From a virus, in IMG/VR virus record IMGVR_UViG_3300008117_000088, positions 32,031-96,030 of that record: a stretch of DNA of 64,000 nt; one strand, written 5' to 3'. Of this stretch, positions 1 through 64,000 are shown one piece after another. Within the stretch, counting starts at the first letter, position 1, and each line of letters starts with the position of its first letter. Under the pieces are notes generated by a model. The model searched no databases. It was not told where the DNA came from and worked only from the letters and a program-made list of their open reading frames with translations. Both the position numbers and the translations under genes were made by a program.

Positions 1-1542
1 TATGCCTCCAGCCTCATTTATGCCCTCTCCATCGATTACTGCGCTTGCTACAGCATTCTTATGCTGAAGCATGTCGTGTTGTCTAACTTCGATTGAGCCG
101 TCTACCAAAAGATCTTGAATAACTATGCTCGGCCATTTTGATGATGCACGCATGATTCTGCCGTTGCGTTGTGTAGCCCCTCCGGATGACCATGGCAAGT
201 CGTAATTGATGAGGAGGTTAGCAGCCGGTAAATCAACGCCATAACCACCAGCGTCTGAAGACACAAGGACACGAATACCAGGATCAGTGTTGAAAGCAAT
301 TTTGTTGTCCTCCTTGGTTTTAGCATCTAGTTTACCTGTGTAAGTTTTTACTCCGTATTCTGAAAGCGCCTCAGATATTTTATCTACCATGTCTACATAC
401 GTGGCAAAAACAACTAATTTGTTTTCGCTGTCCTGTTCCAAAAAGTCTTTGGCGTACTGGATTAATAGTTTTAGTTTAGGAGAGGTATCAACTCCATCTA
501 AATAACCGCCTTCTACCAGGTTATTAGCGTAAGAAGAACCTTCTCCCGAAGAAGTTAAAAACTTAGTGGCACTAGTGCGAAGTAAATCTGGGTGTGAACA
601 AAGCATCTTCAATGCCCCAACTTTAGCCATAATCTTTCCGCGCCACTCATTTTCAGCAGTATTTCCAGAAGACCCTTGCATCCCGTAATGAGCAAAGATA
701 TTAAAGTTTTTACCAAATAAAGCAGTTGCTTCTTCTAAGTCATCTAGTAAATCGCTTTTTATCTTTTCGTAAAGCTTGGCTCCTCTTCTATCGAGCGAGA
801 TGAGAATTGGTTCATTATGTATGGAATCTGGTAGGTGAGGCGCAACGTCTGGATCTTTTTGTGACTTTCTAACACTTGCTTCCTTAAGACGCTCATGAAG
901 AGTAGGCAAATTACGATAACGCTGAACTCCACCCCAATTATTACGAACAATAAATGCTGAGTCAAAGATGTCAAACCTTCCTAGAACGGAATCGTCTACA
1001 AACTGCATGATGCTAAATAACTCTTCTGGTTTTCCGTTCTCTATAGGGGTACCAGTTAGAGCAAACTTAAAGGGCGCGTTAGACATTCGTTTAACGGCTT
1101 TAGATCTTTTTGATCTAAATGATTTGATAGCGGTGGCTTCGTCACAGACAATAAATCCTCTAGGCAATTTTTTTACAAATGCCCAATCGTTTACTACCTG
1201 CTCATAGTTCATGATTACATAATCTACTTTTGTTTCACGCCAGTTATACGCTGATTCGTACTGTTCCTGACGTTTCTTTGGGGTACCGTCTATGACTAAT
1301 GCTTTAGACGTACCGTTAGTAAATTTTTCTATTTGATTAGCCCATTGATATTTAAGGCTGGATAAACAAATGACCATCCCAGGTTCAGTTATTTCTCCTG
1401 AATCCATCAATTGTTCTACCGCTGCAATAGTAAGAACGGTTTTACCTAGCCCAAGATCATAGGCAACAAGAACCTTATGGCGGTCAGTCATTTTCTCAAC
1501 CGCCTCAGGTTGATAAGGTAAAAGCGTCCCCGTAAATGTCAT
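1..1542 (-). CDS. SNF2-family DEAD/H-box helicase (3' end beyond window)
   Basis: Not in ORF track because it has no stop in the window. Read by hand from ATG 1542: MTFTGTLLPYQ..DLGLGKT (Walker A), VCDEA (Walker B), LTGTPIEN, GGYGVDL, YDLPWS..QRNGRI; ATGA overlap with upstream gene. Confidence 0.93.
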   Translation of the reverse strand, partial: MTFTGTLLPYQPEAVEKMTDRHKVLVAYDLGLGKTVLTIAAVEQLMDSGEITEPGMVICLSSLKYQWANQIEKFTNGTSKALVIDGTPKKRQEQYESAYNWRETKVDYVIMNYEQVVNDWAFVKKLPRGFIVCDEATAIKSFRSKRSKAVKRMSNAPFKFALTGTPIENGKPEELFSIMQFVDDSVLGRFDIFDSAFIVRNNWGGVQRYRNLPTLHERLKEASVRKSQKDPDVAPHLPDSIHNEPILISLDRRGAKLYEKIKSDLLDDLEEATALFGKNFNIFAHYGMQGSSGNTAENEWRGKIMAKVGALKMLCSHPDLLRTSATKFLTSSGEGSSYANNLVEGGYLDGVDTSPKLKLLIQYAKDFLEQDSENKLVVFATYVDMVDKISEALSEYGVKTYTGKLDAKTKEDNKIAFNTDPGIRVLVSSDAGGYGVDLPAANLLINYDLPWSSGGATQRNGRIMRASSKWPSIVIQDLLVDGSIEVRQHDMLQHKNAVASAVIDGEGINEAGGI

Positions 1543-2090
1543 CGATTGACGTTAGCACCGTTGTATAGGTAGGAGTTTATTCCTTTTTTAGCCATAAACT
1601 GAAGTTTGCTTAACGGACCATCGTTATCAATAACGTAATCAAACGGGTACATATCCATTGCAACTTCAGATGCATGTTTATTTATTGGAGCAACCCCCCA
1701 ACGATTAATGCGCCAAACAGCACCGGCTAAATCTCGTATGTAATCAGCTTCGTTTGGAAACCTAACATCAGAAATAACATAATCTTCTGATGGGTCTGCT
1801 CCAGCAAATGCTTGCTCGACCCAGAAGTCTTCGCCAAACATAATGCGAGCGGCCATGCCGGTTTCTTGTAGAAGTCTACGAACTTCTTCTTTTGATTTAG
1901 CAACTTCCCAACCATACATTTGAACAACATCTTGTAACCTAAGTTGACCTTCAATGATTGGGTTAATTTTTAATGTGAACTCTTTAATTGGATCTGCAAA
2001 CGCAAGTCGTTTAAACCCATGCTCTTCTACTAAAAAAGAAGCAACCGTATCTTTACCGCTACGGGCATACCCAGATATTCCAATAATCAC
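1539..2090 (-). CDS. deoxynucleoside monophosphate kinase (T4 gp1-like)
   Basis: IIGISGYARSGKDT P-loop, AFADPIK, RRLLQ..G, ISDVRFPNE, HASE motifs. Confidence 0.9.
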   Translation of the reverse strand: MIIGISGYARSGKDTVASFLVEEHGFKRLAFADPIKEFTLKINPIIEGQLRLQDVVQMYGWEVAKSKEEVRRLLQETGMAARIMFGEDFWVEQAFAGADPSEDYVISDVRFPNEADYIRDLAGAVWRINRWGVAPINKHASEVAMDMYPFDYVIDNDGPLSKLQFMAKKGINSYLYNGANVNR

Positions 2091-3016
2091 GCTAAGCTCC
2101 TATCTCCGTATAAACAATGTTTTGCTCGATCAAGACCCTGGAGGATCTCGTTCTTGCTCATAGCGCCTATATCTTTCACGTCTACGTGAGAATAGTCAAA
2201 AAGCCAAAACTCCATCCACAGGTCTCGCGCTTTATTGACCAGGTCTAATGAGGTTGCTTTGCCAGCCTCATCATTATCCATAGCAAGAATCACTCGATTA
2301 GCTCCCTTAATAAGCGCAAGTTGGTCCATGGAAACTGAGGTTCCAAAAGTTGCTACGCCACCCGACACCCCAACAGAATCTAGCCTTAATACATCTAACG
2401 GCGACTCAACAACAACCATGGTTCCACCTGTGTATTGGTGATACCCAAATAAAGATTTACTCTTTTGCATGCCTGCTGGGTAATTTCTAAAAAATCTTCC
2501 CCTAACACTTTTTTCTTGCCATCCCAATAATTTTCCAAAAACATCTCGTATTGGAATAATCCATAAGTCTTTTCTGTAATCGTACAAAACTCCATACTTA
2601 ATTGCGGAGTCTGTTGTTATTCCACGACTAAGTAATATCTCCTTTGGTGGAGTGGTGTAAGCAGCCAAGTTTGCTTCTGTTATATCAATCTCTGGTTTCT
2701 CAACAACTTTCTTAGGAGCTAGGGCACGCTCTAAACGTTTAGCAAGATCGCTAGTGGTTGTCTTTACCCACTCTCCAGCTTCTTCCATAGGAATGCCATT
2801 CATGTAAGAAACTAAATACTGAAGGCTTCCTCGAAAGCCACAAGAAAAACAATTGTGTGCTCCGGTATCAGAATTAATAGACCAAGAGGGATTGTTATCG
2901 GGCTTTCCTGTTCTATCTAAATGCCCAGGGCAAAGCGCTTTTACTTCAGAACCGCGAGCGCCGTATGTCTCAATACCGAGACCATGTAAAAAATCTTCCA
3001 TCTCTTCTGGTGTCAT
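2087..3016 (-). CDS. DNA primase (Zn finger + TOPRIM)
   Basis: CPGH..CFSC zinc finger; VVESPLD and MDNDEAG TOPRIM motifs; adjacent to DnaB. Confidence 0.9.
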   Translation of the reverse strand: MTPEEMEDFLHGLGIETYGARGSEVKALCPGHLDRTGKPDNNPSWSINSDTGAHNCFSCGFRGSLQYLVSYMNGIPMEEAGEWVKTTTSDLAKRLERALAPKKVVEKPEIDITEANLAAYTTPPKEILLSRGITTDSAIKYGVLYDYRKDLWIIPIRDVFGKLLGWQEKSVRGRFFRNYPAGMQKSKSLFGYHQYTGGTMVVVESPLDVLRLDSVGVSGGVATFGTSVSMDQLALIKGANRVILAMDNDEAGKATSLDLVNKARDLWMEFWLFDYSHVDVKDIGAMSKNEILQGLDRAKHCLYGDRSLA

Positions 3017-4257
3017 AGGTCTTCACCTGACATCTCACGAAATGTTCCAGAGTCCCAACCCCAAGCAAGGAATGTAGATCCTGGACCAGAATTACGGCTG
3101 GCAAGAATGGAAAGAATGCGAGTTTCATCAACACTATCTTCAGGTTTTTCTAGACCGAAAATAACGTCTGCATCTTGATAGAAAGATGATGAGTAACCAA
3201 TAGAGTTAGCGGTTAGTCGCCCGCCTTTGCCTTTCTTCCAATCAAGAGACTGAGTAGTTATAACAATAGGAAGACTGTACTTCTGCGCCAATCTTTTAAA
3301 TCCACGAGTTAAGTTAGTTAAAGCTTGTGGGGTGTTAGATTCTCCAGTCTGCTCATCAATCATCAAATACATACCGTCAATAAAAAGAATTCCAGGTTGA
3401 TGTGTTTGTAGTTTTGCAGCTACCTGAGAAAGAGTGGCTCCTGAAGATTGATCAACCAACCAAAACTTGTTTTTGTCTTCTCTCATTCGTTCAATAACTA
3501 GGCGAGAATATCTAAGTTCTTCGTCAGGTGTAAGTGTTCCTGTGATTAAACGCTGGTGTGAAACTCTTGCTCTCATTGCATCGTAACGATCTTCTTGCTC
3601 TCTGTTACTCATCTCAAACGAATAGAACATAGGCGTTACATCCGAGTTTACGTGGATGTTAATGGCAATTTGCATAGCAACAGTTGATTTACCTGTTTTA
3701 GGGGTAGCGGTAATAACAATCAATTGTTCTGGTTGAAGACCGTTAGTTACTTTATCAATAGTAGGAAAACCTGTAGGTAGCCCAAGCAAACCGTCTGGTA
3801 TTTCTTTACGGCGTTGATACCGTTCCCAACGTCTATCTAGTTCCGGCTCTTGCGTAATATCTACGTCGTTGCTTTTAGAAAAACCTTGATCGTCCATTTG
3901 GACAATACCGGCTTCAAGAACTCTAACAGCAGCTTCGTGGTCGTTTTCCCTATCTAACTTCTCGATAGCGTCTCTAAGAATATTGGCAGTAGTTATTCTG
4001 CGACGCGAAGAAACTAACGAATCAAGAATGTAATCAATAGAATCAGTTACTGGAGCAAGTTCAAAAGAAGGGTAATTTTCTTTAACAACTTCTAGGCTGG
4101 GGCATTCGCCATATCTGCTGTGGTGTTCTCTTAAAAACACCCAAATCTTTTTATCGTTTTCATCTGAGAACCAAGATTGATTAACCTGACGATCAAATAA
4201 AGGTACAAGGTCACGACTTTCAATCGCCTTACTTAATAAACGTTTTTCGTTATTCAT
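3013..4257 (-). CDS. dnaB: DnaB-like replicative helicase
   Basis: GLPTGFPTID, ATPKTGKS Walker A, FEMS, FIDGMYL, YQDADVIFGL, SRN. Confidence 0.92.
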   Translation of the reverse strand: MNNEKRLLSKAIESRDLVPLFDRQVNQSWFSDENDKKIWVFLREHHSRYGECPSLEVVKENYPSFELAPVTDSIDYILDSLVSSRRRITTANILRDAIEKLDRENDHEAAVRVLEAGIVQMDDQGFSKSNDVDITQEPELDRRWERYQRRKEIPDGLLGLPTGFPTIDKVTNGLQPEQLIVITATPKTGKSTVAMQIAINIHVNSDVTPMFYSFEMSNREQEDRYDAMRARVSHQRLITGTLTPDEELRYSRLVIERMREDKNKFWLVDQSSGATLSQVAAKLQTHQPGILFIDGMYLMIDEQTGESNTPQALTNLTRGFKRLAQKYSLPIVITTQSLDWKKGKGGRLTANSIGYSSSFYQDADVIFGLEKPEDSVDETRILSILASRNSGPGSTFLAWGWDSGTFREMSGEDL

Positions 4258-4664
4258 AACCTCGTTATATCCATTCCCCAGTGCCCGTACCGTAACAGAC
4301 GGCTTGGCATGTCTATGACACCCAAAAGTTCCGGTCTATACGGAAGTTGGCTAACCAAATCTTCCACAGATGTGTAAGCAACGCAATACCTGAAAGGATT
4401 GGTTCCGTACTCATCTAACGTATCAAACAATTTTTGCAGTTCTTCTTGTGACAAGTCAAATGAGGCTAGTTCTATCGTGTAAGGAACTTGCATTCCCCAC
4501 AAGTACAACTTGCTTAAGACTTCTTTTTTAAAAGAAACTTTTTTGCGCGTCTGTTTAAATAATTTATATTTGCGTGGAAGTTTTTCATACTCCAGCAAAA
4601 CAAAAACGTTAGTAGTAACAATTACACGCTTAGGTATATCGTTACTGATATCCCCAAACTGCAT
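4254..4664 (-). CDS. hypothetical protein (replication module)
   Basis: Tightly packed ORF with ATGA overlap; no recognised motif. Confidence 0.7.
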   Translation of the reverse strand: MQFGDISNDIPKRVIVTTNVFVLLEYEKLPRKYKLFKQTRKKVSFKKEVLSKLYLWGMQVPYTIELASFDLSQEELQKLFDTLDEYGTNPFRYCVAYTSVEDLVSQLPYRPELLGVIDMPSRLLRYGHWGMDITRL

Positions 4665-4973
4665 TTAAAAAACTTCTATCTTTGCAAAACGAATTACAAA
4701 GTCTCTAAATGCTTCTGGAGAAGACTCGGCTACCTTTGCGTCTGTAGGGGTGGCGGACTTTAGTATCTCTAACGGATAAGTTCCACCATTTGACTCAATA
4801 CGAGCTTTTACAAATCGAGTGTGCTTGCAAGTTGACCGTCCGTTAAAACCTGGACAGGTGCAGTACAACTTTCCGTTATTACTGCTAACTTCAAAGATGC
4901 AAGGACCGGGGCTGGCAGCAGGACTTAAGAAGATCTGTATAAGTCGGCTCTGCTCCACTGATGACTCCATCAT
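4665..4973 (-). CDS. SWIM zinc-finger protein
   Basis: YCTCPGF..TCKH (CxC-Xn-CxH). Confidence 0.75.
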   Translation of the reverse strand: MMESSVEQSRLIQIFLSPAASPGPCIFEVSSNNGKLYCTCPGFNGRSTCKHTRFVKARIESNGGTYPLEILKSATPTDAKVAESSPEAFRDFVIRFAKIEVF

Positions 4974-5653
4974 ATTCGTCTGAGGTCTCCCTTCTCCGAT
5001 TTTAGTTCAATATTGGCAAATGCTTCATGGGTAAAGCTACCTGTGGCTTCACCGTACCATTCAGGCCACTTTTCTTGCAAAATATTAGAAGTTACGATGG
5101 TAGGAAGCCCTCTGTTAAAACGGCTTCTCAATACGTGATGCAATAAATTCTTATTCCATCCGCTTCCACTTGGATGCTCACGCCCAACATCATCTAAAAC
5201 CAAAATCTTTATATTTCGGTACTCATCTTTGTGCTCTCCCATAATGCCTGCAAAAAGGTTTTGAGTAGATTCATCTACGTACTCTTCCATGGTTAAACCC
5301 TTTAGATCTACCAAAGATGCGTAAGTTATAAAGTAGCAGGGGCGTGCGTCGTTTAAAGAAAAAACGTCTTGTGAGAAAGTACGCATAGCCTCTTGAATAA
5401 TTGAAGCTGCTAAAGTTGTTTTGCCGTTACCTGGACTTCCGTAAAACGCTAAACCCTTACCGCAAGTTCTTTCTCCAATAGCATCAATAATTTTTCCTGA
5501 CTGAACCTTATGAAGCCAGCCTTTTACAATGCTTAAAGTGTTTTCCGAAACTTCCAAACAATCAGATAATTCCCAACCAATTAAATGAGACGGCAAACCT
5601 GCAGACCTAATCCAAGTATTTCTACGAAGTTTTAAATCGTTTACGTTAAACAA
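4970..5653 (-). CDS. DnaC/IstB-like ATPase (helicase loader)
   Basis: GSPGNGKTT Walker A, LVLDDVGRE Walker B, LPTIVTSN. Confidence 0.88.
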   Translation of the reverse strand: MFNVNDLKLRRNTWIRSAGLPSHLIGWELSDCLEVSENTLSIVKGWLHKVQSGKIIDAIGERTCGKGLAFYGSPGNGKTTLAASIIQEAMRTFSQDVFSLNDARPCYFITYASLVDLKGLTMEEYVDESTQNLFAGIMGEHKDEYRNIKILVLDDVGREHPSGSGWNKNLLHHVLRSRFNRGLPTIVTSNILQEKWPEWYGEATGSFTHEAFANIELKSEKGDLRRI

Positions 5654-6569
5654 TGTTTCCGAACTCCCTCATCGCTCTAGCCATTGATTCCTCTGCAACC
5701 TTCTGAGTCTCCTCAGTAACTTGGGACATCTTAACCTCACCAATCAAGGATGCAAACCGACTTATGTAAAGTCTCCAAAGAACCTCAGCGTCTTTGTAAT
5801 CTTTTATGTTTATCTGGCGAAAGAATATATCCATAACAGCAACTTCTAGTTCGCCGTTAGTGCCAAGACGACTACGTAATCCAGCAAGTGCCCCAGAGAA
5901 CTGGCTTTGATTTACTTTCCAAGGTTCGATATGGAAGTGCTGGTCGATGCGATCAGCAAACTCATAACAAACGTCAACCACTCGCCAATCTTCCATCAGG
6001 TTACGCTCTCTAAAAGTCTTGCGTTCACCTTGAAGCTCTCGCCTAGCCTTAGTCTGGTCAGATTTTCTTTTATCGCTGGCCGCCTTTGACTCAGCCTTTT
6101 TAACTTTCTGGTCCTTAACCAGCTCTTCCTTAAGTTCGGCGGTCGGATCGGACGTCGAATCAAATAATCCTCCCCATCCCATATCGCTCACCTCGATTTC
6201 CATAGTCTTGAACTCTTCCTTTGGCTCCGCCAAAGAATGTTTATTACTTATAACAGTAGAATATTTATTATTCTGCTTTATTAGCCTATTCCGTGTAATA
6301 GCAGTCGCATTATGTGACTCCACAAAACGTGGAATCCCAAACATAGACCGCTCTGCTTTTTTGGTTAGTTTAGACGCTGTCACAATTCGGTTTTCAACTC
6401 TAAGCAGGTTTGTTTTTATGTAGTTGTTTTCACGCAACTCTTTCAAACCGCTTAGCGCTGCTCTACGTCCAACGCCAAAGTGATCCATCATGGACTCAGC
6501 TGAGATATTTAACCCATGCTGGTAGATGGCTACCAAAAAGCCGTATGCCTTGGCTGAAATGTCTTTCAC
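5646..6569 (-). CDS. putative replication initiator (N-terminal HTH)
   Basis: ISAKAYG..FGVGRRAALSGLKELRENNYI winged-HTH; directly upstream of DnaC-like loader; AT-rich internal linker. Confidence 0.65.
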   Translation of the reverse strand: MKDISAKAYGFLVAIYQHGLNISAESMMDHFGVGRRAALSGLKELRENNYIKTNLLRVENRIVTASKLTKKAERSMFGIPRFVESHNATAITRNRLIKQNNKYSTVISNKHSLAEPKEEFKTMEIEVSDMGWGGLFDSTSDPTAELKEELVKDQKVKKAESKAASDKRKSDQTKARRELQGERKTFRERNLMEDWRVVDVCYEFADRIDQHFHIEPWKVNQSQFSGALAGLRSRLGTNGELEVAVMDIFFRQINIKDYKDAEVLWRLYISRFASLIGEVKMSQVTEETQKVAEESMARAMREFGNIV

Positions 6570-7123
6570 TTAATGACCCCTGAGTCCCTTAACTGGGCGA
6601 GGACGATATCAGCAACCTTGACCGCAATGCGAGAGGCTAGGTCGTCTTCCTCAATAACCACCTTTGGGGCTTCTGGGGCGTTTAGAGACGGTGTAATGGC
6701 ATTCCCAGCCGATATCTCTACCAAACCTAGGCAAAGGTCGTAGCAGGGCACAGAAGCCGTTTTAAGGGCTGTTTGTAGTGCGACCGTGTTCGAGTCTTCC
6801 TCAGTCCAAAGCAAAAAGGCTACAGAGCCGTTTTCAGCGGTTCCAGCCAGTTCTACCGTAGCCTGTATTGGATCCGACGAATGGTGCAAATCGGACGTAT
6901 TGAGTCCAATCAACAAAGCGTTCTCTGGAGCAACCACCAAGCTAGGTATCCCTAAGTCATGGGCTAATTGATGAGCCCATATCTGACCCTGACTTGGTCT
7001 ATCGTAAAACGGAAGAACTAATCTGAAGTCCTTGCCATTGCCTCGAAAATAGTCTTCTAAAAGGGCTTCTACGTTTACCCGTGTAGTTTCTTTGTTTCCA
7101 GCAACTATTAAAAATGATCCCAT
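6566..7123 (-). CDS. hypothetical protein
   Basis: AGGAGG RBS upstream; first gene of the replication operon. Confidence 0.7.
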   Translation of the reverse strand: MGSFLIVAGNKETTRVNVEALLEDYFRGNGKDFRLVLPFYDRPSQGQIWAHQLAHDLGIPSLVVAPENALLIGLNTSDLHHSSDPIQATVELAGTAENGSVAFLLWTEEDSNTVALQTALKTASVPCYDLCLGLVEISAGNAITPSLNAPEAPKVVIEEDDLASRIAVKVADIVLAQLRDSGVIK

Positions 7124-7170
7124 GTGATCCTCCTAGGCGGTGGATACTACACAGACTTTTTAACCGGCGT

Positions 7171-9411
7171 CTACTCCTCGGGTTGAGCCAGCCTAATTAC
7201 GAAAGGAGTTCCGTGAACTAGGTAGTTAGGTAATTGAGCAATTAAGCGTAGTTGAGTAGCAACTCTGTTCTTGTAGTAGTGAGATCTAGACTCGTAGGGG
7301 CTACTCTCCCACACAAGGTCTGAAGTTGAGCTGAATCCTGTGCTTCCATCAAAATATGGTTTTGCAATTGTTGAGCGCTCAAACATACAACTGTCTAAAT
7401 GGATAATTTGTCCGTTAAGAGGGTTATCCCAAACAAATTTAATTTTGGCGTAAGCCGCGTTTGTTGGGGAAAGCGCAGAATATGAGTTTCTAACAAAATC
7501 AAGTTTTAAATCTTGAACATATGTTCCTGGATTAACTTCCGTTAAATCAATGTCAGGTCCCGCTGCAACCACTTGAAAGAACCTTCCAGAAACAAATTGA
7601 ACTTCATATTCTCCATCCAAAGAAGGATCATCAAAGTCTAAAAGACGAACGTCTTGACCAGCAACGAGACTTGTTGTTTCTGATGTATATACCGTCAAAA
7701 TACCTTGAGTTCTGTAGTACTCAGTTACATTATAGAACTCGGTTAAGTTTTTAGCGGAATCAGTGCTTGTAGAAATAAGAGTTTGGTTAGAGTCATACCA
7801 AGAAATAACCCAGTTACCTAAACGATCTTCTGCTCTATCTCCTGTAAAACCTGTTCTTATGTAACCACTTGCGCTGTACCAAAATCCTGAAGACACAGGC
7901 ATAAATCTGTTATAAGAAACTTCAACTACGTCATTTGTCGTAGAAGTTAATGCTAAAGAATACGCGCTATTTCTATCCGTATCTTTAATTGTATTTGTTC
8001 TAGTCCCAGTTGCGCCGGTAACAACCCAAGGAGTTATTGTTGTGTCAAACCCAGGGTTTTCAAGTTCGTTGACTCTTGTGGCTTTTAAAGTAATGTTAAT
8101 TCCTCTAGCCTCTTCAAAATCTGTAACGCCAATTGAGCTTTCTTCTACTTGAGCTGCGTCAAAGTAATGAACTTCACTAGCTGCAGATCCTTGAATTCGA
8201 ATTGTTGGAACCATAAAAAAGCAATCAACGGGCGCCGTGTCGGTCACTGAACCACGAGTCCAACCACCGGCTGAATTTGTCCAGTTAGTTTCGCCAGCAC
8301 GAGACAGTTCTTGTCCGTATAGATTAAACCAACGTATATCTAAGTAAATGCCTCTTGTTGTTGAGGCTGCTCTTGAGTAAATAGAGAACGTATAAACAAA
8401 ACCTTCTTTTACAGGTATGCCACGTGTTTTAGGTGCGCTAAGTCCGCAAGCAAACTCTGCGTCACCACCAGAACCACAGGTAACTCTTAGAGCACCAGTA
8501 GCTTTGTTTGGGAAAAGGGAAGGTAATGTAGACTCTACGTACGGAGCAACTACTGCATTGTTAACTCTATCAAGAGTTGCTCTAGCAATTGATGCCCAAC
8601 GACCAACAGACTCTTCAAAAGAAGAATCATTGTAATCAAGCATGATGTTTTTGCTTGGTGTAGTTATTTGATCGTATCCAGTAAAAGCTTTAATAAAATT
8701 TTCAATACCCTCTAAACTACCTTTTGATTTGTCAATATAAGCAACGTTACGCAAAAGAATACGTGACTGTTGTAATCCAAGTTCTGGCTCAAAAGCCAAA
8801 CCAAATTGTTGCATCATTACAGGAATGATTGGGGCGTACGCTACTGAGGTATCGTATGTTTGACGAACAAGGTCTGCGTTAGTCTTGTACAAGTCTAAAG
8901 CAACAGCAAAAATTCTTAAAAAGTCTTCGAGGTCTTCATTTGCCCCAGTATCTGTAATAACCTTTAAGTTATTTGTTCTGTAAATTCCAGGTATGGCGTT
9001 GTATAGATAATCAAAAGTTCCGTAGTCTTTAATAGAAATTGCAAAAGCGTTACCGGCTTTTACCCAAACTTCGTTTTGAGTATCAAAAACAAAAAGACTG
9101 TAGTGATAAGCAATTCCTGGTTTTAAACCAATTTCGTCCGGAATTTGACCAGTGTCATCGTATACACCTACGTCAAAGCTTTTAGGTTCATCGTAAACCA
9201 CAGCACCATCATCCACAGACAAAGGGAATCCATAGGTGTTACGGACTAAACGAATTCTTGACCAGTCTCCAGAAGGAGAGGTCCATTCAAGACGAATTTT
9301 TTGATAGCCGATAGGCGTCGCTGTAAACGGGGATGCGTCAAACTCAACAAAAGAAGTTGAGTCTGATCCGTACGCAACTAAACCGTAGTAATCAACGCCA
9401 TAGCGTGCCAT
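7171..9411 (-). CDS. baseplate wedge/tail protein (P2 gpI-like) with FN3-like and two carbohydrate-binding (CBM4/9-like) domains
   Basis: N-terminal LEWTSP FN3-like; KSKGSLEGIENF gpI-like; NDSSFEE / NPGFDT ... YFDAAQVEE CBM-type repeats; follows baseplate J. Confidence 0.7.
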   Translation of the reverse strand: MARYGVDYYGLVAYGSDSTSFVEFDASPFTATPIGYQKIRLEWTSPSGDWSRIRLVRNTYGFPLSVDDGAVVYDEPKSFDVGVYDDTGQIPDEIGLKPGIAYHYSLFVFDTQNEVWVKAGNAFAISIKDYGTFDYLYNAIPGIYRTNNLKVITDTGANEDLEDFLRIFAVALDLYKTNADLVRQTYDTSVAYAPIIPVMMQQFGLAFEPELGLQQSRILLRNVAYIDKSKGSLEGIENFIKAFTGYDQITTPSKNIMLDYNDSSFEESVGRWASIARATLDRVNNAVVAPYVESTLPSLFPNKATGALRVTCGSGGDAEFACGLSAPKTRGIPVKEGFVYTFSIYSRAASTTRGIYLDIRWFNLYGQELSRAGETNWTNSAGGWTRGSVTDTAPVDCFFMVPTIRIQGSAASEVHYFDAAQVEESSIGVTDFEEARGINITLKATRVNELENPGFDTTITPWVVTGATGTRTNTIKDTDRNSAYSLALTSTTNDVVEVSYNRFMPVSSGFWYSASGYIRTGFTGDRAEDRLGNWVISWYDSNQTLISTSTDSAKNLTEFYNVTEYYRTQGILTVYTSETTSLVAGQDVRLLDFDDPSLDGEYEVQFVSGRFFQVVAAGPDIDLTEVNPGTYVQDLKLDFVRNSYSALSPTNAAYAKIKFVWDNPLNGQIIHLDSCMFERSTIAKPYFDGSTGFSSTSDLVWESSPYESRSHYYKNRVATQLRLIAQLPNYLVHGTPFVIRLAQPEE

Positions 9412-9414
9412 TTA

Positions 9415-9891
9415 TTACGACCCTAAAATGCCAAGAAGTAAAGCGTGGTCTGTTTCTGGCGCTGATACAGATGGGACCGACAATACGCCGCTTGCCGAAA
9501 CGCTTGCTAACAAAGTATTAGACGAGTTACGCCATTCCAATAGATTTGCGCTTTGACTGGCCGCCCCTCTAATAACTAATGCTACGTTGGTAGAAGTTCC
9601 GTTAACGATTGTTTCGTTACCTGTTTTTCTAACATACTGCGTATGCACATCCGCGACAATACCGGTTTCAATATTTGCCAATCTTTGTACAAGAGTGGTG
9701 TATTGAGTCGCTGTTGCTGAAAAAGTTCCTGATGGAGAAGGGGCTGTTGAAAGCGCTGGGTTTAAACCAATTGTGCTCTCAATAGCAACAACTTCTTCTT
9801 GTAATGAATTTGGGTGAGCTGCGTCAATAATGTCAACAACGTTTGTTTTGTTAACAAAGGGACGTACCGCACCTGGATAACTGGCTGCCAT
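9415..9891 (-). CDS. baseplate-associated/short tail fibre protein
   Basis: AAHPNSLQEEVVAIESTIG motif typical of fibre N-termini; position. Confidence 0.6.
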   Translation of the reverse strand: MAASYPGAVRPFVNKTNVVDIIDAAHPNSLQEEVVAIESTIGLNPALSTAPSPSGTFSATATQYTTLVQRLANIETGIVADVHTQYVRKTGNETIVNGTSTNVALVIRGAASQSANLLEWRNSSNTLLASVSASGVLSVPSVSAPETDHALLLGILGS

Positions 9892-9898
9892 ATCTCTC

Positions 9899-11362
9899 CT
9901 AACCTACGATTCCGCCACTGACGGTTACAGTAATTGTCCCCGCTGTTGGAATTTCACTTACAACAAACACAGCATCATTAGTGCCTGATTGAGCACCATC
10001 AGCTCTAGCCAATAAGGTTACGTTTGAATAAGCCACTCCAGGGGCATTTGCCAACGCTTCAATCACATAGTGAAGAGAAATACGATCGGCAAAATTAACA
10101 TTATCAAAAGCCAAAATTTCTTGAAGCGCTCTTTCAGCATTTCTTTTTACTACGCTCTGCTTGTATTGAGCAAGTGCTGTAACGCTAACAGTTATATTTA
10201 CTCCAACAAATGTTGGCGGAAATAGAGTAACGCTAACGTTTGGCGGAGTTTTATCAACAAAGAATCGTTGAATTTCATTACCAAGTTGGTTAAACACCTG
10301 TGTTAAAACTCCACCGTTTTGCCCAGGGTCTCCAAACGGTGCAATATAAAGGTTAACGCTTGTGTAAACCTCTGATGTTGCAACTGCTTTAGCAACACCC
10401 GATACCTGTAAAGCAAGATCTGAATAATCTTTTAGCGACACGGCACGGTTTTGTACTCGGAGGCTGGCTGGAGCATTGACACGTATTGAGTCAGTTGATT
10501 CCGCGTCAGCTCCACCAGAAGCAGCCGCTGCGTTGTTAACAGTTAGTCCAGGAGAGTAGTTTGTAAGAATGTTCTTTAATGTATTGGAGTTTACGTTTCC
10601 AATAGTTCCGCCACCTACTCGATAGGTAACTAAAATTTGAGAGTTTGCTGGAGGAATACGACCGCTTACACCATCACCAAATACAATCTTGGTTACGTCC
10701 TCGGCATCAGTTACGCTGTAGAACACAGCATCTGTTCCAGAGGCGTCAATTAAATACGGGACGCTAATGTAAACAGTATCGTTAACCGTTACAGATATGC
10801 TGTTATTAATAACAGGAGTGTTATCAAGTATGAACTCTTGATCTGAAGTTCCGTTTGAGTCTCCAACATCTTCGTTTACTATTGTTTGACCCTGTGTAGC
10901 GGCTGCGTTTGCCTGACCGCTAGTAGAACCAACCGCAGCTGGCACAGTAACAGCAGAATTTGTTTCAAATATAACTTGAGTGGTAACACCGTTAACAATT
11001 GTTGTAGTTGCTACTTGAGTTAATGCTGGTACGACAATTGCAGCGTTGGTGCTGTTGTAAAAGGTAAGAGTAACTGTTGCTGGAATGCTTCCAGTTGGAG
11101 TGTATCCAAGCAAGTTAGCAATATTTAGAATGCTTTGGCGTTGGCTTGCTGTAGACAAGAACGCCTCATTAGCCGCTCTATCAATGTAATAATTAAGAAG
11201 GTCTCCAAGATAGGAAAACATTTCCAAAAGAATGATTCCAAAGTCAGCGGGGTCACGGGTTGTCCATTGAGGCGCGTATAGAGGAATTAAGTTGACTAGA
11301 TCTTCTCTAATAGAGTCATAATCTCTAGAGGTATAGTCAATCTGAGGTATGAAATTAGCCAT
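9899..11362 (-). CDS. baseplate J / T4 gp6-like wedge protein
   Basis: IDYTSRDYDSIR, DFGIILLE, FGDGVSGRIP, GGADAES..RAVSLKDY. Confidence 0.92.
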   Translation of the reverse strand: MANFIPQIDYTSRDYDSIREDLVNLIPLYAPQWTTRDPADFGIILLEMFSYLGDLLNYYIDRAANEAFLSTASQRQSILNIANLLGYTPTGSIPATVTLTFYNSTNAAIVVPALTQVATTTIVNGVTTQVIFETNSAVTVPAAVGSTSGQANAAATQGQTIVNEDVGDSNGTSDQEFILDNTPVINNSISVTVNDTVYISVPYLIDASGTDAVFYSVTDAEDVTKIVFGDGVSGRIPPANSQILVTYRVGGGTIGNVNSNTLKNILTNYSPGLTVNNAAAASGGADAESTDSIRVNAPASLRVQNRAVSLKDYSDLALQVSGVAKAVATSEVYTSVNLYIAPFGDPGQNGGVLTQVFNQLGNEIQRFFVDKTPPNVSVTLFPPTFVGVNITVSVTALAQYKQSVVKRNAERALQEILAFDNVNFADRISLHYVIEALANAPGVAYSNVTLLARADGAQSGTNDAVFVVSEIPTAGTITVTVSGGIVG

Positions 11363-12411
11363 TACTCAATCTCCTCAATTAACTCTCCGGCTCTGGTGAA
11401 AGATCCGATTTTGGTGGTTATGGTGTCCACTTGCTTATTTGGCAACCTATATTCTACCGAAACTGTCAGTACTAGGTCACTTAATCCTTGGTTAGGTTCT
11501 TTTTCAATTTCAACTCTAATGAGCTTTAGTTCAGGCAAAAACTCTCCAAAAGAAGAAGTGATGGTCTGTTGTACAAAATCAATGACCGAGCCTTCCGGTT
11601 CAAACAATGCGTCGGTCGCAATGCTGCCGTAGTTTGGTCTCATTGGTCTTTCCCCAAATCGAGTAAAGATTGCTCCAAATACCCGGTCTGCCCACTGTTT
11701 AGACTCTAGGTTGTTTGTGTTGATGGCACCTGAGGCATTGAAAGAAAAAGGAAGCGATATATCTCCGCCTTCAAACATAGCCCAAGCCGGGGTGTTTGGT
11801 CTCGGTTTATATTTACCAATTAAGCTTACAGTAGCAATAATGCCAGGCGTAGCGGGACCTACCCCTGCGGCATCAGAACTTATAAACGTATTGGTGTTGC
11901 TTGCGGATGCAACAAATTGAATGTAATCCCCGGCGTCTAAATCTAAAATAAGAGCTACGGTCATTGTAATTTCAGAATTGTTTCCAGCTAATGTAATTTT
12001 AGTATTGCTATCAGGAATATCTACACCATTTTTTCTAAACCAAATATTAGCTGTCCCAGAGTTAGCGTTTGTTTTAGTAAGCATAGAAGAAAACTGAACA
12101 AAATAATCTCCAGTTTCTTCCACATATATTTTATCCCCATCTAAATACGTTTTATTTGCGTCTCCCTCAACCCAACTAGTGTTGATTAAGGTAGGGGTAT
12201 TAACCCCAATAGCCTGATCTCCTGTTGTGTAAAAAGTTCCATAAGGGTAGTTAATTTGGTTGATTGCACCACCTACAGGCCAGGCCCATTCGGTCACGGC
12301 TTCGCCAAGCACTTGAGGTATGTAAAGTTTTGCTCTACCTAGGTCTAACGGATCGTCTGCGTCCGCTATTACCCCACGATAGATACCATAAAAACGATTA
12401 TCAGAGGACAT
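11362..12411 (-). CDS. gp5/VgrG OB-fold spike protein with inserted C1q-like domain, fused in frame to a gp25-like wedge protein
   Basis: FYGIYRGVI..DPLDLGRAKLYIP..WAWP and WAMFEGGD (gp5 OB fold); ISLPFSF..TRFGERPMRPNYGS (gp25/GPW). Confidence 0.8.
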   Translation of the reverse strand: MSSDNRFYGIYRGVIADADDPLDLGRAKLYIPQVLGEAVTEWAWPVGGAINQINYPYGTFYTTGDQAIGVNTPTLINTSWVEGDANKTYLDGDKIYVEETGDYFVQFSSMLTKTNANSGTANIWFRKNGVDIPDSNTKITLAGNNSEITMTVALILDLDAGDYIQFVASASNTNTFISSDAAGVGPATPGIIATVSLIGKYKPRPNTPAWAMFEGGDISLPFSFNASGAINTNNLESKQWADRVFGAIFTRFGERPMRPNYGSIATDALFEPEGSVIDFVQQTITSSFGEFLPELKLIRVEIEKEPNQGLSDLVLTVSVEYRLPNKQVDTITTKIGSFTRAGELIEEIE

Positions 12412-13666
12412 TTATCCATCTTTGTGCAATTATTGTTTTATTAGCAACCTTAGGTTTAGACCTATTTGTTATGTTACCAAAACCTGTTTGAGACTTAACA
12501 CCAGGATTTTTTGTACCCTTTTTTAATTTACTCTTTGGTTTTTTATTAGTTTGACGAACTCCCTTTTTAATATTTCTTTTTGCTTTGGCTGAAGGTACTT
12601 CTACAAGTCTGTTGTCTTTACCCTGAGTTGCAGTGCCAAGTGAGTCCGTTCCCACAGTTAGGGTTGTTGTGTAAATATAGGAGTTATAAGAATTAGAAAC
12701 AATTTTATGTTTTGCTTTTAGTACTACCCAAAAACCAGAATAAGTATTACCTAATCCGTCAAAGAAAGCCGGCATACCTGGGTATACAGTGGAGTCCCCA
12801 AGAACTTCTGCTTTTGCTCTATAAGGAAATCTAGTTCTTTGGTCTACTGCCTTAGATTCATTGTCAGCCACAGAGTAATCGTTAGCGACTACTCCTGAAG
12901 CAAACCGATCGAAGAACTCAGGCTCAGCCTTTTTTCTTGTTGCCTTTGGTCGTTTTTGATTTGTAAGTTTAATTATTTTTCCAGTAAAAGCATCAACGCC
13001 AGATACGGCAGTTGCTGATTTGTATTCTCCGTCCTCAAACTCAAGGCTTTCTCCAACTAAAGGCTCAAAAGAATAAAGGGTTGATCCCTCAGGTCTAGCT
13101 GCGTCTCGCAAAGTAAAGGTAGGAGCGTTGTCTCTAAACTCTTCATACAATTTAGTCATTGAGTGAAAATAGATTTGAGTATTTGTTACTCTTAAAAAAT
13201 AACCAGATTGTTTTGCTAACTTAACCATGGTCTCCATATCGGTAAGACCGGCTTGAGAAAATTGAGGGTAAACGCGAGGGTGTGCGTCTACGTCGTAAGC
13301 AAAGTTATTTCTTTTAGCAATTGCAGTAACTATGTCTGACGCTGTTTGCTCTACGTACACTTGTTGAGAAGTTTTTTTAAGGAAGTAAGACGCGCCAATA
13401 ACGTGTACTTCAACAAAACGTTTACCGGGCGTAACGTGAGGTTCAATGTGGTGCACGTAACAACTAAGCTCTTGTGTTCCATTTTGTCCGGCAAGGGTTA
13501 TTAAAACAGGTGTGCCGGGGCGAATATCATCGTAATCAACGTCCCAGTCTCTAAATTGAATTGTCCCAAAGTCATGCTTGTATCTTTCCTGCCAAAAGGT
13601 CATAGAATGAACTCGAGCAGGCGGTACCTTTGCATTAGGAAAATCAACACCAACAAAGTTATACAT
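12401..13666 (-). CDS. baseplate hub protein (P2 gpD / VgrG gp27-like)
   Basis: TASDIVTAIAK, QAGLTD, GFWVVLKAKH; position between LysM and gp5 genes. Confidence 0.8.
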   Translation of the reverse strand: MYNFVGVDFPNAKVPPARVHSMTFWQERYKHDFGTIQFRDWDVDYDDIRPGTPVLITLAGQNGTQELSCYVHHIEPHVTPGKRFVEVHVIGASYFLKKTSQQVYVEQTASDIVTAIAKRNNFAYDVDAHPRVYPQFSQAGLTDMETMVKLAKQSGYFLRVTNTQIYFHSMTKLYEEFRDNAPTFTLRDAARPEGSTLYSFEPLVGESLEFEDGEYKSATAVSGVDAFTGKIIKLTNQKRPKATRKKAEPEFFDRFASGVVANDYSVADNESKAVDQRTRFPYRAKAEVLGDSTVYPGMPAFFDGLGNTYSGFWVVLKAKHKIVSNSYNSYIYTTTLTVGTDSLGTATQGKDNRLVEVPSAKAKRNIKKGVRQTNKKPKSKLKKGTKNPGVKSQTGFGNITNRSKPKVANKTIIAQRWINVL

Positions 13667-13940
13667 TAGGAATCCTAATAACAGTTCCCGGCTTTATATT
13701 TGTAGGGTCAACAATTTCTGGGTTTACATCAAGAATAATCCACCAAAGGGCTGGGTCTTGGTAGAAATCAAACGCTATGTTATCTAGGCGCTCGCCTTGT
13801 TTGTAGGTATGTTCTCTGTAAGAAATTGTTCCAATATCCTCAAACTCGTAAAACACAACAGCGTTAGCATCAGAGTCTTCTGCAATAGATATAAAATCAA
13901 CTACCGAAAACTCGTATCTAGATCCTTGGTATATAGACAT
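13659..13940 (-). CDS. LysM-like baseplate protein (P2 gpX / T4 gp53-like)
   Basis: GERLDNIAFDFYQDPALWWIILDVNP..IKPGTVIRIP. Confidence 0.88.
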   Translation of the reverse strand: MSIYQGSRYEFSVVDFISIAEDSDANAVVFYEFEDIGTISYREHTYKQGERLDNIAFDFYQDPALWWIILDVNPEIVDPTNIKPGTVIRIPNV

Positions 13941-13948
13941 ATCTACTC

Positions 13949-15025
13949 CTACTTCGTTGGCGCAATGGCCGCTGCAGTTTTTTCAACAGATGCAATACCA
14001 GCAGAAGCCATAAGGTTCATAGCGATGCTTACGTCTGTTCTAATTGGGGTCATATCTTGAGCAAAAGCAATATGAGTTACGTTTAGGTTGTTTATATACC
14101 CTACGTAAGACAAAGGACCAATATCAACACGCAAAAGCGTTGCAGCTAGGTAACCAATATCTCCAGTAGAACGACCGGTAATACTCTTCCAATCAGGTCC
14201 GTTAACCGCTTTATACAGATACTCTAAATCAGCAACTGTTCCATAGTTAACAAGGTCTAATATTTTGTCAGAAATTTTTCCAGCGTCTGCTTCTGCAAAA
14301 AAGCCAGTTTTGTAAAACTCAGCCATTCTTTCAAACGTTGCTGCAGACCCAGACCTTTGATCTAACTGTAGGTCAAACTCTTTTTGTAGCAAATGTTTCA
14401 TACAAGCAAAATCGTTAGTTCTATCTAAACGCAGCTGTAAAGAAAGAGTTTCCCCGCTTGGGAAGGCTCCGGCTACTGAAGCAAAGATGTCTGCAGGGTG
14501 CGGAGTAACTTCGGTGTTAAGCGCAACAGAAGTGCTAAAGGTGTCTGGGTTCCACATAAATTGAAAACCAATTCTTCTATCTTTACCAGTACTCTGAGTT
14601 TTTTCTTCACCAGTAGCCGTAACGTATGTGTTGTTAGCGTTGTAGTACCACCAGATACGACCGCGTCTGTACTTTTCAGGAACTTCTCCGGGAGGAGTTG
14701 TGTAACCCCATTTGCCCGGCTCTATGTATAGATCTGGTTCAACTATCTTTGGTTTTACAGGCAGGCTCCATTGATGTGGAGGTAAATTCCAGTCATAATC
14801 AATTGGAAGTTTTAACGGCTTTACTTCTTTGTTCTTCTTGTTTTTGTTCTTTGATTTTTTATCTTTCTTTTTCTTTTGTTCTTCAGCCGCACGTACTTTT
14901 TGACCTTCTGTTAGCCTTCTAAAACGTGCTCTTTCAGCCTCATCTTCGGCAGTTGCGTTAGGGTACTGAGTACCATAATTTTGAGGTGCAGTAGTTGTGC
15001 TAAACGTGATACCTTCAATTGGCAT
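13949..15025 (-). CDS. tail tube initiator-like protein
   Basis: FQFMWNP, YVGYINNLNVTH..FAQDMTPIRTDV (CIS tube-initiator-like); position after tape measure. Confidence 0.65.
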   Translation of the reverse strand: MPIEGITFSTTTAPQNYGTQYPNATAEDEAERARFRRLTEGQKVRAAEEQKKKKDKKSKNKNKKNKEVKPLKLPIDYDWNLPPHQWSLPVKPKIVEPDLYIEPGKWGYTTPPGEVPEKYRRGRIWWYYNANNTYVTATGEEKTQSTGKDRRIGFQFMWNPDTFSTSVALNTEVTPHPADIFASVAGAFPSGETLSLQLRLDRTNDFACMKHLLQKEFDLQLDQRSGSAATFERMAEFYKTGFFAEADAGKISDKILDLVNYGTVADLEYLYKAVNGPDWKSITGRSTGDIGYLAATLLRVDIGPLSYVGYINNLNVTHIAFAQDMTPIRTDVSIAMNLMASAGIASVEKTAAAIAPTK

Positions 15026-17352
15026 TACTTAGACACCGCCTTTTCTCTTATATTGTCCACACTAAGAATCTTTTTAACTTCCCTAGCAATTTCTTTTGCA
15101 TCTGCCGCTGTTTTTTCAGGCATATGGAAGTTTACCGTTACTCCGCCATAATTAACTGTTGCTCCATGGGATTGAGCATTTGTCATTGATCCCATGTCAG
15201 TTGAAGACACAATAGAAGGACCACCAGAACCAATAATTAGACCCGATGGATTTCGGCTCATTACTAGATCTGAACTAGGTGCAGGCTGTGCTCCCTCAAC
15301 AATAGACGGAGTTCCTGCGCCCGCAAGCCATGCGCTTGGATCCATCTTTTGACCATTTTTGCGTACCTCAAAGTGAAGGTGGGCTCCGGTAGATTGTCCA
15401 GAGTTTCCGCTATAACCAACAAGGTCTCCAGCTTTAACACGAGTTCCACCAGTAGCTATCTTGCTACTTAAGTGGCCATAAAATAGTTGTGCCCCATCTT
15501 CTGTAACAAGCTTTATGTAATTTCCAAAACCAGGAGCGTCATAAGGTGTTGCTTCTATAACACCATTAGCGGATGCAAAAACTGGAGTGCCTTCTGGCAA
15601 ACCGTAGTCAATTCCGCCGTGACCTTCTCCGTAGGATGGGCTCTTCTTTCCATTAAACATTAAGTGACGAACTACACCAAACGGACTTGTAATTGAGTAA
15701 TTTCCTTGGAACGGCATTACATAGCCGGAAGCTCCTGCGCCCTCTCCGCCACCTTTACCGCCAGGATTGCTGTTTCTAGCAATTCCAACTCCACCTTGAA
15801 CAGCGCCTACAGCAGTTCCAGCAATTGCTCCAGGAAGACCTCCAGCAACTAATCCAGTAGCTGCGCCTTGTCCAGTATCAAAAGCAAAATTTCCAATATC
15901 TCTAATAAATTCAGGTCCAGCATAATTTTCGTTTAACCAATCCTGGACTTTATCTAGTCCAGCGTAAGCTCCAGCAGCAAGACCAGCTCTTCCTAAACCT
16001 CCCAAGAAACTTTTTGGCATGAACTTGCCAAATTTTCCAAACAAACCGCCCTTGGCTCCACCGGCTGCTGTTGCACCACCGCCACCACCAAATAAATTTT
16101 TAATTCCGCCAAAAGCTTTTCCAGCCATCATTGCGGCGCCACCACCAAGTACTCCAAGGATTCCTGCGCCAGCACCATTACCTGATGCTCCAATTGTGTC
16201 AATAAAACCTTTACCTTCAAGAATTTTACGGAACGCATCTCCCATTAAACCCGCATCTCTTGCTATGTCGGCAACTTTATTGCTTGCCGCTGCAAGAAGA
16301 TCATTAGCAGCTTCAAATCCTTTTAGAACAGATGGGGCAACTGCTTGAGTAGCATTTAACGATGCTGCGTTTTTATCGCTTGTACTTAAAACGGCACTAG
16401 TGGTTGCGCCTTCTTGAGCCAAAGTCGCTTTATTTAGAGAGGATCCTTTACCACCAGTTCCAGCAAGAAGCATAAGTTCTGAAATAACTGATTGACGAAG
16501 GATTGGGTCATTGCCAAAATATTGGTTAAGCATTGAGTCAAGAGCATTACCAGGTTGCAATGAGAACGAAATTTGTTCTTTAGTGATTGCACCTTCGCCA
16601 GTCTTACCTTTGTTAAGTACTTTCCAAAGGTCTTTAGCAATGTCTTGGAATCCACGCATCATTCCATCTGCGCCACGAACGTTAACGCCAATCATGCGAA
16701 GCATGTTTACGTTACGTCCTTGGTTTAACGCAGCTGTAGCCTGCATACCTCCAGATAGACCAACACCTGGCATTAAGTTAGATATTGCTGCTGCGCTTTG
16801 ACCAACTTGATTAAAGTTCTTTAAGCCAGGCATTATGCCCATGCTTGCGCCAAGCATTGTGGCGCGGGCTGCGTCTAAAGTATCAGTAGTAGTTCCTTGA
16901 CGAGCCATTCGCATTTGAGTTGCGTTGGCATTGGCTCCACCATAGAAACCAAAACGGGATCTTAATAAATCTTGTTCAAAAGATTGTTCAACTGTAGGAA
17001 TGCCCTGCAATCCAGCAAGAGCAATTTTGCCAGTTCCTTTTAGTAACGCTGCGCCAGCGCTCTTTAGGAATCCTCCAAAGCCACCGCCTTGGCTTCCATC
17101 ATTTTCTGTAGCAGTTTTTGTTCCCGTGGAAGTTCCCATACTTCCATTGAGAAGATTGCCTGAACCGCCACCAGGGAAAGAGCCTTTTAAGTTTCTAGAT
17201 ATCTCCGCCGATAAATCGCGGGTGCGCTCAAGCTCTTTATTTAACTGTTTAAAGGCAGACGTAAGATCGGCAACAAGTTCGGTTTTGCGACCGAAAATGC
17301 CACCACCGCCACTGGTTCCCATGGCTGTGCCGGTATTTTTTTTAGCCAACAC
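15025..17352 (-). CDS. tape measure protein with C-terminal M23 peptidase
   Basis: Ala/Gly-rich helical body; HGGIDY (HxxxD), YGHLS, STGAHLHFE (HxH) M23 motifs. Confidence 0.88.
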   Translation of the reverse strand: MLAKKNTGTAMGTSGGGGIFGRKTELVADLTSAFKQLNKELERTRDLSAEISRNLKGSFPGGGSGNLLNGSMGTSTGTKTATENDGSQGGGFGGFLKSAGAALLKGTGKIALAGLQGIPTVEQSFEQDLLRSRFGFYGGANANATQMRMARQGTTTDTLDAARATMLGASMGIMPGLKNFNQVGQSAAAISNLMPGVGLSGGMQATAALNQGRNVNMLRMIGVNVRGADGMMRGFQDIAKDLWKVLNKGKTGEGAITKEQISFSLQPGNALDSMLNQYFGNDPILRQSVISELMLLAGTGGKGSSLNKATLAQEGATTSAVLSTSDKNAASLNATQAVAPSVLKGFEAANDLLAAASNKVADIARDAGLMGDAFRKILEGKGFIDTIGASGNGAGAGILGVLGGGAAMMAGKAFGGIKNLFGGGGGATAAGGAKGGLFGKFGKFMPKSFLGGLGRAGLAAGAYAGLDKVQDWLNENYAGPEFIRDIGNFAFDTGQGAATGLVAGGLPGAIAGTAVGAVQGGVGIARNSNPGGKGGGEGAGASGYVMPFQGNYSITSPFGVVRHLMFNGKKSPSYGEGHGGIDYGLPEGTPVFASANGVIEATPYDAPGFGNYIKLVTEDGAQLFYGHLSSKIATGGTRVKAGDLVGYSGNSGQSTGAHLHFEVRKNGQKMDPSAWLAGAGTPSIVEGAQPAPSSDLVMSRNPSGLIIGSGGPSIVSSTDMGSMTNAQSHGATVNYGGVTVNFHMPEKTAADAKEIAREVKKILSVDNIREKAVSK

Positions 17353-17516
17353 TAACTCCTACGTCTGTTAATGGCTCGTTCGAGCCAGTTCTTTCTTTCT
17401 CTGAAAGACAGTGACAGTACATCTGTCAAAGTCCAGCCGGGGTATGCTCGAGTTAGTGCTTCAAATTGGTCCAGTAAGTTTTCGTAATCTTCGTGCTTAT
17501 ATGCGAAACAAAGCAG
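17352..17516 (-). CDS. start-less second tail-chaperone ORF (probable frameshift extension)
   Basis: Open frame ..HEDYENLLDQFEALTRAYPGWTLTDVLSLSFRERKNWLERAINRRRS*; no ATG/GTG and the only TTG is mid-ORF; +1 frame relative to 17497-18291. Confidence 0.7.
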   Translation of the reverse strand: MLCFAYKHEDYENLLDQFEALTRAYPGWTLTDVLSLSFRERKNWLERAINRRRS

Positions 17517-18291
17517 CTAAGGTCAACGGCATAGGAATATCCTCACCGCATGCCTCGCATGCCTTCTTCACCTCCCCAAGGCGTGGGCCTGGGTTACGTT
17601 CAAGAATCTCTTGGACAATTGCTTCACGGTCTTTCCAACTTAGTTTCAAGACCGTAGATGCTCCGATAGATGGGCTTCCATTTATTGAAGCAACGCAACC
17701 TGCCAAAAGGATTGTGTTTAGTTCAGCTGAGTTCTTGTCGTTGTTTTCAAGCAAACGACGTTGTGTAACTCCCGTAGGAAGTCCAACAACTACTGTTCCC
17801 AACTTAGACTCATATGTCCAGAGTCGATCTTCTTTTGGATCTTTTAGTTCGACAATTGGAATGTCCTTGGTTAGATCCAGAGTTAAAGTTTGCTCTGTTC
17901 TACAGGACGGACAAGTGCCTGTGAAATCAATTGTGTTTCCAAAGGTTGCTCTACGGATTCCAATTAATATCGCATCTCTGTCGCCTGAAAGAAGAGTTTC
18001 TAAGTCTTCCTTAGACGCTTGCTCCATACCTAAACTGACCAGACCTCTTTGAAGCATTGTGTTTAAAGCACGACCAGTAGTTCCTGCTCTAGCAACAGCT
18101 TCTTCGTCTGCGCCGTTTAACTCTCTAACCTCAACATATTTGACCAAGGCGCCTTCCCGATTGATATATCCACCGGGAAGTGCGACCTCGGTATCAGACG
18201 GAGCCTGTGTTTCTACTTTTACAACAGGCTCCGCTGCTAAAGCTTTGACCGCTTGGTTAACGACTTTTGGATCTGAAATTAATTCTGCCAC
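17497..18291 (-). CDS. tail assembly chaperone / T4 gp26-like hub assembly protein
   Basis: VRELNGADEE, LLSGDRDAIL, CPSC and CEACG; lies between tube and tape measure. Confidence 0.8.
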   Translation of the reverse strand: MAELISDPKVVNQAVKALAAEPVVKVETQAPSDTEVALPGGYINREGALVKYVEVRELNGADEEAVARAGTTGRALNTMLQRGLVSLGMEQASKEDLETLLSGDRDAILIGIRRATFGNTIDFTGTCPSCRTEQTLTLDLTKDIPIVELKDPKEDRLWTYESKLGTVVVGLPTGVTQRRLLENNDKNSAELNTILLAGCVASINGSPSIGASTVLKLSWKDREAIVQEILERNPGPRLGEVKKACEACGEDIPMPLTLAALFRI

Positions 18292-18311
18292 GTCTTGTGT
18301 CTCCTAATTGT

Positions 18312-18932
18312 TTAGAGTGCTGCCGGCCTTACTGGGTCGTATCCACCGGTTCCATTGGTAAAGAATACCGAAAGTCCTTCGTGGACAAGTCCAAGGGTTT
18401 CGACCATAAGGTTGTTTCCGCCAGCATCTAGGTCAGAGTAGTTCAAAGTTGAAATCCATGCGTTGTGCACATGGAAGCCCATCTTTGGAGTATTTGATCC
18501 ACCTTCACCGCTTGCGGTTGCTGTTGCGTTACTTGCTGCTGGATGATCAAGAACATAAATCTTGATATCGCAACGGAAGTCTTTACCACTGGTCAAAGCA
18601 ATTCCGTCTCCGGCTGCTGCTGCAAACAGTGTACGCATCCAATCAATAGCCTGGTTGTTACCAAAGATAACTCCACGGTCCATAGTGATTGGGTTGAATG
18701 TTGTCATACCAGGTACCTGGTGAATGGTGGTGTTGTATCCACCTTCGCGGTACGCGATACTTTGTGTGTTAATGCCGAGACCGCTGATTGAACGAAAACC
18801 GCCAGTAAAGCCGGTAATCCGCTTGTCCACCGAAGAACCTTGTTGTGGTGGAAGGAACTCAGCGATAAATCGGAACGAGCGTAACGGATCGGTCGCCACA
18901 CTCGAGAACCGATTAATTGTTGTATCTGCCAT
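18312..18932 (-). CDS. tail tube protein (T4 gp19 / Afp1-like)
   Basis: DPLRSFRF, YREGG, PITMDRG, NAW..YSDLDAG..LVHEG. Confidence 0.93.
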   Translation of the reverse strand: MADTTINRFSSVATDPLRSFRFIAEFLPPQQGSSVDKRITGFTGGFRSISGLGINTQSIAYREGGYNTTIHQVPGMTTFNPITMDRGVIFGNNQAIDWMRTLFAAAAGDGIALTSGKDFRCDIKIYVLDHPAASNATATASGEGGSNTPKMGFHVHNAWISTLNYSDLDAGGNNLMVETLGLVHEGLSVFFTNGTGGYDPVRPAAL

Positions 18933-18947
18933 GTTTGGTTATCTCCT

Positions 18948-20444
18948 TTACGCCGTAGTAACGGTGGTGCCACCGTCAAACTGACCGATTTTAATAACTA
19001 CGAACTCGGCTGGGCGTTGTAGAGCCACACCAACTTCGATGTTAACTAATCCAGCGTCAATGGACTGTTGTGGGTTCAATTCAGCGTCACATTTTACATA
19101 AAATGCTTGTGCTGGGATTGAGCCACGTAGACCGCCTGAGCGCCAGAAGTTATTTAAGAAGCCTTCCAAAGTTGCAACAATTCGACGCCAAGTCTTTTCA
19201 TCGTTTGGCTCAAAGATTGCGAACTGGGTTAGCTCTGATAAGGACTTGCGTAGATAGATGAGAGTACGACGAACTGGAACATACTTGTCTACGTATGAAC
19301 CAAGAAGCGTGCGTGAACCCATAACTACAATTCCTGAACCAGGAACAAACTTGATTGCGTTAACTGCAGCCGCGTTGCTGTTCATTCCATCCAACTGAGC
19401 GTTGGTTAGTGGACGAACTGAAACTGCGCCTCCAACTCGAGTGCTGAGACCAGCAGGTGCCTTAAAGACTCCTCGAGCTGCATCGGTTCCTAGGTATAGA
19501 CCAACAATTGCTCCACCTGGTGCTACTTCACGAGTAACTCCTGGGGTTGTAACTGCTGGGTCTTTAATTGTGATTGGTGGGTAGTACACAGCACCGTAAG
19601 AGGTAGCTGTATAAGAATCTGCTCTTGTAATTTGATTATCTACAGATCCAAAAACTGGGTCAATAACAACAAATACGTCTCCGCGGTTTGATGCGTAGGT
19701 AGTCATTGCGTTGACAGCAGCTGCTTCTGTAACTCCAGGAGCGTTTAGAACTAGCGAGTTCAAGACAGTATCAAAACGAACAACTTCGTTAGATATTTCT
19801 ACCTCACTAACAGAACCAGTTCCGTTAGTTCCACCAGCTAATGATTGGTTTGTAGAAACTACTGGTAGTCGGGCTGAGCCGGTAGCAGTAGATCCTTCAT
19901 CAACAGCTGAGATGAACTTAGATTGAGAATTGATGATATCAATCACATAGCGATCGTTACCAGGTGTCATAGAAAGATCTGTGTATCTTTCTACAACATT
20001 GCTATTTGCGGTTCCACCAAACTTTACAGTGATGTCTACATTGTTTGCTGTAGCAGAGTTCGCAATGCTGATATTAATGTCATTTCCCCAAGCACCAGCA
20101 TTCTTTGAATTGATGGTGAGGGTAGCGTCTGCCGTTGGGGTGACGCGGTCATTAAATGTACGGGTAGCAACGTCTGCATCAGCATTTGCTGCACGCAAGA
20201 AGTATGCTTGATTACCACCGTTTGAGAAGAACAACAGCGCTGCAACGTGCAACGGTGAGTCGTTCTCCCAGCCACCATACAGACTGACGTATTGACTCCA
20301 AGATGTGACCAGAGTTGGAACAAGCGGACCACGATCTACGACGCCAACAAATGCAGCGATGGACTGTGAAGTGGCACTTTGAACTGGGGTTACTAAGTTA
20401 AGGGATTCCTCAACATAGACACCAGGCCGAAGGTATACAGCCAT
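18948..20444 (-). CDS. tail sheath protein
   Basis: YLRPGVYVEE, RGVFKAPAG, YVPVRR, FEPNDEKTW, RPAEFVVI. Confidence 0.96.
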   Translation of the reverse strand: MAVYLRPGVYVEESLNLVTPVQSATSQSIAAFVGVVDRGPLVPTLVTSWSQYVSLYGGWENDSPLHVAALLFFSNGGNQAYFLRAANADADVATRTFNDRVTPTADATLTINSKNAGAWGNDINISIANSATANNVDITVKFGGTANSNVVERYTDLSMTPGNDRYVIDIINSQSKFISAVDEGSTATGSARLPVVSTNQSLAGGTNGTGSVSEVEISNEVVRFDTVLNSLVLNAPGVTEAAAVNAMTTYASNRGDVFVVIDPVFGSVDNQITRADSYTATSYGAVYYPPITIKDPAVTTPGVTREVAPGGAIVGLYLGTDAARGVFKAPAGLSTRVGGAVSVRPLTNAQLDGMNSNAAAVNAIKFVPGSGIVVMGSRTLLGSYVDKYVPVRRTLIYLRKSLSELTQFAIFEPNDEKTWRRIVATLEGFLNNFWRSGGLRGSIPAQAFYVKCDAELNPQQSIDAGLVNIEVGVALQRPAEFVVIKIGQFDGGTTVTTA

Positions 20445-20482
20445 TATTTATCTCCTTTGATTTTATCTAGTTTGCACATATG

Positions 20483-21103
20483 TTAAACCAACTCGAATCC
20501 CGAAGGGGGGTTCCCTGTTGTCATGATGTTTGCCGATTGAATCTGTGGTGTTGGAACAGACGGCGTGTAAGGCGTCATTTCACTTACCACTCTGATACTA
20601 AAGACGTTTCTTAGTAAACGTCTTCCATCCTCAATGGAGTCGCGTTTTACGAATCCCTCGAGAAACATATGCCTAGCAACATAGCCATTGCCATTCGCTT
20701 GCGGAATGATGAGGTGACCATATTTGCCAGGAATTTTTCTATTTAGCATTTCAAAAATTATTGTTCTATCGTGGCGTGGGTGACGAGCAAAAGAACTAAC
20801 TTGATAATAAAGATCGTAGACCACTGGGGCGTAGTAACTGTGTCTAGCGTTGCTTGACGCTTGTTGAGTTCCACGATTGGTGTTATCAATCCAAAAACCA
20901 GAACTTTGACGATCGTTAGCCGGTTGAATGTCAAACAAGTCAATAACCATGTATGGGTATTCTTGAGCTTTTAACTCTACGTCCGGATAACCAAACCATA
21001 CTTTTACAGGTCTTGTGCTGTCTTTTGCATCTTGCACTTGAATGCCTTGAAGATGTGTTTTAAGAGCCTTGTCTTCTGCATACAAAAATGATGTGTCGCT
21101 CAT
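20483..21103 (-). CDS. tail terminator/completion protein (Pvc16-like)
   Basis: Position upstream of sheath; YDLYYQVS..RHPRHDR. Confidence 0.65.
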   Translation of the reverse strand: MSDTSFLYAEDKALKTHLQGIQVQDAKDSTRPVKVWFGYPDVELKAQEYPYMVIDLFDIQPANDRQSSGFWIDNTNRGTQQASSNARHSYYAPVVYDLYYQVSSFARHPRHDRTIIFEMLNRKIPGKYGHLIIPQANGNGYVARHMFLEGFVKRDSIEDGRRLLRNVFSIRVVSEMTPYTPSVPTPQIQSANIMTTGNPPSGFELV

Positions 21104-21417
21104 GGCAGAATCCCCTTATCAAATAAGTAATCAAGTGCATCGCCTTCAATCGCTTCTCTAATTGCTACATCTGCTTTAGTCATAAAGGGGCGGATTACTA
21201 CAGTAGGAGGTCTATCCTCAGTTCCGTATTCAAGATTAAATATTTCATCTTCACGGAACTCAAAATACTCAAGTGAAATTACACCCTTATTTTGGGTTAG
21301 TTCAATTGGATTACCCCAGCCAGCATCGGCCGTCGCTTCTTGAAGAAGAGGATCTAACTCCTCAACCAGACTTTCGGCTAAACGCGGGGCACGTGCTTCG
21401 AAGCTATTAGTGTTCAC
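21100..21417 (-). CDS. neck/tail completion protein (HK97 gp10-like)
   Basis: LEYGT..PP..IRPF motif. Confidence 0.6.
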   Translation of the reverse strand: MNTNSFEARAPRLAESLVEELDPLLQEATADAGWGNPIELTQNKGVISLEYFEFREDEIFNLEYGTEDRPPTVVIRPFMTKADVAIREAIEGDALDYLFDKGILP

Positions 21418-21578
21418 TTCTTTTTCTTTTTCTTTACCTTCTTGACGCCGTATAGAGCACCAAGTCCGATGGCTGCGTAGGTCATGGCAGATTCTTTTGC
21501 GCCTGGGGCATTTTCAATAATGCCTTTATAGAAATCAACCTCAGTGGGTCTATCTATCCAGTCTTTGTAGCCAGACAT
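21414..21578 (-). CDS. small protein with hydrophobic segment and Lys tail
   Basis: Start revised to ATG 21578 (GGAG RBS); MSGYKDW..AAIGLGALYGVKKVKKKKKK. Confidence 0.6.
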   Translation of the reverse strand: MSGYKDWIDRPTEVDFYKGIIENAPGAKESAMTYAAIGLGALYGVKKVKKKKKK

Positions 21579-21663
21579 AGCATGCTCCAATCGGAGTTCG
21601 CAGGTACTCGTACGCAAAAGGGTAAAGCCACTCCCCGCATGGGAGTTACCACTATAGTAAATG

Positions 21664-21685
21664 AAAAAGCCCCCTTGCGGGGGCT
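21664..21685 (-). terminator. intrinsic terminator
   Basis: AGCCCCC-GCAA-GGGGGCT followed by TTTT on minus strand. Confidence 0.85.
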
Positions 21686-21691
21686 AATTCG

Positions 21692-21886
21692 CTATTTCTT
21701 CCGTTTTGCTTTTATGCCTTTAATAATCTTGGCATCAATTTTTCGGTCTTCTTCTAGGGTCTTTGGCTTCTTCTTTTTACCGTGGGCTGTGTCCTTTTTT
21801 TCAAACTCAGCCTTTTCTTTTTTAGACAGCCCTTTTGTCATTTTGGCGTCTTTTTTTTCGTCAGCCTCTTTTGTGTATTTAGCCAT
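21692..21886 (-). CDS. small Lys-rich protein
   Basis: ORF track; TAATG coupling. Confidence 0.75.
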   Translation of the reverse strand: MAKYTKEADEKKDAKMTKGLSKKEKAEFEKKDTAHGKKKKPKTLEEDRKIDAKIIKGIKAKRKK

Positions 21887-22014
21887 TATTTTTTCTTAGC
21901 TTTCTTGTCTTTTGCATTTGCACCCTTCTTTGCAGCAAACTTCTTGTTCGCCGCCTTGAGGGTCTTCATCCCGTGTTTGTCCTTGGGACGGCCACAGCCG
22001 CAGGTCGCGCACAC
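21886..22014 (-). CDS. 42-aa Lys-rich protein, N-terminal MCATCGCG
   Basis: Read by hand (GTG start): MCATCGCGRPKDKHGMKTLKAANKKFAAKKGANAKDKKAKKK; stop/start overlaps on both sides. Confidence 0.72.
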   Translation of the reverse strand: MCATCGCGRPKDKHGMKTLKAANKKFAAKKGANAKDKKAKKK

Positions 22015-22154
22015 TACTTTTTCTTCTTCTTACGTAGAGCTGCAAAATCAGCCCCATCAAGCTTCTTCTTATCGCCAGCTTTGCCAGCAATTTTCTTTTG
22101 CTTTGGGGAAAGCTTCTTGCTTCCCTTTCCACCGCAACCACATGTAGCACACAT
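22014..22154 (-). CDS. 46-aa Lys-rich protein, N-terminal MCATCGCG
   Basis: Read by hand: MCATCGCGGKGSKKLSPKQKKIAGKAGDKKKLDGADFAALRKKKKK; TAATG/TAGTG coupling. Confidence 0.72.
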   Translation of the reverse strand: MCATCGCGGKGSKKLSPKQKKIAGKAGDKKKLDGADFAALRKKKKK

Positions 22155-22300
22155 TACTTTTTACCTGCTTTCTGTTTTTTGGGTTTTGCGACCTTGCTCT
22201 TACCGGATCCTTCTGGTACACAGTTAGGAACCTTCTTACCGTTCTTTGTTTTAAAACCTACTTGGACATAGCCGTCCCAGCATGGACCTTGCTTTGCCAT
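22154..22300 (-). CDS. 48-aa basic protein (CWxGY..VPNCVP)
   Basis: Read by hand: MAKQGPCWDGYVQVGFKTKNGKKVPNCVPEGSGKSKVAKPKKQKAGKK. Confidence 0.72.
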   Translation of the reverse strand: MAKQGPCWDGYVQVGFKTKNGKKVPNCVPEGSGKSKVAKPKKQKAGKK

Positions 22301-22506
22301 CATTTACCTTTCTTGTGCGGGTTCTTCTTGTGCCAGTCCTTCACGGCTTTTACGCCTTGCTTGACTGTCTTAGACCCACCATTCTTTGTCAAATTAATCT
22401 TATCCCACTTACCGGCTGACTTGCCTTCGTGGTCAACAATGACATCGCCCTTTTTATTCTTTTTAACGGTGTGCTTCATGCCGCCAACTTTAAGAGTTTT
22501 ACCCAT
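22300..22506 (-). CDS. small Lys-rich protein
   Basis: ORF track; coupled to neighbours. Confidence 0.72.
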   Translation of the reverse strand: MGKTLKVGGMKHTVKKNKKGDVIVDHEGKSAGKWDKINLTKNGGSKTVKQGVKAVKDWHKKNPHKKGK

Positions 22507-22508
22507 AA

Positions 22509-22670
22509 TTATTTACTCTTATAACGAATAGTTGCTTTAGGGCGTCTAGCAATCCCGCCTTTTTTACGACGAGACTTTGCTCCACCAGAACGATATTTGC
22601 TTTGATCTAACTCAATAGAAATATTCTTAGTTGGGTTTTTACCAACTGTGTCTCCGATACGACGTGGCAT
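22509..22670 (-). CDS. small Arg/Lys-rich protein
   Basis: Start revised to ATG 22670 after AGGAG. Confidence 0.65.
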   Translation of the reverse strand: MPRRIGDTVGKNPTKNISIELDQSKYRSGGAKSRRKKGGIARRPKATIRYKSK

Positions 22671-22677
22671 ATGTCTC

Positions 22678-23217
22678 CTAAGAAGCAGGTTGTGCGTAGG
22701 CCTGGAACTGTTCATCATTAACCAGTTCGTCTGGCATCAGCTGAATCATGTTCAGGGTAATAAGTGTACCGCGGTCATCAATGTATCCGTCAGGCTGTGT
22801 GTGGTATGGCCTAAAAACTTGACCTTTCCATACGCAACGGTAACGGTTTGCTTCCTGTAGGCGAGCGCGAAACTCACCGCGCTTGTCAAACAACTGAGGG
22901 CTTACCCTGTACAGGTCATCAATGTTTATAGTTAGGTTTAACGTATCGGCTGCGTAGAAACCTCGTTGATCCATAGGTGACTTACCCATTTGTAAATCAG
23001 CGCTAACAATATGAAGCACTTTTGGACCAACCCAGACACGGCCGCCAGAGATAGACTCAACATCGTAAATAGGGTCGGTAGTAGTAGAAGAAGTGTCGTA
23101 CTCCCACCATTCTGCGTGAGTACCAAATGGGTTAGTTGAATCCCACGTAATGCCGTCTCCGACCTCGTTTAGTTCAAAATCAATGGTGAACCTTCCACCC
23201 GGCTCAAAGGATCTCAT
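22678..23217 (-). CDS. putative head closure/neck protein
   Basis: DPIYD, RGFY..DTL, WKGQVFRP pattern; structural context. Confidence 0.55.
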   Translation of the reverse strand: MRSFEPGGRFTIDFELNEVGDGITWDSTNPFGTHAEWWEYDTSSTTTDPIYDVESISGGRVWVGPKVLHIVSADLQMGKSPMDQRGFYAADTLNLTINIDDLYRVSPQLFDKRGEFRARLQEANRYRCVWKGQVFRPYHTQPDGYIDDRGTLITLNMIQLMPDELVNDEQFQAYAQPAS

Positions 23218-23225
23218 GCCACCCC

Positions 23226-24275
23226 TTATTCACTGTAGAAGACTAGGTTACGCTTTAGGCGCTCGTCTGTAGGGTTTAACTCAACCGCCTTTTCGCCGTA
23301 CTCCTTTGCTTTGTCTGTAAGTCCTAAATGATGTGAGGCAATTGCCGCATAATCGTATGGTGCCGAACCCCATGCAAACTCTTCGCATAAGTACTCAAGT
23401 GGTTTTTCTGTAATACGAAGCGCCTCTTCCGCTACGTCAAGGCAGTCAAACCAACGGTTGTTTTCATAATAAAGTTTGGCTAACTCTACGTAAGCCTCCC
23501 GTCTATCTGGTGCTTCTTCAACGGCTTTTTTAAACCAATCTTCAGCTCCCATAAAATCATCAGACATCTTTGCAATGTAACGCATAGATGCTGCTCTTTC
23601 AGGTTTCCACACTGCCCGTGGTAGAGATAAGTGACGCTTAAACTCTTCTGTTGCTTCTGCAAACTTTCCATAAAAGAATAATTCTCTGGCGTAGTAAAAC
23701 GCGTTCCTATCATCGTGTGGGTCTTCAATTACAGATTGAGCCAATAACGGGAAATACTGAGAGCGTGGTTTAGTGTCGTCTGGGTGATGATGGATCTCAA
23801 GTCCTACCCAATTTTCAATTTGTTGTATTCGATCAGTTACCAATACTTCGTGGACAGGATGCTTCCAACGATAGCCGTGGCGTTTGTGGATCTTGTCTCC
23901 ACCATACTGAAGACCAGGAGACCCGTCGGGGTTCCAGTTCCAGGTGTATTTGTAGCGTGGTCTGGTTGTTTGTGTTGGGACAGCCTCTAGGTGTTTACGC
24001 CATCCTTCAACTAATACCTCATCCATATCCAAAGCAATACAGTAGTCAATATCATTTGGAAGCGCTGCAAGGGATGCATTGCGTGCATCGTCAAACCGCC
24101 AAGGTTTTACAGAAATAGATATAACATTGATACCAAGTTCTTTGGCTAGTTCAACCGTATTGTCTGTAGACCCGGTGTCCGCAATTAATAAGTAGTCAGC
24201 TTCTTTAGCGGACTCATACCACTTATGAACAAATTGTTGTTCATTAAGGGCGATTGTGTAAACCGCTATTTTCAT
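23226..24275 (-). CDS. GT2 glycosyltransferase with C-terminal TPRs
   Basis: IALNE, DTGSTD, FDDARNASL, LDMDE (DxD), HPVHE; TPR helices. Confidence 0.92.
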   Translation of the reverse strand: MKIAVYTIALNEQQFVHKWYESAKEADYLLIADTGSTDNTVELAKELGINVISISVKPWRFDDARNASLAALPNDIDYCIALDMDEVLVEGWRKHLEAVPTQTTRPRYKYTWNWNPDGSPGLQYGGDKIHKRHGYRWKHPVHEVLVTDRIQQIENWVGLEIHHHPDDTKPRSQYFPLLAQSVIEDPHDDRNAFYYARELFFYGKFAEATEEFKRHLSLPRAVWKPERAASMRYIAKMSDDFMGAEDWFKKAVEEAPDRREAYVELAKLYYENNRWFDCLDVAEEALRITEKPLEYLCEEFAWGSAPYDYAAIASHHLGLTDKAKEYGEKAVELNPTDERLKRNLVFYSE

Positions 24276-24493
24276 TAGCTAAGGGCTGCTAGTTTTTCCT
24301 TATGAAAAGCCAAAGCGTTTTTTACGCCTTCAACAGCAACTCGGTACTTTTCTGCCGTTTCTTCTTGGTTTTGAGAAACAGAAAATAAGTAGTTAAGCTC
24401 TAAAGAATATCCGTCTTTAGAAAGTTTATTTATTCTTTCAATAAGAACGTCTTTCTTTGTTTCTACGTCTAAACCCCAGTCAATGTCTTCCAT
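24275..24493 (-). CDS. hypothetical protein
   Basis: AAGGAG RBS, helical. Confidence 0.65.
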   Translation of the reverse strand: MEDIDWGLDVETKKDVLIERINKLSKDGYSLELNYLFSVSQNQEETAEKYRVAVEGVKNALAFHKEKLAALS

Positions 24494-24501
24494 GATTCTC
24501 C

Positions 24502-24630
24502 TTATTCTTCGTTTGGTGCCACCATATCATATCCGATTACTTCTCCTGTATCGGCATTCTTGACTTCAAATTTCTCAAAGCCTGAAGCATCTTTTCCAAG
24601 GCTTGTTTTAATTACATTAATAGATGTCAT
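24502..24630 (-). CDS. 42-aa hypothetical protein (possible fibre partner)
   Basis: Read by hand MTSINVIKTSLGKDASGFEKFEVKNADTGEVIGYDMVAPNEE; ATGA overlap. Confidence 0.55.
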   Translation of the reverse strand: MTSINVIKTSLGKDASGFEKFEVKNADTGEVIGYDMVAPNEE

Positions 24631-26351
24631 ATGAACCTCGCCCAATATCCGTTAGATGTGTTGTTAAGTGGTGTGGCTGAAGAGGGTAGATCTGACTGAC
24701 TGTCTAAGTAGCCACGCATGACTGGTGATAGTGCGTTTAAAACCGCTGGTGGGTAACCAAAGGCAAGGTAGCCGGTACCAGGGGTTGTAGCAATAACAAG
24801 GATTGCAAAGCCGTAGCGTTGTCCAGCCTGGAACGTTACAGAAGAACTTAGATTTCTTGTGTAAACAGTGTTACGTGTTCCAAAAATAGTAATGTCGTTT
24901 GCTGTGCTTGCCAACAGTGTGGCTGTAGTCTCATCAAAAGAGTAAACACCCATCTTAATAAGGGTAGCGCCAGTAGTTGCTGTACCAGCAGATGCCACCG
25001 ATACAGTTGATGCGGTATGGGTGTGAAGCGGGCTAAAGAAGCTCCAGTAAACAGTTCCGCTAGTAAACGAGGCAGAACGGTTGTCATAACGAGGGGCTAC
25101 ATCGATGTATGTATCAGACAACTCCATACGAGCCTGCACTCGATTAATAAGAGCTATCTCTCCAGAAGCATTTGGCAACGTAAGTGTACGGTCTGCAGTT
25201 GGGTCTGTTACTTGAAGGGTAGTCTCAAACGCATCTGCGGTTGCTCCTTCAAAAACAATTGAAGATCCAACAGTAAGACCACTAAAGGTTGGGGTTGTAA
25301 TAGTTCCACCTAAAGAAACCGTGTCAGTTCCAATAGTTATAGAGGAGTTCGCTAACTTAACGTTAGTCACATTTCCATCAACTATTTTTGCTGTAGTAAC
25401 AGTGTTGTCGGTTGGGGTACGGGTGTCGGAGAGTCGAGTATCTGTTCCATAAACAACTTCTGTTGCTGAAGCGTTTCCAGTAGCGGGAATGTCTTTTGTA
25501 GATGACGTTCCAAGACCAGTAACTTGAGTGTTTGCAATTGACAATAATGTTTGATCAATACCAATAACTGCAGCAATATTTGTTCCAGTATTTGTTATAG
25601 GACCTGTTACAGATACAACTCCTGTAGCCCCAGTAGGGCCAGTAGGACCGGTTACTGTTGAGTCAGCTCCCGTAGGACCGGTTGGACCAGTAGGTCCTGT
25701 GGGACCAGTAGGACCAGTTACATTAGAGTCTGCGCCTGTTGGACCGGTTGGTCCTGTGGGCCCTGTTGCTCCAACAATTTGACCAGCGCTGTACCAAGTT
25801 GTTCCATCCCAAACGTACACATCTCCATCTGCATCAACAATATACGCATCGTTAATGTCATTTCCTGTTGACGGAAGATCAACAACGTTAGCAACACTAC
25901 CTATTAAAGTAATAGGAACACCTTGAGGACCTTGTGGTCCAGTAGGTCCAGTAGGTCCGGTTGGTCCAGTTACTGTTGAATCTGCGCCGGTTGGTCCAGT
26001 TGAACCCGTAGGACCCGTTGGTCCAGTTGGACCAGTTGGTCCAGTTGGACCCGTTACACCTTGAGGAATTCCAAAATTATAAATTGCCGATGAAGCTGTT
26101 CCAGTATTAGTTACTGTTGCTGATGCTCCAGGACCTAATGTTGTTACTGCACCAATAGTGGCTGTAGAACTTGGACCAGTAGGACCAGTTACACCTGAAG
26201 AGTATTGAAGACCAGACCACGGAGTTGTACCTGTGCCAACTTTAAATCTACCAGTATCAAATTCATAACCAACTTCACCTTGTGAAAGTGTTGGGTTATT
26301 AGTTGTCCAGTTAGCTGCGGTGTCACGTCTGAATTGAATCTTTACAGCCAT
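24627..26351 (-). CDS. collagen-like (GPT)n fibre with Mtd_N/hyaluronidase-type N-terminal domain
   Basis: IQFRRDTAANW..LSQGEVGYEFDTGRFKVG; two GPT tracts; FEGATADAFETTL..DRTLTLP fibre motif. Confidence 0.85.
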   Translation of the reverse strand: MAVKIQFRRDTAANWTTNNPTLSQGEVGYEFDTGRFKVGTGTTPWSGLQYSSGVTGPTGPSSTATIGAVTTLGPGASATVTNTGTASSAIYNFGIPQGVTGPTGPTGPTGPTGPTGSTGPTGADSTVTGPTGPTGPTGPQGPQGVPITLIGSVANVVDLPSTGNDINDAYIVDADGDVYVWDGTTWYSAGQIVGATGPTGPTGPTGADSNVTGPTGPTGPTGPTGPTGADSTVTGPTGPTGATGVVSVTGPITNTGTNIAAVIGIDQTLLSIANTQVTGLGTSSTKDIPATGNASATEVVYGTDTRLSDTRTPTDNTVTTAKIVDGNVTNVKLANSSITIGTDTVSLGGTITTPTFSGLTVGSSIVFEGATADAFETTLQVTDPTADRTLTLPNASGEIALINRVQARMELSDTYIDVAPRYDNRSASFTSGTVYWSFFSPLHTHTASTVSVASAGTATTGATLIKMGVYSFDETTATLLASTANDITIFGTRNTVYTRNLSSSVTFQAGQRYGFAILVIATTPGTGYLAFGYPPAVLNALSPVMRGYLDSQSDLPSSATPLNNTSNGYWARFI

Positions 26352-26708
26352 TTACACTCCTAATGCATTTCCGCAGTCGATTGTGGGAGTACCACCATAT
26401 ATTGTAGAGGCTTGACCGCCATCTATATTCTGAAAAATAGGACCAGTTGGTCCTGTTGGTCCGGTGGGACCTGTAGGACCAGTAACAGCGGGACCTGTAG
26501 GTCCCAAAGGTCCTGTTGGTCCGGTAGATCCAGTTGGTCCAGTTAAACCTAAAGGTCCAGTCGGACCAGTGGGACCTAAAGGTCCAGTTGGTCCAGTTGC
26601 TCCTTGAGAGTTACTGATACGCCAAACTGATCCATCCCAGTACCAAGTAACATCGCCAACCGTAAACAGTTCGTTTAGCGCAGGGCTATTAGGGAAGTCA
26701 ATTGGCAT
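26352..26708 (-). CDS. short collagen-like (GPT)n protein
   Basis: [20 protein letters not shown] tract, IDGG C-terminus. Confidence 0.85.
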
Positions 26709-26730
26709 AGGAAAAAGTGTATCTCTTTAC

Positions 26731-27417
26731 TTATTCAAAAGTCTTCTTAACCCACCAGTGCTTTCTATATCCACCAGTTATGTACTTAGATATAGACCAA
26801 ATCTGTTTATCAGCCCAGTCAGGATCGTACTCTGCTACTTCCGATTTCCATCCTTCTCTTTTTATAGGTACCACCTGAATGATTGGAGTGCCTTCAGGGA
26901 TAACTCCTTCAAAACCTTCTTTTAAAAAGAAGGGGATACCCCCACCGGCTGAAAATCCATCAGATTCTACAAAACCATTGGTTGTAGTAAAGGGCAGATC
27001 AAATCTATTAAATGGGTGAGTAAATAAGCAGCTATACCCTTCCGGAACTTCTATTCCCCAAGTTGTGTTCCAAGCATATAGATCGTGATCGTGACCTGCT
27101 GGTCTAGGTAATTCAGTAGCCATGTCTTTTGGACGAACTTCTAACGGAGAAGATATTTGGTTTCTTGCACCATTCCAAGCAAATCCAACCCTACCGTTTT
27201 TTCGTTCTATAAGAACATCCCCGGGCAAGGTAATGCAGTAGCCGGCAGTCATTGCTTCTAAAAATGGAATACAAAGTTTTATGTCTTTGTTTACTCCTCC
27301 ACCTTCAAGAATTTCAGGCTTACCACTACGCCAACGTTTTGATTTTTTGTACCAATCTGGAACAAATGCTCGTGCAGGCTTAGGGGGAGAGTGCAGCTTA
27401 GCCACACTCTCTTCCAT
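26731..27417 (-). CDS. DUF6065-like protein (paralogue of 54135-54872)
   Basis: PDWYK, CIPFLEAMTAGY, HPFNRFDLPF, GTPIIQVVP; start slightly uncertain. Confidence 0.6.
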   Translation of the reverse strand: MEESVAKLHSPPKPARAFVPDWYKKSKRWRSGKPEILEGGGVNKDIKLCIPFLEAMTAGYCITLPGDVLIERKNGRVGFAWNGARNQISSPLEVRPKDMATELPRPAGHDHDLYAWNTTWGIEVPEGYSCLFTHPFNRFDLPFTTTNGFVESDGFSAGGGIPFFLKEGFEGVIPEGTPIIQVVPIKREGWKSEVAEYDPDWADKQIWSISKYITGGYRKHWWVKKTFE

Positions 27418-27437
27418 AGCTCTAAAAGTTATCTTTT

Positions 27438-28388
27438 TCAGAGGATTCCTCCGTAATATAAAGTAATTCCCATTAAAATTATCGGAATTACTAAAGCAAA
27501 GATGGCTTTGTAGTAGTCCTTAAGAGGAGTTCTAAAGTAACTTTTACCAACTACTAAACATTTATGGGCTGGGGACAGCATGTAGCCAGCGTAGTCAAAA
27601 GCAAAGAATAGTGGCAAAGTTTCAACGCCAAATACCCCTACAGAAAGTACAACAAAACCAGCAAACTTACTACTGCTTCCTAGAGCAAAACTGGCTAGAA
27701 AACCGGTAGCAGCAACTAAAAATAGTAGATTGTGTTGATGAGCGTCTTCTAACCACGCATTAATAGTTTCTATATTTGCTTTAATAATGTTGCTAAGAAC
27801 AATAACAATTGCCGTAAATACCAAAACTCTAGCGTAATCTATTAGCTGTTTACGATCTCGTTTCCAGTCGGCTTCAATTTGCCAAGGCTCTTTGTCTTTC
27901 TTTTTTAAAGGTTTTTCTGGAATTGATATCTCAATATCGTCTTCTTTTAAAACCTTAAATATGTAGAACAAAATAACAATTCCCGCAGTAGCTAATAGCG
28001 GCCATGTTTTACCTAGAAGCTCCCAATAACTAAGGCTGAGAGCTGCCATAGGTAGTAAAACAGTTGCCTCTAGCGGAGACCAAAAATAAAAGTGATGCGT
28101 AGATAGATAATCAATAATTCCGTAGTTCTTACGTTTTTTATAATCATCTGGGGCAATAGTGTCTAGAGCACCTGCCGATACAGCGACGCGACCTGAAATC
28201 GGTAGTACGCCCGAGAACAGAGAGATAAGAGCAACAACTGCTCTTTTTGATTTTATAGTTGTGGCAATCCAAGCATAGAAGGGCATAAATATTTGGCTCT
28301 TCTTTGCCGCAAAGGACAAAGCCATAACTGAAGCAAGAAGTAGAAGGTATTGCTGATTATCCAGCAACAACGAGGATGTAAACTCCAT
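27438..28388 (-). CDS. multi-pass membrane transporter (IT superfamily / DUF401-like)
   Basis: About 9 hydrophobic segments; GVLPISGRVAVSA, LGSSSKFAG, GYMLSPAHKCL. Confidence 0.7.
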   Translation of the reverse strand: MEFTSSLLLDNQQYLLLLASVMALSFAAKKSQIFMPFYAWIATTIKSKRAVVALISLFSGVLPISGRVAVSAGALDTIAPDDYKKRKNYGIIDYLSTHHFYFWSPLEATVLLPMAALSLSYWELLGKTWPLLATAGIVILFYIFKVLKEDDIEISIPEKPLKKKDKEPWQIEADWKRDRKQLIDYARVLVFTAIVIVLSNIIKANIETINAWLEDAHQHNLLFLVAATGFLASFALGSSSKFAGFVVLSVGVFGVETLPLFFAFDYAGYMLSPAHKCLVVGKSYFRTPLKDYYKAIFALVIPIILMGITLYYGGIL

Positions 28389-30000
28389 TCCACCATAACC
28401 TTTCGTTCTCGATACTGTTAAGTATCTTTTTAGAGTATACGGGTGTAAGACCCGCGGCTTTTACCGCGTCGTCTGCAGCCCGTACCGTATCTGTCCAATT
28501 CGCGTCATCGAACACCAGGATGGCCTGCTTGGCGAAGCAGTCCCTATAACGGGTCACGGTCTTATATATATGCTCGTACTCGTGAGGTCCATCATAGAAA
28601 AATAAATCTACATCTTTGATAGTAGACACATCAACTTCGTGCACATCTTCATTAATAATGTGCACCTTGTTGTTGCCGATATAAGGGGCTATATTCTTTT
28701 CAAATTCATTTTGATCATTTGGAGGCAGCTCGCCGTGTCGCTCTTCTACAGGCTGAAGGTCCTCTTCCCACATATCAATGAAATAGGCTTCGAGGTTATT
28801 GCCCGCTAAAGCAGCCGCACCGGTTGCGCCTAGATACGCTCCAACCTCAAGGTAAACCTTAGATTGTGAGGCTAAACCGTTTAAGAGCTGCTGAACTCTA
28901 CGGCTAGTCAAACCAGGAATGTCGATGTCCAGTTTTCTATTGACAGAGTCAACCAGCTCTCGGGTTACCACTAGGGTCCTGGGTTGGCGCTTATCTCCGT
29001 ACTTAGCTGCAACAATCTTGTCGCAGTATCCGCAGTCCCAGCAGTCAAATTTGCAAGTGCGAATTTTTTTACGCCAGATGTCTATAGGTTTATCTACCAA
29101 GTTAGTCTCTTCAATAAAATCTTTAAAATGGTCAAAAAGTATTTCTTTACCGGCTGCATAGTTTTTGATAATTTGCATAGTCTCTCTGAGACGAGACTTG
29201 GACTCTCTTCCATGCATCTTTATAACGTCTATGCCTAGATCGGTAAAAAAGTACTCCCAATCTTCACGCCATGGTGGGAAATTAGCTGTTTTTAAAGGCA
29301 CTGCTTGATCTTCGTATGTCCACTTCATACATGAAACGTGGCTAACAGGGTCGTGAAAATATTGTGGACCGTCTGTACGAGTGTTGTTAAATTGATAGTG
29401 CTCATCCATCATAGGGCATCCACCAAGACACCCCTCGTTGGCTAAAAGAGATAATTTAACTCCGTACTGTTCTTTAGCCTTTTTAAATCTCAGTAACTTT
29501 TCGTGATCTCTCATTAGATCTCGATCTAAGTTTATATAGTTAAACCCAGCCTTGGCTAAATGAGATATTTCTCTGGGTTCATTTACGTTTCTTAAAATAG
29601 TATTTTTAATAAAAATGCCGGGGAAAGCGTCTTGAATTTGACCCGTAGCTACCCAATGGGTGTGCGGAATAGTTACCGATTGTATGCCGGCATCATACAA
29701 AGGTTTAAAGTTTTGAATAAATAGATCTAAATTTTCTTGAGATGGGCGAACGTAAATATTGTTAAACACAGCAGATGCTGTAACCCCAGTAACTTCTTGT
29801 ATATATAGGGCAAGTTGATTTAGGTAATCCCAGTCTTCTTCACGACCGTTAAATACGTCCCCCATAGCGTCTTGAGTAAAAGGAGGAATGCGACAGGTAA
29901 AATAAAAATCATAAATATAAGGCTTATAGTCAATTAAAAAATTTATAAATTGTTCTGTCTCTGCTTCAGCCAATTTAGGGTTTAACGGAACGGTAAACAA
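28357..30000 (-). CDS. U32-family Fe-S protein fused to a class I SAM methyltransferase (Methyltransf_24-like)
   Basis: NLDRDL, LLANEGCLGGCP, DVIKMHGRE, CKFDCWDCGYC; then YLEVGAYLGAT, LFFYDGPH, LVFDD. Confidence 0.78.
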   Translation of the reverse strand: MFTVPLNPKLAEAETEQFINFLIDYKPYIYDFYFTCRIPPFTQDAMGDVFNGREEDWDYLNQLALYIQEVTGVTASAVFNNIYVRPSQENLDLFIQNFKPLYDAGIQSVTIPHTHWVATGQIQDAFPGIFIKNTILRNVNEPREISHLAKAGFNYINLDRDLMRDHEKLLRFKKAKEQYGVKLSLLANEGCLGGCPMMDEHYQFNNTRTDGPQYFHDPVSHVSCMKWTYEDQAVPLKTANFPPWREDWEYFFTDLGIDVIKMHGRESKSRLRETMQIIKNYAAGKEILFDHFKDFIEETNLVDKPIDIWRKKIRTCKFDCWDCGYCDKIVAAKYGDKRQPRTLVVTRELVDSVNRKLDIDIPGLTSRRVQQLLNGLASQSKVYLEVGAYLGATGAAALAGNNLEAYFIDMWEEDLQPVEERHGELPPNDQNEFEKNIAPYIGNNKVHIINEDVHEVDVSTIKDVDLFFYDGPHEYEHIYKTVTRYRDCFAKQAILVFDDANWTDTVRAADDAVKAAGLTPVYSKKILNSIENERLWWNGVYILVVAG

Positions 30001-30002
30001 GT

Positions 30003-30410
30003 TTAATCCTTATAGTAGTCGTTATACGGGACATAGCAGTCTATCTTATTTCTTAAAGAAAGAGCTTTTTCTCTATCTTCAGAAGTAAGGGTGTACTTGT
30101 ACTTTATCACCTCCGGATCAACTTCCCCTGTAGATTTGTTTACTACTTGTGGCACTTTTTCTAAATAGCGGTCTTTTAATTGCTCGTAAACTTCGGTATT
30201 TGGGCGCACAGTTATTTGAGAAACGTTTTCTGGGACCTCTACAAATCTCCAAGCAAATGCTTCTTCTTTAGTCAGTTCAACCCTAGAGCATCTAGCAGGA
30301 TCCACATCAGACTCTACTATGACCGCTAAATATGACCTACCAATTTCTTTAAATTTAAACAGATCTTTATATTTTAAATAATCGTCTAGAAATATAGCAA
30401 AGTACTTCAT
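30003..30410 (-). CDS. hypothetical protein
   Basis: Coupled ORF in U32 operon. Confidence 0.7.
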   Translation of the reverse strand: MKYFAIFLDDYLKYKDLFKFKEIGRSYLAVIVESDVDPARCSRVELTKEEAFAWRFVEVPENVSQITVRPNTEVYEQLKDRYLEKVPQVVNKSTGEVDPEVIKYKYTLTSEDREKALSLRNKIDCYVPYNDYYKD

Positions 30411-31189
30411 TCAATTTCCTTTACCGCTTCCTTACGTATTTTGTAAAGGTCTAAAACAGGTAAATCATTTTTAAGAGAAGGTAAAATTGCCTGTTCAATT
30501 CTTCCCATTTCAATTTTCATTTGATTACCGTAACTAATTGCAAGTTGTAAAGTTTCCTTAGCCGCGTTGTTATCCATCTGCAGTATGGCGTCCATATTAC
30601 CTATTCCAATTTGACCATAAGCCATCAAATCTAAAGAGGCCTGTCTTGCTAGTCTTACTATCCAATGATCCCTCTCTAGTTGAGAGTTTAAATACGGGTC
30701 TCTAATTGCGTCTAGTAAATCGGTACCATCTTCTAGATACGCAGATCCATCATCATACATTTCTTGAATCATTCTGAGGTATTGATCACGTTCGTATATT
30801 GTTTGACTCATACGACGCATGATTATAAGTCGTTCACGATCTAAATCTTTTATACGAGTTTTACATAATTTTTTAAACGCTACGGAGTCTGACTCATTTG
30901 CTCGTTCTTGCTCATAGTCTATTTCAGCTAATTTTTCTTCTAACTTTAGGACATGAACTTCTAAAGCCTCTTCACGAGAACGGAGTTCTAAAAGAAATTG
31001 TTTAAACTTTTGATATGGCGTAATCTGAGCATCGCCAACAAAATGCCTAGTTTTAAAATCAGATTGACTGTGCTCATAATTTGTCGCAACTTCAAGCCAC
31101 TTCTGTTGCGTGTCTGTTAAATGTTCTTTATTAGTCCCAATAGGACCAGGCAAAAGTTCTTGTTTTCTTTGCTCCATAGTAATCTCCAA
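30407..31189 (-). CDS. coiled-coil protein (possible fibre chaperone)
   Basis: QITPYQKFKQFLLEL, long helical; TATACT/TATAAT and GGAG upstream. Confidence 0.65.
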   Translation of the reverse strand: MEITMEQRKQELLPGPIGTNKEHLTDTQQKWLEVATNYEHSQSDFKTRHFVGDAQITPYQKFKQFLLELRSREEALEVHVLKLEEKLAEIDYEQERANESDSVAFKKLCKTRIKDLDRERLIIMRRMSQTIYERDQYLRMIQEMYDDGSAYLEDGTDLLDAIRDPYLNSQLERDHWIVRLARQASLDLMAYGQIGIGNMDAILQMDNNAAKETLQLAISYGNQMKIEMGRIEQAILPSLKNDLPVLDLYKIRKEAVKEIE

Positions 31190-31201
31190 TTATAGTATAA
31201 G

Positions 31202-32152
31202 TTAGTCACGCCAAGCACATGCGCCGGAAGAGCGCCCGCTAATACCCGATCCTCTCGGTTGCATTGTAGAACTGCCTTCAAATCCTGAATCTGTGGAATA
31301 GTTCCATCTCCAAGCACGGTTATTTTGAGCTCCGTCAAACATACCTAGCATGTAGGCATGTGCCTGACCCATGTCTAGATTTTCTTCCCCAGAGTTAGCA
31401 ATAGGTTTGCTGTGGTTAGAAACAACACTATCCGTAGCATAGTTCCATTTACGAAACGCGTTTCCTCCGTTATACGATCCCTCGTTGCCGGCCCAACCAA
31501 AACCAATTTTAGAACTATGTCCTTTTTGTTGGTGATGGTTTGCCGCAGAAGCCACGCCAGATTGAGCTTCGGTAGCATAAGTAAACTTTGTTGTTGTCCC
31601 TGAACCATTCCAAACATAGCCGTAGTTTTCACCATAGTGGTGTCCAGCGTTAGAATCGTTTAGCGCAGAGGACCCAATAGTTCCTGCAAAACCCTCAGTA
31701 GCAAGGTTAAACTTTGAAATTGTAGTGCTATTGCCAAATACATACGCCATCATTCCAAAACCGGTAACTGGATCTGAGGACTGCATACCTTCAGAGTCGT
31801 CATAGGTTTGGGGCATAGAGAAATCTCCAGTGTTTACGTTAGTTCTCATGTTGTATGAGGAAGCGGTTGAATAGCCTCCCATACCGCCAGTGTTCCAAAC
31901 AAAGTGACGGTTTGCGTTGTGACTTGACCCAATATACCCTCCAGCAGATGAAATCAAGTTACCCTGATCTACTGCAGAGTCTGTGGAGTGTTGAATATAG
32001 TTAACGTTAGTCCAAGGCTGGCTATTAATATAGCCACCTACAAGATACCCGCGGGTAATCACCTGTCGTAAAAGAAAACTCTTAACGCCTCTTGAACGAC
32101 CGCCAATTACTCCGGTACCACCACCGCGACTAGTAAGGTTAAAAAAGGGCAT
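31202..32152 (-). CDS. Gly/Asn/Ser-rich repeat protein, Kelch/beta-propeller-like
   Basis: About 6-7 repeats of G(Y/W)xxGG ... K(F/W)N(Y/L)ATD/E; follows the large fibre gene. Confidence 0.6.
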   Translation of the reverse strand: MPFFNLTSRGGGTGVIGGRSRGVKSFLLRQVITRGYLVGGYINSQPWTNVNYIQHSTDSAVDQGNLISSAGGYIGSSHNANRHFVWNTGGMGGYSTASSYNMRTNVNTGDFSMPQTYDDSEGMQSSDPVTGFGMMAYVFGNSTTISKFNLATEGFAGTIGSSALNDSNAGHHYGENYGYVWNGSGTTTKFTYATEAQSGVASAANHHQQKGHSSKIGFGWAGNEGSYNGGNAFRKWNYATDSVVSNHSKPIANSGEENLDMGQAHAYMLGMFDGAQNNRAWRWNYSTDSGFEGSSTMQPRGSGISGRSSGACAWRD

Positions 32153-32160
32153 TACTACTC

Positions 32161-35100
32161 CTAGTAGTTGAGGTTAGCTGAACCGAGAACCTGCCACGCT
32201 GATCCTAAACGGAGAAGCGTAAAGTTAAAGATATCAAGTTTGTTTGCGGTAGGTGATGGAGCAGTTCCGCCACCCCATTTAATAGTAACAGCGGATCCAC
32301 CAATCTGGAAGGCGCTTGGGTACCCAGCAGTTCCACCTTGGTTTTGGATAATAGATATTGACATTGTCTTATCATTATCGGTTGGTACGTCTGTCAAGTT
32401 TACTGTGTAGTTTCCAGAAACAGCTGTTCCGTTGTAGAACACGTTTGCTGTGTTATAGCTGATGGTCATAACTCCACCAGATACAGATGCGCTAGATGAA
32501 ATATCTTCACGCATTTCTTGAACGTCAAAGCGACCAGTGATGCGTGAGGTGCTGTTTAGGTTAACCGCTCCGTTAAATGTTGTAGTTCCAGTTACTGTTA
32601 AATCTGCGTTGGCAGTAACGTTTCCTGTAACTCCAAGAGTTCCAGCAATTGTTGTATTACCAGTGGTCTTATCTACGTTAAATTTGTTTGTGTTGACAGC
32701 AAGTGCGCCTGTTACAGCAAGATCGTTGCGTACTGTGGTTGTACCAGAAGTAGCACCCATAGTAATGGTAGTAGCTGCTTGACCTAGATTTAGGGTTGTA
32801 ACAGTTCCGTTTACTAGGTTAAAGGTTACCGCGGAGGTTGTAATATCTCCGCCGTTTACCGCTAGATCTCCCGTAAGAGTTGTGTTTCCAGTAACTCCAA
32901 GAGTTCCAGCTACAAGAGTGTCGCCACTTGATGCGGCTACCGTAAACTTATCGGTATTAACCGCAAAGTTTCCAGTAGAAGCAAGAGTGCCAGCAGCAGA
33001 AATGTTAGCCACTGCCTCAAGGCTTCCAAGCTTCAAGGTGTCGTATGCAATATCTACGCCGTTACCATAAGTATTCTGAGCATAATCAATAGAAGTTGTT
33101 GGCTCAGTGCTGATGTTAGATACTAGCTTCCATATGTTATCTGTGGCGTCTTTAGAGAAGGCACCGAAGCGTGTACGGGTTGCTGAAACTACTTGTGCTG
33201 TAGCCAAAGAACGGTTTACTGTAGCAGTTCCTGTTGGGGATACTGCAGCAGATGTTACGTTTGAGGCTGTCTTAGCGTAGCTAAATGTGTTAGTTGTTAC
33301 GCCAGTGATTGTATATGTTCCGTTAAATGTTGAGTCAACTCCAGTAATTTCTACAATCTCACCAGTTATAAAGTCGTGAGTTGCCGTAGTTGTAAGAGTT
33401 GCCACGTTAGCGGAGAGAATCTTGTTGCTAATGCTGTAGCTTACGTCACCAATTCTTGCGCTTGTAACTTGAGGAGCAGTCAATGCATAGCTAAATGTGG
33501 TCGCTGTGACCGCAGTAATTCCATATGTTCCGTTGAATGTAGCGTCTACTCCAGCAACTACTACTGAATCTCCTACCGCAAAGTTGTGGTTTGCAAAGGT
33601 TGTGAGAGTTGCTACGTTAGATGTTAAAGCTTTGTTTACAACAGACGCAGTTGGAATATTAGTTATTGCATACTTACCCTCTACAACAAGACCTAGGTCG
33701 TTTGTAGAAACTGTTGAATTATCACCAGTAAAGATAAACGGAGCAGTAACAGATAGGTTAGCGGTCGAAACCTGAGTTCCAGAACCACCAAAAGTAATGC
33801 TACCCGCAATATTTACGTCACCGACAATACCTACACCACCAACAACGGTGAGAGCACCAGTAGTTGGGGAAGTAGATGGGGTTGCAATTTCAATGTGTAC
33901 GCTTTGATCTGGCGTAATAATCATTTGAGCATTACCGCTATCAAATCCGCCAGCACCAAAAATAATCTTATTTTCAGAACCGTTTGCGCCAGTAGCAAAT
34001 ACTAGGTTTCCTTGACCGCCAGTGTTAAAGGTTGCGGTTCCAGTTGGAGTTACAGCAGTATTGCTTACGTTTGCGTTAGTCTTTGCATAACTAAAAGTAT
34101 TAGTTCCAGTTGCTGTTACGCGGTATTCTCCATTAAATGTGGCATCTACTCCAGTAACTACAACTTTTGCTCCAGGCTTAATAGAAGCTGGAAGGCTTGA
34201 TACTGTCAAGGTAGCTACGTTAGAAGTGATTGCCTTGCTTGTAATTGTTGCTGTTTCTGGCTTTGGAGCGTCATGGAATATATAAGCATCATTTGCGCCA
34301 GTAAGAGGGAATAGTGGGTCACCAAAATCAGAGCCGGTGATACCAAAGGATGCCCAACCATATTCATCCCAACCGTTGTCAGAGTAAACAATAAGGTCAG
34401 TTGAAGAAGTCTTATCTGCGTTTCTAAACGCAATTTGAGCAAATAGTTCTTGCTCTGTTCCATCATCAAAGTTAAATACTGCTGCAGCGTTTGAATATCC
34501 TAAATCAGTGAGGGCATCTTTTGCATTTTGACCAGCAACTACTTGACCTCCGATAACGGCGCTTTGCGCTACGTTAACGTGTTCTCCAATACCAACACCA
34601 CCATCTACTACAAGCGCACCAGTTGTTGTGCTTGAAGATGGAGTAGCAATATTAATTGAGACAACTTCATTTGGAGTGATTGTCATCTGTGAAGTTCCAG
34701 ACTCAAAACCACCAGCAGCAAATACAATTGCGTTTTGTAGACCAGTCTTATCAGTAGCAAAAACTAAATTGCCGTCACCAGCTGGCTTGTACACAACACC
34801 AAATTGAGATAAATCTTCTTCGCTAAATGGGGTAATTCCAGTTACCGCAAATGATGCAGTTGTAGAACTGACTGCGGTTAGTGTGTAAAGTCCACTAGGA
34901 ATATGGAAGAAATCAGTTTCTTCTCCAATATCCTCCAGCTTAATAACGTTTCCTACAGAGTATCCATGAGCTACTGTGGTAGTAATGGTGCAAGTTGATC
35001 CAATAACTCGAACTTTGCTTACATCTTTAGTATTGATTCGTGGAGCAGACATGAAAATGTATCCGTCATGTGGCCCTGTAATTCCAAAAGTTTCAGCAGA

Positions 35101-35763
35101 GAAGTTGTTGCTTGTAATTCCAAGGTCAATCCAACCAGAGTCGTTTGTTCCATCAGCCGTGTAAACAATTACGTCTGCTGACGCGTTTGCTCCATTGCTT
35201 GGATTTACCATTACTAATTGACCAAAATCAGAGGTACTTCTTGCAAACACAGACGCAACATCTGTAAGTTGTGCGGAAGTTTCAAAGTCTGCTGCAGCTT
35301 GACCTTGAGTAGTTCCCCAGTAACCTTTTGTTAAACGAGTTGTTGCGGTCCATGAGGGACTAGATCCGTTGGTAGTAAGGAGTCTATCAATATTTCCAGA
35401 TTGGTTTGGAAGTCCTTCTTGACCTAGTGCAATTAATTGAAGATTAGCATTTGATGAAGTTGATGGTGTTGCAAGAGAAGTGTGCTGGTTAATTACAATA
35501 AAAGTGCTAGTACCATCGGTAACAATGTCATTTTTATAGTAAAGGGTGTTACCTGTGTAAGTTCCTTCGTAAGAAACTCCTTCAGTTACTAAAACCCAAT
35601 TTGCAGTAGTAGTTGGTACAACACCTGTTGCTGAAGAGTTTGCAGTATAGGCGTATAGGTTAGGGCCATACTTGACTAGATCGTTGTACTCATACTCTGT
35701 CGAGGAGTTATAAACACCAGACCAGTTAAAGCGAATCTTTCCCAAATCAAGAATCTGGGCCAT
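32161..35763 (-). CDS. large tail/whisker fibre protein with internal repeats
   Basis: LDLGKIRFNWSG..NDLVKY N-terminal repeats; duplicated block; four inserted E1-FCCH-like modules; TGALxVxGGVGI repeats. Confidence 0.8.
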   Translation of the reverse strand: MAQILDLGKIRFNWSGVYNSSTEYEYNDLVKYGPNLYAYTANSSATGVVPTTTANWVLVTEGVSYEGTYTGNTLYYKNDIVTDGTSTFIVINQHTSLATPSTSSNANLQLIALGQEGLPNQSGNIDRLLTTNGSSPSWTATTRLTKGYWGTTQGQAAADFETSAQLTDVASVFARSTSDFGQLVMVNPSNGANASADVIVYTADGTNDSGWIDLGITSNNFSAETFGITGPHDGYIFMSAPRINTKDVSKVRVIGSTCTITTTVAHGYSVGNVIKLEDIGEETDFFHIPSGLYTLTAVSSTTASFAVTGITPFSEEDLSQFGVVYKPAGDGNLVFATDKTGLQNAIVFAAGGFESGTSQMTITPNEVVSINIATPSSSTTTGALVVDGGVGIGEHVNVAQSAVIGGQVVAGQNAKDALTDLGYSNAAAVFNFDDGTEQELFAQIAFRNADKTSSTDLIVYSDNGWDEYGWASFGITGSDFGDPLFPLTGANDAYIFHDAPKPETATITSKAITSNVATLTVSSLPASIKPGAKVVVTGVDATFNGEYRVTATGTNTFSYAKTNANVSNTAVTPTGTATFNTGGQGNLVFATGANGSENKIIFGAGGFDSGNAQMIITPDQSVHIEIATPSTSPTTGALTVVGGVGIVGDVNIAGSITFGGSGTQVSTANLSVTAPFIFTGDNSTVSTNDLGLVVEGKYAITNIPTASVVNKALTSNVATLTTFANHNFAVGDSVVVAGVDATFNGTYGITAVTATTFSYALTAPQVTSARIGDVSYSISNKILSANVATLTTTATHDFITGEIVEITGVDSTFNGTYTITGVTTNTFSYAKTASNVTSAAVSPTGTATVNRSLATAQVVSATRTRFGAFSKDATDNIWKLVSNISTEPTTSIDYAQNTYGNGVDIAYDTLKLGSLEAVANISAAGTLASTGNFAVNTDKFTVAASSGDTLVAGTLGVTGNTTLTGDLAVNGGDITTSAVTFNLVNGTVTTLNLGQAATTITMGATSGTTTVRNDLAVTGALAVNTNKFNVDKTTGNTTIAGTLGVTGNVTANADLTVTGTTTFNGAVNLNSTSRITGRFDVQEMREDISSSASVSGGVMTISYNTANVFYNGTAVSGNYTVNLTDVPTDNDKTMSISIIQNQGGTAGYPSAFQIGGSAVTIKWGGGTAPSPTANKLDIFNFTLLRLGSAWQVLGSANLNY

Positions 35764-36344
35764 TACAATACCTCCATCAACAATCTGCCGGTTGTTGCGT
35801 CGTAGCTATAGACGAACCTATTATAACTCCACATCCAGTTTACGTAATCGTCAGTTCTGGTCGAATACTTATCGGGCAACCGGATTGGATCATCACCGAT
35901 AATTGTGTCAATAGATGCCTTACCTGTCAGGCGATTCTGCTTTAAACCGTAAAAAATCTTATCAACCAAGTCTTCTACTGTAGGCGAGGCTGGGTCTATG
36001 TCAACAAAAGACTGCTGTGACGGGGTATCAATAATGTAAATAACACCAAACATATTTGGGTGGTATTGGCATTGATAGTAAAGGGTGTCTGGAGCGCTTT
36101 CTGGGACATCAAAGGTCAAAGTTCCTACTTGAGTTCCATTCCCAGAAACTCCTGAAGAATAGACCGTAGCTACGTTGTAGCTTCCGCCGGTTGTTTGAAT
36201 GTACATAGGATGCCCAGTAGCATTAATTTGAAAAACATACCGAGATCCTCTTTGTAGGGTTAGATTACTACCCATAAGACCTGAAATTACGTAATTGTTA
36301 CCTGCGTTAGTAACAACGTATGTTTGCGCTACAGCAGATGCCAT
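35763..36344 (-). CDS. cupredoxin-like virion protein
   Basis: GHPMYI ... LYYQCQYHPNMFG (H..C-X2-H-X2-M). Confidence 0.72.
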   Translation of the reverse strand: MASAVAQTYVVTNAGNNYVISGLMGSNLTLQRGSRYVFQINATGHPMYIQTTGGSYNVATVYSSGVSGNGTQVGTLTFDVPESAPDTLYYQCQYHPNMFGVIYIIDTPSQQSFVDIDPASPTVEDLVDKIFYGLKQNRLTGKASIDTIIGDDPIRLPDKYSTRTDDYVNWMWSYNRFVYSYDATTGRLLMEVL

Positions 36345-36772
36345 TAGTCTATGTTCTCCTTAAGTTCAATAGTAAGTTGAACAGCATTAGCCAGACGAGA
36401 TACGGCGTATAATTTATCGCCTGTTTGTAAAGTAAATTCTGTAGCAATCTTGTTAAAGTCCTGGTCAGAAGGTCCTGAATCTCCAACTCTAGAGTCTCCA
36501 GAAACCAAAGGAAGCACTAAGGCTTTAACTTTAAGCACCCTAGTTCTAGCCACTACTAAAGGTGCGTTTGAACCGCGCTTAACATAAAGTCGTACTGGAA
36601 TAATACCTAAATCTACATTTACTGCAGTTACTGACATAACTCTAGTTTTTGAAGTTGCTGTAAAAATAGAAGAAGCCGTAGATATGTTTGTATCTGATAC
36701 TAAATGATTGATACTTAAGGAATCTCCAGCAGCAACAGTTTCTGCTCCTACGGGATAAGCGTAACCTGGCAT
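36344..36772 (-). CDS. small beta-rich virion protein
   Basis: IFTA..VNV..LQTGDKLYA pattern shared with 36781 and 56945 ORFs. Confidence 0.6.
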   Translation of the reverse strand: MPGYAYPVGAETVAAGDSLSINHLVSDTNISTASSIFTATSKTRVMSVTAVNVDLGIIPVRLYVKRGSNAPLVVARTRVLKVKALVLPLVSGDSRVGDSGPSDQDFNKIATEFTLQTGDKLYAVSRLANAVQLTIELKENID

Positions 36773-36780
36773 TATGGCTC

Positions 36781-37107
36781 CTATCCTGCCTGTTCAATTC
36801 CTTGAACAAAATATGTGATTCCAGCTGGTCCCGCTATATAAATAGCATCGGTGTTATTTATGCCAAAGCGAAACGTTTCATAGCTATTGTACGCTGGAAG
36901 CGGTAATTTATGGGCTATCAATGCTCCACCAGTTTCACTACCAGTAGAAGTTTTAATTGTTACATAAATTTCAGCATCTAACGCATTTGTATTTGTAGCG
37001 ATAACTGAACAAAGATAATTTGCATCAGACGTCCAAATATTTGTTCCAGATCCAAAAGAAGTAGCTGATGTGGACTTGTGTATTGCTAAATTTTGAATAC
37101 CTGCCAC
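36781..37107 (-). CDS. small beta-rich virion protein
   Basis: SVIATN..YETFRFGINNTDAIYI..VQGIEQ. Confidence 0.6.
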   Translation of the reverse strand: MAGIQNLAIHKSTSATSFGSGTNIWTSDANYLCSVIATNTNALDAEIYVTIKTSTGSETGGALIAHKLPLPAYNSYETFRFGINNTDAIYIAGPAGITYFVQGIEQAG

Positions 37108-37108
37108 G

Positions 37109-38616
<1,508 letters not shown>

Positions 38617-38617
<1 letters not shown>

Positions 38618-39678
38618 TAATCCGTAACCTCACGCTCAGTGAATACTTGGCCGCGAATGTATGTTTGCTCAAAATCTGGATCGCTAATAGATGTAGCTTG
38701 AAGGTCCCAAAACGCTCTTACCGGTAAGCGTTGTGTTTGGTCTTTTGTTAAAGATAAACGTAATTTCTTTGAAGACATATCTTCTACGGTAACAGTAAAG
38801 GTTGCCCACAACGAAGGTGAGTTTGGATACGTACGAATCTGTGCTTTAAATGTAAGGTCGTTAAAATTAACATCATTAGGAAAGTCAAAGATTCCGTACC
38901 AAGAGTCGCCTTGGTATAGAACCATATCGTAGGTTCCTACGTTTGATGGGAGAGGGTTCTTGCCCATAACATCTACAGGTAGGTATACGCGGTCCGGTCT
39001 ACGAGCATCATCCACTTCTTGTGGAACATATACAGGAACAAGCTTGTTAGTGATTCTGCTGGTACGACGTAGAGTTCCAACTTCAATACGCCATAGACCA
39101 ATATTAAGAGCGGCGCAAAGTTGCTTGTATTGATCTAAGCGCTGTTGAATAATATTTGATAGCTGATGGAAACGTTCAGAACGCGGAATGGTTACGCCAT
39201 CTGGGGCAAAGATATTAATATCAAATGATGCGTCAGTAGCAAGTACCCAAAGTGCCTCTACTGCTGAAAGAATGACTAGTGGGTATTCCTCAACCGCAGG
39301 TATTTTAGAAACGCTAATAGAACTTCCATATGCATCGCTTCTGTTATGAATGTGTTGAGTAACAGCTATATTTACAAAGTTCTCTAAGTCAGAATCTGTG
39401 AAATATCTGTAGTGAGTTCCCTCTACAGTGATTAAAGCGTTGTTGGCTGGGGCGGTAGTGAATATGACACGCCCATGGTCTTTTTCAAGACGATAGCCAG
39501 AAGGGGTGGGGATTGTTGCCCCGTTAACCTTTACTAAAAGGGTGTTAGGGTCTACGGGCTTTACATCCACGTAGAAAATCTTGTTAGACCCGTCTCCGCG
39601 GTCCTCCCAAGTAAACTGCTTGGGTAGATCTCCGAGTTCTGTACGAACCCTAGAAACAAGGTCAGAAATAGACGCCAC
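38617..39678 (-). CDS. head-tail adaptor-like protein with inserted beta domains (fibre anchor)
   Basis: [15 protein letters not shown] adaptor motif; [17 protein letters not shown] insert; C-terminal LYQGDSW..AQIR..WDLQ domain. Confidence 0.65.
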
Positions 39679-39745
39679 ACCTGCTCCTTATACCTAGACG
39701 CACGTTAAACATATAATCCCATGCGCTTGTTATTTCAGTCCTTAT

Positions 39746-39776
39746 AAACGAAACGACGGGCCCGAAGACCCGTCGC
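39746..39776 (-). terminator. intrinsic terminator
   Basis: GCGACGGGTC-TTCG-GGCCCGTCGT then TTCGTTT (cUUCGg loop). Confidence 0.85.
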
Positions 39777-39792
39777 TACGTAGAGACTAATC

Positions 39793-40155
39793 TCAGATGA
39801 CTCCTGCTAGATAACCTTTTTCATGTAGGTGTTCCGCAACAGCTTTGGTTACTTTGTACTTCTGACCCGCCTTAAACGAGTAGTAGTTTCCTGCACCAAG
39901 TGTCATAGATTCGATGTCTGTAATAACGCGAATCTCTACGGTCTCTCCTTCTTGATTGCCAACAATCTTAACCTCATCAACAACAATTGCTGGTTGGTTA
40001 GGCTTTGTAGCATCAAGGACTTCGGTCTCTAGTTTAATCTGAGCCTCAGCCGTAGCAAGGGACATTTCTTCTGAACGCTTTTGAATCTCATCAATGTGCT
40101 CTGCAACGAGAGCATCACGCTTACGACCTGTTACGTCGTTAGGGTTTCTGGCCAC
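39793..40155 (-). CDS. head-associated protein after MCP
   Basis: Start revised to GTG 40155 after GGAGG; C-terminal YSFKAGQKYKV..HLHEKGY. Confidence 0.7.
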   Translation of the reverse strand: MARNPNDVTGRKRDALVAEHIDEIQKRSEEMSLATAEAQIKLETEVLDATKPNQPAIVVDEVKIVGNQEGETVEIRVITDIESMTLGAGNYYSFKAGQKYKVTKAVAEHLHEKGYLAGVI

Positions 40156-40191
40156 TTTGTATCCTCCGATATATTGACTGTGAAAGTTTGT

Positions 40192-40219
40192 GTTGGGGGC
40201 GAGCGGACCCGCCCCCAAC
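40192..40219 (-). terminator. GC-rich hairpin 3' of major capsid gene (terminator/stabiliser)
   Basis: GTTGGGGGCG/CGCCCCCAAC 10-bp inverted repeat; weak U tract. Confidence 0.65.
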
Positions 40220-40231
40220 TTTACTGCTTAA

Positions 40232-41299
40232 TTAGTTGGTTTCTGCAATCACAACAGCCTGGTCAGTGATTAGACCTAGACCGAAGATTGAGTACCAAGC
40301 AAGTGCATGCTCACGACCGAAGTCTAGAATACCGCCATCGCGGAGTTCGACTGGAAGAGAGATTGCGTGACCGAATGCGTTATCTCCAATGAAGATAGCT
40401 GCATAACGATCCTTGTTACCGTTACCCTGCTTTGTAGTTGGGGTTACGTATCCGCCACCAGGTGTGATGGTTGGAGTTACTGCTGAATCAGCTGAGTAAC
40501 CTGAACCTGCACCGTTTGGCACCTTGAGAACCTGAGTGGTCTCAATGAAAACTGTGTCATACAAACGGCCGATTTCGCCGAGCATGAAGTTTCCTGGAGC
40601 TGCGTACTTCGTGACTTCAATAAATTCTGGCATGTCACGGAGCTTACGGCTCTGGTGTGGGTGAACGAATGCCACGTAGGTTTCACCCAACCGTGGAATG
40701 TTCTTGGTTGCAAGGGTCTCTACTGCATCCTTCACGGTACGTGGAGTGAAGTAGTAGGTACCTGTCATAGCTGCACGGTTAGCAGCGGTTGTACCGTCTG
40801 CATACCAGTTGTTAACAGCTGTTAGAGCGCTGCGGTCTTCACCATAGATGGTTGAGGTTGCAGCGTAGAGTGTGTCGCGTGATAGTTGATCTAGATAGAT
40901 CGCCATGTTACGACCAAGCAGACGTGAGGCAGATGCCATTACGTCATCAAATGAAGCGTTGAGTAGCAACTCAGAAACAGCAAGAGCATAACCATGCTCA
41001 GTTACTGTGATTGAGAATTGCTGTGCGGTCAACGCGTTGGTTTGCATACGCACACCTTCGACAAGTGCTGATGCAAAGCCGAGGTTGTTGTAACGCATGA
41101 AGTTAATTTGTAGACCAGGTGCAACACCAAGTTCAGTCTTCTTGACTGCAAATTGCTCGAAGCGAAGGATTGGCAGAGCCTGGAAAAGGATTTCCTTTGA
41201 CCAGATCTGTTGAATCGCCTGAGTTAGCTGGGTGTTGGTACCTGAGTAAGCTGTGGGTGCCGCAGCGAGATTGCCGGTACCCGTGATTCCAGATGCCAT
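40232..41299 (-). CDS. major capsid protein (N4 gp56-family HK97 fold)
   Basis: LRFEQFA, AFVHPHQ..DMPEF..YA..GEIGRLYD..FIET, DFGREHALAWY. Confidence 0.92.
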   Translation of the reverse strand: MASGITGTGNLAAAPTAYSGTNTQLTQAIQQIWSKEILFQALPILRFEQFAVKKTELGVAPGLQINFMRYNNLGFASALVEGVRMQTNALTAQQFSITVTEHGYALAVSELLLNASFDDVMASASRLLGRNMAIYLDQLSRDTLYAATSTIYGEDRSALTAVNNWYADGTTAANRAAMTGTYYFTPRTVKDAVETLATKNIPRLGETYVAFVHPHQSRKLRDMPEFIEVTKYAAPGNFMLGEIGRLYDTVFIETTQVLKVPNGAGSGYSADSAVTPTITPGGGYVTPTTKQGNGNKDRYAAIFIGDNAFGHAISLPVELRDGGILDFGREHALAWYSIFGLGLITDQAVVIAETN

Positions 41300-41339
41300 T
41301 TAGCTATAGCTCCTTAGTTTGGATTTGGGATTGGGTTCT

Positions 41340-42128
41340 TTATCCGAACAGACCCGTTTGTACCCCACGAGCTTGAGGACTCATGAGTTTGTCTCTGTAC
41401 TGTGCGTATTCTTGAACTGACATGGCTGCAATTTCTTGAGCCGTAAAGTTACGTTGCGACGTATTGTTTTCCAATGGTCCGGCTGGAGGCAAGGTTGCCC
41501 TTGTCCCCGTCATATCTCGACGTGTGGCCTGCATTGCTGCCTGCGCTGATTCGAGAATTCTTGATGAGCGTTCTTTCAAGCCTTCGATACTTGCATCAAT
41601 CTCTTCGCGGGTATTACCTGCGATTAGATCCATAAGTTCTGGCATGATATTTTCACGCTCTTGATCTACACGTTGTGCACGGTAGTTCTGGAGGTCAGTA
41701 AATAACCTCTCCTGCTCCAGTAGAGCGAAGGCTCGTTCGCGTTCCTGACGCTCACGCTCCAACTGCTCTTGCCACTCGTTTTCTTTAACTTTAAGAAGTT
41801 CACGAACCTCAAGTTCTGACTCACGTTCTTCTTTAGCCTTAGCTTCAGCAGCGGCTTGTAGTTCCGCCTGCTCTTGTGCTAAACGAGTAGCCTGCTCTTC
41901 TTTTTCACGACGAAGAGAAGCAACTTCATCTTTTAATTGTTCGATCTGTGGATAAAGTTTATCTTTTTCCTGTGAACGAACTTTTGCTAGATCTTCTTCA
42001 GTATAAAACTTTGAGTTAACTGAAGATGTTGTAACAGTAGGCGCGTCAACGCCCGACACATTTACAACTGGAACAGTTCCTGCTTCGGCTGCGAAAGCCT
42101 CTGCAGCATTTTCTGCGACTTCTGACAT
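41340..42128 (-). CDS. capsid scaffolding protein
   Basis: Acidic coiled coil between portal and MCP; YTEEDLAKVRSQEKDKLY; IAAMSVQEY tail. Confidence 0.8.
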   Translation of the reverse strand: MSEVAENAAEAFAAEAGTVPVVNVSGVDAPTVTTSSVNSKFYTEEDLAKVRSQEKDKLYPQIEQLKDEVASLRREKEEQATRLAQEQAELQAAAEAKAKEERESELEVRELLKVKENEWQEQLERERQERERAFALLEQERLFTDLQNYRAQRVDQERENIMPELMDLIAGNTREEIDASIEGLKERSSRILESAQAAMQATRRDMTGTRATLPPAGPLENNTSQRNFTAQEIAAMSVQEYAQYRDKLMSPQARGVQTGLFG

Positions 42129-42240
42129 GCTTGATTCCTTTACATCCTAGGGGTCGTTATCCGATATGAGAGCACGTATGACCTAACGTTTTGCAGTATT
42201 AATTTTTCTATTAAGTGCGAAAATAATCAGCCTAAACTGG

Positions 42241-43956
42241 TTATTTTTCGTACTCTTCTGGTACACGCCTCTGTGGGAGTTGTGTGCCATAAGCTTCGGT
42301 TACTAGGCGGTTTCTTAGGTTCGCCTCTGCGTTCATGGTCATCTGAGAGGCTTCATCTAAGTAAGGGGTAGCCGTATTTGGCTGACCTCCCATTGGGACG
42401 CCATTCTCTGGACTCATGATTGGTTGACCTGCCTGGCCGTCTGGACCTGGCATCATTCCTGTAAGACTCATAATTTCTTGTGCGATGGAGTTCTTAACCA
42501 TCTGTAGGGCGCCATCTGCCTTAGCATCATCAATAAGTTCTTGTCTGATTTCTTGAATCTTCTCTGCTGGGAACTCTTCTCCAAGAGCACGTAAAGCGCC
42601 TTCTTTAGACTCAAGTCCTAATGACATCTTGGTTTGAATTTCGTTAAGAGCAATCAACTTATCTAGTGGCAAAGGCTGAGGGAAATGAACAATAGATCTG
42701 TAGGTAATATCGTCATTTGGATCTAATTGAGGCAACTGACCCGGCTTTAGTGGGGTGCTAGTTGTAGGGTTCCAGGTAAAGGTTTCAGGCTCTTTAATTG
42801 CTAGGTTTAGAAGAATAAGTTCATTTACTCGCTCAAGACCATTTGCGTATTGAATAATCTTTTGATGATAGCGGTTCATCAAAGGCTGGAATTGAATAGA
42901 AAGAGCAACACCAGAGGTGTTTGAAATAGGTTGAGCTTGACCAAGTGCCGTTTCTGGCACACCAATCATTTCGTGCATTGACTTCTTGAGCATTGCCATG
43001 TATTCCATGGCACCCTTTAGTCCTTGCGCCCCACCTTCCAAATTTTCAACACGGGCATCTTTAGGTAGTCCGCCCCAGACTTTATTTGCACCTTTTTCGA
43101 GCTGCGAAGCTTTTGCTCCAATGATAACTGTAACCGGCGCAGCGTGATAATTGATAATGTCAGCCACATCAGTAGCAGTTTCGTTATAAGTCCTGTTAAT
43201 GCTAATAATGTCGTTGCAATCAGATAGACCCCAAGGAGAGCCACTGATGCGAACGTTCGGAATATGTACAACAGGAATAGTGCCAAGCGGATTAGGACGA
43301 GAATCAATAAGTTCATCGTTAATGTACTCTTCAATAACATCGTCCGTAAGAATTTCTGTATATGTAAATACTTGACGAGTTCCTTCCAAAGACGTTCCCC
43401 AGAAGCGGTACTTAAGCTTAAAACGAATAAGGCGTTCACGGTCATGAGGATGAAACTCTGGGAAGCAGAAAGATGAGTTAAGGGGAAGGATACGAACGCG
43501 GCCGGGATGGACCCTACCAGCAGGATCTTTATATTCTTCTTCATAGGCGACCTTGATGAAGCAGTCACCAGAGACCGTACCTTGCTGACCAATTTCCCAA
43601 AGGACTGTTGCTTTATTGTTGTCAACCTCCCATACCCTCTCAAGAAGGTCTGGGACAATTGCCTCAGTTTCCTTCGGGGAGCGGAATTGGACTCCTTTAC
43701 CGAAAGTAAAGTTGATAATAAAATCTGAAAACGCACGATAGTAGTTTAACGCTATCTGAGATTCGCCGGTCTGTCGGCGATAAGAATAGTGATGACCTAG
43801 GTACATTGCCCAGTTCATCGAATAGCGATTTAGTCGCGGACCATGTACTTCAAATTCTTCATCTGCTAGTTCTACTAAACCTAGCGGAGAAATGGAGATA
43901 GTAAGATCGCTAGACGCCGCCCTATAACTGGGTGGTGAAAAGTCAATCGAACTCAC
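42241..43956 (-). CDS. portal protein (SPP1 gp6-like)
   Basis: NPLGTIPVVHIPN..WGLSD, SNTSGVAL, size and position. Confidence 0.92.
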   Translation of the reverse strand: MSSIDFSPPSYRAASSDLTISISPLGLVELADEEFEVHGPRLNRYSMNWAMYLGHHYSYRRQTGESQIALNYYRAFSDFIINFTFGKGVQFRSPKETEAIVPDLLERVWEVDNNKATVLWEIGQQGTVSGDCFIKVAYEEEYKDPAGRVHPGRVRILPLNSSFCFPEFHPHDRERLIRFKLKYRFWGTSLEGTRQVFTYTEILTDDVIEEYINDELIDSRPNPLGTIPVVHIPNVRISGSPWGLSDCNDIISINRTYNETATDVADIINYHAAPVTVIIGAKASQLEKGANKVWGGLPKDARVENLEGGAQGLKGAMEYMAMLKKSMHEMIGVPETALGQAQPISNTSGVALSIQFQPLMNRYHQKIIQYANGLERVNELILLNLAIKEPETFTWNPTTSTPLKPGQLPQLDPNDDITYRSIVHFPQPLPLDKLIALNEIQTKMSLGLESKEGALRALGEEFPAEKIQEIRQELIDDAKADGALQMVKNSIAQEIMSLTGMMPGPDGQAGQPIMSPENGVPMGGQPNTATPYLDEASQMTMNAEANLRNRLVTEAYGTQLPQRRVPEEYEK

Positions 43957-43996
43957 TTAGCACTCCTAAACTGATAGGGCGCAATCGTAGCAAAAA

Positions 43997-44308
43997 CTAC
44001 TTTTTGACGCCTTCGCCTTTGATAAGACCGCGACCAACTGGCTTGGTCACTTTCTTCATAACCTTCTTTTTTTCTTTATCTTTCTTTTCCTCCACGTAGT
44101 CTCTCATCCTAGGATCTATGTCCTTCTTTGAGTTGACGTACTTTCCGCCCTTCATTGAGTACTGAGAATGTACCCAGTGAGCAGATGCTGGAGAGGGATA
44201 TTTTGGAAACTTACTTTTAGCCTGAGTAACAATCAAATTATAAAGACGAGGATTAGCAGGAATCTGCTTAGGACCCTGTTGAACTGATTTACCTGAAATT
44301 AGCGCCAT
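43997..44308 (-). CDS. basic hypothetical protein
   Basis: NPRLY..AKSKF..YPS..KGGKY; AAGG RBS. Confidence 0.7.
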   Translation of the reverse strand: MALISGKSVQQGPKQIPANPRLYNLIVTQAKSKFPKYPSPASAHWVHSQYSMKGGKYVNSKKDIDPRMRDYVEEKKDKEKKKVMKKVTKPVGRGLIKGEGVKK

Positions 44309-44391
44309 AGCTATCCCTTAATAAGTTGTCCTGCCCCGGGTTAATGCTAAGCAAATAACCTATTTAATACGAGGCAGGACTCCTTAAATTG

Positions 44392-44790
44392 TTAGTCGTT
44401 TACTACCGCAGGATTTTGTTTTTCCTGATGTCCGCCATCACGGAAAACACGCTCGAAGTCGTTCTTGCCATGGTCAGCAAAAGCACCTGTAGAGAATTCT
44501 CCAAGATGATCTGGTGCTGAAACCCATGCAGCTGAACCTACGTGAGCACGCTCACGCATTGTCTCTTCTGCGGTCTTTGTGTGAACTGGGGCATTGCGGT
44601 TAGGGCGACCTGCTGCAGGCTTATATCCCTGCTCTGCTCCCGTAGCAAATTGTGCTGGAACATCTGTGTCAGTTGCGACACCTTCTTCGAAACGAAGTGG
44701 TCCGCGTTGACCTGGTAGTGCGCCCGCCATTTTACGGTCGTAGACGTTGCCAGGACGTTCTGGGAACTTAGGTGATGGTGCGATTGTCAT
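44392..44790 (-). CDS. hypothetical protein (likely virion)
   Basis: AAGGAG RBS; between terminase and portal. Confidence 0.75.
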   Translation of the reverse strand: MTIAPSPKFPERPGNVYDRKMAGALPGQRGPLRFEEGVATDTDVPAQFATGAEQGYKPAAGRPNRNAPVHTKTAEETMRERAHVGSAAWVSAPDHLGEFSTGAFADHGKNDFERVFRDGGHQEKQNPAVVND

Positions 44791-44870
44791 ATATGACTCC
44801 TTATTGAAGGTTGAGGGCCTCAGGTAAAAGTATCCATCAGTACCAGAGAAATCTCATAGTAAAGTCGGGA

Positions 44871-46451
44871 CTATCTGCCATAAAATGGGGATGAGGACAT
44901 TTCTACTTGGGGCATGGTTAAATCCATAGTTAAGGCACAGGCAATGGCTAGGCTATCTGCATAATCATCATGGGCATGGGCTTCTTCTGGGGCATGTGCC
45001 AAAAAGTTAGGACCTTGAAACTTTGTCTCTAAGTCCGTCATTTGTTGGTAAAAACGCTTCCAAGATCTAAGACGTCTTGTCTTAGCGTGGGCTGGCCAAC
45101 CAACCATTCGCCTATCAATTAACGCCTTTAAGTGTTTCCAACGTTTAGATTGTTCTTGCTGGCTACTGCCAACTGAATGAACTTCTGCTCTTGGTAATAG
45201 TAGTTTTAAACGTTGAGCAACAGCATCTCCGACACCATTTGCGTCAACTCCAACTGCTAGTACATCGTAGTTAGATAAAAAGTTAACTATTTGAAAATAC
45301 TGGTCTTCCCAATCGTCTCCTTGGATTTCTAACCAGTTTAAGACTCTGTGGTCGAAGTATCCGAATTCGTCCGGCCTGTCCCAGTCGACCCATACCACCG
45401 TGACGACCGTTGAGTCCATCTTCCGTGCCGGGTCAACTCCCACCACCACAGGCGTTCTGTGCCAAGCTTTAACAACTTCTTGCGAAGTGTCTCCCAATTC
45501 ATCCATGACTTGGGATGTGACGAACATACCTCTCTCCAACAACCACTTACAGTTGTAAGACATTTGAAATTCATCTGAGTCTTCGCCAATCCTAAGCATT
45601 TCACGTTTAATGAATTTGCCGTAATTAAGGTTTACTTTAGAGACTTCTTTCCAGTCCCACTCAAAATGGTTTTGTTTTGCTCCGCGACTAGTCTGACGTC
45701 TCTTGTTCAATTGTATGCTTTTATAAAAGTTATTTTTGCTTGTAGTAGGGGTGCCGGTCTTAACCATTGTTCCTGAGTAGTATGCCAACATAGGGGAAAT
45801 AGATTTTGAAACCACAAAGTCATCAGCCTCTTGGCACTCATCAATAACTACAAGGTGGAAAGACTTAGACTCAATCTTTGCCCTAGGGTTTGCAGTCATC
45901 ATGGTTAGACTTGACCCAGAGTTCTTTAAGCGTATTTGTCGTGTTACACCTGGAACTTTACCAAGGCTGTCATCAATTTCTGGATCACCAAGAATCTCTA
46001 TTGCACGCTCACTAGTAAGACGATTTACTGATCTACCAAATAGAGTTTCAACCTGACCTTCAACTGGAGCAAACATTCCTATCCAAATTCCATCTTTAAA
46101 CTTACCAAGAAGATCTGGGTACATACGCGCTAGTCGAGGTAGTAAAACCATTAATGTCACTACAGTATTTGCAATTGTTTCTGATTTACCTGATTGACGA
46201 GCTGCAAGCGCTGTTACTTCTTCGCCATCATTAATAAGTACGGACTCAATAATTCTTCGAGCCAAAGGTTTTTGATATGGGTGCAGGTCATGTCCGACTA
46301 ATGCCTCCATAAAGGTCATAGTCTTTTCGATAAGCTTGTCTACAAAGGCTCTCGATAACTCATCTAAACCGTCATCTTCTTCTGGCGGTAGATCGTCTTC
46401 TTCTTCCTCGACAAGGATCTCGTCTTCTTCTACAAATTCAATATCACTCAT
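44871..46451 (-). CDS. terL: terminase large subunit
   Basis: ARQSGKS Walker A, VIDECQE Walker B, TGTP, VGVDPA RNase-H-like nuclease, HDDYADS. Confidence 0.95.
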   Translation of the reverse strand: MSDIEFVEEDEILVEEEEDDLPPEEDDGLDELSRAFVDKLIEKTMTFMEALVGHDLHPYQKPLARRIIESVLINDGEEVTALAARQSGKSETIANTVVTLMVLLPRLARMYPDLLGKFKDGIWIGMFAPVEGQVETLFGRSVNRLTSERAIEILGDPEIDDSLGKVPGVTRQIRLKNSGSSLTMMTANPRAKIESKSFHLVVIDECQEADDFVVSKSISPMLAYYSGTMVKTGTPTTSKNNFYKSIQLNKRRQTSRGAKQNHFEWDWKEVSKVNLNYGKFIKREMLRIGEDSDEFQMSYNCKWLLERGMFVTSQVMDELGDTSQEVVKAWHRTPVVVGVDPARKMDSTVVTVVWVDWDRPDEFGYFDHRVLNWLEIQGDDWEDQYFQIVNFLSNYDVLAVGVDANGVGDAVAQRLKLLLPRAEVHSVGSSQQEQSKRWKHLKALIDRRMVGWPAHAKTRRLRSWKRFYQQMTDLETKFQGPNFLAHAPEEAHAHDDYADSLAIACALTMDLTMPQVEMSSSPFYGR

Positions 46452-46471
46452 ACTTACCTAAGTCTAGAATA

Positions 46472-46502
46472 AAACACAAAGCCTTGGCTTTTAACCAAGG
46501 CT
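46472..46502 (-). terminator. intrinsic terminator
   Basis: AGCCTTGG-TTAAAAG-CCAAGGCT followed by TTGTGTTT. Confidence 0.7.
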
Positions 46503-46553
46503 GAGTGCTGCCACACGGGGAGAAGGAAGTGAGGTAGGTAAATTATAGAGCAA

Positions 46554-46805
46554 TTAAGAAATCTTGGTCATGCGGGTGTGCAGTTCGTCCACCACGGCAT
46601 GGATAGCCTCGGCCCCAGTCAAGGCTTCTTTAAGGATTTTGGTATCCCGACCTTTTTCAAATTGAGTAAGGCAGCGACCAAGGTCGTACATAGCCTGGTC
46701 CACCCAAAGGATAAGTTCTCCGGTGGGAATCTTTTTTACCCTTTTTACGATTCTTTCATCAAAGGGTTTAGTCAACGGCTCTTTCTTTTTAAAAAGTTTC
46801 ATCAT
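46554..46805 (-). CDS. hypothetical protein
   Basis: ORF track; coupled. Confidence 0.7.
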   Translation of the reverse strand: MMKLFKKKEPLTKPFDERIVKRVKKIPTGELILWVDQAMYDLGRCLTQFEKGRDTKILKEALTGAEAIHAVVDELHTRMTKIS

Positions 46806-47085
46806 ATAAACCGTCCTTTGGTGTCCAGGCAGTTCTGCCTTTCATAGCGTTCATCATGATTAGGTCAATATCCTCATCTGTCAAAAGGTGAGGGTCAACA
46901 ACCGTTTTAAACAGGATTCCTAAATAAAAGCTTTTAGTTGTAAAAGGTGCCCTAAACACAAGGCACTTGCCCCTTCTAAAAGGGATTTCAGTCTCTTGGG
47001 TAGTTCCTACCTCAACAATAGGCAAAAGATTTTTATGAGGATACCTAAGAGTTCCAACGTATAGTGGTCCGTAAGTTTTCATCAA
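46789..47085 (-). CDS. hypothetical protein
   Basis: ORF track; ETEIPFRRGKCLVFR. Confidence 0.7.
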   Translation of the reverse strand: MMKTYGPLYVGTLRYPHKNLLPIVEVGTTQETEIPFRRGKCLVFRAPFTTKSFYLGILFKTVVDPHLLTDEDIDLIMMNAMKGRTAWTPKDGLYDETF

Positions 47086-47537
47086 TCGTTAAACATAACC
47101 CTTGTCTCTGCCGGCATCTCCGCGGGGTTAAAGTAACCCCAAGGCTGATCGTCCAGTCCGCTATAGCGCAAGTATAACCCAGTTGAGTTAGATGCTTTCA
47201 AATCGTTCCAGAACTCTACAGGAATGTCATAGTACTCAATCCAAGGTCCGTTGTTTTCAGCGCCTTTTTTGCCTCTGAACTTGACTACAAGCTTTTGAGC
47301 TTCTGCGCTATACGCAATCTTTAGCGCTCGCGGTCTGTCTGGATTAGTGGTGGGGGCATTCATTACCTTAAAGGCTGGCTCAGTCTCTCGTTCTTTTTCA
47401 GGTTCTTGCGTATTAACAATCTGCCAATCGTCAAATACTTTCTCACGACCACGTAAAGAAAGGTTGAGTTTTTTATTCTCAAGGTCCGCCCTAGACTGCC
47501 TGGTGCGTTGGTAATAATTGTCGTTAAATTTAGCCAC
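47082..47537 (-). CDS. KTSC-domain protein
   Basis: IAYSAEAQKLVVKF..YYDIP..WNDLKASNSTGLYL. Confidence 0.72.
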   Translation of the reverse strand: MAKFNDNYYQRTRQSRADLENKKLNLSLRGREKVFDDWQIVNTQEPEKERETEPAFKVMNAPTTNPDRPRALKIAYSAEAQKLVVKFRGKKGAENNGPWIEYYDIPVEFWNDLKASNSTGLYLRYSGLDDQPWGYFNPAEMPAETRVMFND

Positions 47538-47539
47538 GA

Positions 47540-47800
47540 TTACTCACAGACGTGATCCCCGGTCTTATTCTCAAGAACCCTAGCGTCACATACTTTGCAG
47601 ATCATAATTCTTGGCGCTGTGTAGTTATTCTGCGCTGTTGCCCCTACTGGAAAATTAGATCCGTCTTCTGATGATTCTGGCACGTAATCATCAACAATAG
47701 GTTTTTCATTAAATAACTCTCTAGGGAATGGACCCTGAGGTTCTAATACCTGCTTTGGAACAGGGTGCGCCTGAGGCGCATCAATCCTCGTTACTCTCAT
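47540..47800 (-). CDS. hypothetical protein with C-terminal Zn-finger-like motif
   Basis: CKVC..HVC. Confidence 0.65.
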   Translation of the reverse strand: MRVTRIDAPQAHPVPKQVLEPQGPFPRELFNEKPIVDDYVPESSEDGSNFPVGATAQNNYTAPRIMICKVCDARVLENKTGDHVCE

Positions 47801-47993
47801 CAGTTGTCTCTGATGGTGCGTCGGCCGCCTTTTTCTTTTTCTTTGGCGTTGTTTGTGTTGGGATGTTTAACTGCCCAGCCTCAGCACGTGGTCTTAGAAA
47901 GGCGGGAAGACACTTATGGCAGTAATAGACAGGACTTACTCCTGGATCTGCTACAACATAAAGTGCTGAGTCTGGACAGTTAAAACATTTCAT
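47781..47993 (-). CDS. small Zn-finger-like protein
   Basis: CFNC..CHKC. Confidence 0.65.
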   Translation of the reverse strand: MKCFNCPDSALYVVADPGVSPVYYCHKCLPAFLRPRAEAGQLNIPTQTTPKKKKKAADAPSETTDESNED

Positions 47994-47994
47994 G

Positions 47995-48264
47995 TTACTT
48001 CTTCTTTGCCTTTGCTTCTAACTTCTTAGTTACCTCAGAAGCGAGAGATGTAGCAACTCGACCAAACGCTGGATCTTTCTTATTGAACCAACGAAGTGCA
48101 GTAGGAACAAGAGATGACCACAAAGCGTTTGCTACAAGCAACCACTCCGCAGATCCAAATTCCAATGGACTAGCAATTCCGCTAGTTTGGCTTACGATTA
48201 CAACAGCTCCGATAACTTGACCAAGCAAGTTACGAGCATACGATTCAATCATCGCTTTATTCAT
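47995..48264 (-). CDS. holin-like membrane protein
   Basis: Two hydrophobic segments, LRWFNKKDPAFG, basic tail. Confidence 0.6.
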   Translation of the reverse strand: MNKAMIESYARNLLGQVIGAVVIVSQTSGIASPLEFGSAEWLLVANALWSSLVPTALRWFNKKDPAFGRVATSLASEVTKKLEAKAKKK

Positions 48265-48306
48265 AGTTCTCCTTGTGTAGCGGGCAACGCCCGTCCCACT
48301 AGTGTA

Positions 48307-48597
48307 CTACTTCGAACGCTTGCGGGTCTTGGGCTTATCACCTTCGGTAAGGTGCTGATCGAGACGACCCTTCATCTCGGCTAAATCTGCCTTTATTTCG
48401 GTGAGCATGGGCAGGATTTCTAGTTTGATCTTATCTGAAAGACTTTCTCCGCCGTTTGGCTTTAGCTCTTCTAAGTATGCTTTAATCACCCATCTGCCAA
48501 AAGCTATGAACACTACTGCTGTTGCTGTGAGGGAGGCTGCAACTCCGGACCAATCTAAAAGTGACATGTATAAATCCCTATCGTTATCTTGAGGCAC
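48307..48597 (-). CDS. single-TM actinophage-type membrane protein
   Basis: TM then ELKPNGGESL, coiled coil ending LDQHL. Confidence 0.6.
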   Translation of the reverse strand: MPQDNDRDLYMSLLDWSGVAASLTATAVVFIAFGRWVIKAYLEELKPNGGESLSDKIKLEILPMLTEIKADLAEMKGRLDQHLTEGDKPKTRKRSK

Positions 48598-48794
48598 CGT
48601 ATTATTCTGCGACTATTGTCACATATATAAAAGATTGATTAGTTATTTATACTGTAAATATGTCCGATTTGTCTACATATATACGCGTAAAAATAATATT
48701 TAGTTCGTTTTGACTTGGGTTGTAACGCATGTGGTATGGTTAAACCTGATGAGCCACCAGTGATGGTGGCTTTTCGCCACTGAGAGGAGCAGTA

Positions 48795-49328
48795 ATGCTT
48801 AATATCAGAAAAGTAAAGCGGGAGAAGGCTGCGATACTTTTGATCTACGGCTTTGCGCTTGGGACCATCCCACACGCTGTTGCGGACGATGGTCCAAAAC
48901 AAGAAGTAGTTCAAGAGGTTGTAGTGGTGAACCCTTTAGAGAAGTTTGAGAATGCCAAGGTGTTAACTGAGGCAGATCTTAAAGAGCTTCTTGCAGCGGT
49001 CGGGTTTGAGGGAAAGGCCCTCAGGACCGCTTGGGCTGTTGCCATGAAGGAGTCTAACGGTAGACCACGTGCCCACAACGGGGACTTAAGTACCGGAGAC
49101 AACTCTTACGGAATCTTTCAGATTAATATGCTGGGAGGTTTAGGAGAAGACCGACGTGTCAAGTTCAACCTAGAAACTAACAAGGAACTATTTGATCCTG
49201 TTACCAATGCCAAAATCGCCTTCTTTATGACTGGCGGGGGCGTTGATTGGTCTTCCTGGAAAGTTTATCCGGGAAGCAACAACGGAGAACGATTCGAACA
49301 GTTTTACGCACTGTTCCCAACTATCTAA
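48795..49328 (+). CDS. secreted lytic transglycosylase (SLT/Rpf-like lysozyme fold)
   Basis: Signal peptide; AMKESNG catalytic Glu; SYGIFQIN; LFDPVTNA; WSSW; AGAGGAG RBS. Confidence 0.85.
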   Translation: MLNIRKVKREKAAILLIYGFALGTIPHAVADDGPKQEVVQEVVVVNPLEKFENAKVLTEADLKELLAAVGFEGKALRTAWAVAMKESNGRPRAHNGDLSTGDNSYGIFQINMLGGLGEDRRVKFNLETNKELFDPVTNAKIAFFMTGGGVDWSSWKVYPGSNNGERFEQFYALFPTI

Positions 49329-49340
49329 CTTACAAATGCC

Positions 49341-49372
49341 AAAGGCCGGGGAGTTTAACTCCACCGGCCTTT
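49341..49372. terminator. likely bidirectional terminator between convergent genes
   Basis: AAAGGCCGG-GGAG...CTCC-A-CCGGCCTTT. Confidence 0.75.
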
Positions 49373-49388
49373 GCGCTATTTAGTTTTA

Positions 49389-49922
49389 TTACGGAGCTAC
49401 GTAAGCGTACTTGACGAGCGCTACTGCATCTCCAAGGTTCTTTACTGCCGCAGCAGCAGGGGTCTGAGTCTTTACTAGACCATCGTTTTCTGCGGTTGCG
49501 CCATCTGCTGTAGTTGTTACAGCGCCCTTTACAAAGCCAGCTGCAACGAGAGCAGTATTAGCTGCAGACTCGCTTAGACCAACTACGTTAGGAACAGCGG
49601 CTTGATCAGTTGTATCCAAGTATGGAGCAACTGCATCGTAATCTGGGTACTTGTTCCAGTTGTTTAGAGCAACGCTGTGGTTGTTCTCAACGCTCTGGGA
49701 AATACCATTGTTAAGTGTCTTGCTGATAGCAGTCTTGGTTAGAGCTGCGCTGTTAACTAGGGTTGTTGCGCCCCAGCCTTTGTCATACGCAACGTCTCCG
49801 GTGCTAATTTGAGTTGCAGTACCAGTACGGTCATCATCTGGCTGCATTGGGAAGTTACCCCATACAAAGTCTACGGCGATATTTCCGCCCGAGACCTGAG
49901 GGTATCCAGTATCTCTTGCCAT
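49389..49922 (-). CDS. protein with C-terminal PASTA domain
   Basis: VPNVVGLSESAANTALVAAGF..VKTQTPAA..GDAVALV; no signal peptide. Confidence 0.78.
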   Translation of the reverse strand: MARDTGYPQVSGGNIAVDFVWGNFPMQPDDDRTGTATQISTGDVAYDKGWGATTLVNSAALTKTAISKTLNNGISQSVENNHSVALNNWNKYPDYDAVAPYLDTTDQAAVPNVVGLSESAANTALVAAGFVKGAVTTTADGATAENDGLVKTQTPAAAAVKNLGDAVALVKYAYVAP

Positions 49923-50024
49923 TATTTACCTTTTCTCTAGAGTGGTATAGCGCCTGATCGGGGCGCCTTACTATTGTCCAAGAGCCTTTGGTCTTTGTCT
50001 TTGCATGCTGGTATACTTTTGAGC

Positions 50025-50765
50025 ATGAAAGTTACTACTTATGACTCTCCTCACCTTAGGATTATTGAGGATTTTGTCCCTAAGGAAGAGTGCGATTGGT
50101 TTATAGACTACGTAACAGAAAAGAATCTTTGGGCCTTCAATAACGCTAAAAGAGAGGCTTTCCCAGACGGCAGAGACTATGAGCTGGTGTCCAAGCAGTG
50201 GGATAACCGAAAGGTAGAGTTCAACAGTCTCTACAACACTAGAAGCCATCCAGAGCTTTTTAAGAGGGCTTACCCAATCATGAAGTCCGCTAAAGAACAG
50301 GTGGCTGATTTCTTTAATGTAACGCAAGACTCTTTTCAACTAGAGAGTTGGGAAGCGGTTCGTTGGTATCCGCCTTTTCATCAAGGTCCTCATATTGACT
50401 ACATAGACCCAGACTTTGATCGATCCAAACTTCCAGCAGATTTTGATTCTTCCTTCTTTACGGCAGACGAAGAGGCTTTGTACAGACGACATTGCACTAC
50501 AAAAAACTACACTGGCATGATTTACATGAATGATGACTTTGAGGGTGGGGAATTATATTTTCCTTATCACAATAACTTTGAGATTAAACCAAAGCCAGGA
50601 ATGCTTGTAATGTTTAGCGGTCACATTATGAATCCACACGGAATTAGACCAATAACAAGCGGTACTAGGTATGTTCACACCACATTCTGGTGCAAGCGTC
50701 CTCAACCAGGTTGGGAAGTTGGATATCTAGATAATTCTGGAAAACTAGACAAGTTCTGGGAATAG
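50025..50765 (+). CDS. prolyl-4-hydroxylase-like 2OG-Fe(II) oxygenase
   Basis: PHID (HxD), YMNDDFEGGEL, PHGIRPITSGTRY; start revised to ATG 50025, 7 nt after TGG-TATACT. Confidence 0.88.
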   Translation: MKVTTYDSPHLRIIEDFVPKEECDWFIDYVTEKNLWAFNNAKREAFPDGRDYELVSKQWDNRKVEFNSLYNTRSHPELFKRAYPIMKSAKEQVADFFNVTQDSFQLESWEAVRWYPPFHQGPHIDYIDPDFDRSKLPADFDSSFFTADEEALYRRHCTTKNYTGMIYMNDDFEGGELYFPYHNNFEIKPKPGMLVMFSGHIMNPHGIRPITSGTRYVHTTFWCKRPQPGWEVGYLDNSGKLDKFWE

Positions 50766-51818
50766 TTTAGATTCGGGCCATTCCCGCCACCAGTGGACGT
50801 CCCACTCATGCAAAACAGATGTGTAGTTCATCTTTTTGTTTTCTTCTGCTGATCTAAGCTCAGGAAACTTATACCCGTTCCATGTGTATGGACCAGTTTG
50901 CTCATATGGCATCTCTCCAAACAACCTCATGTTTCCCCCTACATGTCGTTGTATATAACCTGTAAACGTACTTCCTTGAGTACCTATAAAGTCTTTTGCA
51001 TGGCACATTACTAGGTTAGATATTAATCCTAAAGTTACTTCGTCTGTAAATTTTAATTCTTGAAACTCTTTAGAAAATTCTTTTTCTATGTAGTTCTCTA
51101 ATACCAATGCTCCGGTGTTTAGCACAGTTTTGCTCCACGGGTCATCTGTAGCCACCACTACTGGATACCCGGGTGTTAAGGTAGCTATGCCTTCCATAAC
51201 CTGTTCTTCAGTAGCGTAATCAAATCTATGGTCTGTTCTTCTTATATGAGCGCCTACAAAGTCTCCTAAGCTGTCAGCAATCATTTTGGCAAACTGTTGA
51301 TACTCCGGCTTAAACTTTGTTAAAGAAAGGGCTTTTTCTACCTCCGGAGTTCGGTTCATAAAAAATACAGAGTACCAACCAAGAGTCCATTTAAAACTAT
51401 AGTGATCTATAAATTCAGGCATAAACTTTCTTTTACCAGCGCAAAACTTATCTTCATTAAAAGCATTGTCAGAAAAATTATAAAAATACTGAGTAAAGAC
51501 ATTTGCTTCTATATTCAACTCTTTATCAAGGTATTCAACTTCTCCATACGGATGTACATCTATTAAATCTGTGATTCTTGGGGTTAAGTCGTTATTTACA
51601 AACTTTCTTTTGTTGTACCAACGATTTGCCGAGTAAATGCCAATACCCTTTTCAATATCAGAACTCCAAGGCTTGTTAAAGATATGATGAATTAAAAGGT
51701 CTTTTTTTAAAAAATGAGAAAGTGCTACAGCATTTTCTATACAAGTTACTTGGTTAAAAAGACCGCAAGGGTTATGCAGTTTAAATACTATCCGGTCTTT
51801 ACTAGGCTTGATATCCAC
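50745..51818 (-). CDS. O-fucosyltransferase-like GT-B glycosyltransferase
   Basis: GLFNQ, GAHIRRTD, VVATDD, DFIGTQGSTFTGYI, matching POFUT/FucT-type motifs. Confidence 0.78.
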   Translation of the reverse strand: MDIKPSKDRIVFKLHNPCGLFNQVTCIENAVALSHFLKKDLLIHHIFNKPWSSDIEKGIGIYSANRWYNKRKFVNNDLTPRITDLIDVHPYGEVEYLDKELNIEANVFTQYFYNFSDNAFNEDKFCAGKRKFMPEFIDHYSFKWTLGWYSVFFMNRTPEVEKALSLTKFKPEYQQFAKMIADSLGDFVGAHIRRTDHRFDYATEEQVMEGIATLTPGYPVVVATDDPWSKTVLNTGALVLENYIEKEFSKEFQELKFTDEVTLGLISNLVMCHAKDFIGTQGSTFTGYIQRHVGGNMRLFGEMPYEQTGPYTWNGYKFPELRSAEENKKMNYTSVLHEWDVHWWREWPESKLFPELV

Positions 51819-52744
51819 CTGTAGGTCTCCTCTAAGCCACCTCTTAAATCCTCTTTAGGAGCCTCACCTAAAATAAACTTAATAAGTTCATTGTCTGAGG
51901 TTCTAGCCCTAACGCCAGTTGGACCCTCTATGTGAACTTTAGATAAGTTTTTTCCAGCAATATCGCAAACAATATCCACCAAAGTGTTAATAGAAACAGT
52001 TTCTGTGGATCCTATGTTTATAGGGTGTAGATAATCTTTTTCTCTGTAAAACTCTTTCGTAAACTTAATGCATTCATCTATGTATAAGAATGAGCGTAGT
52101 TGCTCTCCATCCCCCCATACTTCAATAGACTCAGTTGCTTCCGCTACTTTTCTACAAATAGCTGCGGGAGCTTTTTCTTTGCCTCCACGCCAAGTTCCGT
52201 AAGGACCAAATACATTGTGGTATCTGCCAACTTTGTTTTTCATGCCATAATCTTTATTATAGGAAAGATACAAGCGCTCGCTAAATAATTTTTCCCAACC
52301 GTATTCAGTATCAGGGTTTGCGGGGTATGCTGTAAGTTCTTGGCAAGTAAAGTCATCTAGATTAAGTTGATTGTGCTCTGGGTATACGCAAGCTGATGAA
52401 GAAAAGAAAATACTTTTTATGCCTTTTTGCTCTGCTCTTTTTAAAACATTGATATTTATAAGCGCAGAGTTAGATAGTATAGAAGCGTCGTTATTAGCAC
52501 TAATGTACCCAATACCGCCCATATCAGCAGCTAGTTGATAGACCTCATCAAAAGTTTTATCAATTACTTTATCAACTTGTTCTTGAGACCTTAGATCACC
52601 AATAATAAAATCATCAGCAAAAGTGCTCCAGTGTTCTGGGTAATGAAGGTCTGCTCCTCTAACCCAAAATCCTTCTTCTTTTAAACTCTTTACTAGGTGG
52701 CTTCCAATAAATCCGCCAGCACCCATAACGAGTGCTGTCTTCAT
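51788..52744 (-). CDS. GDP-D-mannose 3',5'-epimerase (GME-type SDR)
   Basis: GAGGFIG, LAADMGG, SSACVYP (catalytic Cys), YGWEK, GKEKAPAAICRK (catalytic Lys). Confidence 0.88.
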   Translation of the reverse strand: MKTALVMGAGGFIGSHLVKSLKEEGFWVRGADLHYPEHWSTFADDFIIGDLRSQEQVDKVIDKTFDEVYQLAADMGGIGYISANNDASILSNSALININVLKRAEQKGIKSIFFSSSACVYPEHNQLNLDDFTCQELTAYPANPDTEYGWEKLFSERLYLSYNKDYGMKNKVGRYHNVFGPYGTWRGGKEKAPAAICRKVAEATESIEVWGDGEQLRSFLYIDECIKFTKEFYREKDYLHPINIGSTETVSINTLVDIVCDIAGKNLSKVHIEGPTGVRARTSDNELIKFILGEAPKEDLRGGLEETYRWISSLVKTG

Positions 52745-53325
52745 TGATTTGCTGTGGACTTAGCCCATTGAGCTTCAGACCACTCCCCAGTAACAACCTT
52801 TAAATAATCAGGTCCTTTAGTAAAGTACCAATGATCTGGCTCAGCATAATGAAAGAACACTACGCCAACAAAGTTCTTTTCTGGGTCGGGAAATGGACCA
52901 CGCCAATGCTCTTGATCGTTTCCATAATAAGCAACAGCCTCATTTGGCTCAGTAAAGTATTCAACGTCTTCTACAAAAAGACCCCAGTTAGTATCGTAGT
53001 AAACGCACATATCAATTGTGTAAGTGCAAGCATTGTTATCTTTATGCTTCCAAAGTTTTGCTCCAGCGCCTTCATATCTGCAAAACAAAGTGTAGGTATG
53101 TAGCAATGTTTCGCTGTTAAATGTCTGCCGAGCTAAAGGAACGCTTCTTTCAGCGTACTCGCTAAGGATTGGAGAGTCGTAGTGACTTAGGGCGTATCTT
53201 CCAAAGTCTGGGTGGTTTTGCACGCTGGTATCAACACGCAGCATTGTGTCCCTAAACTTAGCAAATTCCGGATCAGGAAATACATTTCTTAGTATTTGAG
53301 GGGCTGGTCTTACTATCGCATCCAT
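52741..53325 (-). CDS. 2OG-Fe(II) oxygenase
   Basis: LWKHKD (HxD), EHWR, VFFHY. Confidence 0.8.
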   Translation of the reverse strand: MDAIVRPAPQILRNVFPDPEFAKFRDTMLRVDTSVQNHPDFGRYALSHYDSPILSEYAERSVPLARQTFNSETLLHTYTLFCRYEGAGAKLWKHKDNNACTYTIDMCVYYDTNWGLFVEDVEYFTEPNEAVAYYGNDQEHWRGPFPDPEKNFVGVVFFHYAEPDHWYFTKGPDYLKVVTGEWSEAQWAKSTANQ

Positions 53326-53924
53326 TGAACCACCGCATATCTTGTACCAGAAGTTACTGGGTACACCTTGTGTGAATAAACATAGGTAGAAGGGAAGAGG
53401 AGAAGATTTCCCTTCTCAGGTTTGATTTTAATATCAAACTGATCAAACTCAATTTCGCCACCCTCATAAGCATCATTTGCGTAATACGTTAATGATACGC
53501 GACGTGGGAAGCGCCAATGATCGTCCATATGACGATCAAACTTTTGTCCAACTCCGTACTTAAGGATTTGATAGGAGTCATAACTTCTAATATCTACGCC
53601 AAAAAAGTTTAAGTACTCTGTTAGAGGGTCATGAAAAGCATCTCTAAAAGTACATCCCAAACCGTACTCCATTAAGAAACGAGAAGATGTGGTTTCTGGG
53701 TCTGGAGCAGGGGAGTCTTTAGGAGGCATAGGCGCACCTAAACTAAAAGTATCTCTAATGTACTTGTTCTCTGATCCATCGTTTTTTGCATCAGCTACCT
53801 GAGCAGATGCCCAAGTTAAAATACCAGACTCTACGGTGTACTCAAGGTCTTGCATGAGAGTTTCACCTTCTGGAAGAACGTTTTCAAATATAACGATTCC
53901 TGGAGCAACAAAATTTAATGCCAT
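53313..53924 (-). CDS. prolyl-4-hydroxylase-like 2OG-Fe(II) oxygenase
   Basis: Start revised to ATG 53924 (MALNFVAPGIV); HMDD, YEGGEI, FPSTYVYSHKV..GTRY. Confidence 0.88.
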   Translation of the reverse strand: MALNFVAPGIVIFENVLPEGETLMQDLEYTVESGILTWASAQVADAKNDGSENKYIRDTFSLGAPMPPKDSPAPDPETTSSRFLMEYGLGCTFRDAFHDPLTEYLNFFGVDIRSYDSYQILKYGVGQKFDRHMDDHWRFPRRVSLTYYANDAYEGGEIEFDQFDIKIKPEKGNLLLFPSTYVYSHKVYPVTSGTRYAVVQWMR

Positions 53925-54142
53925 TAGACAGCTCCCCATTTTCCTACCGGACATGATGCCGGTGCTAATTTTGTTTTTAGATGCATAAGGCACCCACACT
54001 TTTTGCATTGCTTTGTGAACTTAATTAAGTGCTCACAGCCAAGGCATATATCCATACGAGACTTTTTTACCTCGTCAGATACGTGCATTACATTGGGGTT
54101 AACTAAATCCCACGGCTTTACCGACCGTTGTTCCTCAGACAT
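53924..54142 (-). CDS. small Cys-rich protein (DUF6171-like)
   Basis: RMDICLGC..QCKKCGCLM..K..SCPVGKW. Confidence 0.75.
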   Translation of the reverse strand: MSEEQRSVKPWDLVNPNVMHVSDEVKKSRMDICLGCEHLIKFTKQCKKCGCLMHLKTKLAPASCPVGKWGAV

Positions 54143-54872
54143 CTGTTTCTCCTTCAGTTGTCTCTAATTTTACACTATTTTCAATCCTGTACTTTTTACG
54201 CTCCCAAAGATTGTCTCTATAGAAGTCGCTTTTTACAGACCTAAATTTAATCGCTCTTTTGAGGTTTCTTCCAATTTGAGCCTCGTTACCGTAGATAGGG
54301 GTGGCGTTCCAGTCTTCTCTTCGAAACGGCAATACCTGAACGTAAGGGGTTCCCTTAGGCACTAGACCAGAAAAGCCTTTACGAATAAAAAACGGAATCA
54401 TTCCAGGGGTATTCATTTTGTCATTGTCTATCACCCCAGAAGTGACCAGAAACGGCAAGTCAAACCTATTAAAGGGGGTAGTGTAAAGAGCGCTAAAGCC
54501 AGGCTCTAACTCAACTCCCCACTCCGGTAAGAATGAAAAATGATCTTCGTAATAGCCTTCAGGATGATGGAAGTTTGGCAACGGGTCTCTTAGCCCAATA
54601 AAGTCTTGAAAGTTAGGGTCTTCTATCTTTGCCACTATACGATTATCAGCAATATCAAACATAACATCACACGGGGTTTTAAAGATATACCCAGAAGTCA
54701 TGGCATCAAAAAATGGAACACAGTTTCTAAATGTGCTATTCCCATCCTCATGATACCTATTTGTGTCTTTGTACCAGGCCGGCAAAGATTTAGCAGCTAC
54801 CTCAGGAGGATTTCCTACATTTTCCCATCTAGCAGCAACAAAATATATATTTTTCTTATCTAGTTCCACCAC
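54135..54872 (-). CDS. DUF6065-like protein (paralogue of 26731-27417)
   Basis: PAWYK, CVPFFDAMTSGY, PFNRFDLPF, GTPYVQVLP. Confidence 0.6.
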   Translation of the reverse strand: MVELDKKNIYFVAARWENVGNPPEVAAKSLPAWYKDTNRYHEDGNSTFRNCVPFFDAMTSGYIFKTPCDVMFDIADNRIVAKIEDPNFQDFIGLRDPLPNFHHPEGYYEDHFSFLPEWGVELEPGFSALYTTPFNRFDLPFLVTSGVIDNDKMNTPGMIPFFIRKGFSGLVPKGTPYVQVLPFRREDWNATPIYGNEAQIGRNLKRAIKFRSVKSDFYRDNLWERKKYRIENSVKLETTEGETDV

Positions 54873-55408
54873 TGCACCATAGCATAACGAGTTCCTGCGG
54901 TTACCGGCTGAACCTCATGCCTGTAGGCGTAGTTAGACGGAAACACTAAAAGTTGATGCGCTTTTGGTTTAACCGCCACATCAAAGTTAGTAAATACTAT
55001 TTCTCCACCCTCGTAATCATCATTCACGTAGTACGAGTAGGAAACTCTTCTAGGTCTACGGGGAGAGTCGTCTATGTGCGGAGTAAAGAACTGACCTATC
55101 CCATACTTTAGTAGTTGCACTCCCTCTTGGGTATGGTCTAAAGATATTCGATAGTAATCACAGTACTCAGAGATTAGTGGGGAAAGGGCCGTTGTAATCT
55201 CGTTGTATAGCGAGTGAACTCTTTTTATAGGGTTAGACGCATCTTCTGGAAGCTCAAAGTTTGGAAGACCGATAAGTTGAACATCCCGGTATTTAGTGTC
55301 TACTAAAGGGCCTTTATCAGTATTTAAAGTGCCTGATCCCCAACGTAGATCGGTGGTTAATGTCTTCTCTTCTAAATCTTTAATAAACTCAGTCGATTGA
55401 GGCCACAC
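54860..55408 (-). CDS. prolyl-4-hydroxylase-like 2OG-Fe(II) oxygenase (N-terminus possibly truncated)
   Basis: PHIDD, NDDYEGGEI, FPSNYAYRHEV..GTRY. Confidence 0.85.
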   Translation of the reverse strand: MWPQSTEFIKDLEEKTLTTDLRWGSGTLNTDKGPLVDTKYRDVQLIGLPNFELPEDASNPIKRVHSLYNEITTALSPLISEYCDYYRISLDHTQEGVQLLKYGIGQFFTPHIDDSPRRPRRVSYSYYVNDDYEGGEIVFTNFDVAVKPKAHQLLVFPSNYAYRHEVQPVTAGTRYAMVQWWN

Positions 55409-56798
55409 ATCACTGTATAAATGTGAACCAAAGCGGACTCTCCGTCTGCTAGGAACAGGGTGTCTCCCGGAATAAGTGAAGCAACTGTGAAGAACTCGTA
55501 AACGCCATCTCGTAGTGCAAGGATTGGGTGGAACTCAGAGAACTTGTTAGCTACATCAGAGTTGAAGTAGGCAACCTTCTGGTGGACAGACTGAACCTTG
55601 TTTATAACCTTTGCAGTTGCATAAGATTCCATAGTCAAGGTTGAGGTGTTCCACTCGTACAAGTTCCAATCAGGTAGATTTTCATCTAGTTCTGTGAACT
55701 TAGGTACAACTAGCGTGTCGCCAATCTGAACATCACGAGATGCTACCCACGTAATAACTCCGTCTTGGAGTGTTAGTACTGGAGTATCTCCCTGTACGCA
55801 AGGGACTCCAACGCCGTAGTAAGGATCTACGTAACGTACTGGAGTTGGGGTAGGTGTAGGTGTTGGAGCCACAGGTGTAGGTGTAGGTGTAGGTGTAGGC
55901 GTTGATGTACAAGTATTAACAATGTCGTAGTCAGGGCATCCTACGTTAGTGATACAACGTAGTCGGTATCCGCTTTGACCTGCTGGACATGAAGGCTCTG
56001 TAGTTCCATAAACGCAAGTTGAGCAGTCCAAAGTTGGTGTAGGAGTTGGGGTAGGTGTTGGGGTTGGTGTAGGTGTAGGAGTTGGCGTTGGTGTAGGAGC
56101 AACAGGCGTTGGTGTAGGTGAGCAGTTTGTAGACTGGCAAGCAGGGAAATCACCAGATGTAAAGATACATTGACGTGAGTAACCAGTTCCTGACGCGTTG
56201 TCTTGGAATCCTGGAGTTGTGTAAGAACAGTTACCTACACCACCGCATTGATAGCTCTCAGTACACTTCCACTGTGCAGTCGGTGCGACTGGCGTAGGTG
56301 TTGGAGTTGGAGTTGGTGTAGGAGTAGGAGTTGGTGTAGGTGTTACAGTATTTGCAATACAGTCTCCATAGATGTTTGGACATCCTTGTGGAGTAATGCA
56401 ATATGTTCGAGTTCCAGCCGCGCCAGTGCCTGTTGTACAAGCTTCGGTTCCTGATCCGTAAGGGCAACATGATCCATCGCAAGGACCAGACGCTGTAGAA
56501 CAGCCAACTGGAGTTGGTGTAGGAGTAGGAGTTGGCGTTGGAGTTGGGGTAGGTGTTGGAGTTGGAGTTGGTGCTACAGGTGTTGGAGTTGGAGTAAATA
56601 CTGGAGTTGGAGTTGGTGTTGGTGTTGGTGCAACTGGAGTTGGAGTAGGAGTTGCACAGTACGCCATGTGTTTCCTATTTTTACGTAAGAGTTAGTGACG
56701 GTACGCCAAGTATTGCCTATCTTGACTTGACCGCAATCATTAGCTTGATCAGCTGTTACGGTACGCCAAGTGCCGTCAACTTTTACGTATAACGCCAT
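55372..56798 (-). CDS. (Pro-Thr)n/Cys-module fibre protein with C-terminal Hint domain; split by a frame break near 56655
   Basis: 56574-56798 gives three KxxxTWRTV repeats; 55372-56667 gives PT tracts, three Cys modules and Hint blocks CVQGDT and FSEFHP. Confidence 0.72.
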
Positions 56799-56801
56799 GG
56801 C

Positions 56802-56945
56802 TTACGAATATTTCAGCCAGATATCTCCGTTTTTACCAGATCCGCTTGGGGGTGTCGAGGTTGAAATAAAAATTTCTCGATCCTTGCTACCGGCAGTATC
56901 GGAGATTACTTGAGCACCAATTACTCTAATTGATTCCCTCGACAT
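56802..56945 (-). CDS. 47-aa fibre-associated protein
   Basis: Read by hand ..IFISTSTPPSGSGKNGDIWLKYS (GDIW motif). Confidence 0.65.
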   Translation of the reverse strand: MSRESIRVIGAQVISDTAGSKDREIFISTSTPPSGSGKNGDIWLKYS

Positions 56946-57280
56946 TAGGAAGCCTCATATCCGCTTACTGTCAGATTAATTGTTGAAGAAGTTCCAGCAA
57001 GAGCAAAGAGTTGATCTCCTGCTGTCATAACTTGGGCTAAATCAATAGCAAGTGTTGAGTATGCTGGAACTGGAATTAAACAAAAAATTTGATTTGAAGT
57101 GGTTGTTGTTCCTCCGTTTGGGACAAGGTGCAAGGAGAAAGTAGATGATGAGGCAGTGCAGTTAGTGGCTAGAACCTGTTTTACCACTGCGGTAATGCCT
57201 GATCCAACCGTGTATACGCTGGTTGCTGACGTACTCAATTGAGTAGGGCTCGTCATTCGCTTTAAATTATAGGCTGGCAC
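56945..57280 (-). CDS. small beta-rich virion protein
   Basis: VYTV..VVKQVLATN..MTAGDQLFA..TVSGYE. Confidence 0.7.
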   Translation of the reverse strand: MPAYNLKRMTSPTQLSTSATSVYTVGSGITAVVKQVLATNCTASSSTFSLHLVPNGGTTTTSNQIFCLIPVPAYSTLAIDLAQVMTAGDQLFALAGTSSTINLTVSGYEAS

Positions 57281-57338
57281 GTTCTTCCTTTCACTTTGCT
57301 ATCTCCAAGGATAGCCCAGAATGCTCCTCTAAGGATTG

Positions 57339-57497
57339 TTATCTATAAGTCCAGTTAGTTCTACCTGGATTAGCATAGGAGAAAATGGTCGATTCATCCT
57401 GCTTATTCTGGTAAAACTTCCTAATCCCAAACCTAGAGTCTTTGATTGTTATAGGTTTGTGTTGGGACGAGGATTTAAACTCAGCCTTTTTACTCAC
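57339..57497 (-). CDS. 52-aa hypothetical protein
   Basis: Read by hand, GTGA overlap: MSKKAEFKSSSQHKPITIKDSRFGIRK.. Confidence 0.5.
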   Translation of the reverse strand: MSKKAEFKSSSQHKPITIKDSRFGIRKFYQNKQDESTIFSYANPGRTNWTYR

Positions 57498-57592
57498 GGA
57501 GTAAATCGATCCCATTGCTTAGCCTCTGTCTCCATGCCTTTTACTGCTCCGGAAGCTCGAGTAAGCGCGTCTCTAAATTCTCTGTCTCTCAT
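57494..57592 (-). CDS. 32-aa hypothetical protein
   Basis: Read by hand, ATGA overlap: MRDREFRDALTRASGAVKGMETEAKQWDRFTP. Confidence 0.45.
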   Translation of the reverse strand: MRDREFRDALTRASGAVKGMETEAKQWDRFTP

Positions 57593-58098
57593 TTGTAGTC
57601 CGTCAAATCTACAGGAGGAGGATTAAATTGTTGTCCTGCTGATGGGGTATCCCAGATTGCAGCGGTTTCCCTACCCTCAGAACCTTTAGGACCTGTGAAC
57701 TTTTTACCTTTTGCTTTGCCATCGTTAGCTGCAGCATTAGCCGCATACTTCTTTGAGTAGGTTGTGCTTAATCCCATGTCTTTGCCCCACTCACCGCCAG
57801 TAGCCTCTTCTGGAGTAATGAATCCTCCAGCAACGGCTTTTTCTACATCTGCTGTAGTGGCGTTACGGGCCTTTTGTTTTTTAGGCTTTGTAGGAGTTCC
57901 ATCGGTTTCTTGTGTACCTGGATCTTCAGCCTTTGTTTTGCCTGGCTTAGGTTTTACAGTTCCAACGCCTTCTTTAAATTTCTTAGCAAATTGTTTTCCA
58001 AGAGTCACCGTGTAACTAGATGCTCCTGGGATATTAGAAAATCCAGCGGCACTACCGCTTGCTACTTTTACTCCAAAGGAGCCTTTAAGTTTAGCCAT
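57589..58098 (-). CDS. low-complexity basic hypothetical protein
   Basis: Probable ATG at 58098 (MAKLKG..). Confidence 0.65.
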   Translation of the reverse strand: MAKLKGSFGVKVASGSAAGFSNIPGASSYTVTLGKQFAKKFKEGVGTVKPKPGKTKAEDPGTQETDGTPTKPKKQKARNATTADVEKAVAGGFITPEEATGGEWGKDMGLSTTYSKKYAANAAANDGKAKGKKFTGPKGSEGRETAAIWDTPSAGQQFNPPPVDLTDYK

Positions 58099-58177
58099 GT
58101 TGTTATTATCCAATATTGAGATGGGATAAACCTGATAAAAGTGGTGAGCAGTTTAACGACATGCTCAGGTCGAGGTC

Positions 58178-58684
58178 TTACTTGACCTTGATTACTTTGG
58201 GCTTTTCCTCTTCGGGAACTTCACGTTCCACCTTGATGGTCAATAGCCCGTCTTTAAGGGTAGCCTCTTTAACTTCCATCCACTCCCCAAGCACGAACCT
58301 TTGAGTCCATAGACGCTTGGCGATTCCTTGATGAAGAACCTCTTCGCCTTTGTCCTCTTCTTTTTCAACGCTTTTAACGATGAGCAGGTCTTTTTCTACA
58401 GTTACTTCAATGTCTTCTTTCTTGTACCCAGCCAGGGCGATTTCCACTGTGTAATGGTCATCATCCACTTTGATTAGGTTGTAGGGTGGAAAGGTCGTTG
58501 TCTTATATGAGGTCAACGTGTTCCAACGATTGATTTGATCTTGAAACCCTAAGAAGAATTGAGCGCTGAGTAAATCAGCAAGGGTTTGAGGTTTTACTGT
58601 AGTTGTTGGGAGTTTCGAGTATTCGTACTTATCCCATTGCTTGTGCTTATGTGGTTCCCAAGAATTTGGGTAGCCTGATGCCAT
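58178..58684 (-). CDS. small heat-shock protein Hsp20 (IbpA-like)
   Basis: FPPYNL, EIALAGY, LHQGIAKR, ATLKDGLLTI, PEEEKP; ATG 58684 after AAGGAG. Confidence 0.93.
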   Translation of the reverse strand: MASGYPNSWEPHKHKQWDKYEYSKLPTTTVKPQTLADLLSAQFFLGFQDQINRWNTLTSYKTTTFPPYNLIKVDDDHYTVEIALAGYKKEDIEVTVEKDLLIVKSVEKEEDKGEEVLHQGIAKRLWTQRFVLGEWMEVKEATLKDGLLTIKVEREVPEEEKPKVIKVK

Positions 58685-58747
58685 AATAATCACTCCTTAG
58701 ACATGATTAGTTAATGAGTCCCGGTTGGCGACTCGTGATTATTATAA

Positions 58748-59326
58748 CTATTTTTTAATTGTTTGACCGCAAGTAGGGCATGTTTCTACTTGACTGGTTG
58801 GAGCGCTGGCTGATGAGGCGCCTGCCCCTTTAAACTTAGGACGTCCAAAACCTACGATAGAGATTTGAACTCCGGCTTTGTTCTTTTTGTAGGCACGAAG
58901 TTGTTTGCAAACTTCTCCGCCATTTCGTTGGCTACCAGACTTTTTAGATGAAGTATTGCCTTCAATGCACCAAACAGTTCCGTCTTCGTTATCTTTGATA
59001 ACAATTCCTACGTGAGAAATTCTATCGACCCCATCTGCTGGGAAATCAAAATAGGCGATATCTCCTGGCTCTGGATCGGCCACATCTCCGTCAATCCATG
59101 CGCCCTTTTTCTTAAATGCTGCCGCACCGCCAGGGGTGTAAACAGTATTAGGAACTTTTACTCCGGCTTCGTTAGCGCACCACATAACGAAACTTCCGCA
59201 CCAAGGTTGGAAATTTGCTTTTGTGTAAGCGCCGTATTTAGTCTCGTTGTCTTTAGGACCTTCGATAGTTCCTATTTCACCTTTAGCAACTTCAATAAGA
59301 CGAGCTGCTGTTCCCTGTTCTGCCAT
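58748..59326 (-). CDS. CHAP-domain endolysin
   Basis: PWCGSFV (Cys), ISHVGIV (His), IEGNT. Confidence 0.88.
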   Translation of the reverse strand: MAEQGTAARLIEVAKGEIGTIEGPKDNETKYGAYTKANFQPWCGSFVMWCANEAGVKVPNTVYTPGGAAAFKKKGAWIDGDVADPEPGDIAYFDFPADGVDRISHVGIVIKDNEDGTVWCIEGNTSSKKSGSQRNGGEVCKQLRAYKKNKAGVQISIVGFGRPKFKGAGASSASAPTSQVETCPTCGQTIKK

Positions 59327-59736
59327 TAATCTTTATCCCAATCTAAATCAACTGGTTGCTCTTCTGGCATTTGACCATCAGGCTTTGCTGCTAGACGTGC
59401 AGCTGTGGCATCAATCTCTGCTTCAAGTTTTTTGTCCGCTTGTGTGTTTTTAGCGTCCATCTCTTTGTTTGCTAATTGTGCGGCCATAATATCTTTAGCG
59501 CCAGACTGTCCAATTAGAAGACCGGCAAGAGTTCCGGTAATGAATGTAGCTACGCTACCAAGTACGTTAAAGAACATTTTGTCATTTTCTGACTGTGCCC
59601 CAATAGGTTGGGTTACAAATAAAAGACCATAAAGAATACCGATTGCGGTAAAAAATAAAATTGAACCTAAAGTAATACCAAGAATAAACTTTAATCTGGC
59701 GTCTAGTTCTTGCGGTGTTAGTCGTTCTTTAGCCAT
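59326..59736 (-). CDS. 2-TM membrane protein with charged tail (holin-like)
   Basis: Two TM helices; adjacent to endolysin; start revised to ATG 59736. Confidence 0.65.
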   Translation of the reverse strand: MAKERLTPQELDARLKFILGITLGSILFFTAIGILYGLLFVTQPIGAQSENDKMFFNVLGSVATFITGTLAGLLIGQSGAKDIMAAQLANKEMDAKNTQADKKLEAEIDATAARLAAKPDGQMPEEQPVDLDWDKD

Positions 59737-59917
59737 TTGATGTTCCTTCTTCAAAGTTAGGCACTAAGTCTACAGGACAGGTACCACTTGCTGTACAAAC
59801 AGGTGGTTTACATTCCGCTTTTTCCCAATTAGCTGGGTCTTGACATGGGTAACGGTAGTGACCGTCGTATCCACATCCAGTTAGAAGCAGTAGTCCTGCT
59901 AGTAGTAGTTTTTTCAT
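59729..59917 (-). CDS. small Cys-rich lipoprotein
   Basis: MKKLLLAGLLLLTGC lipobox; RYPCQDP..CKPPVC..C. Confidence 0.75.
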   Translation of the reverse strand: MKKLLLAGLLLLTGCGYDGHYRYPCQDPANWEKAECKPPVCTASGTCPVDLVPNFEEGTSNG

Positions 59918-60084
59918 TCCTCGTCCTTGGGGTTGCGAAGTGGGTAAGTCACCGCCCATGCTAAGGTCGTAGCGATAATTGCGTATCCAACAACCGTTCT
60001 AGCACTTCCGTCGAGGACCACCCAGGCTACAAACATACCTAATAGGGTCCATAACTGCTCGACAAAGTCTCTTAATATCTTCAT
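59914..60084 (-). CDS. 56-aa 2-TM protein
   Basis: Read by hand MKILRDFVEQLWTLLGMFVAWVVLDGSARTVVGYAIIATTLAWAVTYPLRNPKDEE; ATGA overlaps on both sides. Confidence 0.7.
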   Translation of the reverse strand: MKILRDFVEQLWTLLGMFVAWVVLDGSARTVVGYAIIATTLAWAVTYPLRNPKDEE

Positions 60085-62618
60085 GGTTTCCTTCTCCTAA
60101 CTGCTTTTGCGTCTCCTGTAGGCGCTCCGCCCCCAGATCCACCGGTGTTACCGGTAGAAGATTGTGTGGCTGCTAGAGCGGCCGATGCGGCTGCTTGAAC
60201 AGCAATTTGACCAACTATTACCGATGCAACAATGACTTTCTCAGACTCTTCACGTTCTGCTTCAGTCATATCTGCGCCTATGTTAGATAGCGCAGTTAAT
60301 ACCTGTCCGGGATCCGAAAATAGTTCACCGAGTAGTTCTGCCGGGTTATCAAGCAAAACTAGTGCAGCAGCAACCTCTGCAGTAATAATAACTGCATTTC
60401 CTTCTTCATCAGTCCTAACCTCAACAGGGGTCTCTGGTGGAAGATCTTCATATGACAAACCTGCTTCCGCTATTGCTTCTGCAGTAACTGGTTCTCCGTC
60501 AGATTGTTCAAGTAGTTGGCTAACCAATTCTTCTTTAGGTGTATTATCTGGGGATGATTCTTCCAACTGATTTTGTGGCTCTTGTGTGTCTGGTTGTTGC
60601 TGTTCTGATTCTTCAAAAGGGGGTTCAGCCGAAGACTCGTCGCTTTCGTCAGTTCCTTCGTTCTCTGTGGGTTGTGACGTCTCTTCTGTGGGCTGTTGCT
60701 CTTCTTCTGTGGGTGAATCAGTAGATGAGTCTGTCGGTTGATCTGTGGAAGCTTCGTCAGGATCTTGAGGACTCTCTGGCTCGACTGGAGTGTCTGAAGG
60801 AGTGTCATCTGCAGGAACGTCCTGGGATTCTTCTTCCGAGTTTTGTGAATCCTCTTGAGCAGGTTCTTCAACAGGCTCTTGAGGAGATTCCGTTTCTTCA
60901 GAAGGGTTTTCAGGAAGAGGTTCGACCGGCGGTTCAACAGGCGATTCAGGCAATGATGGAGGATCCACAGGTGCAGGTTCTGATGGAGCGCTTGGCTCAG
61001 GCTGAGGCTGAGGAGCGGGCTCAGGAGTTGGATTGGTTGGCGCAGGGTCGACTGACGGATTTGTAGGAGTTACAGGTGAAGGTTCGGGTTGTGGTTCTGG
61101 CTGTGGTTGCGGCTGTGGTGTTGGCTCTGGTTGCGGTGCGGGAGTTGGCTCAGGCGTTGGAGTCGGCTGAGGTTGAGGCTGAGGAGTAGGTTCAGGTGTC
61201 GGAGTTGGTTCTGGGGTTGGTGTTGGGGTTGGTTCTGGCTGCGGTGCTGGTGTTGGTTCTGGTGTGGGCTGTGGTTCGGGCGTGGGAGTCGGAGTGGGCT
61301 CAGGTGTTGGGGCAGGTGAAGGCTCAGGAGTTGGCTGAGGAGTGGGAGTTGGCTCAGGTTGAGGAGTAGGCTCTGGCGTTGGAGTTGGTTCTGGAGCAGG
61401 TGGTGGAGTAGGTTCTACAACTGGTTCAGGAGTTAACTCAATAGGAGCCGTAACTTGAGTAACGCCAGCTTGTTCAAGAGTAACAATAGATCCGTCTTGT
61501 AGTCGCGCTCCGGTGCGCTCGTTACCAGCTAAAGGTCCATCTACAGAGTATGTGTAAGAGACAGTTCCATCTGTAAGAATTTGTCCAGTAATAACAATTG
61601 TCGTAGTGTCGCCAGTCATAACTCCATAAGGGCGATAGGAGCCATCTACTTGAAAGCCTCCATCGCTGGTTCTAATGATGAAGTGCGTATCTGGCATGTG
61701 ATTAGGAAGTGCCCACCAGTCTTTAGACTCAATAGAGATAGACGGAGTGTTTGGATAAGTCCAATAAGTTCCATCAGGATTACCGAAGGTGATTACTGAA
61801 TTGGTTGTAGCATATACATCTGCATACGTCACTCCGTTAAACACGACAGTGGTTGTAAGTGGAATTCTATAAGACATGTCGTCTCCGCCTGGAGTTACTG
61901 TTTCAGTAACAACTGGCGCTGGTTCAGGTGTGGAGGTAGTTAATGCTGGAGTCTGTGTGGGAGATGTTGTTGTACTTGTTTGCGTTTCTGTCTGGGTGGA
62001 TTGTTGGTTGGATCCAGACTCGGGAGCCGTTGTTACGGAAGGTGAAGGCTCTGGAGTCGGTGTTGAACTTGGACTCGGTTCAGAAGATGGAGCGGATTCT
62101 GATGTTGGAAGAGGAGTTGCGCTGGTCGAAGGCGAAGGTTCAGGCGCAGCAGTCGGACTTGGATCGGATGCAGAAGAAGTTGTTGGTTGGGGGGATGGAG
62201 GCGCCTCAGTGGAATATGTCGTATTGGAAGATTGAGGGTCCGAAGTTGCAGCAGAAGGTTCTGCAGTTGGAGTCGGAGTTGGAGTCGCTTCGCTCGAAGA
62301 CTCTGTGGAAGGAGTAGGTGATGGAGCAGGCGCTGTGGTTTCTGTTTGGTTTGGGGTTGGGGTTGGCTCTGGACTTTGTGTTGGTGAAGGTGATGCTTCG
62401 ACCGGTGCTGGAGAGGTTGAAGGCTCTGGAGTCGGAGAAGTAGATGGCTCTGGATTTTGTGTGGTCTGCTGGCTTGTTTCTGATGTGGTTGTTGACGCTT
62501 CCCCTTCAGCGTAAGCAGGGGAAATCACAAGAAGAACATAAATAAGGCAGAAACCTGCAACGAAGTAAAGTTTATTTATTAAACCAGATAGTGCTGCGAA
62601 TGTACGCAGTATTGGCAT
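60081..62618 (-). CDS. exported mucin-like Pro/Thr/Ser/Glu-rich surface protein with a central NIDO-like domain
   Basis: Signal peptide ..AYA; PT/PE tracts; GGDD..VYATTNSVITF; C-terminal hydrophobic segment + RRRKP. Confidence 0.75.
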   Translation of the reverse strand: MPILRTFAALSGLINKLYFVAGFCLIYVLLVISPAYAEGEASTTTSETSQQTTQNPEPSTSPTPEPSTSPAPVEASPSPTQSPEPTPTPNQTETTAPAPSPTPSTESSSEATPTPTPTAEPSAATSDPQSSNTTYSTEAPPSPQPTTSSASDPSPTAAPEPSPSTSATPLPTSESAPSSEPSPSSTPTPEPSPSVTTAPESGSNQQSTQTETQTSTTTSPTQTPALTTSTPEPAPVVTETVTPGGDDMSYRIPLTTTVVFNGVTYADVYATTNSVITFGNPDGTYWTYPNTPSISIESKDWWALPNHMPDTHFIIRTSDGGFQVDGSYRPYGVMTGDTTTIVITGQILTDGTVSYTYSVDGPLAGNERTGARLQDGSIVTLEQAGVTQVTAPIELTPEPVVEPTPPPAPEPTPTPEPTPQPEPTPTPQPTPEPSPAPTPEPTPTPTPEPQPTPEPTPAPQPEPTPTPTPEPTPTPEPTPQPQPQPTPTPEPTPAPQPEPTPQPQPQPEPQPEPSPVTPTNPSVDPAPTNPTPEPAPQPQPEPSAPSEPAPVDPPSLPESPVEPPVEPLPENPSEETESPQEPVEEPAQEDSQNSEEESQDVPADDTPSDTPVEPESPQDPDEASTDQPTDSSTDSPTEEEQQPTEETSQPTENEGTDESDESSAEPPFEESEQQQPDTQEPQNQLEESSPDNTPKEELVSQLLEQSDGEPVTAEAIAEAGLSYEDLPPETPVEVRTDEEGNAVIITAEVAAALVLLDNPAELLGELFSDPGQVLTALSNIGADMTEAEREESEKVIVASVIVGQIAVQAAASAALAATQSSTGNTGGSGGGAPTGDAKAVRRRKP

Positions 62619-62633
62619 ATGCCAATCAGTTTA

Positions 62634-62822
62634 CTAAATTAAAACGTTATCTGGATCGTAAACTTCCATTGATGTATTAAACAAAGAAGTTTTAAATTCT
62701 TTTGCGTGATGACCGCAAAACATTAATTCACCATTTAAAAATGTAGCTACAACTTTTGCTGCAGCACTGCACTTATCACATCTATCTTCTGCTGTTAACT
62801 TTCGATCAACAGTAGTTATCAT
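62634..62822 (-). CDS. actinobacterial DUF7455-like Zn-finger protein
   Basis: LTAEDRCDKC..GELMFCGHH. Confidence 0.75.
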   Translation of the reverse strand: MITTVDRKLTAEDRCDKCSAAAKVVATFLNGELMFCGHHAKEFKTSLFNTSMEVYDPDNVLI

Positions 62823-62824
62823 GA

Positions 62825-63007
62825 TTACCTGTTCTTTAAGTAGTTATCGGCTGCTAAATCAAACTTGTGTGAGGCTATAGCGTGCTCTTTAGCTGCTTTA
62901 GCCCAACCAGAGAACAATCCTCCCTGACTGATTACATTATCAAAGTCTTTTGTATCAGGGCAACCTGGGCAACTGTGATCGTCAAACTGACCTTTTGCTG
63001 GTTTCAT
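62825..63007 (-). CDS. hypothetical protein
   Basis: ORF track; CPGC. Confidence 0.55.
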   Translation of the reverse strand: MKPAKGQFDDHSCPGCPDTKDFDNVISQGGLFSGWAKAAKEHAIASHKFDLAADNYLKNR

Positions 63008-63147
63008 TACTCGCTCCTAACCTCTAGTCGTTTGGTTTCGCATTCAAAGCATAGCCAACTAACTTCTTTTTTATCAACAGGTAAGTGTTTAAAAGGAGCA
63101 GGTCCTTGAGCACATTGATCACAGATACGAGATGCTGTATCGCTCAC
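63007..63147 (-). CDS. 46-aa CxxC-CxxC protein
   Basis: Read by hand MSDTASRICDQC..WLCFECE..; coupled on both sides. Confidence 0.55.
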   Translation of the reverse strand: MSDTASRICDQCAQGPAPFKHLPVDKKEVSWLCFECETKRLEVRSE

Positions 63148-63437
63148 TTCTCGTTCTCCTTCTTTCCTGCACGGCGTTTGTTCTCTTTGGCAGTGTTCTT
63201 GCTTCTAGATAGCACTCTTAAATTACCTTTAGAGTCATTATTGTGGTTATTGTCTTTGTGGTCAACAGTTTTGTTCTTGTCGCCAATTTTGCCGTTTTTA
63301 GACTCGTAATCTGCACGTGCTTTATTCTTAGAGGTAGTAACCCACTTGCCGTCTACTTTCTTCTTATAGACGTAAATAGGACGACCGCCATTAGCTTTAG
63401 ATCCTTTATAAGGACCAAACTTTTTAGTTTCAGCCAT
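63144..63437 (-). CDS. HNH-like basic protein
   Basis: VDHKDNNHNND..NLRVLSRSKN. Confidence 0.65.
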   Translation of the reverse strand: MAETKKFGPYKGSKANGGRPIYVYKKKVDGKWVTTSKNKARADYESKNGKIGDKNKTVDHKDNNHNNDSKGNLRVLSRSKNTAKENKRRAGKKENEK

Positions 63438-63567
63438 TTCTCTTCACCCTTGGATATGGTTCTAATCTTGCTTTAATAGTTCCATCTTTACGCAAGCGAA
63501 CAATCCAGCCATCTTTAATTTGGGTTTTATTGAAGCCATGATGTTTCTTAAATGAGCCAGAACTCAT
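63430..63567 (-). CDS. 45-aa basic protein
   Basis: Read by hand MSSGSFKKHHGFNKTQIKDGWIVRLRKDGTIK.. Confidence 0.55.
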   Translation of the reverse strand: MSSGSFKKHHGFNKTQIKDGWIVRLRKDGTIKARLEPYPRVKRNG

Positions 63568-63719
63568 ATGCTCCACCACCCTTCATATTTAGCGTTTGGG
63601 TTCGCTTCTTTCCACTCTCTCATGAGCTTGTGCTGTAAGTCCCAGTCTATCCTATGAGTATATTTTCCACATAGGGGACAGGTGTCAACACCCATGTCTT
63701 TGTAGACATGTTCACACAT
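63564..63719 (-). CDS. 51-aa Zn-finger-like protein
   Basis: Read by hand MCEHVY..CPLCGKYTH..; coupled. Confidence 0.55.
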   Translation of the reverse strand: MCEHVYKDMGVDTCPLCGKYTHRIDWDLQHKLMREWKEANPNAKYEGWWSI

Positions 63720-63997
63720 TAGCAATCCCAGGCGCGAAGTGATTTATTAATGCGACTGTTTGGATCACGAGCAGTTTTGGCAGATGTATTCTGCTTCTTC
63801 ATGCCTTCCATACGGGCGCAAAAAGATTTGCGTCTAGCAGCTGACTTAGGGCTTTTCTTTGCTTGTTCGCGCTTGACGGGTGGCTTAAGATCGCTTCCCG
63901 GATTTGCACGTTCATAAGACTTACGTCCTTTTTCATTTAGACCGCCTTTTTGATTTTTTCCTTCTTTGCGGGTCCATGCAGCAGTTTTAGTAGCCAT
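63719..63997 (-). CDS. DUF6321-like basic protein
   Basis: AWTRKEGKN.KGGLN.KGR..RRKSFCARM..SLRAWDC. Confidence 0.75.
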   Translation of the reverse strand: MATKTAAWTRKEGKNQKGGLNEKGRKSYERANPGSDLKPPVKREQAKKSPKSAARRKSFCARMEGMKKQNTSAKTARDPNSRINKSLRAWDC

Positions 63998-64000
63998 TAG

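What the first reader, a model, noticed from the sequence alone, without database searches (positions are those of the whole stretch)
27438..32152. Five-gene cassette: propeller protein, coiled coil, unknown ORF, U32 Fe-S/O-methyltransferase fusion and membrane transporter, inside the fibre region
Seen: closely packed, mostly overlapping genes directly behind the 1200-aa fibre and ahead of the collagens. The 547-aa protein joins a U32-like barrel (NEGCLGGCP, IKMHGRE, extra CKFDCWDCGYC cluster) to a SAM methyltransferase, and overlaps a roughly 9-TM transporter. Established: characterised U32 proteins (UbiU/UbiV, RlhA, TrhP) are 4Fe-4S, O2-independent hydroxylases, and in Bacillus TrhP followed by the O-methyltransferase TrmR makes 5-methoxyuridine. 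The Cys spacing here is non-canonical. Inference: a single-chain hydroxylate-then-methylate enzyme with a dedicated ion/cosubstrate transporter, acting on the propeller/fibre protein or on RNA. It could be an anoxia-tolerant counterpart to the O2-dependent P4Hs. I know of no described phage system like this.
Basis: partly seen in the sequence, partly recalled or inferred. Interest (0 to 1): 0.8.

Follow-up and report, generated by a model that had tools for sequence, protein, structure and literature searches.

The report
Phage U32-like/O-methyltransferase gene cassette
Behind a tail-fibre gene, this freshwater phage carries a widely shared five-gene block built around an unstudied enzyme (a very divergent relative of the oxygen-independent 'U32' iron-sulfur hydroxylases fused to an O-methyltransferase); it probably adds a methoxy group to a target that remains unknown.

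Summary
Five tightly packed minus-strand genes lie at 27438-32152 in a complete 96-kb phage with terminal repeats.

The 547-aa protein has two domains:
- Residues 1-271 match the only solved U32 barrel, Mk0906 (Z 16.8, 223 of 247 residues).
- Residues 346-547 are a cation-dependent O-methyltransferase; the only sequence match among solved structures is TrmR/YrrM.

No Pfam U32 hit exists. The canonical four-Cys motif is replaced by seven invariant Cys: C191-X3-C195-X28-C224 and C316-X3-C320-X2-C323-X2-C326.

Conservation:
- All five genes recur in the same order in IMG/VR phage contigs. All 68 loci with enough upstream DNA have propeller plus coiled coil, and 70 of 73 with enough downstream DNA have the membrane gene.
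- Four of the five recur in Ralstonia jumbo phage RP12.
- The cassette, without the methyltransferase, also sits in a Leptospirales chromosome.

New here: a second clade of the barrel, with the same seven Cys, lies in T4-like replication modules without any of the partner genes.

Hydroxylate-then-methylate is the best-supported chemistry, but the target is not shown. The "dedicated transporter" and "anoxic P4H" readings have no support.

This scan found the same cassette before on other DNA, with the same verdict. I rate it a new variant of a known kind.

The parts
31202..32152 (-). 316-aa propeller-repeat protein (phrog_1417), first gene of the cassette. Homologues occur in 1-3 tandem copies, and some carry long N-terminal extensions.
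   Evidence: E 1e-37. Atlas lead: a viral cluster in which 22% of members carry a Kelch family. HMM hits sit upstream of the enzyme in all 68 loci with enough DNA, and in RP12 ORF142 (7e-29). Not folded here.
30407..31189 (-). 260-aa all-helical protein with a long helical hairpin (phrog_1409). It co-occurs with the U32-like gene.
   Evidence: AF2 model pLDDT 90.5. Only generic hairpin matches, Z 10.2 or less. The closest predicted viral structures are the S-ShM2 and RP12 homologues. RP12 ORF140 is in the same PHROG (9e-69). Found in 123 cyanophage records, the same count and name split as the enzyme.
30003..30410 (-). 135-aa protein with no library match. A fast-evolving family that keeps its place between the helical protein and the enzyme.
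   Evidence: no family. tblastn finds it in only 9 loci. An iterated HMM finds it between the two neighbours in 67 of 80 and 20 of 20 loci.
29188..30000 (-). Residues 1-271 of the 547-aa enzyme: a divergent U32-type TIM barrel with invariant C191, C195 and C224, and near-invariant E189, E200, H201, K261, G264 and R265.
   Evidence: AF2 pLDDT 92.6. Match to 5d88 U32 peptidase Mk0906: Z 16.8, rmsd 3.1, 223 of 247 residues aligned; next barrel Z 13.5. Foldseek TM 0.70. hhalign against E. coli U32 paralogues: 66%, E 5.5e-5. Atlas neighbours are named Peptidase U32. Invariant residues.
28966..29187 (-). Residues 272-345: helical linker carrying the invariant cluster C316-X3-C320-X2-C323-X2-C326.
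   Evidence: invariant in 60 and 75 sequences of both clades. Model confidence is lower here, 69-93. Whether it binds a metal is inferred only.
28357..28965 (-). Residues 346-547: class I cation-dependent O-methyltransferase domain (Methyltransf_24).
   Evidence: PF13578, E 5.9e-9. Z 15-17 to Rv0187, MeT1, SpnH, TrmR and CCoAOMT. The only sequence hit in the PDB is YrrM/TrmR 5zw3, E 9.6e-4. Invariant G42/G46, D64, D125, D153, D154 and N156 of the domain.
27438..28388 (-). 316-aa multi-pass membrane protein, DUF401-like (ion-transporter superfamily, phrog_14035). It overlaps the enzyme gene by 32 nt.
   Evidence: 36% identical (E 2e-63) to RP12 ORF138, which also overlaps its U32-like gene. Present in 70 of 73 loci with downstream DNA. 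Invariant S56, P63, G66, R67, H98, H99, G237, S238, S239, K241, H275, K276 and C277.
26731..27417 (-). 228-aa protein (phrog_7084), a frequent but not constant follower of the membrane gene; a possible accessory member.
   Evidence: E 4e-38. Present in 36 of 80 close loci, with up to three copies in L111.

Best explanation
This is a co-inherited gene module of tailed phages, also found in at least one bacterial chromosome. Its catalytic core is a two-domain enzyme.

- The N-terminal domain is a very divergent member of the U32 superfamily of Fe-S TIM barrels, whose studied members are needed for O2-independent, prephenate-dependent hydroxylation of aromatic carbons.
- The C-terminal domain is a Mg-type catechol/TrmR-like O-methyltransferase.

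The most likely chemistry is C-H to C-OH by the barrel, then C-OH to C-OCH3 by the methyltransferase, on one substrate handed between the fused domains.

The leading candidate target is the co-encoded propeller protein, or something bound to it. The helical protein and the small protein would then serve as assembly or adaptor partners, and the DUF401-like membrane protein as a dispensable accessory.

Shown: the folds, the fusion and split forms, the invariant residues and the gene linkage. Inferred: Fe-S binding, hydroxylation, the order of the steps and the target.
For: - Fold: the U32 structure is the best barrel match by 3.3 Z units, and a profile-profile match covers the barrel core.
- Seven invariant Cys across two clades.
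- The methyltransferase keeps its SAM and metal-binding residues and is closest to TrmR. TrmR methylates the ho5U whose formation needs the U32 proteins TrhP1/TrhP2, encoded in the same B. subtilis operon (PMC6599085).
- The two domains stay paired whether fused or encoded as overlapping separate genes, as in L090-L109.
- TrmR fusions to another hydroxylase, TrhO, are on record.
- Linkage to the propeller and helical protein holds in 68 of 68 loci with enough DNA, in RP12 and in a Leptospirales chromosome.
- Record counts in cultured cyanophages are identical: 123 for the enzyme, the helical protein and the propeller.
- No gap, terminator or late-promoter box splits the block.
Against: - No Pfam U32 hit for this protein or for 59 homologues, and no hit with an HMM built from four E. 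coli U32 paralogues.
- The canonical CX6CX15CX3/4C motif is not present.
- Direct hydroxylase activity has not been shown in vitro for any U32 protein (PMC10990095).
- RP12, the Leptospirales copy and other members lack the methyltransferase, so methylation is not essential to the module.
- The methyltransferase is equally similar in fold to sugar O-methyltransferases (SpnH, MeT1), which need no prior hydroxylation.
- No U32 enzyme is known to act on a protein.
- A sister clade sits among replication and nucleotide-modification genes.
Confidence: 0.5

Rival explanations
1. Nucleic-acid modification. The fusion is a one-chain TrhP plus TrmR analogue that makes a 5-methoxy-pyrimidine in host tRNA or rRNA, or in phage DNA. 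Its place among fibre genes would be an accident of gene order.
For: Two of the three studied U32 systems act on RNA pyrimidines. TrmR is the only sequence-level PDB hit of the methyltransferase domain. The sister clade of the barrel lies between regA and DNA polymerase in T4-like replication modules. In L089 it lies beside Gat-QueC, a QueD-like gene and DenV.
Against: This clade is strictly linked to the propeller, helical and membrane genes inside an uninterrupted structural operon. There is no TrhP C-terminal domain (PF16325). The 96-kb genome has no tRNA gene. The TrmR match is weak (22.5 bits).
Confidence: 0.2
2. A membrane-linked small-molecule or lipid pathway. The enzyme works at the inner membrane with the DUF401-like protein on a quinone-like phenol or a transported metabolite, as UbiU/UbiV plus UbiG do in anaerobic ubiquinone synthesis.
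For: The membrane gene overlaps the enzyme gene here and in RP12 and is present in 70 of 73 loci. UbiU/UbiV hydroxylate a membrane-bound phenol, and O-methylation of the new hydroxyls by UbiG is a known step of that pathway (from my own knowledge, not read here). The membrane family has invariant His-His and His-Lys-Cys motifs.
Against: The membrane gene is found in only 12 cultured-phage records against 126 with the barrel, is unlinked in S-CAM4 and not found in S-ShM2. It occurs alone in six of nine MAG loci. This reading does not explain the constant propeller and helical partners.
Confidence: 0.15
3. Sugar O-methylation of a glycosylated fibre. The methyltransferase acts on a sugar hydroxyl placed by nearby glycosyltransferases, and the barrel has a different, non-hydroxylase role.
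For: Fold matches to the sugar O-methyltransferases SpnH (Z 15.8) and MeT1 (Z 16.2). A GT2-TPR glycosyltransferase lies 3 kb downstream at 23226-24275 and is linked in 10 close loci.
Against: The glycosyltransferase is absent from most loci (10 of 82). The barrel and methyltransferase are fused or overlapping, which argues for consecutive steps on one substrate.
Confidence: 0.08
4. A U32 'collagenase'-type peptidase that trims or matures the collagen-like fibres.
For: From memory, the family was first named for collagen-degrading PrtC. Collagen-repeat genes flank the cassette here and in RP12 (ORF143).
Against: Seven invariant Cys point to metal clusters rather than a protease site. Current work treats U32 proteins as Fe-S hydroxylation factors. 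Many loci have no collagen gene nearby.
Confidence: 0.04

Closest known systems
U32 family Fe-S proteins (Pfam PF01136): UbiU/UbiV, TrhP (YegQ; B. subtilis TrhP1/TrhP2), RlhA (YdcP); solved fold Mk0906 (PDB 5d88)
   Same: The same TIM-barrel fold (Z 16.8). A collinear profile match over the central strands. A Gly-Cys-X3-Cys element and a Lys-x-x-Gly-Arg element at the places of the U32 GxCxxxC and KIEGR motifs (low-confidence alignment). Conserved Cys suggest Fe-S binding.
   Different: No Pfam or HMM match. The first two Cys of the CX6CX15CX3/4C motif are absent. An extra invariant C224 and a C-terminal CX3CX2CX2C cluster are present. There is no U32 C-terminal domain. It is encoded by phages, with propeller, helical and membrane partners never described for U32 proteins.
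TrmR/YrrM and the yrrM-yrrN-yrrO operon of B. subtilis (tRNA U34 to ho5U34 to mo5U34)
   Same: A U32 protein is paired with a cation-dependent O-methyltransferase in one transcription unit. TrmR is the only sequence hit of the methyltransferase domain among solved structures. The metal-binding Asp residues align.
   Different: Here the two are fused or overlapping. The match to TrmR is weak (E 9.6e-4). The genetic context is virion genes. No tRNA link was found.
UbiU/UbiV with UbiG (O2-independent ubiquinone synthesis)
   Same: Alternating ring hydroxylation and O-methylation, with a link to the membrane.
   Different: No UbiT-like SCP2 partner. The membrane partner is an ion-transporter-superfamily protein. 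No homology to UbiG was tested.
DUF401 / TIGR00529 (AF0261) membrane proteins of the ion-transporter superfamily
   Same: The Pfam cut-off is passed. The RP12 homologue aligns over positions 67-384 of 393 and also touches CitMHS.
   Different: The phage family is shorter at the N-terminus. The window's copy lacks two central helices. No member of DUF401 has a known substrate.

Membership tests
Peptidase U32 (PF01136) | Match to the Pfam family model above its gathering score | tested here: not met
   No hit at E<=1 for the protein. None at E<=0.01 for 60 family members. No hit at E<=10 in the whole phage genome. An HMM of four E. coli paralogues finds nothing at E<=1.
Peptidase U32 (PF01136) | U32 TIM-barrel fold, as in Mk0906 | tested here: met
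   VIA-align Z 16.8, rmsd 3.1, 223 of 247 residues, model residues 1-271; next barrel (MTHFR) Z 13.5. Foldseek TM 0.70.
Peptidase U32 (PF01136) | Profile-level sequence homology to bona fide U32 proteins | tested here: inconclusive
   hhalign probability 66%, E 5.5e-5, over 112 columns, against a thin four-sequence template. The atlas neighbours are named U32, with 20% of their members carrying PF01136.
Peptidase U32 (PF01136) | Conserved four-Cys motif CX6CX15CX3/4C that binds a 4Fe-4S cluster (PMC6747719) | tested here: not met
   The sequence has C191-X3-C195-X28-C224 with no Cys in the 25 residues before C191, plus C316-X3-C320-X2-C323-X2-C326. All seven are invariant.
Peptidase U32 (PF01136) | Fe-S cluster binding and prephenate-dependent hydroxylation | not testable with these tools
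   This needs anaerobic reconstitution, spectroscopy and isotope labelling.
Cation-dependent class I O-methyltransferases (Methyltransf_24 / CCoAOMT / TrmR type) | Pfam match above the cut-off, and the family fold | tested here: met
   PF13578, 37.2 against 26.3 bits. Z 16.9 to 5x7f, 16.2 to 6g7d, 15.4 to TrmR 5zw3 and 15.2 to CCoAOMT.
Cation-dependent class I O-methyltransferases (Methyltransf_24 / CCoAOMT / TrmR type) | SAM-binding Gly-rich motif, the acidic residue after strand 2, and the Asp/Asp/Asn metal site | tested here: met
   Invariant G42, G46, D64, D125, D153, D154 and N156 in 18 sequences. D125 aligns with the Asp of TrmR's FID segment, and D153-D154 with its DN pair. That these TrmR residues are the metal site is from general knowledge of the family.
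TrhP/TrmR tRNA mo5U pathway | TrhP-type C-terminal domain (PF16325) and a tRNA substrate | tested here: not met
   No PF16325 hit, whereas E. coli TrhP relatives carry it. The substrate could not be tested.
DUF401 (PF04165), ion-transporter superfamily | Pfam match above the cut-off over most of the model; about 10 TM helices | tested here: inconclusive
   36 against 24 bits, but the best stretch covers only model positions 325-389. The RP12 homologue covers 67-384. There are 6-8 hydrophobic segments, with a two-helix deletion.
Kelch-type beta-propeller | Six-blade propeller fold or a Kelch Pfam match | tested here: inconclusive
   No Pfam hit. Blade-like repeats are visible. The atlas shows one viral cluster in which 22% of members carry a Kelch family. 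Not folded.

The most novel reading that the evidence does not exclude
The U32-like barrel is an O2-independent hydroxylase that acts on a protein. It would hydroxylate an aromatic side chain (for example Tyr to DOPA) of the co-encoded receptor-binding propeller, and the fused catechol-type methyltransferase would cap it as a methoxy group. That would be the first protein substrate for the U32 superfamily and a new kind of virion or cell-surface protein modification, used by phages and by some bacteria.
Probability: 0.2. Interest if true: 0.85.

Novelty: new variant of a known kind. Interest (0 to 1): 0.62.

Why it matters
- U32 proteins are the only known route to hydroxylation with an organic oxygen donor. 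Most subfamilies are unstudied, no activity has been rebuilt in vitro, and the family is described as almost exclusively bacterial and archaeal (PMC10990095).
- This is an abundant, phage-borne, very divergent branch: 1964 protein clusters at E<=0.001 in one search.
- It has a different Cys layout, a fused O-methyltransferase and fixed partner genes. A small soluble fusion with a built-in reporter step (methylation) could be a tractable system for the chemistry.
- The linked propeller genes vary in copy number, as receptor-binding proteins do, so the module may bear on host recognition in cyanophages and freshwater phages.

Tried and rejected
- Pfam, NCBIfam and PDB sequence searches with the N-terminal domain, alone and as a 60-sequence profile, gave nothing.
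- My last homologue search, meant to enrich the U32 template, returned only TrhP proteins at least 90% identical to each other, so it did not improve the profile comparison.
- Fold searches of the helical protein gave only generic hairpins.
- Longer or differently extended family members (P0259, P0271, P0327, P0355, P0366) carry no recognisable extra domain in Pfam or PHROGs. They show no BLAST similarity to the helical protein.
- The conserved downstream neighbour of the second clade is an acidic low-complexity protein, unrelated to any cassette gene.
- No T4-type late promoter box and no convincing terminator lies inside the block. The sigma-70-like counts are below the shuffled expectation.
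- No tRNA genes were found.
- The first genome-contig scan, with P0328, found nothing, and P0263 found nothing in viral contigs.
- Model coordinates are not exposed, so I could not measure Cys-Cys distances to decide between one cluster and two.
- Rejected: a radical-SAM reading of CX3CX2C. The motif lies after the barrel, not on its first loop, and no radical-SAM structure scored above Z 13.1.

Full report
**1. What is there**

The window is the right-hand 64 kb of a complete 96,030-bp virus record with direct terminal repeats. The region is one long run of minus-strand structural genes.
Spacing from the fibre gene downstream is 8, 12, -4, 2 and -32 nt.
- Upstream lies a 1200-aa fibre-like ORF.
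- Downstream lie a 228-aa ORF, two collagen-repeat ORFs (one with an Mtd_N head) and a GT2-TPR glycosyltransferase.
- No T4-type late box, no convincing terminator and no excess of sigma-70-like sites interrupts the block. Co-transcription with the fibre genes is therefore the simplest reading; this is an inference.

**2. The 547-aa protein**

*Sequence libraries.* Pfam sees only Methyltransf_24 at residues 384-499. PHROGs places the whole protein in phrog_1458, function unknown (E 9e-164). All 126 matching GenBank phage records call it hypothetical.

*Model.* An AlphaFold2 model built on 75 sequences is confident (pLDDT 92.6).

*N-terminal domain.*
- In an all-against-representatives structural search, residues 1-271 match the U32 peptidase Mk0906 (5d88): Z 16.8, rmsd 3.1 A, 223 of 247 residues aligned.
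- Every entry with Z above 13.1 is listed. The only other barrel is MTHFR at Z 13.5.
- Foldseek agrees (TM 0.70 on the target).
- A profile of 60 family members aligns with four E. coli U32 paralogues (TrhP, RlhA, UbiU, UbiV) at 66% probability, E 5.5e-5, over 112 collinear columns that end just before the Cys region.
- When that alignment is forced further, GCLGGCP falls on the U32 GxCxxxC element, and IDVIKMHGRE falls on the U32 KIEGR element. Confidence there is low.
- The language-model atlas puts the domain next to clusters named 'Peptidase U32', with 20% of members carrying PF01136.
- Against membership: no Pfam U32 match exists for this protein, for 59 relatives, or anywhere in the genome.

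So it has the U32 fold and probably belongs to the superfamily, but it is not a member of the curated family.

**3. Cysteines**

U32 proteins bind a 4Fe-4S cluster through CX6CX15CX3/4C. UbiV uses CXnCX12CX3C and UbiU uses CX6CX16CX38C (PMC6747719).

Here seven Cys are invariant in 60 sequences that are 21-48% identical to the query:
- C191-X3-C195-X28-C224 in the barrel.
- C316-X3-C320-X2-C323-X2-C326 in a helical tail.

The first two canonical Cys are missing. Three plus four Cys would allow one cluster completed by the tail, or two clusters.

**4. The methyltransferase**

- Residues 346-547 match cation-dependent O-methyltransferases at Z 15-17: Rv0187, MeT1, SpnH, TrmR and CCoAOMT.
- A profile of 18 domains hits one solved protein by sequence, B. 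subtilis YrrM/TrmR (E 9.6e-4). The invariant D125 and D153-D154 align with TrmR's FID and DN positions.
- TrmR methylates ho5U34. That hydroxyl depends on the U32 proteins TrhP1/TrhP2, encoded in the same operon, and TrmR is fused to the other hydroxylase, TrhO, in three species that the paper lists (PMC6599085).
- The fold alone cannot tell a catechol, a nucleobase or a sugar hydroxyl apart as substrate.

**5. Conservation**

*IMG/VR contigs.* Among 80 contigs whose enzyme is 53-86% identical:

| Gene(s) | Loci with enough flanking DNA | Loci with the gene(s), same order |
|---|---|---|
| Propeller plus helical gene | 68 | 68 |
| Membrane gene | 73 | 70 |

The small 135-aa gene looks unconserved by tblastn (9 loci). 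An iterated HMM nevertheless finds it in place in 67 of the 80.

*A more distant set (48% identity, L090-L109).* It keeps all five genes, has three propeller copies, and encodes the barrel and the methyltransferase as separate overlapping ORFs.

*Cultured phages.* The enzyme, the helical protein and the propeller are each found in 123 cyanophage records, with the same split by organism name. The membrane gene is found in only 12 records.

*Ralstonia jumbo phage RP12.* It carries propeller (HMM 7e-29), an unrelated small gene, helical protein (phrog_1409, 9e-69), barrel without methyltransferase (40% identity) and membrane protein (36% identity, E 2e-63), in the same order, behind a collagen-like gene.

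**6. Two observations made here** (whether the earlier follow-ups also saw them I cannot tell from their summaries)

*(a) A second clade of the barrel.*
- These proteins are about 450 aa and keep the same seven Cys. They were found in 24 IMG/VR loci with none of the partner genes.
- In the 19 of those loci with a shared neighbourhood, the gene lies in T4-like replication modules: sliding clamp, clamp loader, gp62, RegA, [barrel], an acidic protein, nucleases, a 2OG oxygenase and DNA polymerase.
- In one other locus it lies beside Gat-QueC, a QueD-like gene, NADAR and DenV.

*(b) Homologues in bacterial assemblies.* A scan of bacterial genomes with the membrane family found nine MAG loci.
- Six have the membrane gene alone.
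- One has the barrel plus the membrane gene.
- Two have propeller, helical protein, small protein, barrel (no methyltransferase) and membrane gene.
- One of those two is a phage-like contig.
- The other lies at 5.267 Mb of a 6.44-Mb Leptospirales contig. Its GC (0.59) matches the flanks. Nothing within 20 kb on either side resembles any phage locus I hold. A class III adenylate cyclase lies 2.5 kb away. A cryptic prophage is not excluded.

**7. Reading**

The module is real, mobile and functionally coupled. Hydroxylation followed by O-methylation is the chemistry best supported by analogy. It remains inference, and no U32 protein has yet shown activity in vitro (PMC10990095).
- The constant partners favour the propeller protein, or something it binds, as the target.
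- The sister clade's context and the TrmR similarity keep a nucleic-acid target alive.
- The membrane protein is too often absent, unlinked or solitary to be a 'dedicated transporter'.
- Nothing links the enzyme to proline hydroxylation.

**8. Prior notes**

The scan's own notebook shows that the same cassette was reported and followed up on several other genomes, with the same verdict. My fold, synteny and RP12 results were obtained independently here and agree with those notes.

Noticed in passing
L123:5881-7254 (also L124-L145, L089:6001-7326): A second clade of the U32-like barrel: about 450 aa, the same seven invariant Cys, no methyltransferase and none of the partner genes. In most loci it sits between regA and DNA polymerase in T4-like replication modules. 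In L089 it sits beside Gat-QueC, a QueD-like gene, NADAR and DenV. This hints at a nucleic-acid role for that clade.
   Followed up: partly
L151:57-6083 (G001:C2, about 5.263-5.269 Mb): The cassette (754-aa propeller, helical protein, small protein, barrel without methyltransferase, membrane protein) in a 6.44-Mb Leptospirales MAG contig. Its GC equals that of the flanks, nothing phage-like was recognised within 20 kb on either side, and an adenylate cyclase lies 2.5 kb downstream.
   Followed up: partly
L090:5995-7687 (and L091-L108): In a clade with three propeller copies, the barrel (346 aa) and the methyltransferase (232 aa) are separate ORFs overlapping by about 47 nt instead of one fused gene.
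   Followed up: partly
window 27438-28388: The membrane family has invariant His98-His99 and His275-Lys276-Cys277, plus SGxLPxxGR and GSSxK elements that look like paired hairpin motifs. The window's copy and its close relatives lack two central helices that RP12 and others keep.
   Followed up: partly
window 23226-24275 and 24627-26351: A GT2 glycosyltransferase fused to TPR repeats, with a weak match to the prolyl-4-hydroxylase substrate-binding TPR. Beside it is a 574-aa collagen-repeat fibre with an Mtd_N (major tropism determinant) head. The glycosyltransferase travels with the cassette in only 10 close loci.
   Followed up: no
window 26731-27417: A 228-aa protein (phrog_7084) follows the membrane gene in 36 of 80 loci and is present in three copies in L111. 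Function unknown.
   Followed up: no
L106, L072, L045, L058:3330-5555, L116:1537-3450: The propeller gene varies from one to three tandem copies, and some copies carry N-terminal extensions of 200-400 aa, as expected of exchangeable receptor-binding proteins.
   Followed up: partly
NC_031900.1 159589-160563 (S-CAM4): In this marine cyanophage the DUF401-like gene lies 56 kb from the enzyme gene, while S-ShM2 has no match. In metaG-MbCM1 the homologue is annotated as similar to Geobacter lovleyi Glov_0511.
   Followed up: no

Follow-up and report, generated by a model that had tools for sequence, protein, structure and literature searches.

Many phages, known mostly from lake metagenomes, appear to carry a module in which a protein with long proline arrays is paired with its own tailoring enzymes, a reading to which we give a probability of roughly 55% from comparative sequence evidence. 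The module was studied in a 64,000-nucleotide stretch of DNA from an uncultured lake phage, hereafter called the window. The gene block described in the original prediction exists, with three corrections: the fibre gene is split, its Hint domain is truncated, and of the labels 'TSR-like' is unsupported and 'DUF6065-like' unproven. All genes of the block lie on the minus strand apart from one convergent gene, and the ORF with the PT tracts, Cys-rich modules and Hint domain is followed, in order, by a P4H-like gene, a 245-aa protein, a 72-aa Cys protein, a second P4H-like gene, a 194-aa protein, an SDR epimerase and a glycosyltransferase (GT) (Table 1). The P4H-like, GDP-mannose 3,5-epimerase (GME) and O-FucT-like GT assignments are upheld. 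The same window also encodes an 845-aa Pro/Thr/Ser/Glu-rich secreted protein, at 60081-62618.

Table 1. Features of the gene block, with positions in the window.
Feature	Position	Strand	Basis or remark
111-aa small protein	56945..57280	-	lies ahead of the fibre gene in many relatives; module membership uncertain
TWRTV part of fibre (N-terminal), three repeats, separate 74-aa ORF	56574..56798	-	frame differs from the PT/Cys/Hint ORF
431-aa ORF, candidate substrate: PT tracts, Cys-rich modules, truncated Hint	55372..56667	-	translation, alignments
P4H-like 2OG-Fe(II) oxygenase 'a'	54860..55408	-	PF13640, E 8e-18, 65.6 bits
245-aa conserved partner protein	54135..54872	-	phrog_7084, E 2e-27
72-aa protein, four Cys, DUF6171-like, zinc-ribbon-like	53924..54142	-	PF19668, phrog_13558
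P4H-like 2OG-Fe(II) oxygenase 'b'	53313..54008	-	PF13640, E 1.2e-17, 65.1 bits
194-aa 2OG-Fe(II) oxygenase-fold protein	52741..53325	-	fold and invariant H94, D96, H140
SDR epimerase, GME	51788..52744	-	match to Arabidopsis GME
Fucosyltransferase-superfamily (GT-B) glycosyltransferase	50745..51818	-	motif, profile, fold
Convergent P4H-like oxygenase 'c'	49974..50765	+	PF13640, E 1.9e-9, 38.8 bits

The reading is carried by the linkage of arrays and enzymes across phages. The GT family occurs in at least 172 viral contigs and is almost confined to viral contigs, beside Pro-rich proteins. In 80 fetched loci, which were chosen by the presence of the GT, GME is present at 78, the 194-aa protein at 74 (the oxygenase most constantly tied to the GT) and the 72-aa Cys protein, a core member of the cassette, at 66. 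The ORF directly upstream of the GT cassette is Pro-rich, a 60-aa window reaching 28% Pro or more, in every one of the 23 informative lineages, which are clusters at 80% identity; as a control, the same threshold is reached by 17 of 896 other ORFs (1.9%). An oxygenase gene lies within 2.5 kb downstream for 35 of 39 distinct Pro-rich ORFs. Additionally, there is a second module, centred on the 245-aa protein and counted here as independent of the GT module, in which a PFF-repeat protein comes after a tail-fibre gene and ahead of as many as 10 P4H paralogues. Relatives of the 245-aa protein are found in at least 426 viral contigs, almost always within P4H arrays, and the PFF-repeat/P4H arrangement is present in 12 of the 13 informative lineages among them. 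Proline is the sole residue common to all arrays, and arrays devoid of Ser or Thr exist (L031, L037, L050). The expected co-occurrence was borne out, as the Pro-rich fibre, P4H, GME and FucT-like GT travel together across hundreds of phage contigs, and independent assortment of the genes and the fibre, named beforehand as refuting, was not seen; the enzymes co-vary with the fibre. A single phage lineage may be ancestral to all the loci, in which case part of the synteny would be inherited, not selected.

The co-variation is also visible among sibling phages, which share an 81-96% identical terminase. Siblings with a Pro-array fibre have oxygenases in 8 of 10 cases, the window and L013 counted, the Pro-array fibres with no recognisable P4H being those of L243 and L260. 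Where the fibre stays below 20% Pro in any 60-aa window, oxygenases are present in 0 of 5 siblings, a count read off listings rather than scripted, from loci that are not independent. The sibling L188 has a poly-Thr fibre, keeps GME and has no oxygenase, and L245 and L248 have fibres free of arrays and neither kind of enzyme. Other siblings carry transferases of PF11397, which we take to be the Skp1 Hyp-GlcNAc transferase (Gnt1) family, at E values down to 7e-37 and adjoining a true DUF6065 gene. Because of this comparative evidence, namely adjacency, the shared proline and enzymes tracking fibre type, the hydroxylation and glycosylation of the arrays may be regarded as partly supported. For the hydroxylated, L-galactosylated appendage that had been proposed, the enzyme identities and the co-variation with the arrays speak in favour; its TSR/POFUT2 analogy, its defining Hint domain and its intact fibre are not supported.

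The enzymes could instead be auxiliary, altering the host's envelope or metabolism and merely lying beside a hypervariable fibre gene, with L-galactose or fucose-type sugars placed on host glycans and the oxygenases acting on host proteins or the 2OG pool. The GME shares 50-57% identity with cyanomyovirus genes located in glycan islands (57% for islands such as that of S-SCSM1), where GDP-fucose genes and GTs occur along with an annotated O-FucT and PF13640 2OG oxygenases in the same region, and no Pro-array protein was seen next to the two islands inspected. These island genes have been interpreted as serving host cell-wall modification, and the functions of their oxygenases were not specifically investigated (PMC9602691). 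We consider such a role unlikely for the module, since it leaves unexplained that the enzyme set shifts with array type among near-isogenic phages, that oxygenases follow 35 of 39 Pro-rich ORFs, and that the GT family is nearly viral-only and sits beside Pro-rich proteins.

The candidate substrate of the tailoring enzymes is the 431-aa ORF, in whose translation the four PT tracts alternating with three Cys-rich modules can be read as originally described. The PT tracts are X-Pro arrays of the kind by which an extensin/AGP-like protein is recognised, and the residue before Pro in array-bearing lineages is T, V, A or S. The TWRTV repeats and the PT/Cys/Hint part had been taken for one intact fibre, which is true of relatives, where the TWRTV repeats are joined in frame to a Pro array (L041-L044 and P0001-P0005) and the homologues are single in-frame proteins (P0001-P0005, L013, L041), but not of the window, where the gene is split over two frames and the Hint domain is truncated. 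The TWRTV/PT junction lacks 7 nt relative to that of L041, whose gene is in frame, and no slippery site was found at this frame junction. The Cys-rich modules had also been called TSR-like, and no TSR or other Pfam domain, TSP_1 included, was found in them. The associated POFUT2 analogy, which would require a folded TSR acceptor conserving C-x-x-(S/T)-C-x-x-G, is further weakened by a close homologue (P0005), in which the Ser of the C-x-x-S/T-C acceptor is replaced by Asp, and by three GT-linked lineages that have no Cys whatever in the fibre protein (L029, L036, L045). The N-terminal domains of the fibre relatives match tail-fibre and minor-tail C-terminal domains. In the window's lineage the module sits between the lysis genes and the terminase, outside the tail block, and the virion location therefore stays a proposal.

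The terminal Hint (bacterial intein-like) domain, at about 55372 to 55812, is present but incomplete. Its N-terminal Cys nucleophile and block-B motif (PCVQGDT and SEFH in the window) are kept in alignments A1 and A3; blocks F and G at the C-terminus, with their final His-Asn, are absent from the window copy, and relatives keep Hint ends such as ...THNK and ...VHNK. Compared with L004, the window has lost about 120 nt and with them the last ~45 Hint residues, the terminal His-Asn included, and the same deletion clips the 5' end of the adjoining P4H gene 'a'. The family profile A3 finds the BIL domain 2lwy (E 1.1e-6) and also mini-inteins (2e-5 to 2e-3); the window copy alone, searched for similarity to Hint domains, gave no match. 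Far from defining the fibre, the Hint domain is optional, being found in 5 of 80 GT loci, with a Cys-rich tail as the usual alternative.

Because the substrate gene has both the frameshift and the Hint truncation, either of which may come from the assembly, the local fibre copy may be split or defective, with the enzymes intact. The whole module could even be decaying in this genome, the fibre being a pseudogene and the cassette a remnant with no current substrate, which would be compatible with the reading preferred here for the family at large. In favour of decay, one gene shows two independent lesions, the start of a P4H gene is clipped, and neither exact fibre ORF is in the protein collection searched, where the neighbouring 245-aa protein is found. 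Decay is nevertheless somewhat doubtful: none of the eight enzyme ORFs is damaged, the PT ORF could be expressed without the TWRTV part from an ATG of its own, which an AGGA precedes by five to six bases, the frameshift, lying beside a repeat, may be an artefact of assembly, and the 845-aa secreted protein at 60081-62618 could serve as a substrate.

As for the tailoring enzymes themselves, the three P4H-like genes all score above the PF13640 cut-off of 27 bits. Oxygenase 'a' now starts at an internal GTG, after the deletion that clipped its 5' end, and is 66% identical to a 212-aa gene of L004 from residue 29 on. The true start of 'b' is probably near 53954, its alignment to a 210-aa L004 gene beginning at residue 19. 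Oxygenase 'c', with a probable start at 50028, is 72% identical to an L004 gene at a different place in that phage (1781-2521), between endolysin and Hsp20 homologues. In alignment A5 the HxD...H residues are H160 and D162, both invariant, and H213, nearly invariant, and the HxD and distal His are kept in 'b'; as a candidate for the basic 2OG-binding residue, the consensus has an Arg in ...GxRYAVV near the C-terminus, outside the listed invariant or nearly invariant columns. Profile A5 matches best to the Bacillus anthracis P4H structures 3itq and 5hv0 (2e-11), then to the PBCV-1 P4H 5c5t (1e-6), with PKHD-type hydroxylases, PHD2, LH3 and P3H1 lower down. The nearest characterised relatives are peptidyl-prolyl hydroxylases, and activity on Pro is predicted. 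The further 2OG oxygenase that had been seen beside the P4Hs is the 194-aa protein, whose AF2 model (pLDDT 93.6) indicates a 2OG-oxygenase fold; its Foldseek neighbours are a PKHD-type hydroxylase, PHD2, Pseudomonas putida P4H, vCPH and ALKBH6, and a sequence search of the PDB gave no match.

The best solved relatives being collagen-type P4Hs, the enzymes might act, on the model of Bacillus anthracis P4H and giant-virus enzymes, on collagen-like (Gly-X-Y) tail fibres that the GT decorates, with the PT protein as a bystander. The window does encode collagen-like fibres (37109-38617 and 24627-26351), and a collagen-like ORF lies in the flanks of 31 of 80 GT loci, but one is near only 2 of 80 of the P4H-array loci centred on the 245-aa protein. 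As Pro-array ORFs stand directly upstream of the enzymes, and oxygenase presence in the siblings tracks the Pro content of the adjoining fibre, we regard a collagen substrate as quite improbable.

For the sugar branch of the proposed tailoring, the epimerase matches Arabidopsis GME (2c59) at E 1.2e-89, the next SDR family following at 4.7e-23. The equivalents of Cys145, Tyr174, Lys178 and Lys217 (Arabidopsis numbering) are all identical in the HMMER alignment to 2c59 (SSSAC, YGWEK, GGKEKAP); we take Cys145 and Lys217 to be catalytic and Tyr174 and Lys178 to be the SDR pair. The predicted identity as a GME is firm. The GT is a member of the GDP-fucose transferase superfamily (GT65, GT68, GT23, GT11, GT37), in which motif I, HxRRxD, binds the GDP-sugar; here the motif reads GAHIRRTDH, with H191, R193 and D196 invariant in 25 homologues. 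Its match to PF10250 (E 1.5e-5, 25.2 bits) is below the cut-off of 31.5, several homologues do carry PF10250, and profile A2 matches POFUT2 at E 3e-7 with motif I lined up with that of POFUT2. The AF2 model has a pLDDT of 89.5, and the Foldseek matches listed are all FUT8, POFUT1/2, NodZ or AtFUT1, with a probability of 1.00 and a TM of only 0.35-0.43.

The 245-aa protein had been labelled DUF6065-like. It has no match to DUF6065 (PF19541) in Pfam, even at E<=10, and hhalign against the true DUF6065 of a sibling phage gave a probability of 1.2% (E 0.044). The Atlas clusters nearest to it contain DUF6065 in 12-21% of members, and it is possibly a distant relative of that family; homologues also occur in haloviruses. 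The 72-aa protein matches PF19668 (DUF6171) at E 2e-5 and 25.2 bits, just under the cut-off of 27, and phrog_13558 at E 7e-17. Upstream, the 111-aa protein is 49% identical to the L004 gene of the same position and weakly matches phrog_1276, and its order before the fibre is repeated in L188, L190, L204, L245 and L248.

Several known systems share parts of this arrangement. The chlorovirus PBCV-1 synthesises its own GDP-sugars and attaches glycans to the proteins of its virion. Its P4H (vCPH, 5c5t) is a virus-encoded enzyme of the same Pfam family as those of the window, and Eriksson et al. in 1999 reportedly found its proline-repeat ORFs to be hydroxylated in vitro by the viral P4H. PBCV-1 is, however, a eukaryotic giant virus whose enzyme and repeat genes are not in a co-varying cassette, and it is without the GME and FucT-like pair, the Cys modules and the Hint cap. 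In plant and algal extensins and AGPs, X-Pro (X being Thr, Ser, Ala or Val) is the classic non-contiguous Hyp glycomodule, and the arrays are hydroxylated by P4H and then O-glycosylated into stiff rods. The phage fibres have such X-Pro arrays, their Hyp and linkage being predicted; extensins and AGPs are secretory-pathway proteins, modified by GT31, GT95 and GT77 enzymes with UDP-sugars. The window's relatives resemble BIL/Hint proteins in their C-terminal Hint, N-terminal Cys and terminal His-Asn, and a tail protein of Phage NCTB (BN7874_136, 'tail protein, contains intein domain'), which adjoins tail-fibre genes, is a weak tblastn match. Unlike in Hint-capped tail proteins, the domain here comes after Pro arrays, can be swapped for a Cys-rich tail and, in the window, lacks its C-terminal end.

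Actinobacteriophages are said (Freeman et al., 2023) to add glycans to their own structural proteins, using phage GTs whose genes lie beside the structural genes. Such virion glycosylation by phage GTs is echoed in a further paper (PMC11256854). In mycobacteriophages, O-glycosylation involves other GT families, targets capsid and tail-tube C-termini, and is without hydroxylases, GME or repeat arrays. In the Skp1 pathway of Dictyostelium and Toxoplasma, a cytoplasmic Pro is hydroxylated and sugar is added onto Hyp, with a GDP-fucose-type transferase involved (PMC6939170, PMC3515798). Its components are PhyA, Gnt1 of GT60 and PgtA with an alpha-1,2-FucT domain, and sibling phages have PF11397 transferases in the same slot. 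The window differs in having arrays rather than one modified proline, no PF11397 gene, a GT nearer to POFUT, FUT8 and NodZ, and a donor route through GME, not GDP-fucose synthesis.

[quoted passage not shown] The fucosyltransferase-like GT would then attach the sugar to the arrays, with hydroxyproline as the most likely acceptor and threonine as the alternative. An intact C-terminal Hint domain would cleave itself off, and a Cys-rich tail could take its place. The product would be a stiff, protease-resistant rod with Cys-rich beads, similar to an extensin or arabinogalactan-protein and probably used as a virion appendage. Since the enzyme set shifts with the type of repeat in many relatives, it is probably its own appendage that the phage hydroxylates and coats with sugar.

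The cassette studied here would hydroxylate and glycosylate the proline-array appendage protein encoded next to it, using in this lineage a FucT-type enzyme fed by a GDP-mannose 3,5-epimerase (GME); we put the probability of this reading at about 0.55. The phage is a myovirus. Its IMG/VR source record is 96,030 bp long with direct terminal repeats, and the window, bases 32031-96030 of it with a G+C content of about 43%, encodes a recognisable terminase, portal, major capsid protein, sheath and collagen-like tail fibres. The cassette lies on the minus strand, upstream of the terminase and after an Hsp20 homologue and endolysin. There are pointers to Actinobacteria as host: the major capsid protein is 71% identical to those of Streptomyces phages of the BRock group, and a small neighbouring protein carries a PASTA domain, which fits such a host since these domains bind the precursors of peptidoglycan in Gram-positive bacteria. 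Homologues of this neighbour occur in one to three copies between cassette and terminase in most relatives. Among GenBank phages, neither megablast with the gene block nor tblastn with the GT gave a match.

The cassette ORFs were found where the original prediction had placed them, and its enzyme assignments hold. The three P4H-like genes belong to PF13640 above the cut-off and keep the HxD...H residues, and a profile built from 23 homologues has its best scores to prolyl 4-hydroxylases (Bacillus anthracis P4H, 2e-11; PBCV-1 P4H, 1e-6), followed by PKHD-type hydroxylases, PHD2, LH3 and P3H1. The further 2OG oxygenase is a 194-aa protein with no match in Pfam, and its profile has none among PDB sequences; its identity is carried by invariant H94, D96 and H140 and by a model (pLDDT 93.6) with the 2OG-oxygenase fold in a fold search, the Atlas being concordant. 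The epimerase matches Arabidopsis GME at E 1e-89, the next SDR at 5e-23, and has the catalytic Cys, Tyr, Lys and Lys all present. As a single sequence the GT falls under the Pfam O-FucT cut-off; its O-FucT-like character is seen in the family profile's match to POFUT2 (E 3e-7), the invariant HxRRxD motif (GAHIRRTDH) and a model (pLDDT 89.5) whose listed fold matches are all GDP-fucose transferases (FUT8, POFUT2, POFUT1, NodZ and AtFUT1). By analogy, GDP-L-galactose would be a reasonable donor for this enzyme, since it differs from GDP-L-fucose solely in the 6-OH and L-Gal takes the place of L-Fuc in plant mur1 mutants. The cassette is completed by a 245-aa protein (phrog_7084), a possible DUF6065 relative with homologues in haloviruses, and by a 72-aa, DUF6171-like protein with four Cys. 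In the related locus L004 the third P4H gene stands between the Hsp20 and endolysin homologues, versus its convergent position after the GT in the window. A convergent gene of about 200 aa kept after the cassette in relatives was also considered; it encodes a lysozyme (SLT_3) and is a positional neighbour outside the system.

The fibre gene itself departs from the original prediction, which had described one fibre ORF with a terminal Hint domain. The TWRTV repeats and the PT tracts lie in different frames, the latter starting at an ATG at 56667, in a frame two bases off that of the TWRTV ORF. Elsewhere, in the homologous fibre proteins P0001-P0005 and those of L013 and L041-L044, the repeats are joined in frame to a proline array, and in comparison with in-frame L041 the junction has two gaps, one of 4 nt and one of 3 nt, whose net effect is to lose one frame position. 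A programmed -1 frameshift was considered and is ruled out: the junction has no slippery heptamer, and it differs in length from L041 in the manner of an indel. At the other end lies the second lesion. P0001-P0005 are 57% identical to the window fibre over its C-terminal part, and one metagenome scan yielded only a 1.4-kb contig; the relatives' fibre ends in a complete Hint (...THNK), about 45 residues beyond the point where the window fibre terminates. Aligned with the DNA of L004, the window lacks about 120 nt, a single deletion that took both the Hint end and the first 28 or so codons of the next P4H gene, which now starts in another frame at an internal GTG. The Hint family is real, its alignment profile matching BIL domain 2lwy at E 1e-6, and the window copy, which lost its C-terminal end, has no match by itself in Pfam or PDB, so that the family profile is required. 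The exact window fibre ORFs are absent from the protein collection in which the adjoining 245-aa protein is present. In the sequence as assembled, the candidate substrate gene of this genome is damaged.

Coordinates of the features discussed, in the window and in related viral loci (L-numbers)
Feature	Sequence	Coordinates	Strand	Remarks
Terminase	window	44871-46451		
177-aa protein	window	49389-49922	-	PASTA domain, E 3.6e-5
FucT-like GT	window	50745-51818	-	
Fibre ORF, PT part	window	55372-56667	-	
Alignment at the deletion	window / L004	55372-55440 / 5900-6050		
Fibre ORF, TWRTV part	window	56574-56798	-	74 aa, three repeats; separate frame from PT part
Hsp20-family small heat-shock protein homologue	window	58178-58693	-	phrog_432; just upstream of fibre slot
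Endolysin	window	58748-59326	-	just upstream of fibre slot
845-aa protein	window	60081-62618	-	
FabG-like short-chain reductase	L114	12138-12803		phrog_3142, E 1e-43
TWRTV-type fibre	L188	490-3076		poly-Thr/Ala linkers replace Pro arrays
PF11397 GT locus	L243	1915-3572		in FucT-like GT/GME slot
PF11397 GT locus	L260	4274-5924		in FucT-like GT/GME slot
PF11397 GT locus	L190	3941-5017		in FucT-like GT/GME slot
PF11397 GT locus	L223	4485-5534		in FucT-like GT/GME slot

The conservation of the cassette was followed through its GT. As a single-protein query of viral contigs the GT found no match and an alignment of homologues was required, with which at least 172 viral contigs proved to carry it. 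Eighty of these loci (GT identity 33-48%) were fetched and their six-frame ORFs searched with the window proteins: GME is present in 78, the 194-aa oxygenase in 74 and the Cys protein in 66; most carry P4H-like genes, and Hint and the 245-aa protein occur in 5 each. From these counts the core is the Cys protein, 194-aa oxygenase, GT and GME, often with a P4H. At 80% identity the loci form 25 GT lineages, 23 of them with upstream DNA, and in every one of these 23 the ORF directly upstream of the cassette reaches at least 28% Pro in a 60-aa window (at least 30% in 22), a level attained by 17 of 896 other gene-like ORFs of the same loci. The co-occurrence of fibre and enzymes in related phages, on which the proposal had been made to depend, is therefore seen as a Pro-rich upstream ORF throughout the informative lineages. 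In cellular genomes, close GT relatives are confined to two short contigs, probably mis-binned phage, and distant ones, at 23-30% identity, are found in MAGs of Acidobacteriota and others. One of the two short contigs comes from an 'ME2012... Rohwer' MAG, which we take to be Lake Mendota, and all loci may represent one broad phage lineage from lake metagenomes.

The Pro-rich proteins are modular, with a variable N-terminal domain (tail-fibre type, phrog_8780, E 6e-14; TWRTV repeats; or PASTA), X-Pro arrays of PTPVA, PVPV, PPVA or APSPV type, Cys-rich beads, and a Cys-rich tail or Hint. The fibre is probably part of the virion, judging by its domain homology and by where the gene sits in relatives. 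The original prediction had cast TSR-like Cys modules as a POFUT2-type acceptor, an idea now ruled out by Pfam, homologue and array-composition evidence. Proline is the only residue common to all arrays, some of which are almost without Ser/Thr, and three GT-linked lineages have no Cys at all; Cys modules are thus disfavoured as an obligatory GT acceptor, and the arrays favour Pro (as Hyp) rather than Thr as the common target.

Most of the Pro-rich ORFs counted as background are a second kind of protein, with FN3-like domains and (Pro-Phe-Phe)n repeats, followed downstream by a P4H and the 245-aa protein. Its Cys tail or Hint is the same as that on the first Pro-array protein of the same phage, which suggests that the common C-terminal module may be a docking or processing signal. 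An oxygenase gene lies within 2.5 kb downstream of 35 of 39 distinct Pro-rich ORFs. Relatives of the 245-aa protein occur on at least 426 contigs, and in the 80 loci fetched the PFF-repeat protein, itself after a tail-fibre gene, heads an array of P4H paralogues (median 6, up to 10), as found in 12 of 13 informative lineages. The collagen-like fibres of the window could also be P4H substrates, but such ORFs are near only 2 of 80 P4H-array loci. In the window and L004 both enzyme sets are combined behind one PT/Hint protein. In L015 the X-Pro-array and PFF-repeat proteins have one Hint in common, in L065 both end in the same tail (CTCGYCWRCSICCPG...), and L114 has a FabG-like reductase within long P4H arrays of the PFF-type module.

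Closely related phages provide the sharpest comparison. The window terminase is 87% identical to those of phages whose GT is only 35-38% identical, which marks the fibre region as a hypervariable slot whose content is swapped. Fibre and enzymes together form a hot spot of recombination, the genomes being nearly identical elsewhere. Among phages with an 81-96% identical terminase and the slot covered, and with counts read from listings without a script over loci that are not independent, Pro-array fibres have a P4H and/or the 194-aa oxygenase as neighbours in 8 of 10 loci (window and L013 counted), and oxygenases occur in none of 5 loci whose fibre stays below 20% Pro in every 60-aa window. The Pro-array fibres of L243 and L260 have a PF11397 GT (E 1e-32 and 7e-37) adjoined by a true DUF6065 protein (E 1e-56). 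L190, with Tyr-rich Pro repeats and Hint, has a PF11397 GT and a 245-aa-protein relative, with no oxygenase; L223, with FN3, Cys modules, Pro arrays and Hint, has these two along with a P4H and the 194-aa oxygenase. The fibre of L188, with poly-Thr/Ala linkers and no Pro array, is accompanied by GME and by a 324-aa gene that has an HLRRDD motif and may encode a further fucosyltransferase-type GT, with no oxygenase; L245 and L248/L251, without arrays, lack oxygenase, GT and GME. L192 shares the linker type of L188 on a TWRTV-type fibre.

We take PF11397 to be the family of Gnt1, the Skp1 hydroxyproline GlcNAc-transferase; the sibling GT has no match among PDB sequences. GT60 also includes a Trypanosoma cruzi polypeptide GlcNAc-transferase acting on mucin Thr (PMC6939170). 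A rival reading comes from cyanophages, where homologues of GME, O-FucT and the oxygenases lie in islands interpreted as serving host-surface modification. In the present phages, enzymes and arrays appear to co-vary in the direction predicted were the neighbouring fibre the substrate, and in this respect the proposed interpretation is partly supported, stripped of its TSR acceptor. The window also encodes an 845-aa protein with a signal-peptide-like N-terminal segment, a central globular part, two very long Pro/Thr/Ser/Glu-rich tracts (PEPTPTP type) and a hydrophobic C-terminal stretch ending RRRKP, which has homologues in L043/L044 (929 aa), L200 and L221. Oxygenase genes, which follow the fibre arrays, do not follow the gene for this protein. 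It may be mucin-like, either secreted or anchored in the cell wall, and could be an additional substrate.

For modification of the adjacent appendage, the steps would be as follows. Several dedicated hydroxylases would convert the X-Pro arrays to hydroxyproline in the bacterial cytoplasm, and phage transferases would then O-glycosylate the Hyp. In this lineage that would be the work of the FucT-type enzyme, supplied with GDP-L-galactose by the phage GME, and in sibling phages that of PF11397 (Gnt1-like) enzymes. An optional Hint cap could act through its thioester, either cutting the completed rod or joining it to the virion. That tailed phages of lake bacteria possess this complete cytoplasmic pathway, Hint step included, is a tentative and rather doubtful extension.

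Such a pathway would work like extensin/AGP and Skp1 tailoring, or like the PBCV-1 P4H with its repeats, without being a member of any of these. Protein hydroxylation and virion glycosylation encoded by viruses are already known, and the cassette would be a variant of them; literature searches found no published account of phage Hyp or proline-repeat tailoring. 2OG-Fe(II) oxygenase genes are very numerous in phage genomes, above all aquatic ones, and the interest is high because orphan phage oxygenases gain a testable substrate. Each enzyme set adjoins the gene for a nameable, clonable candidate, and close relatives offer natural controls in Pro arrays, poly-Thr arrays and array-less fibres. 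If the reading is true, fibre and enzyme set would be exchanged jointly, as a cassette for host range or stability, and a large part of the 'orphan' 2OG oxygenases in phages would hydroxylate proteins and have a known substrate. Confirmation would make this the first bacteriophage-made hydroxyproline-based glycoprotein, a counterpart in the bacterial cytoplasm of the extensin/AGP and Skp1 pathways, and would supply compact enzyme sets for producing Hyp-glycosylated rods in bacteria. It would also be a new type of modified virion appendage, by which adsorption, protease resistance and host range could be affected.
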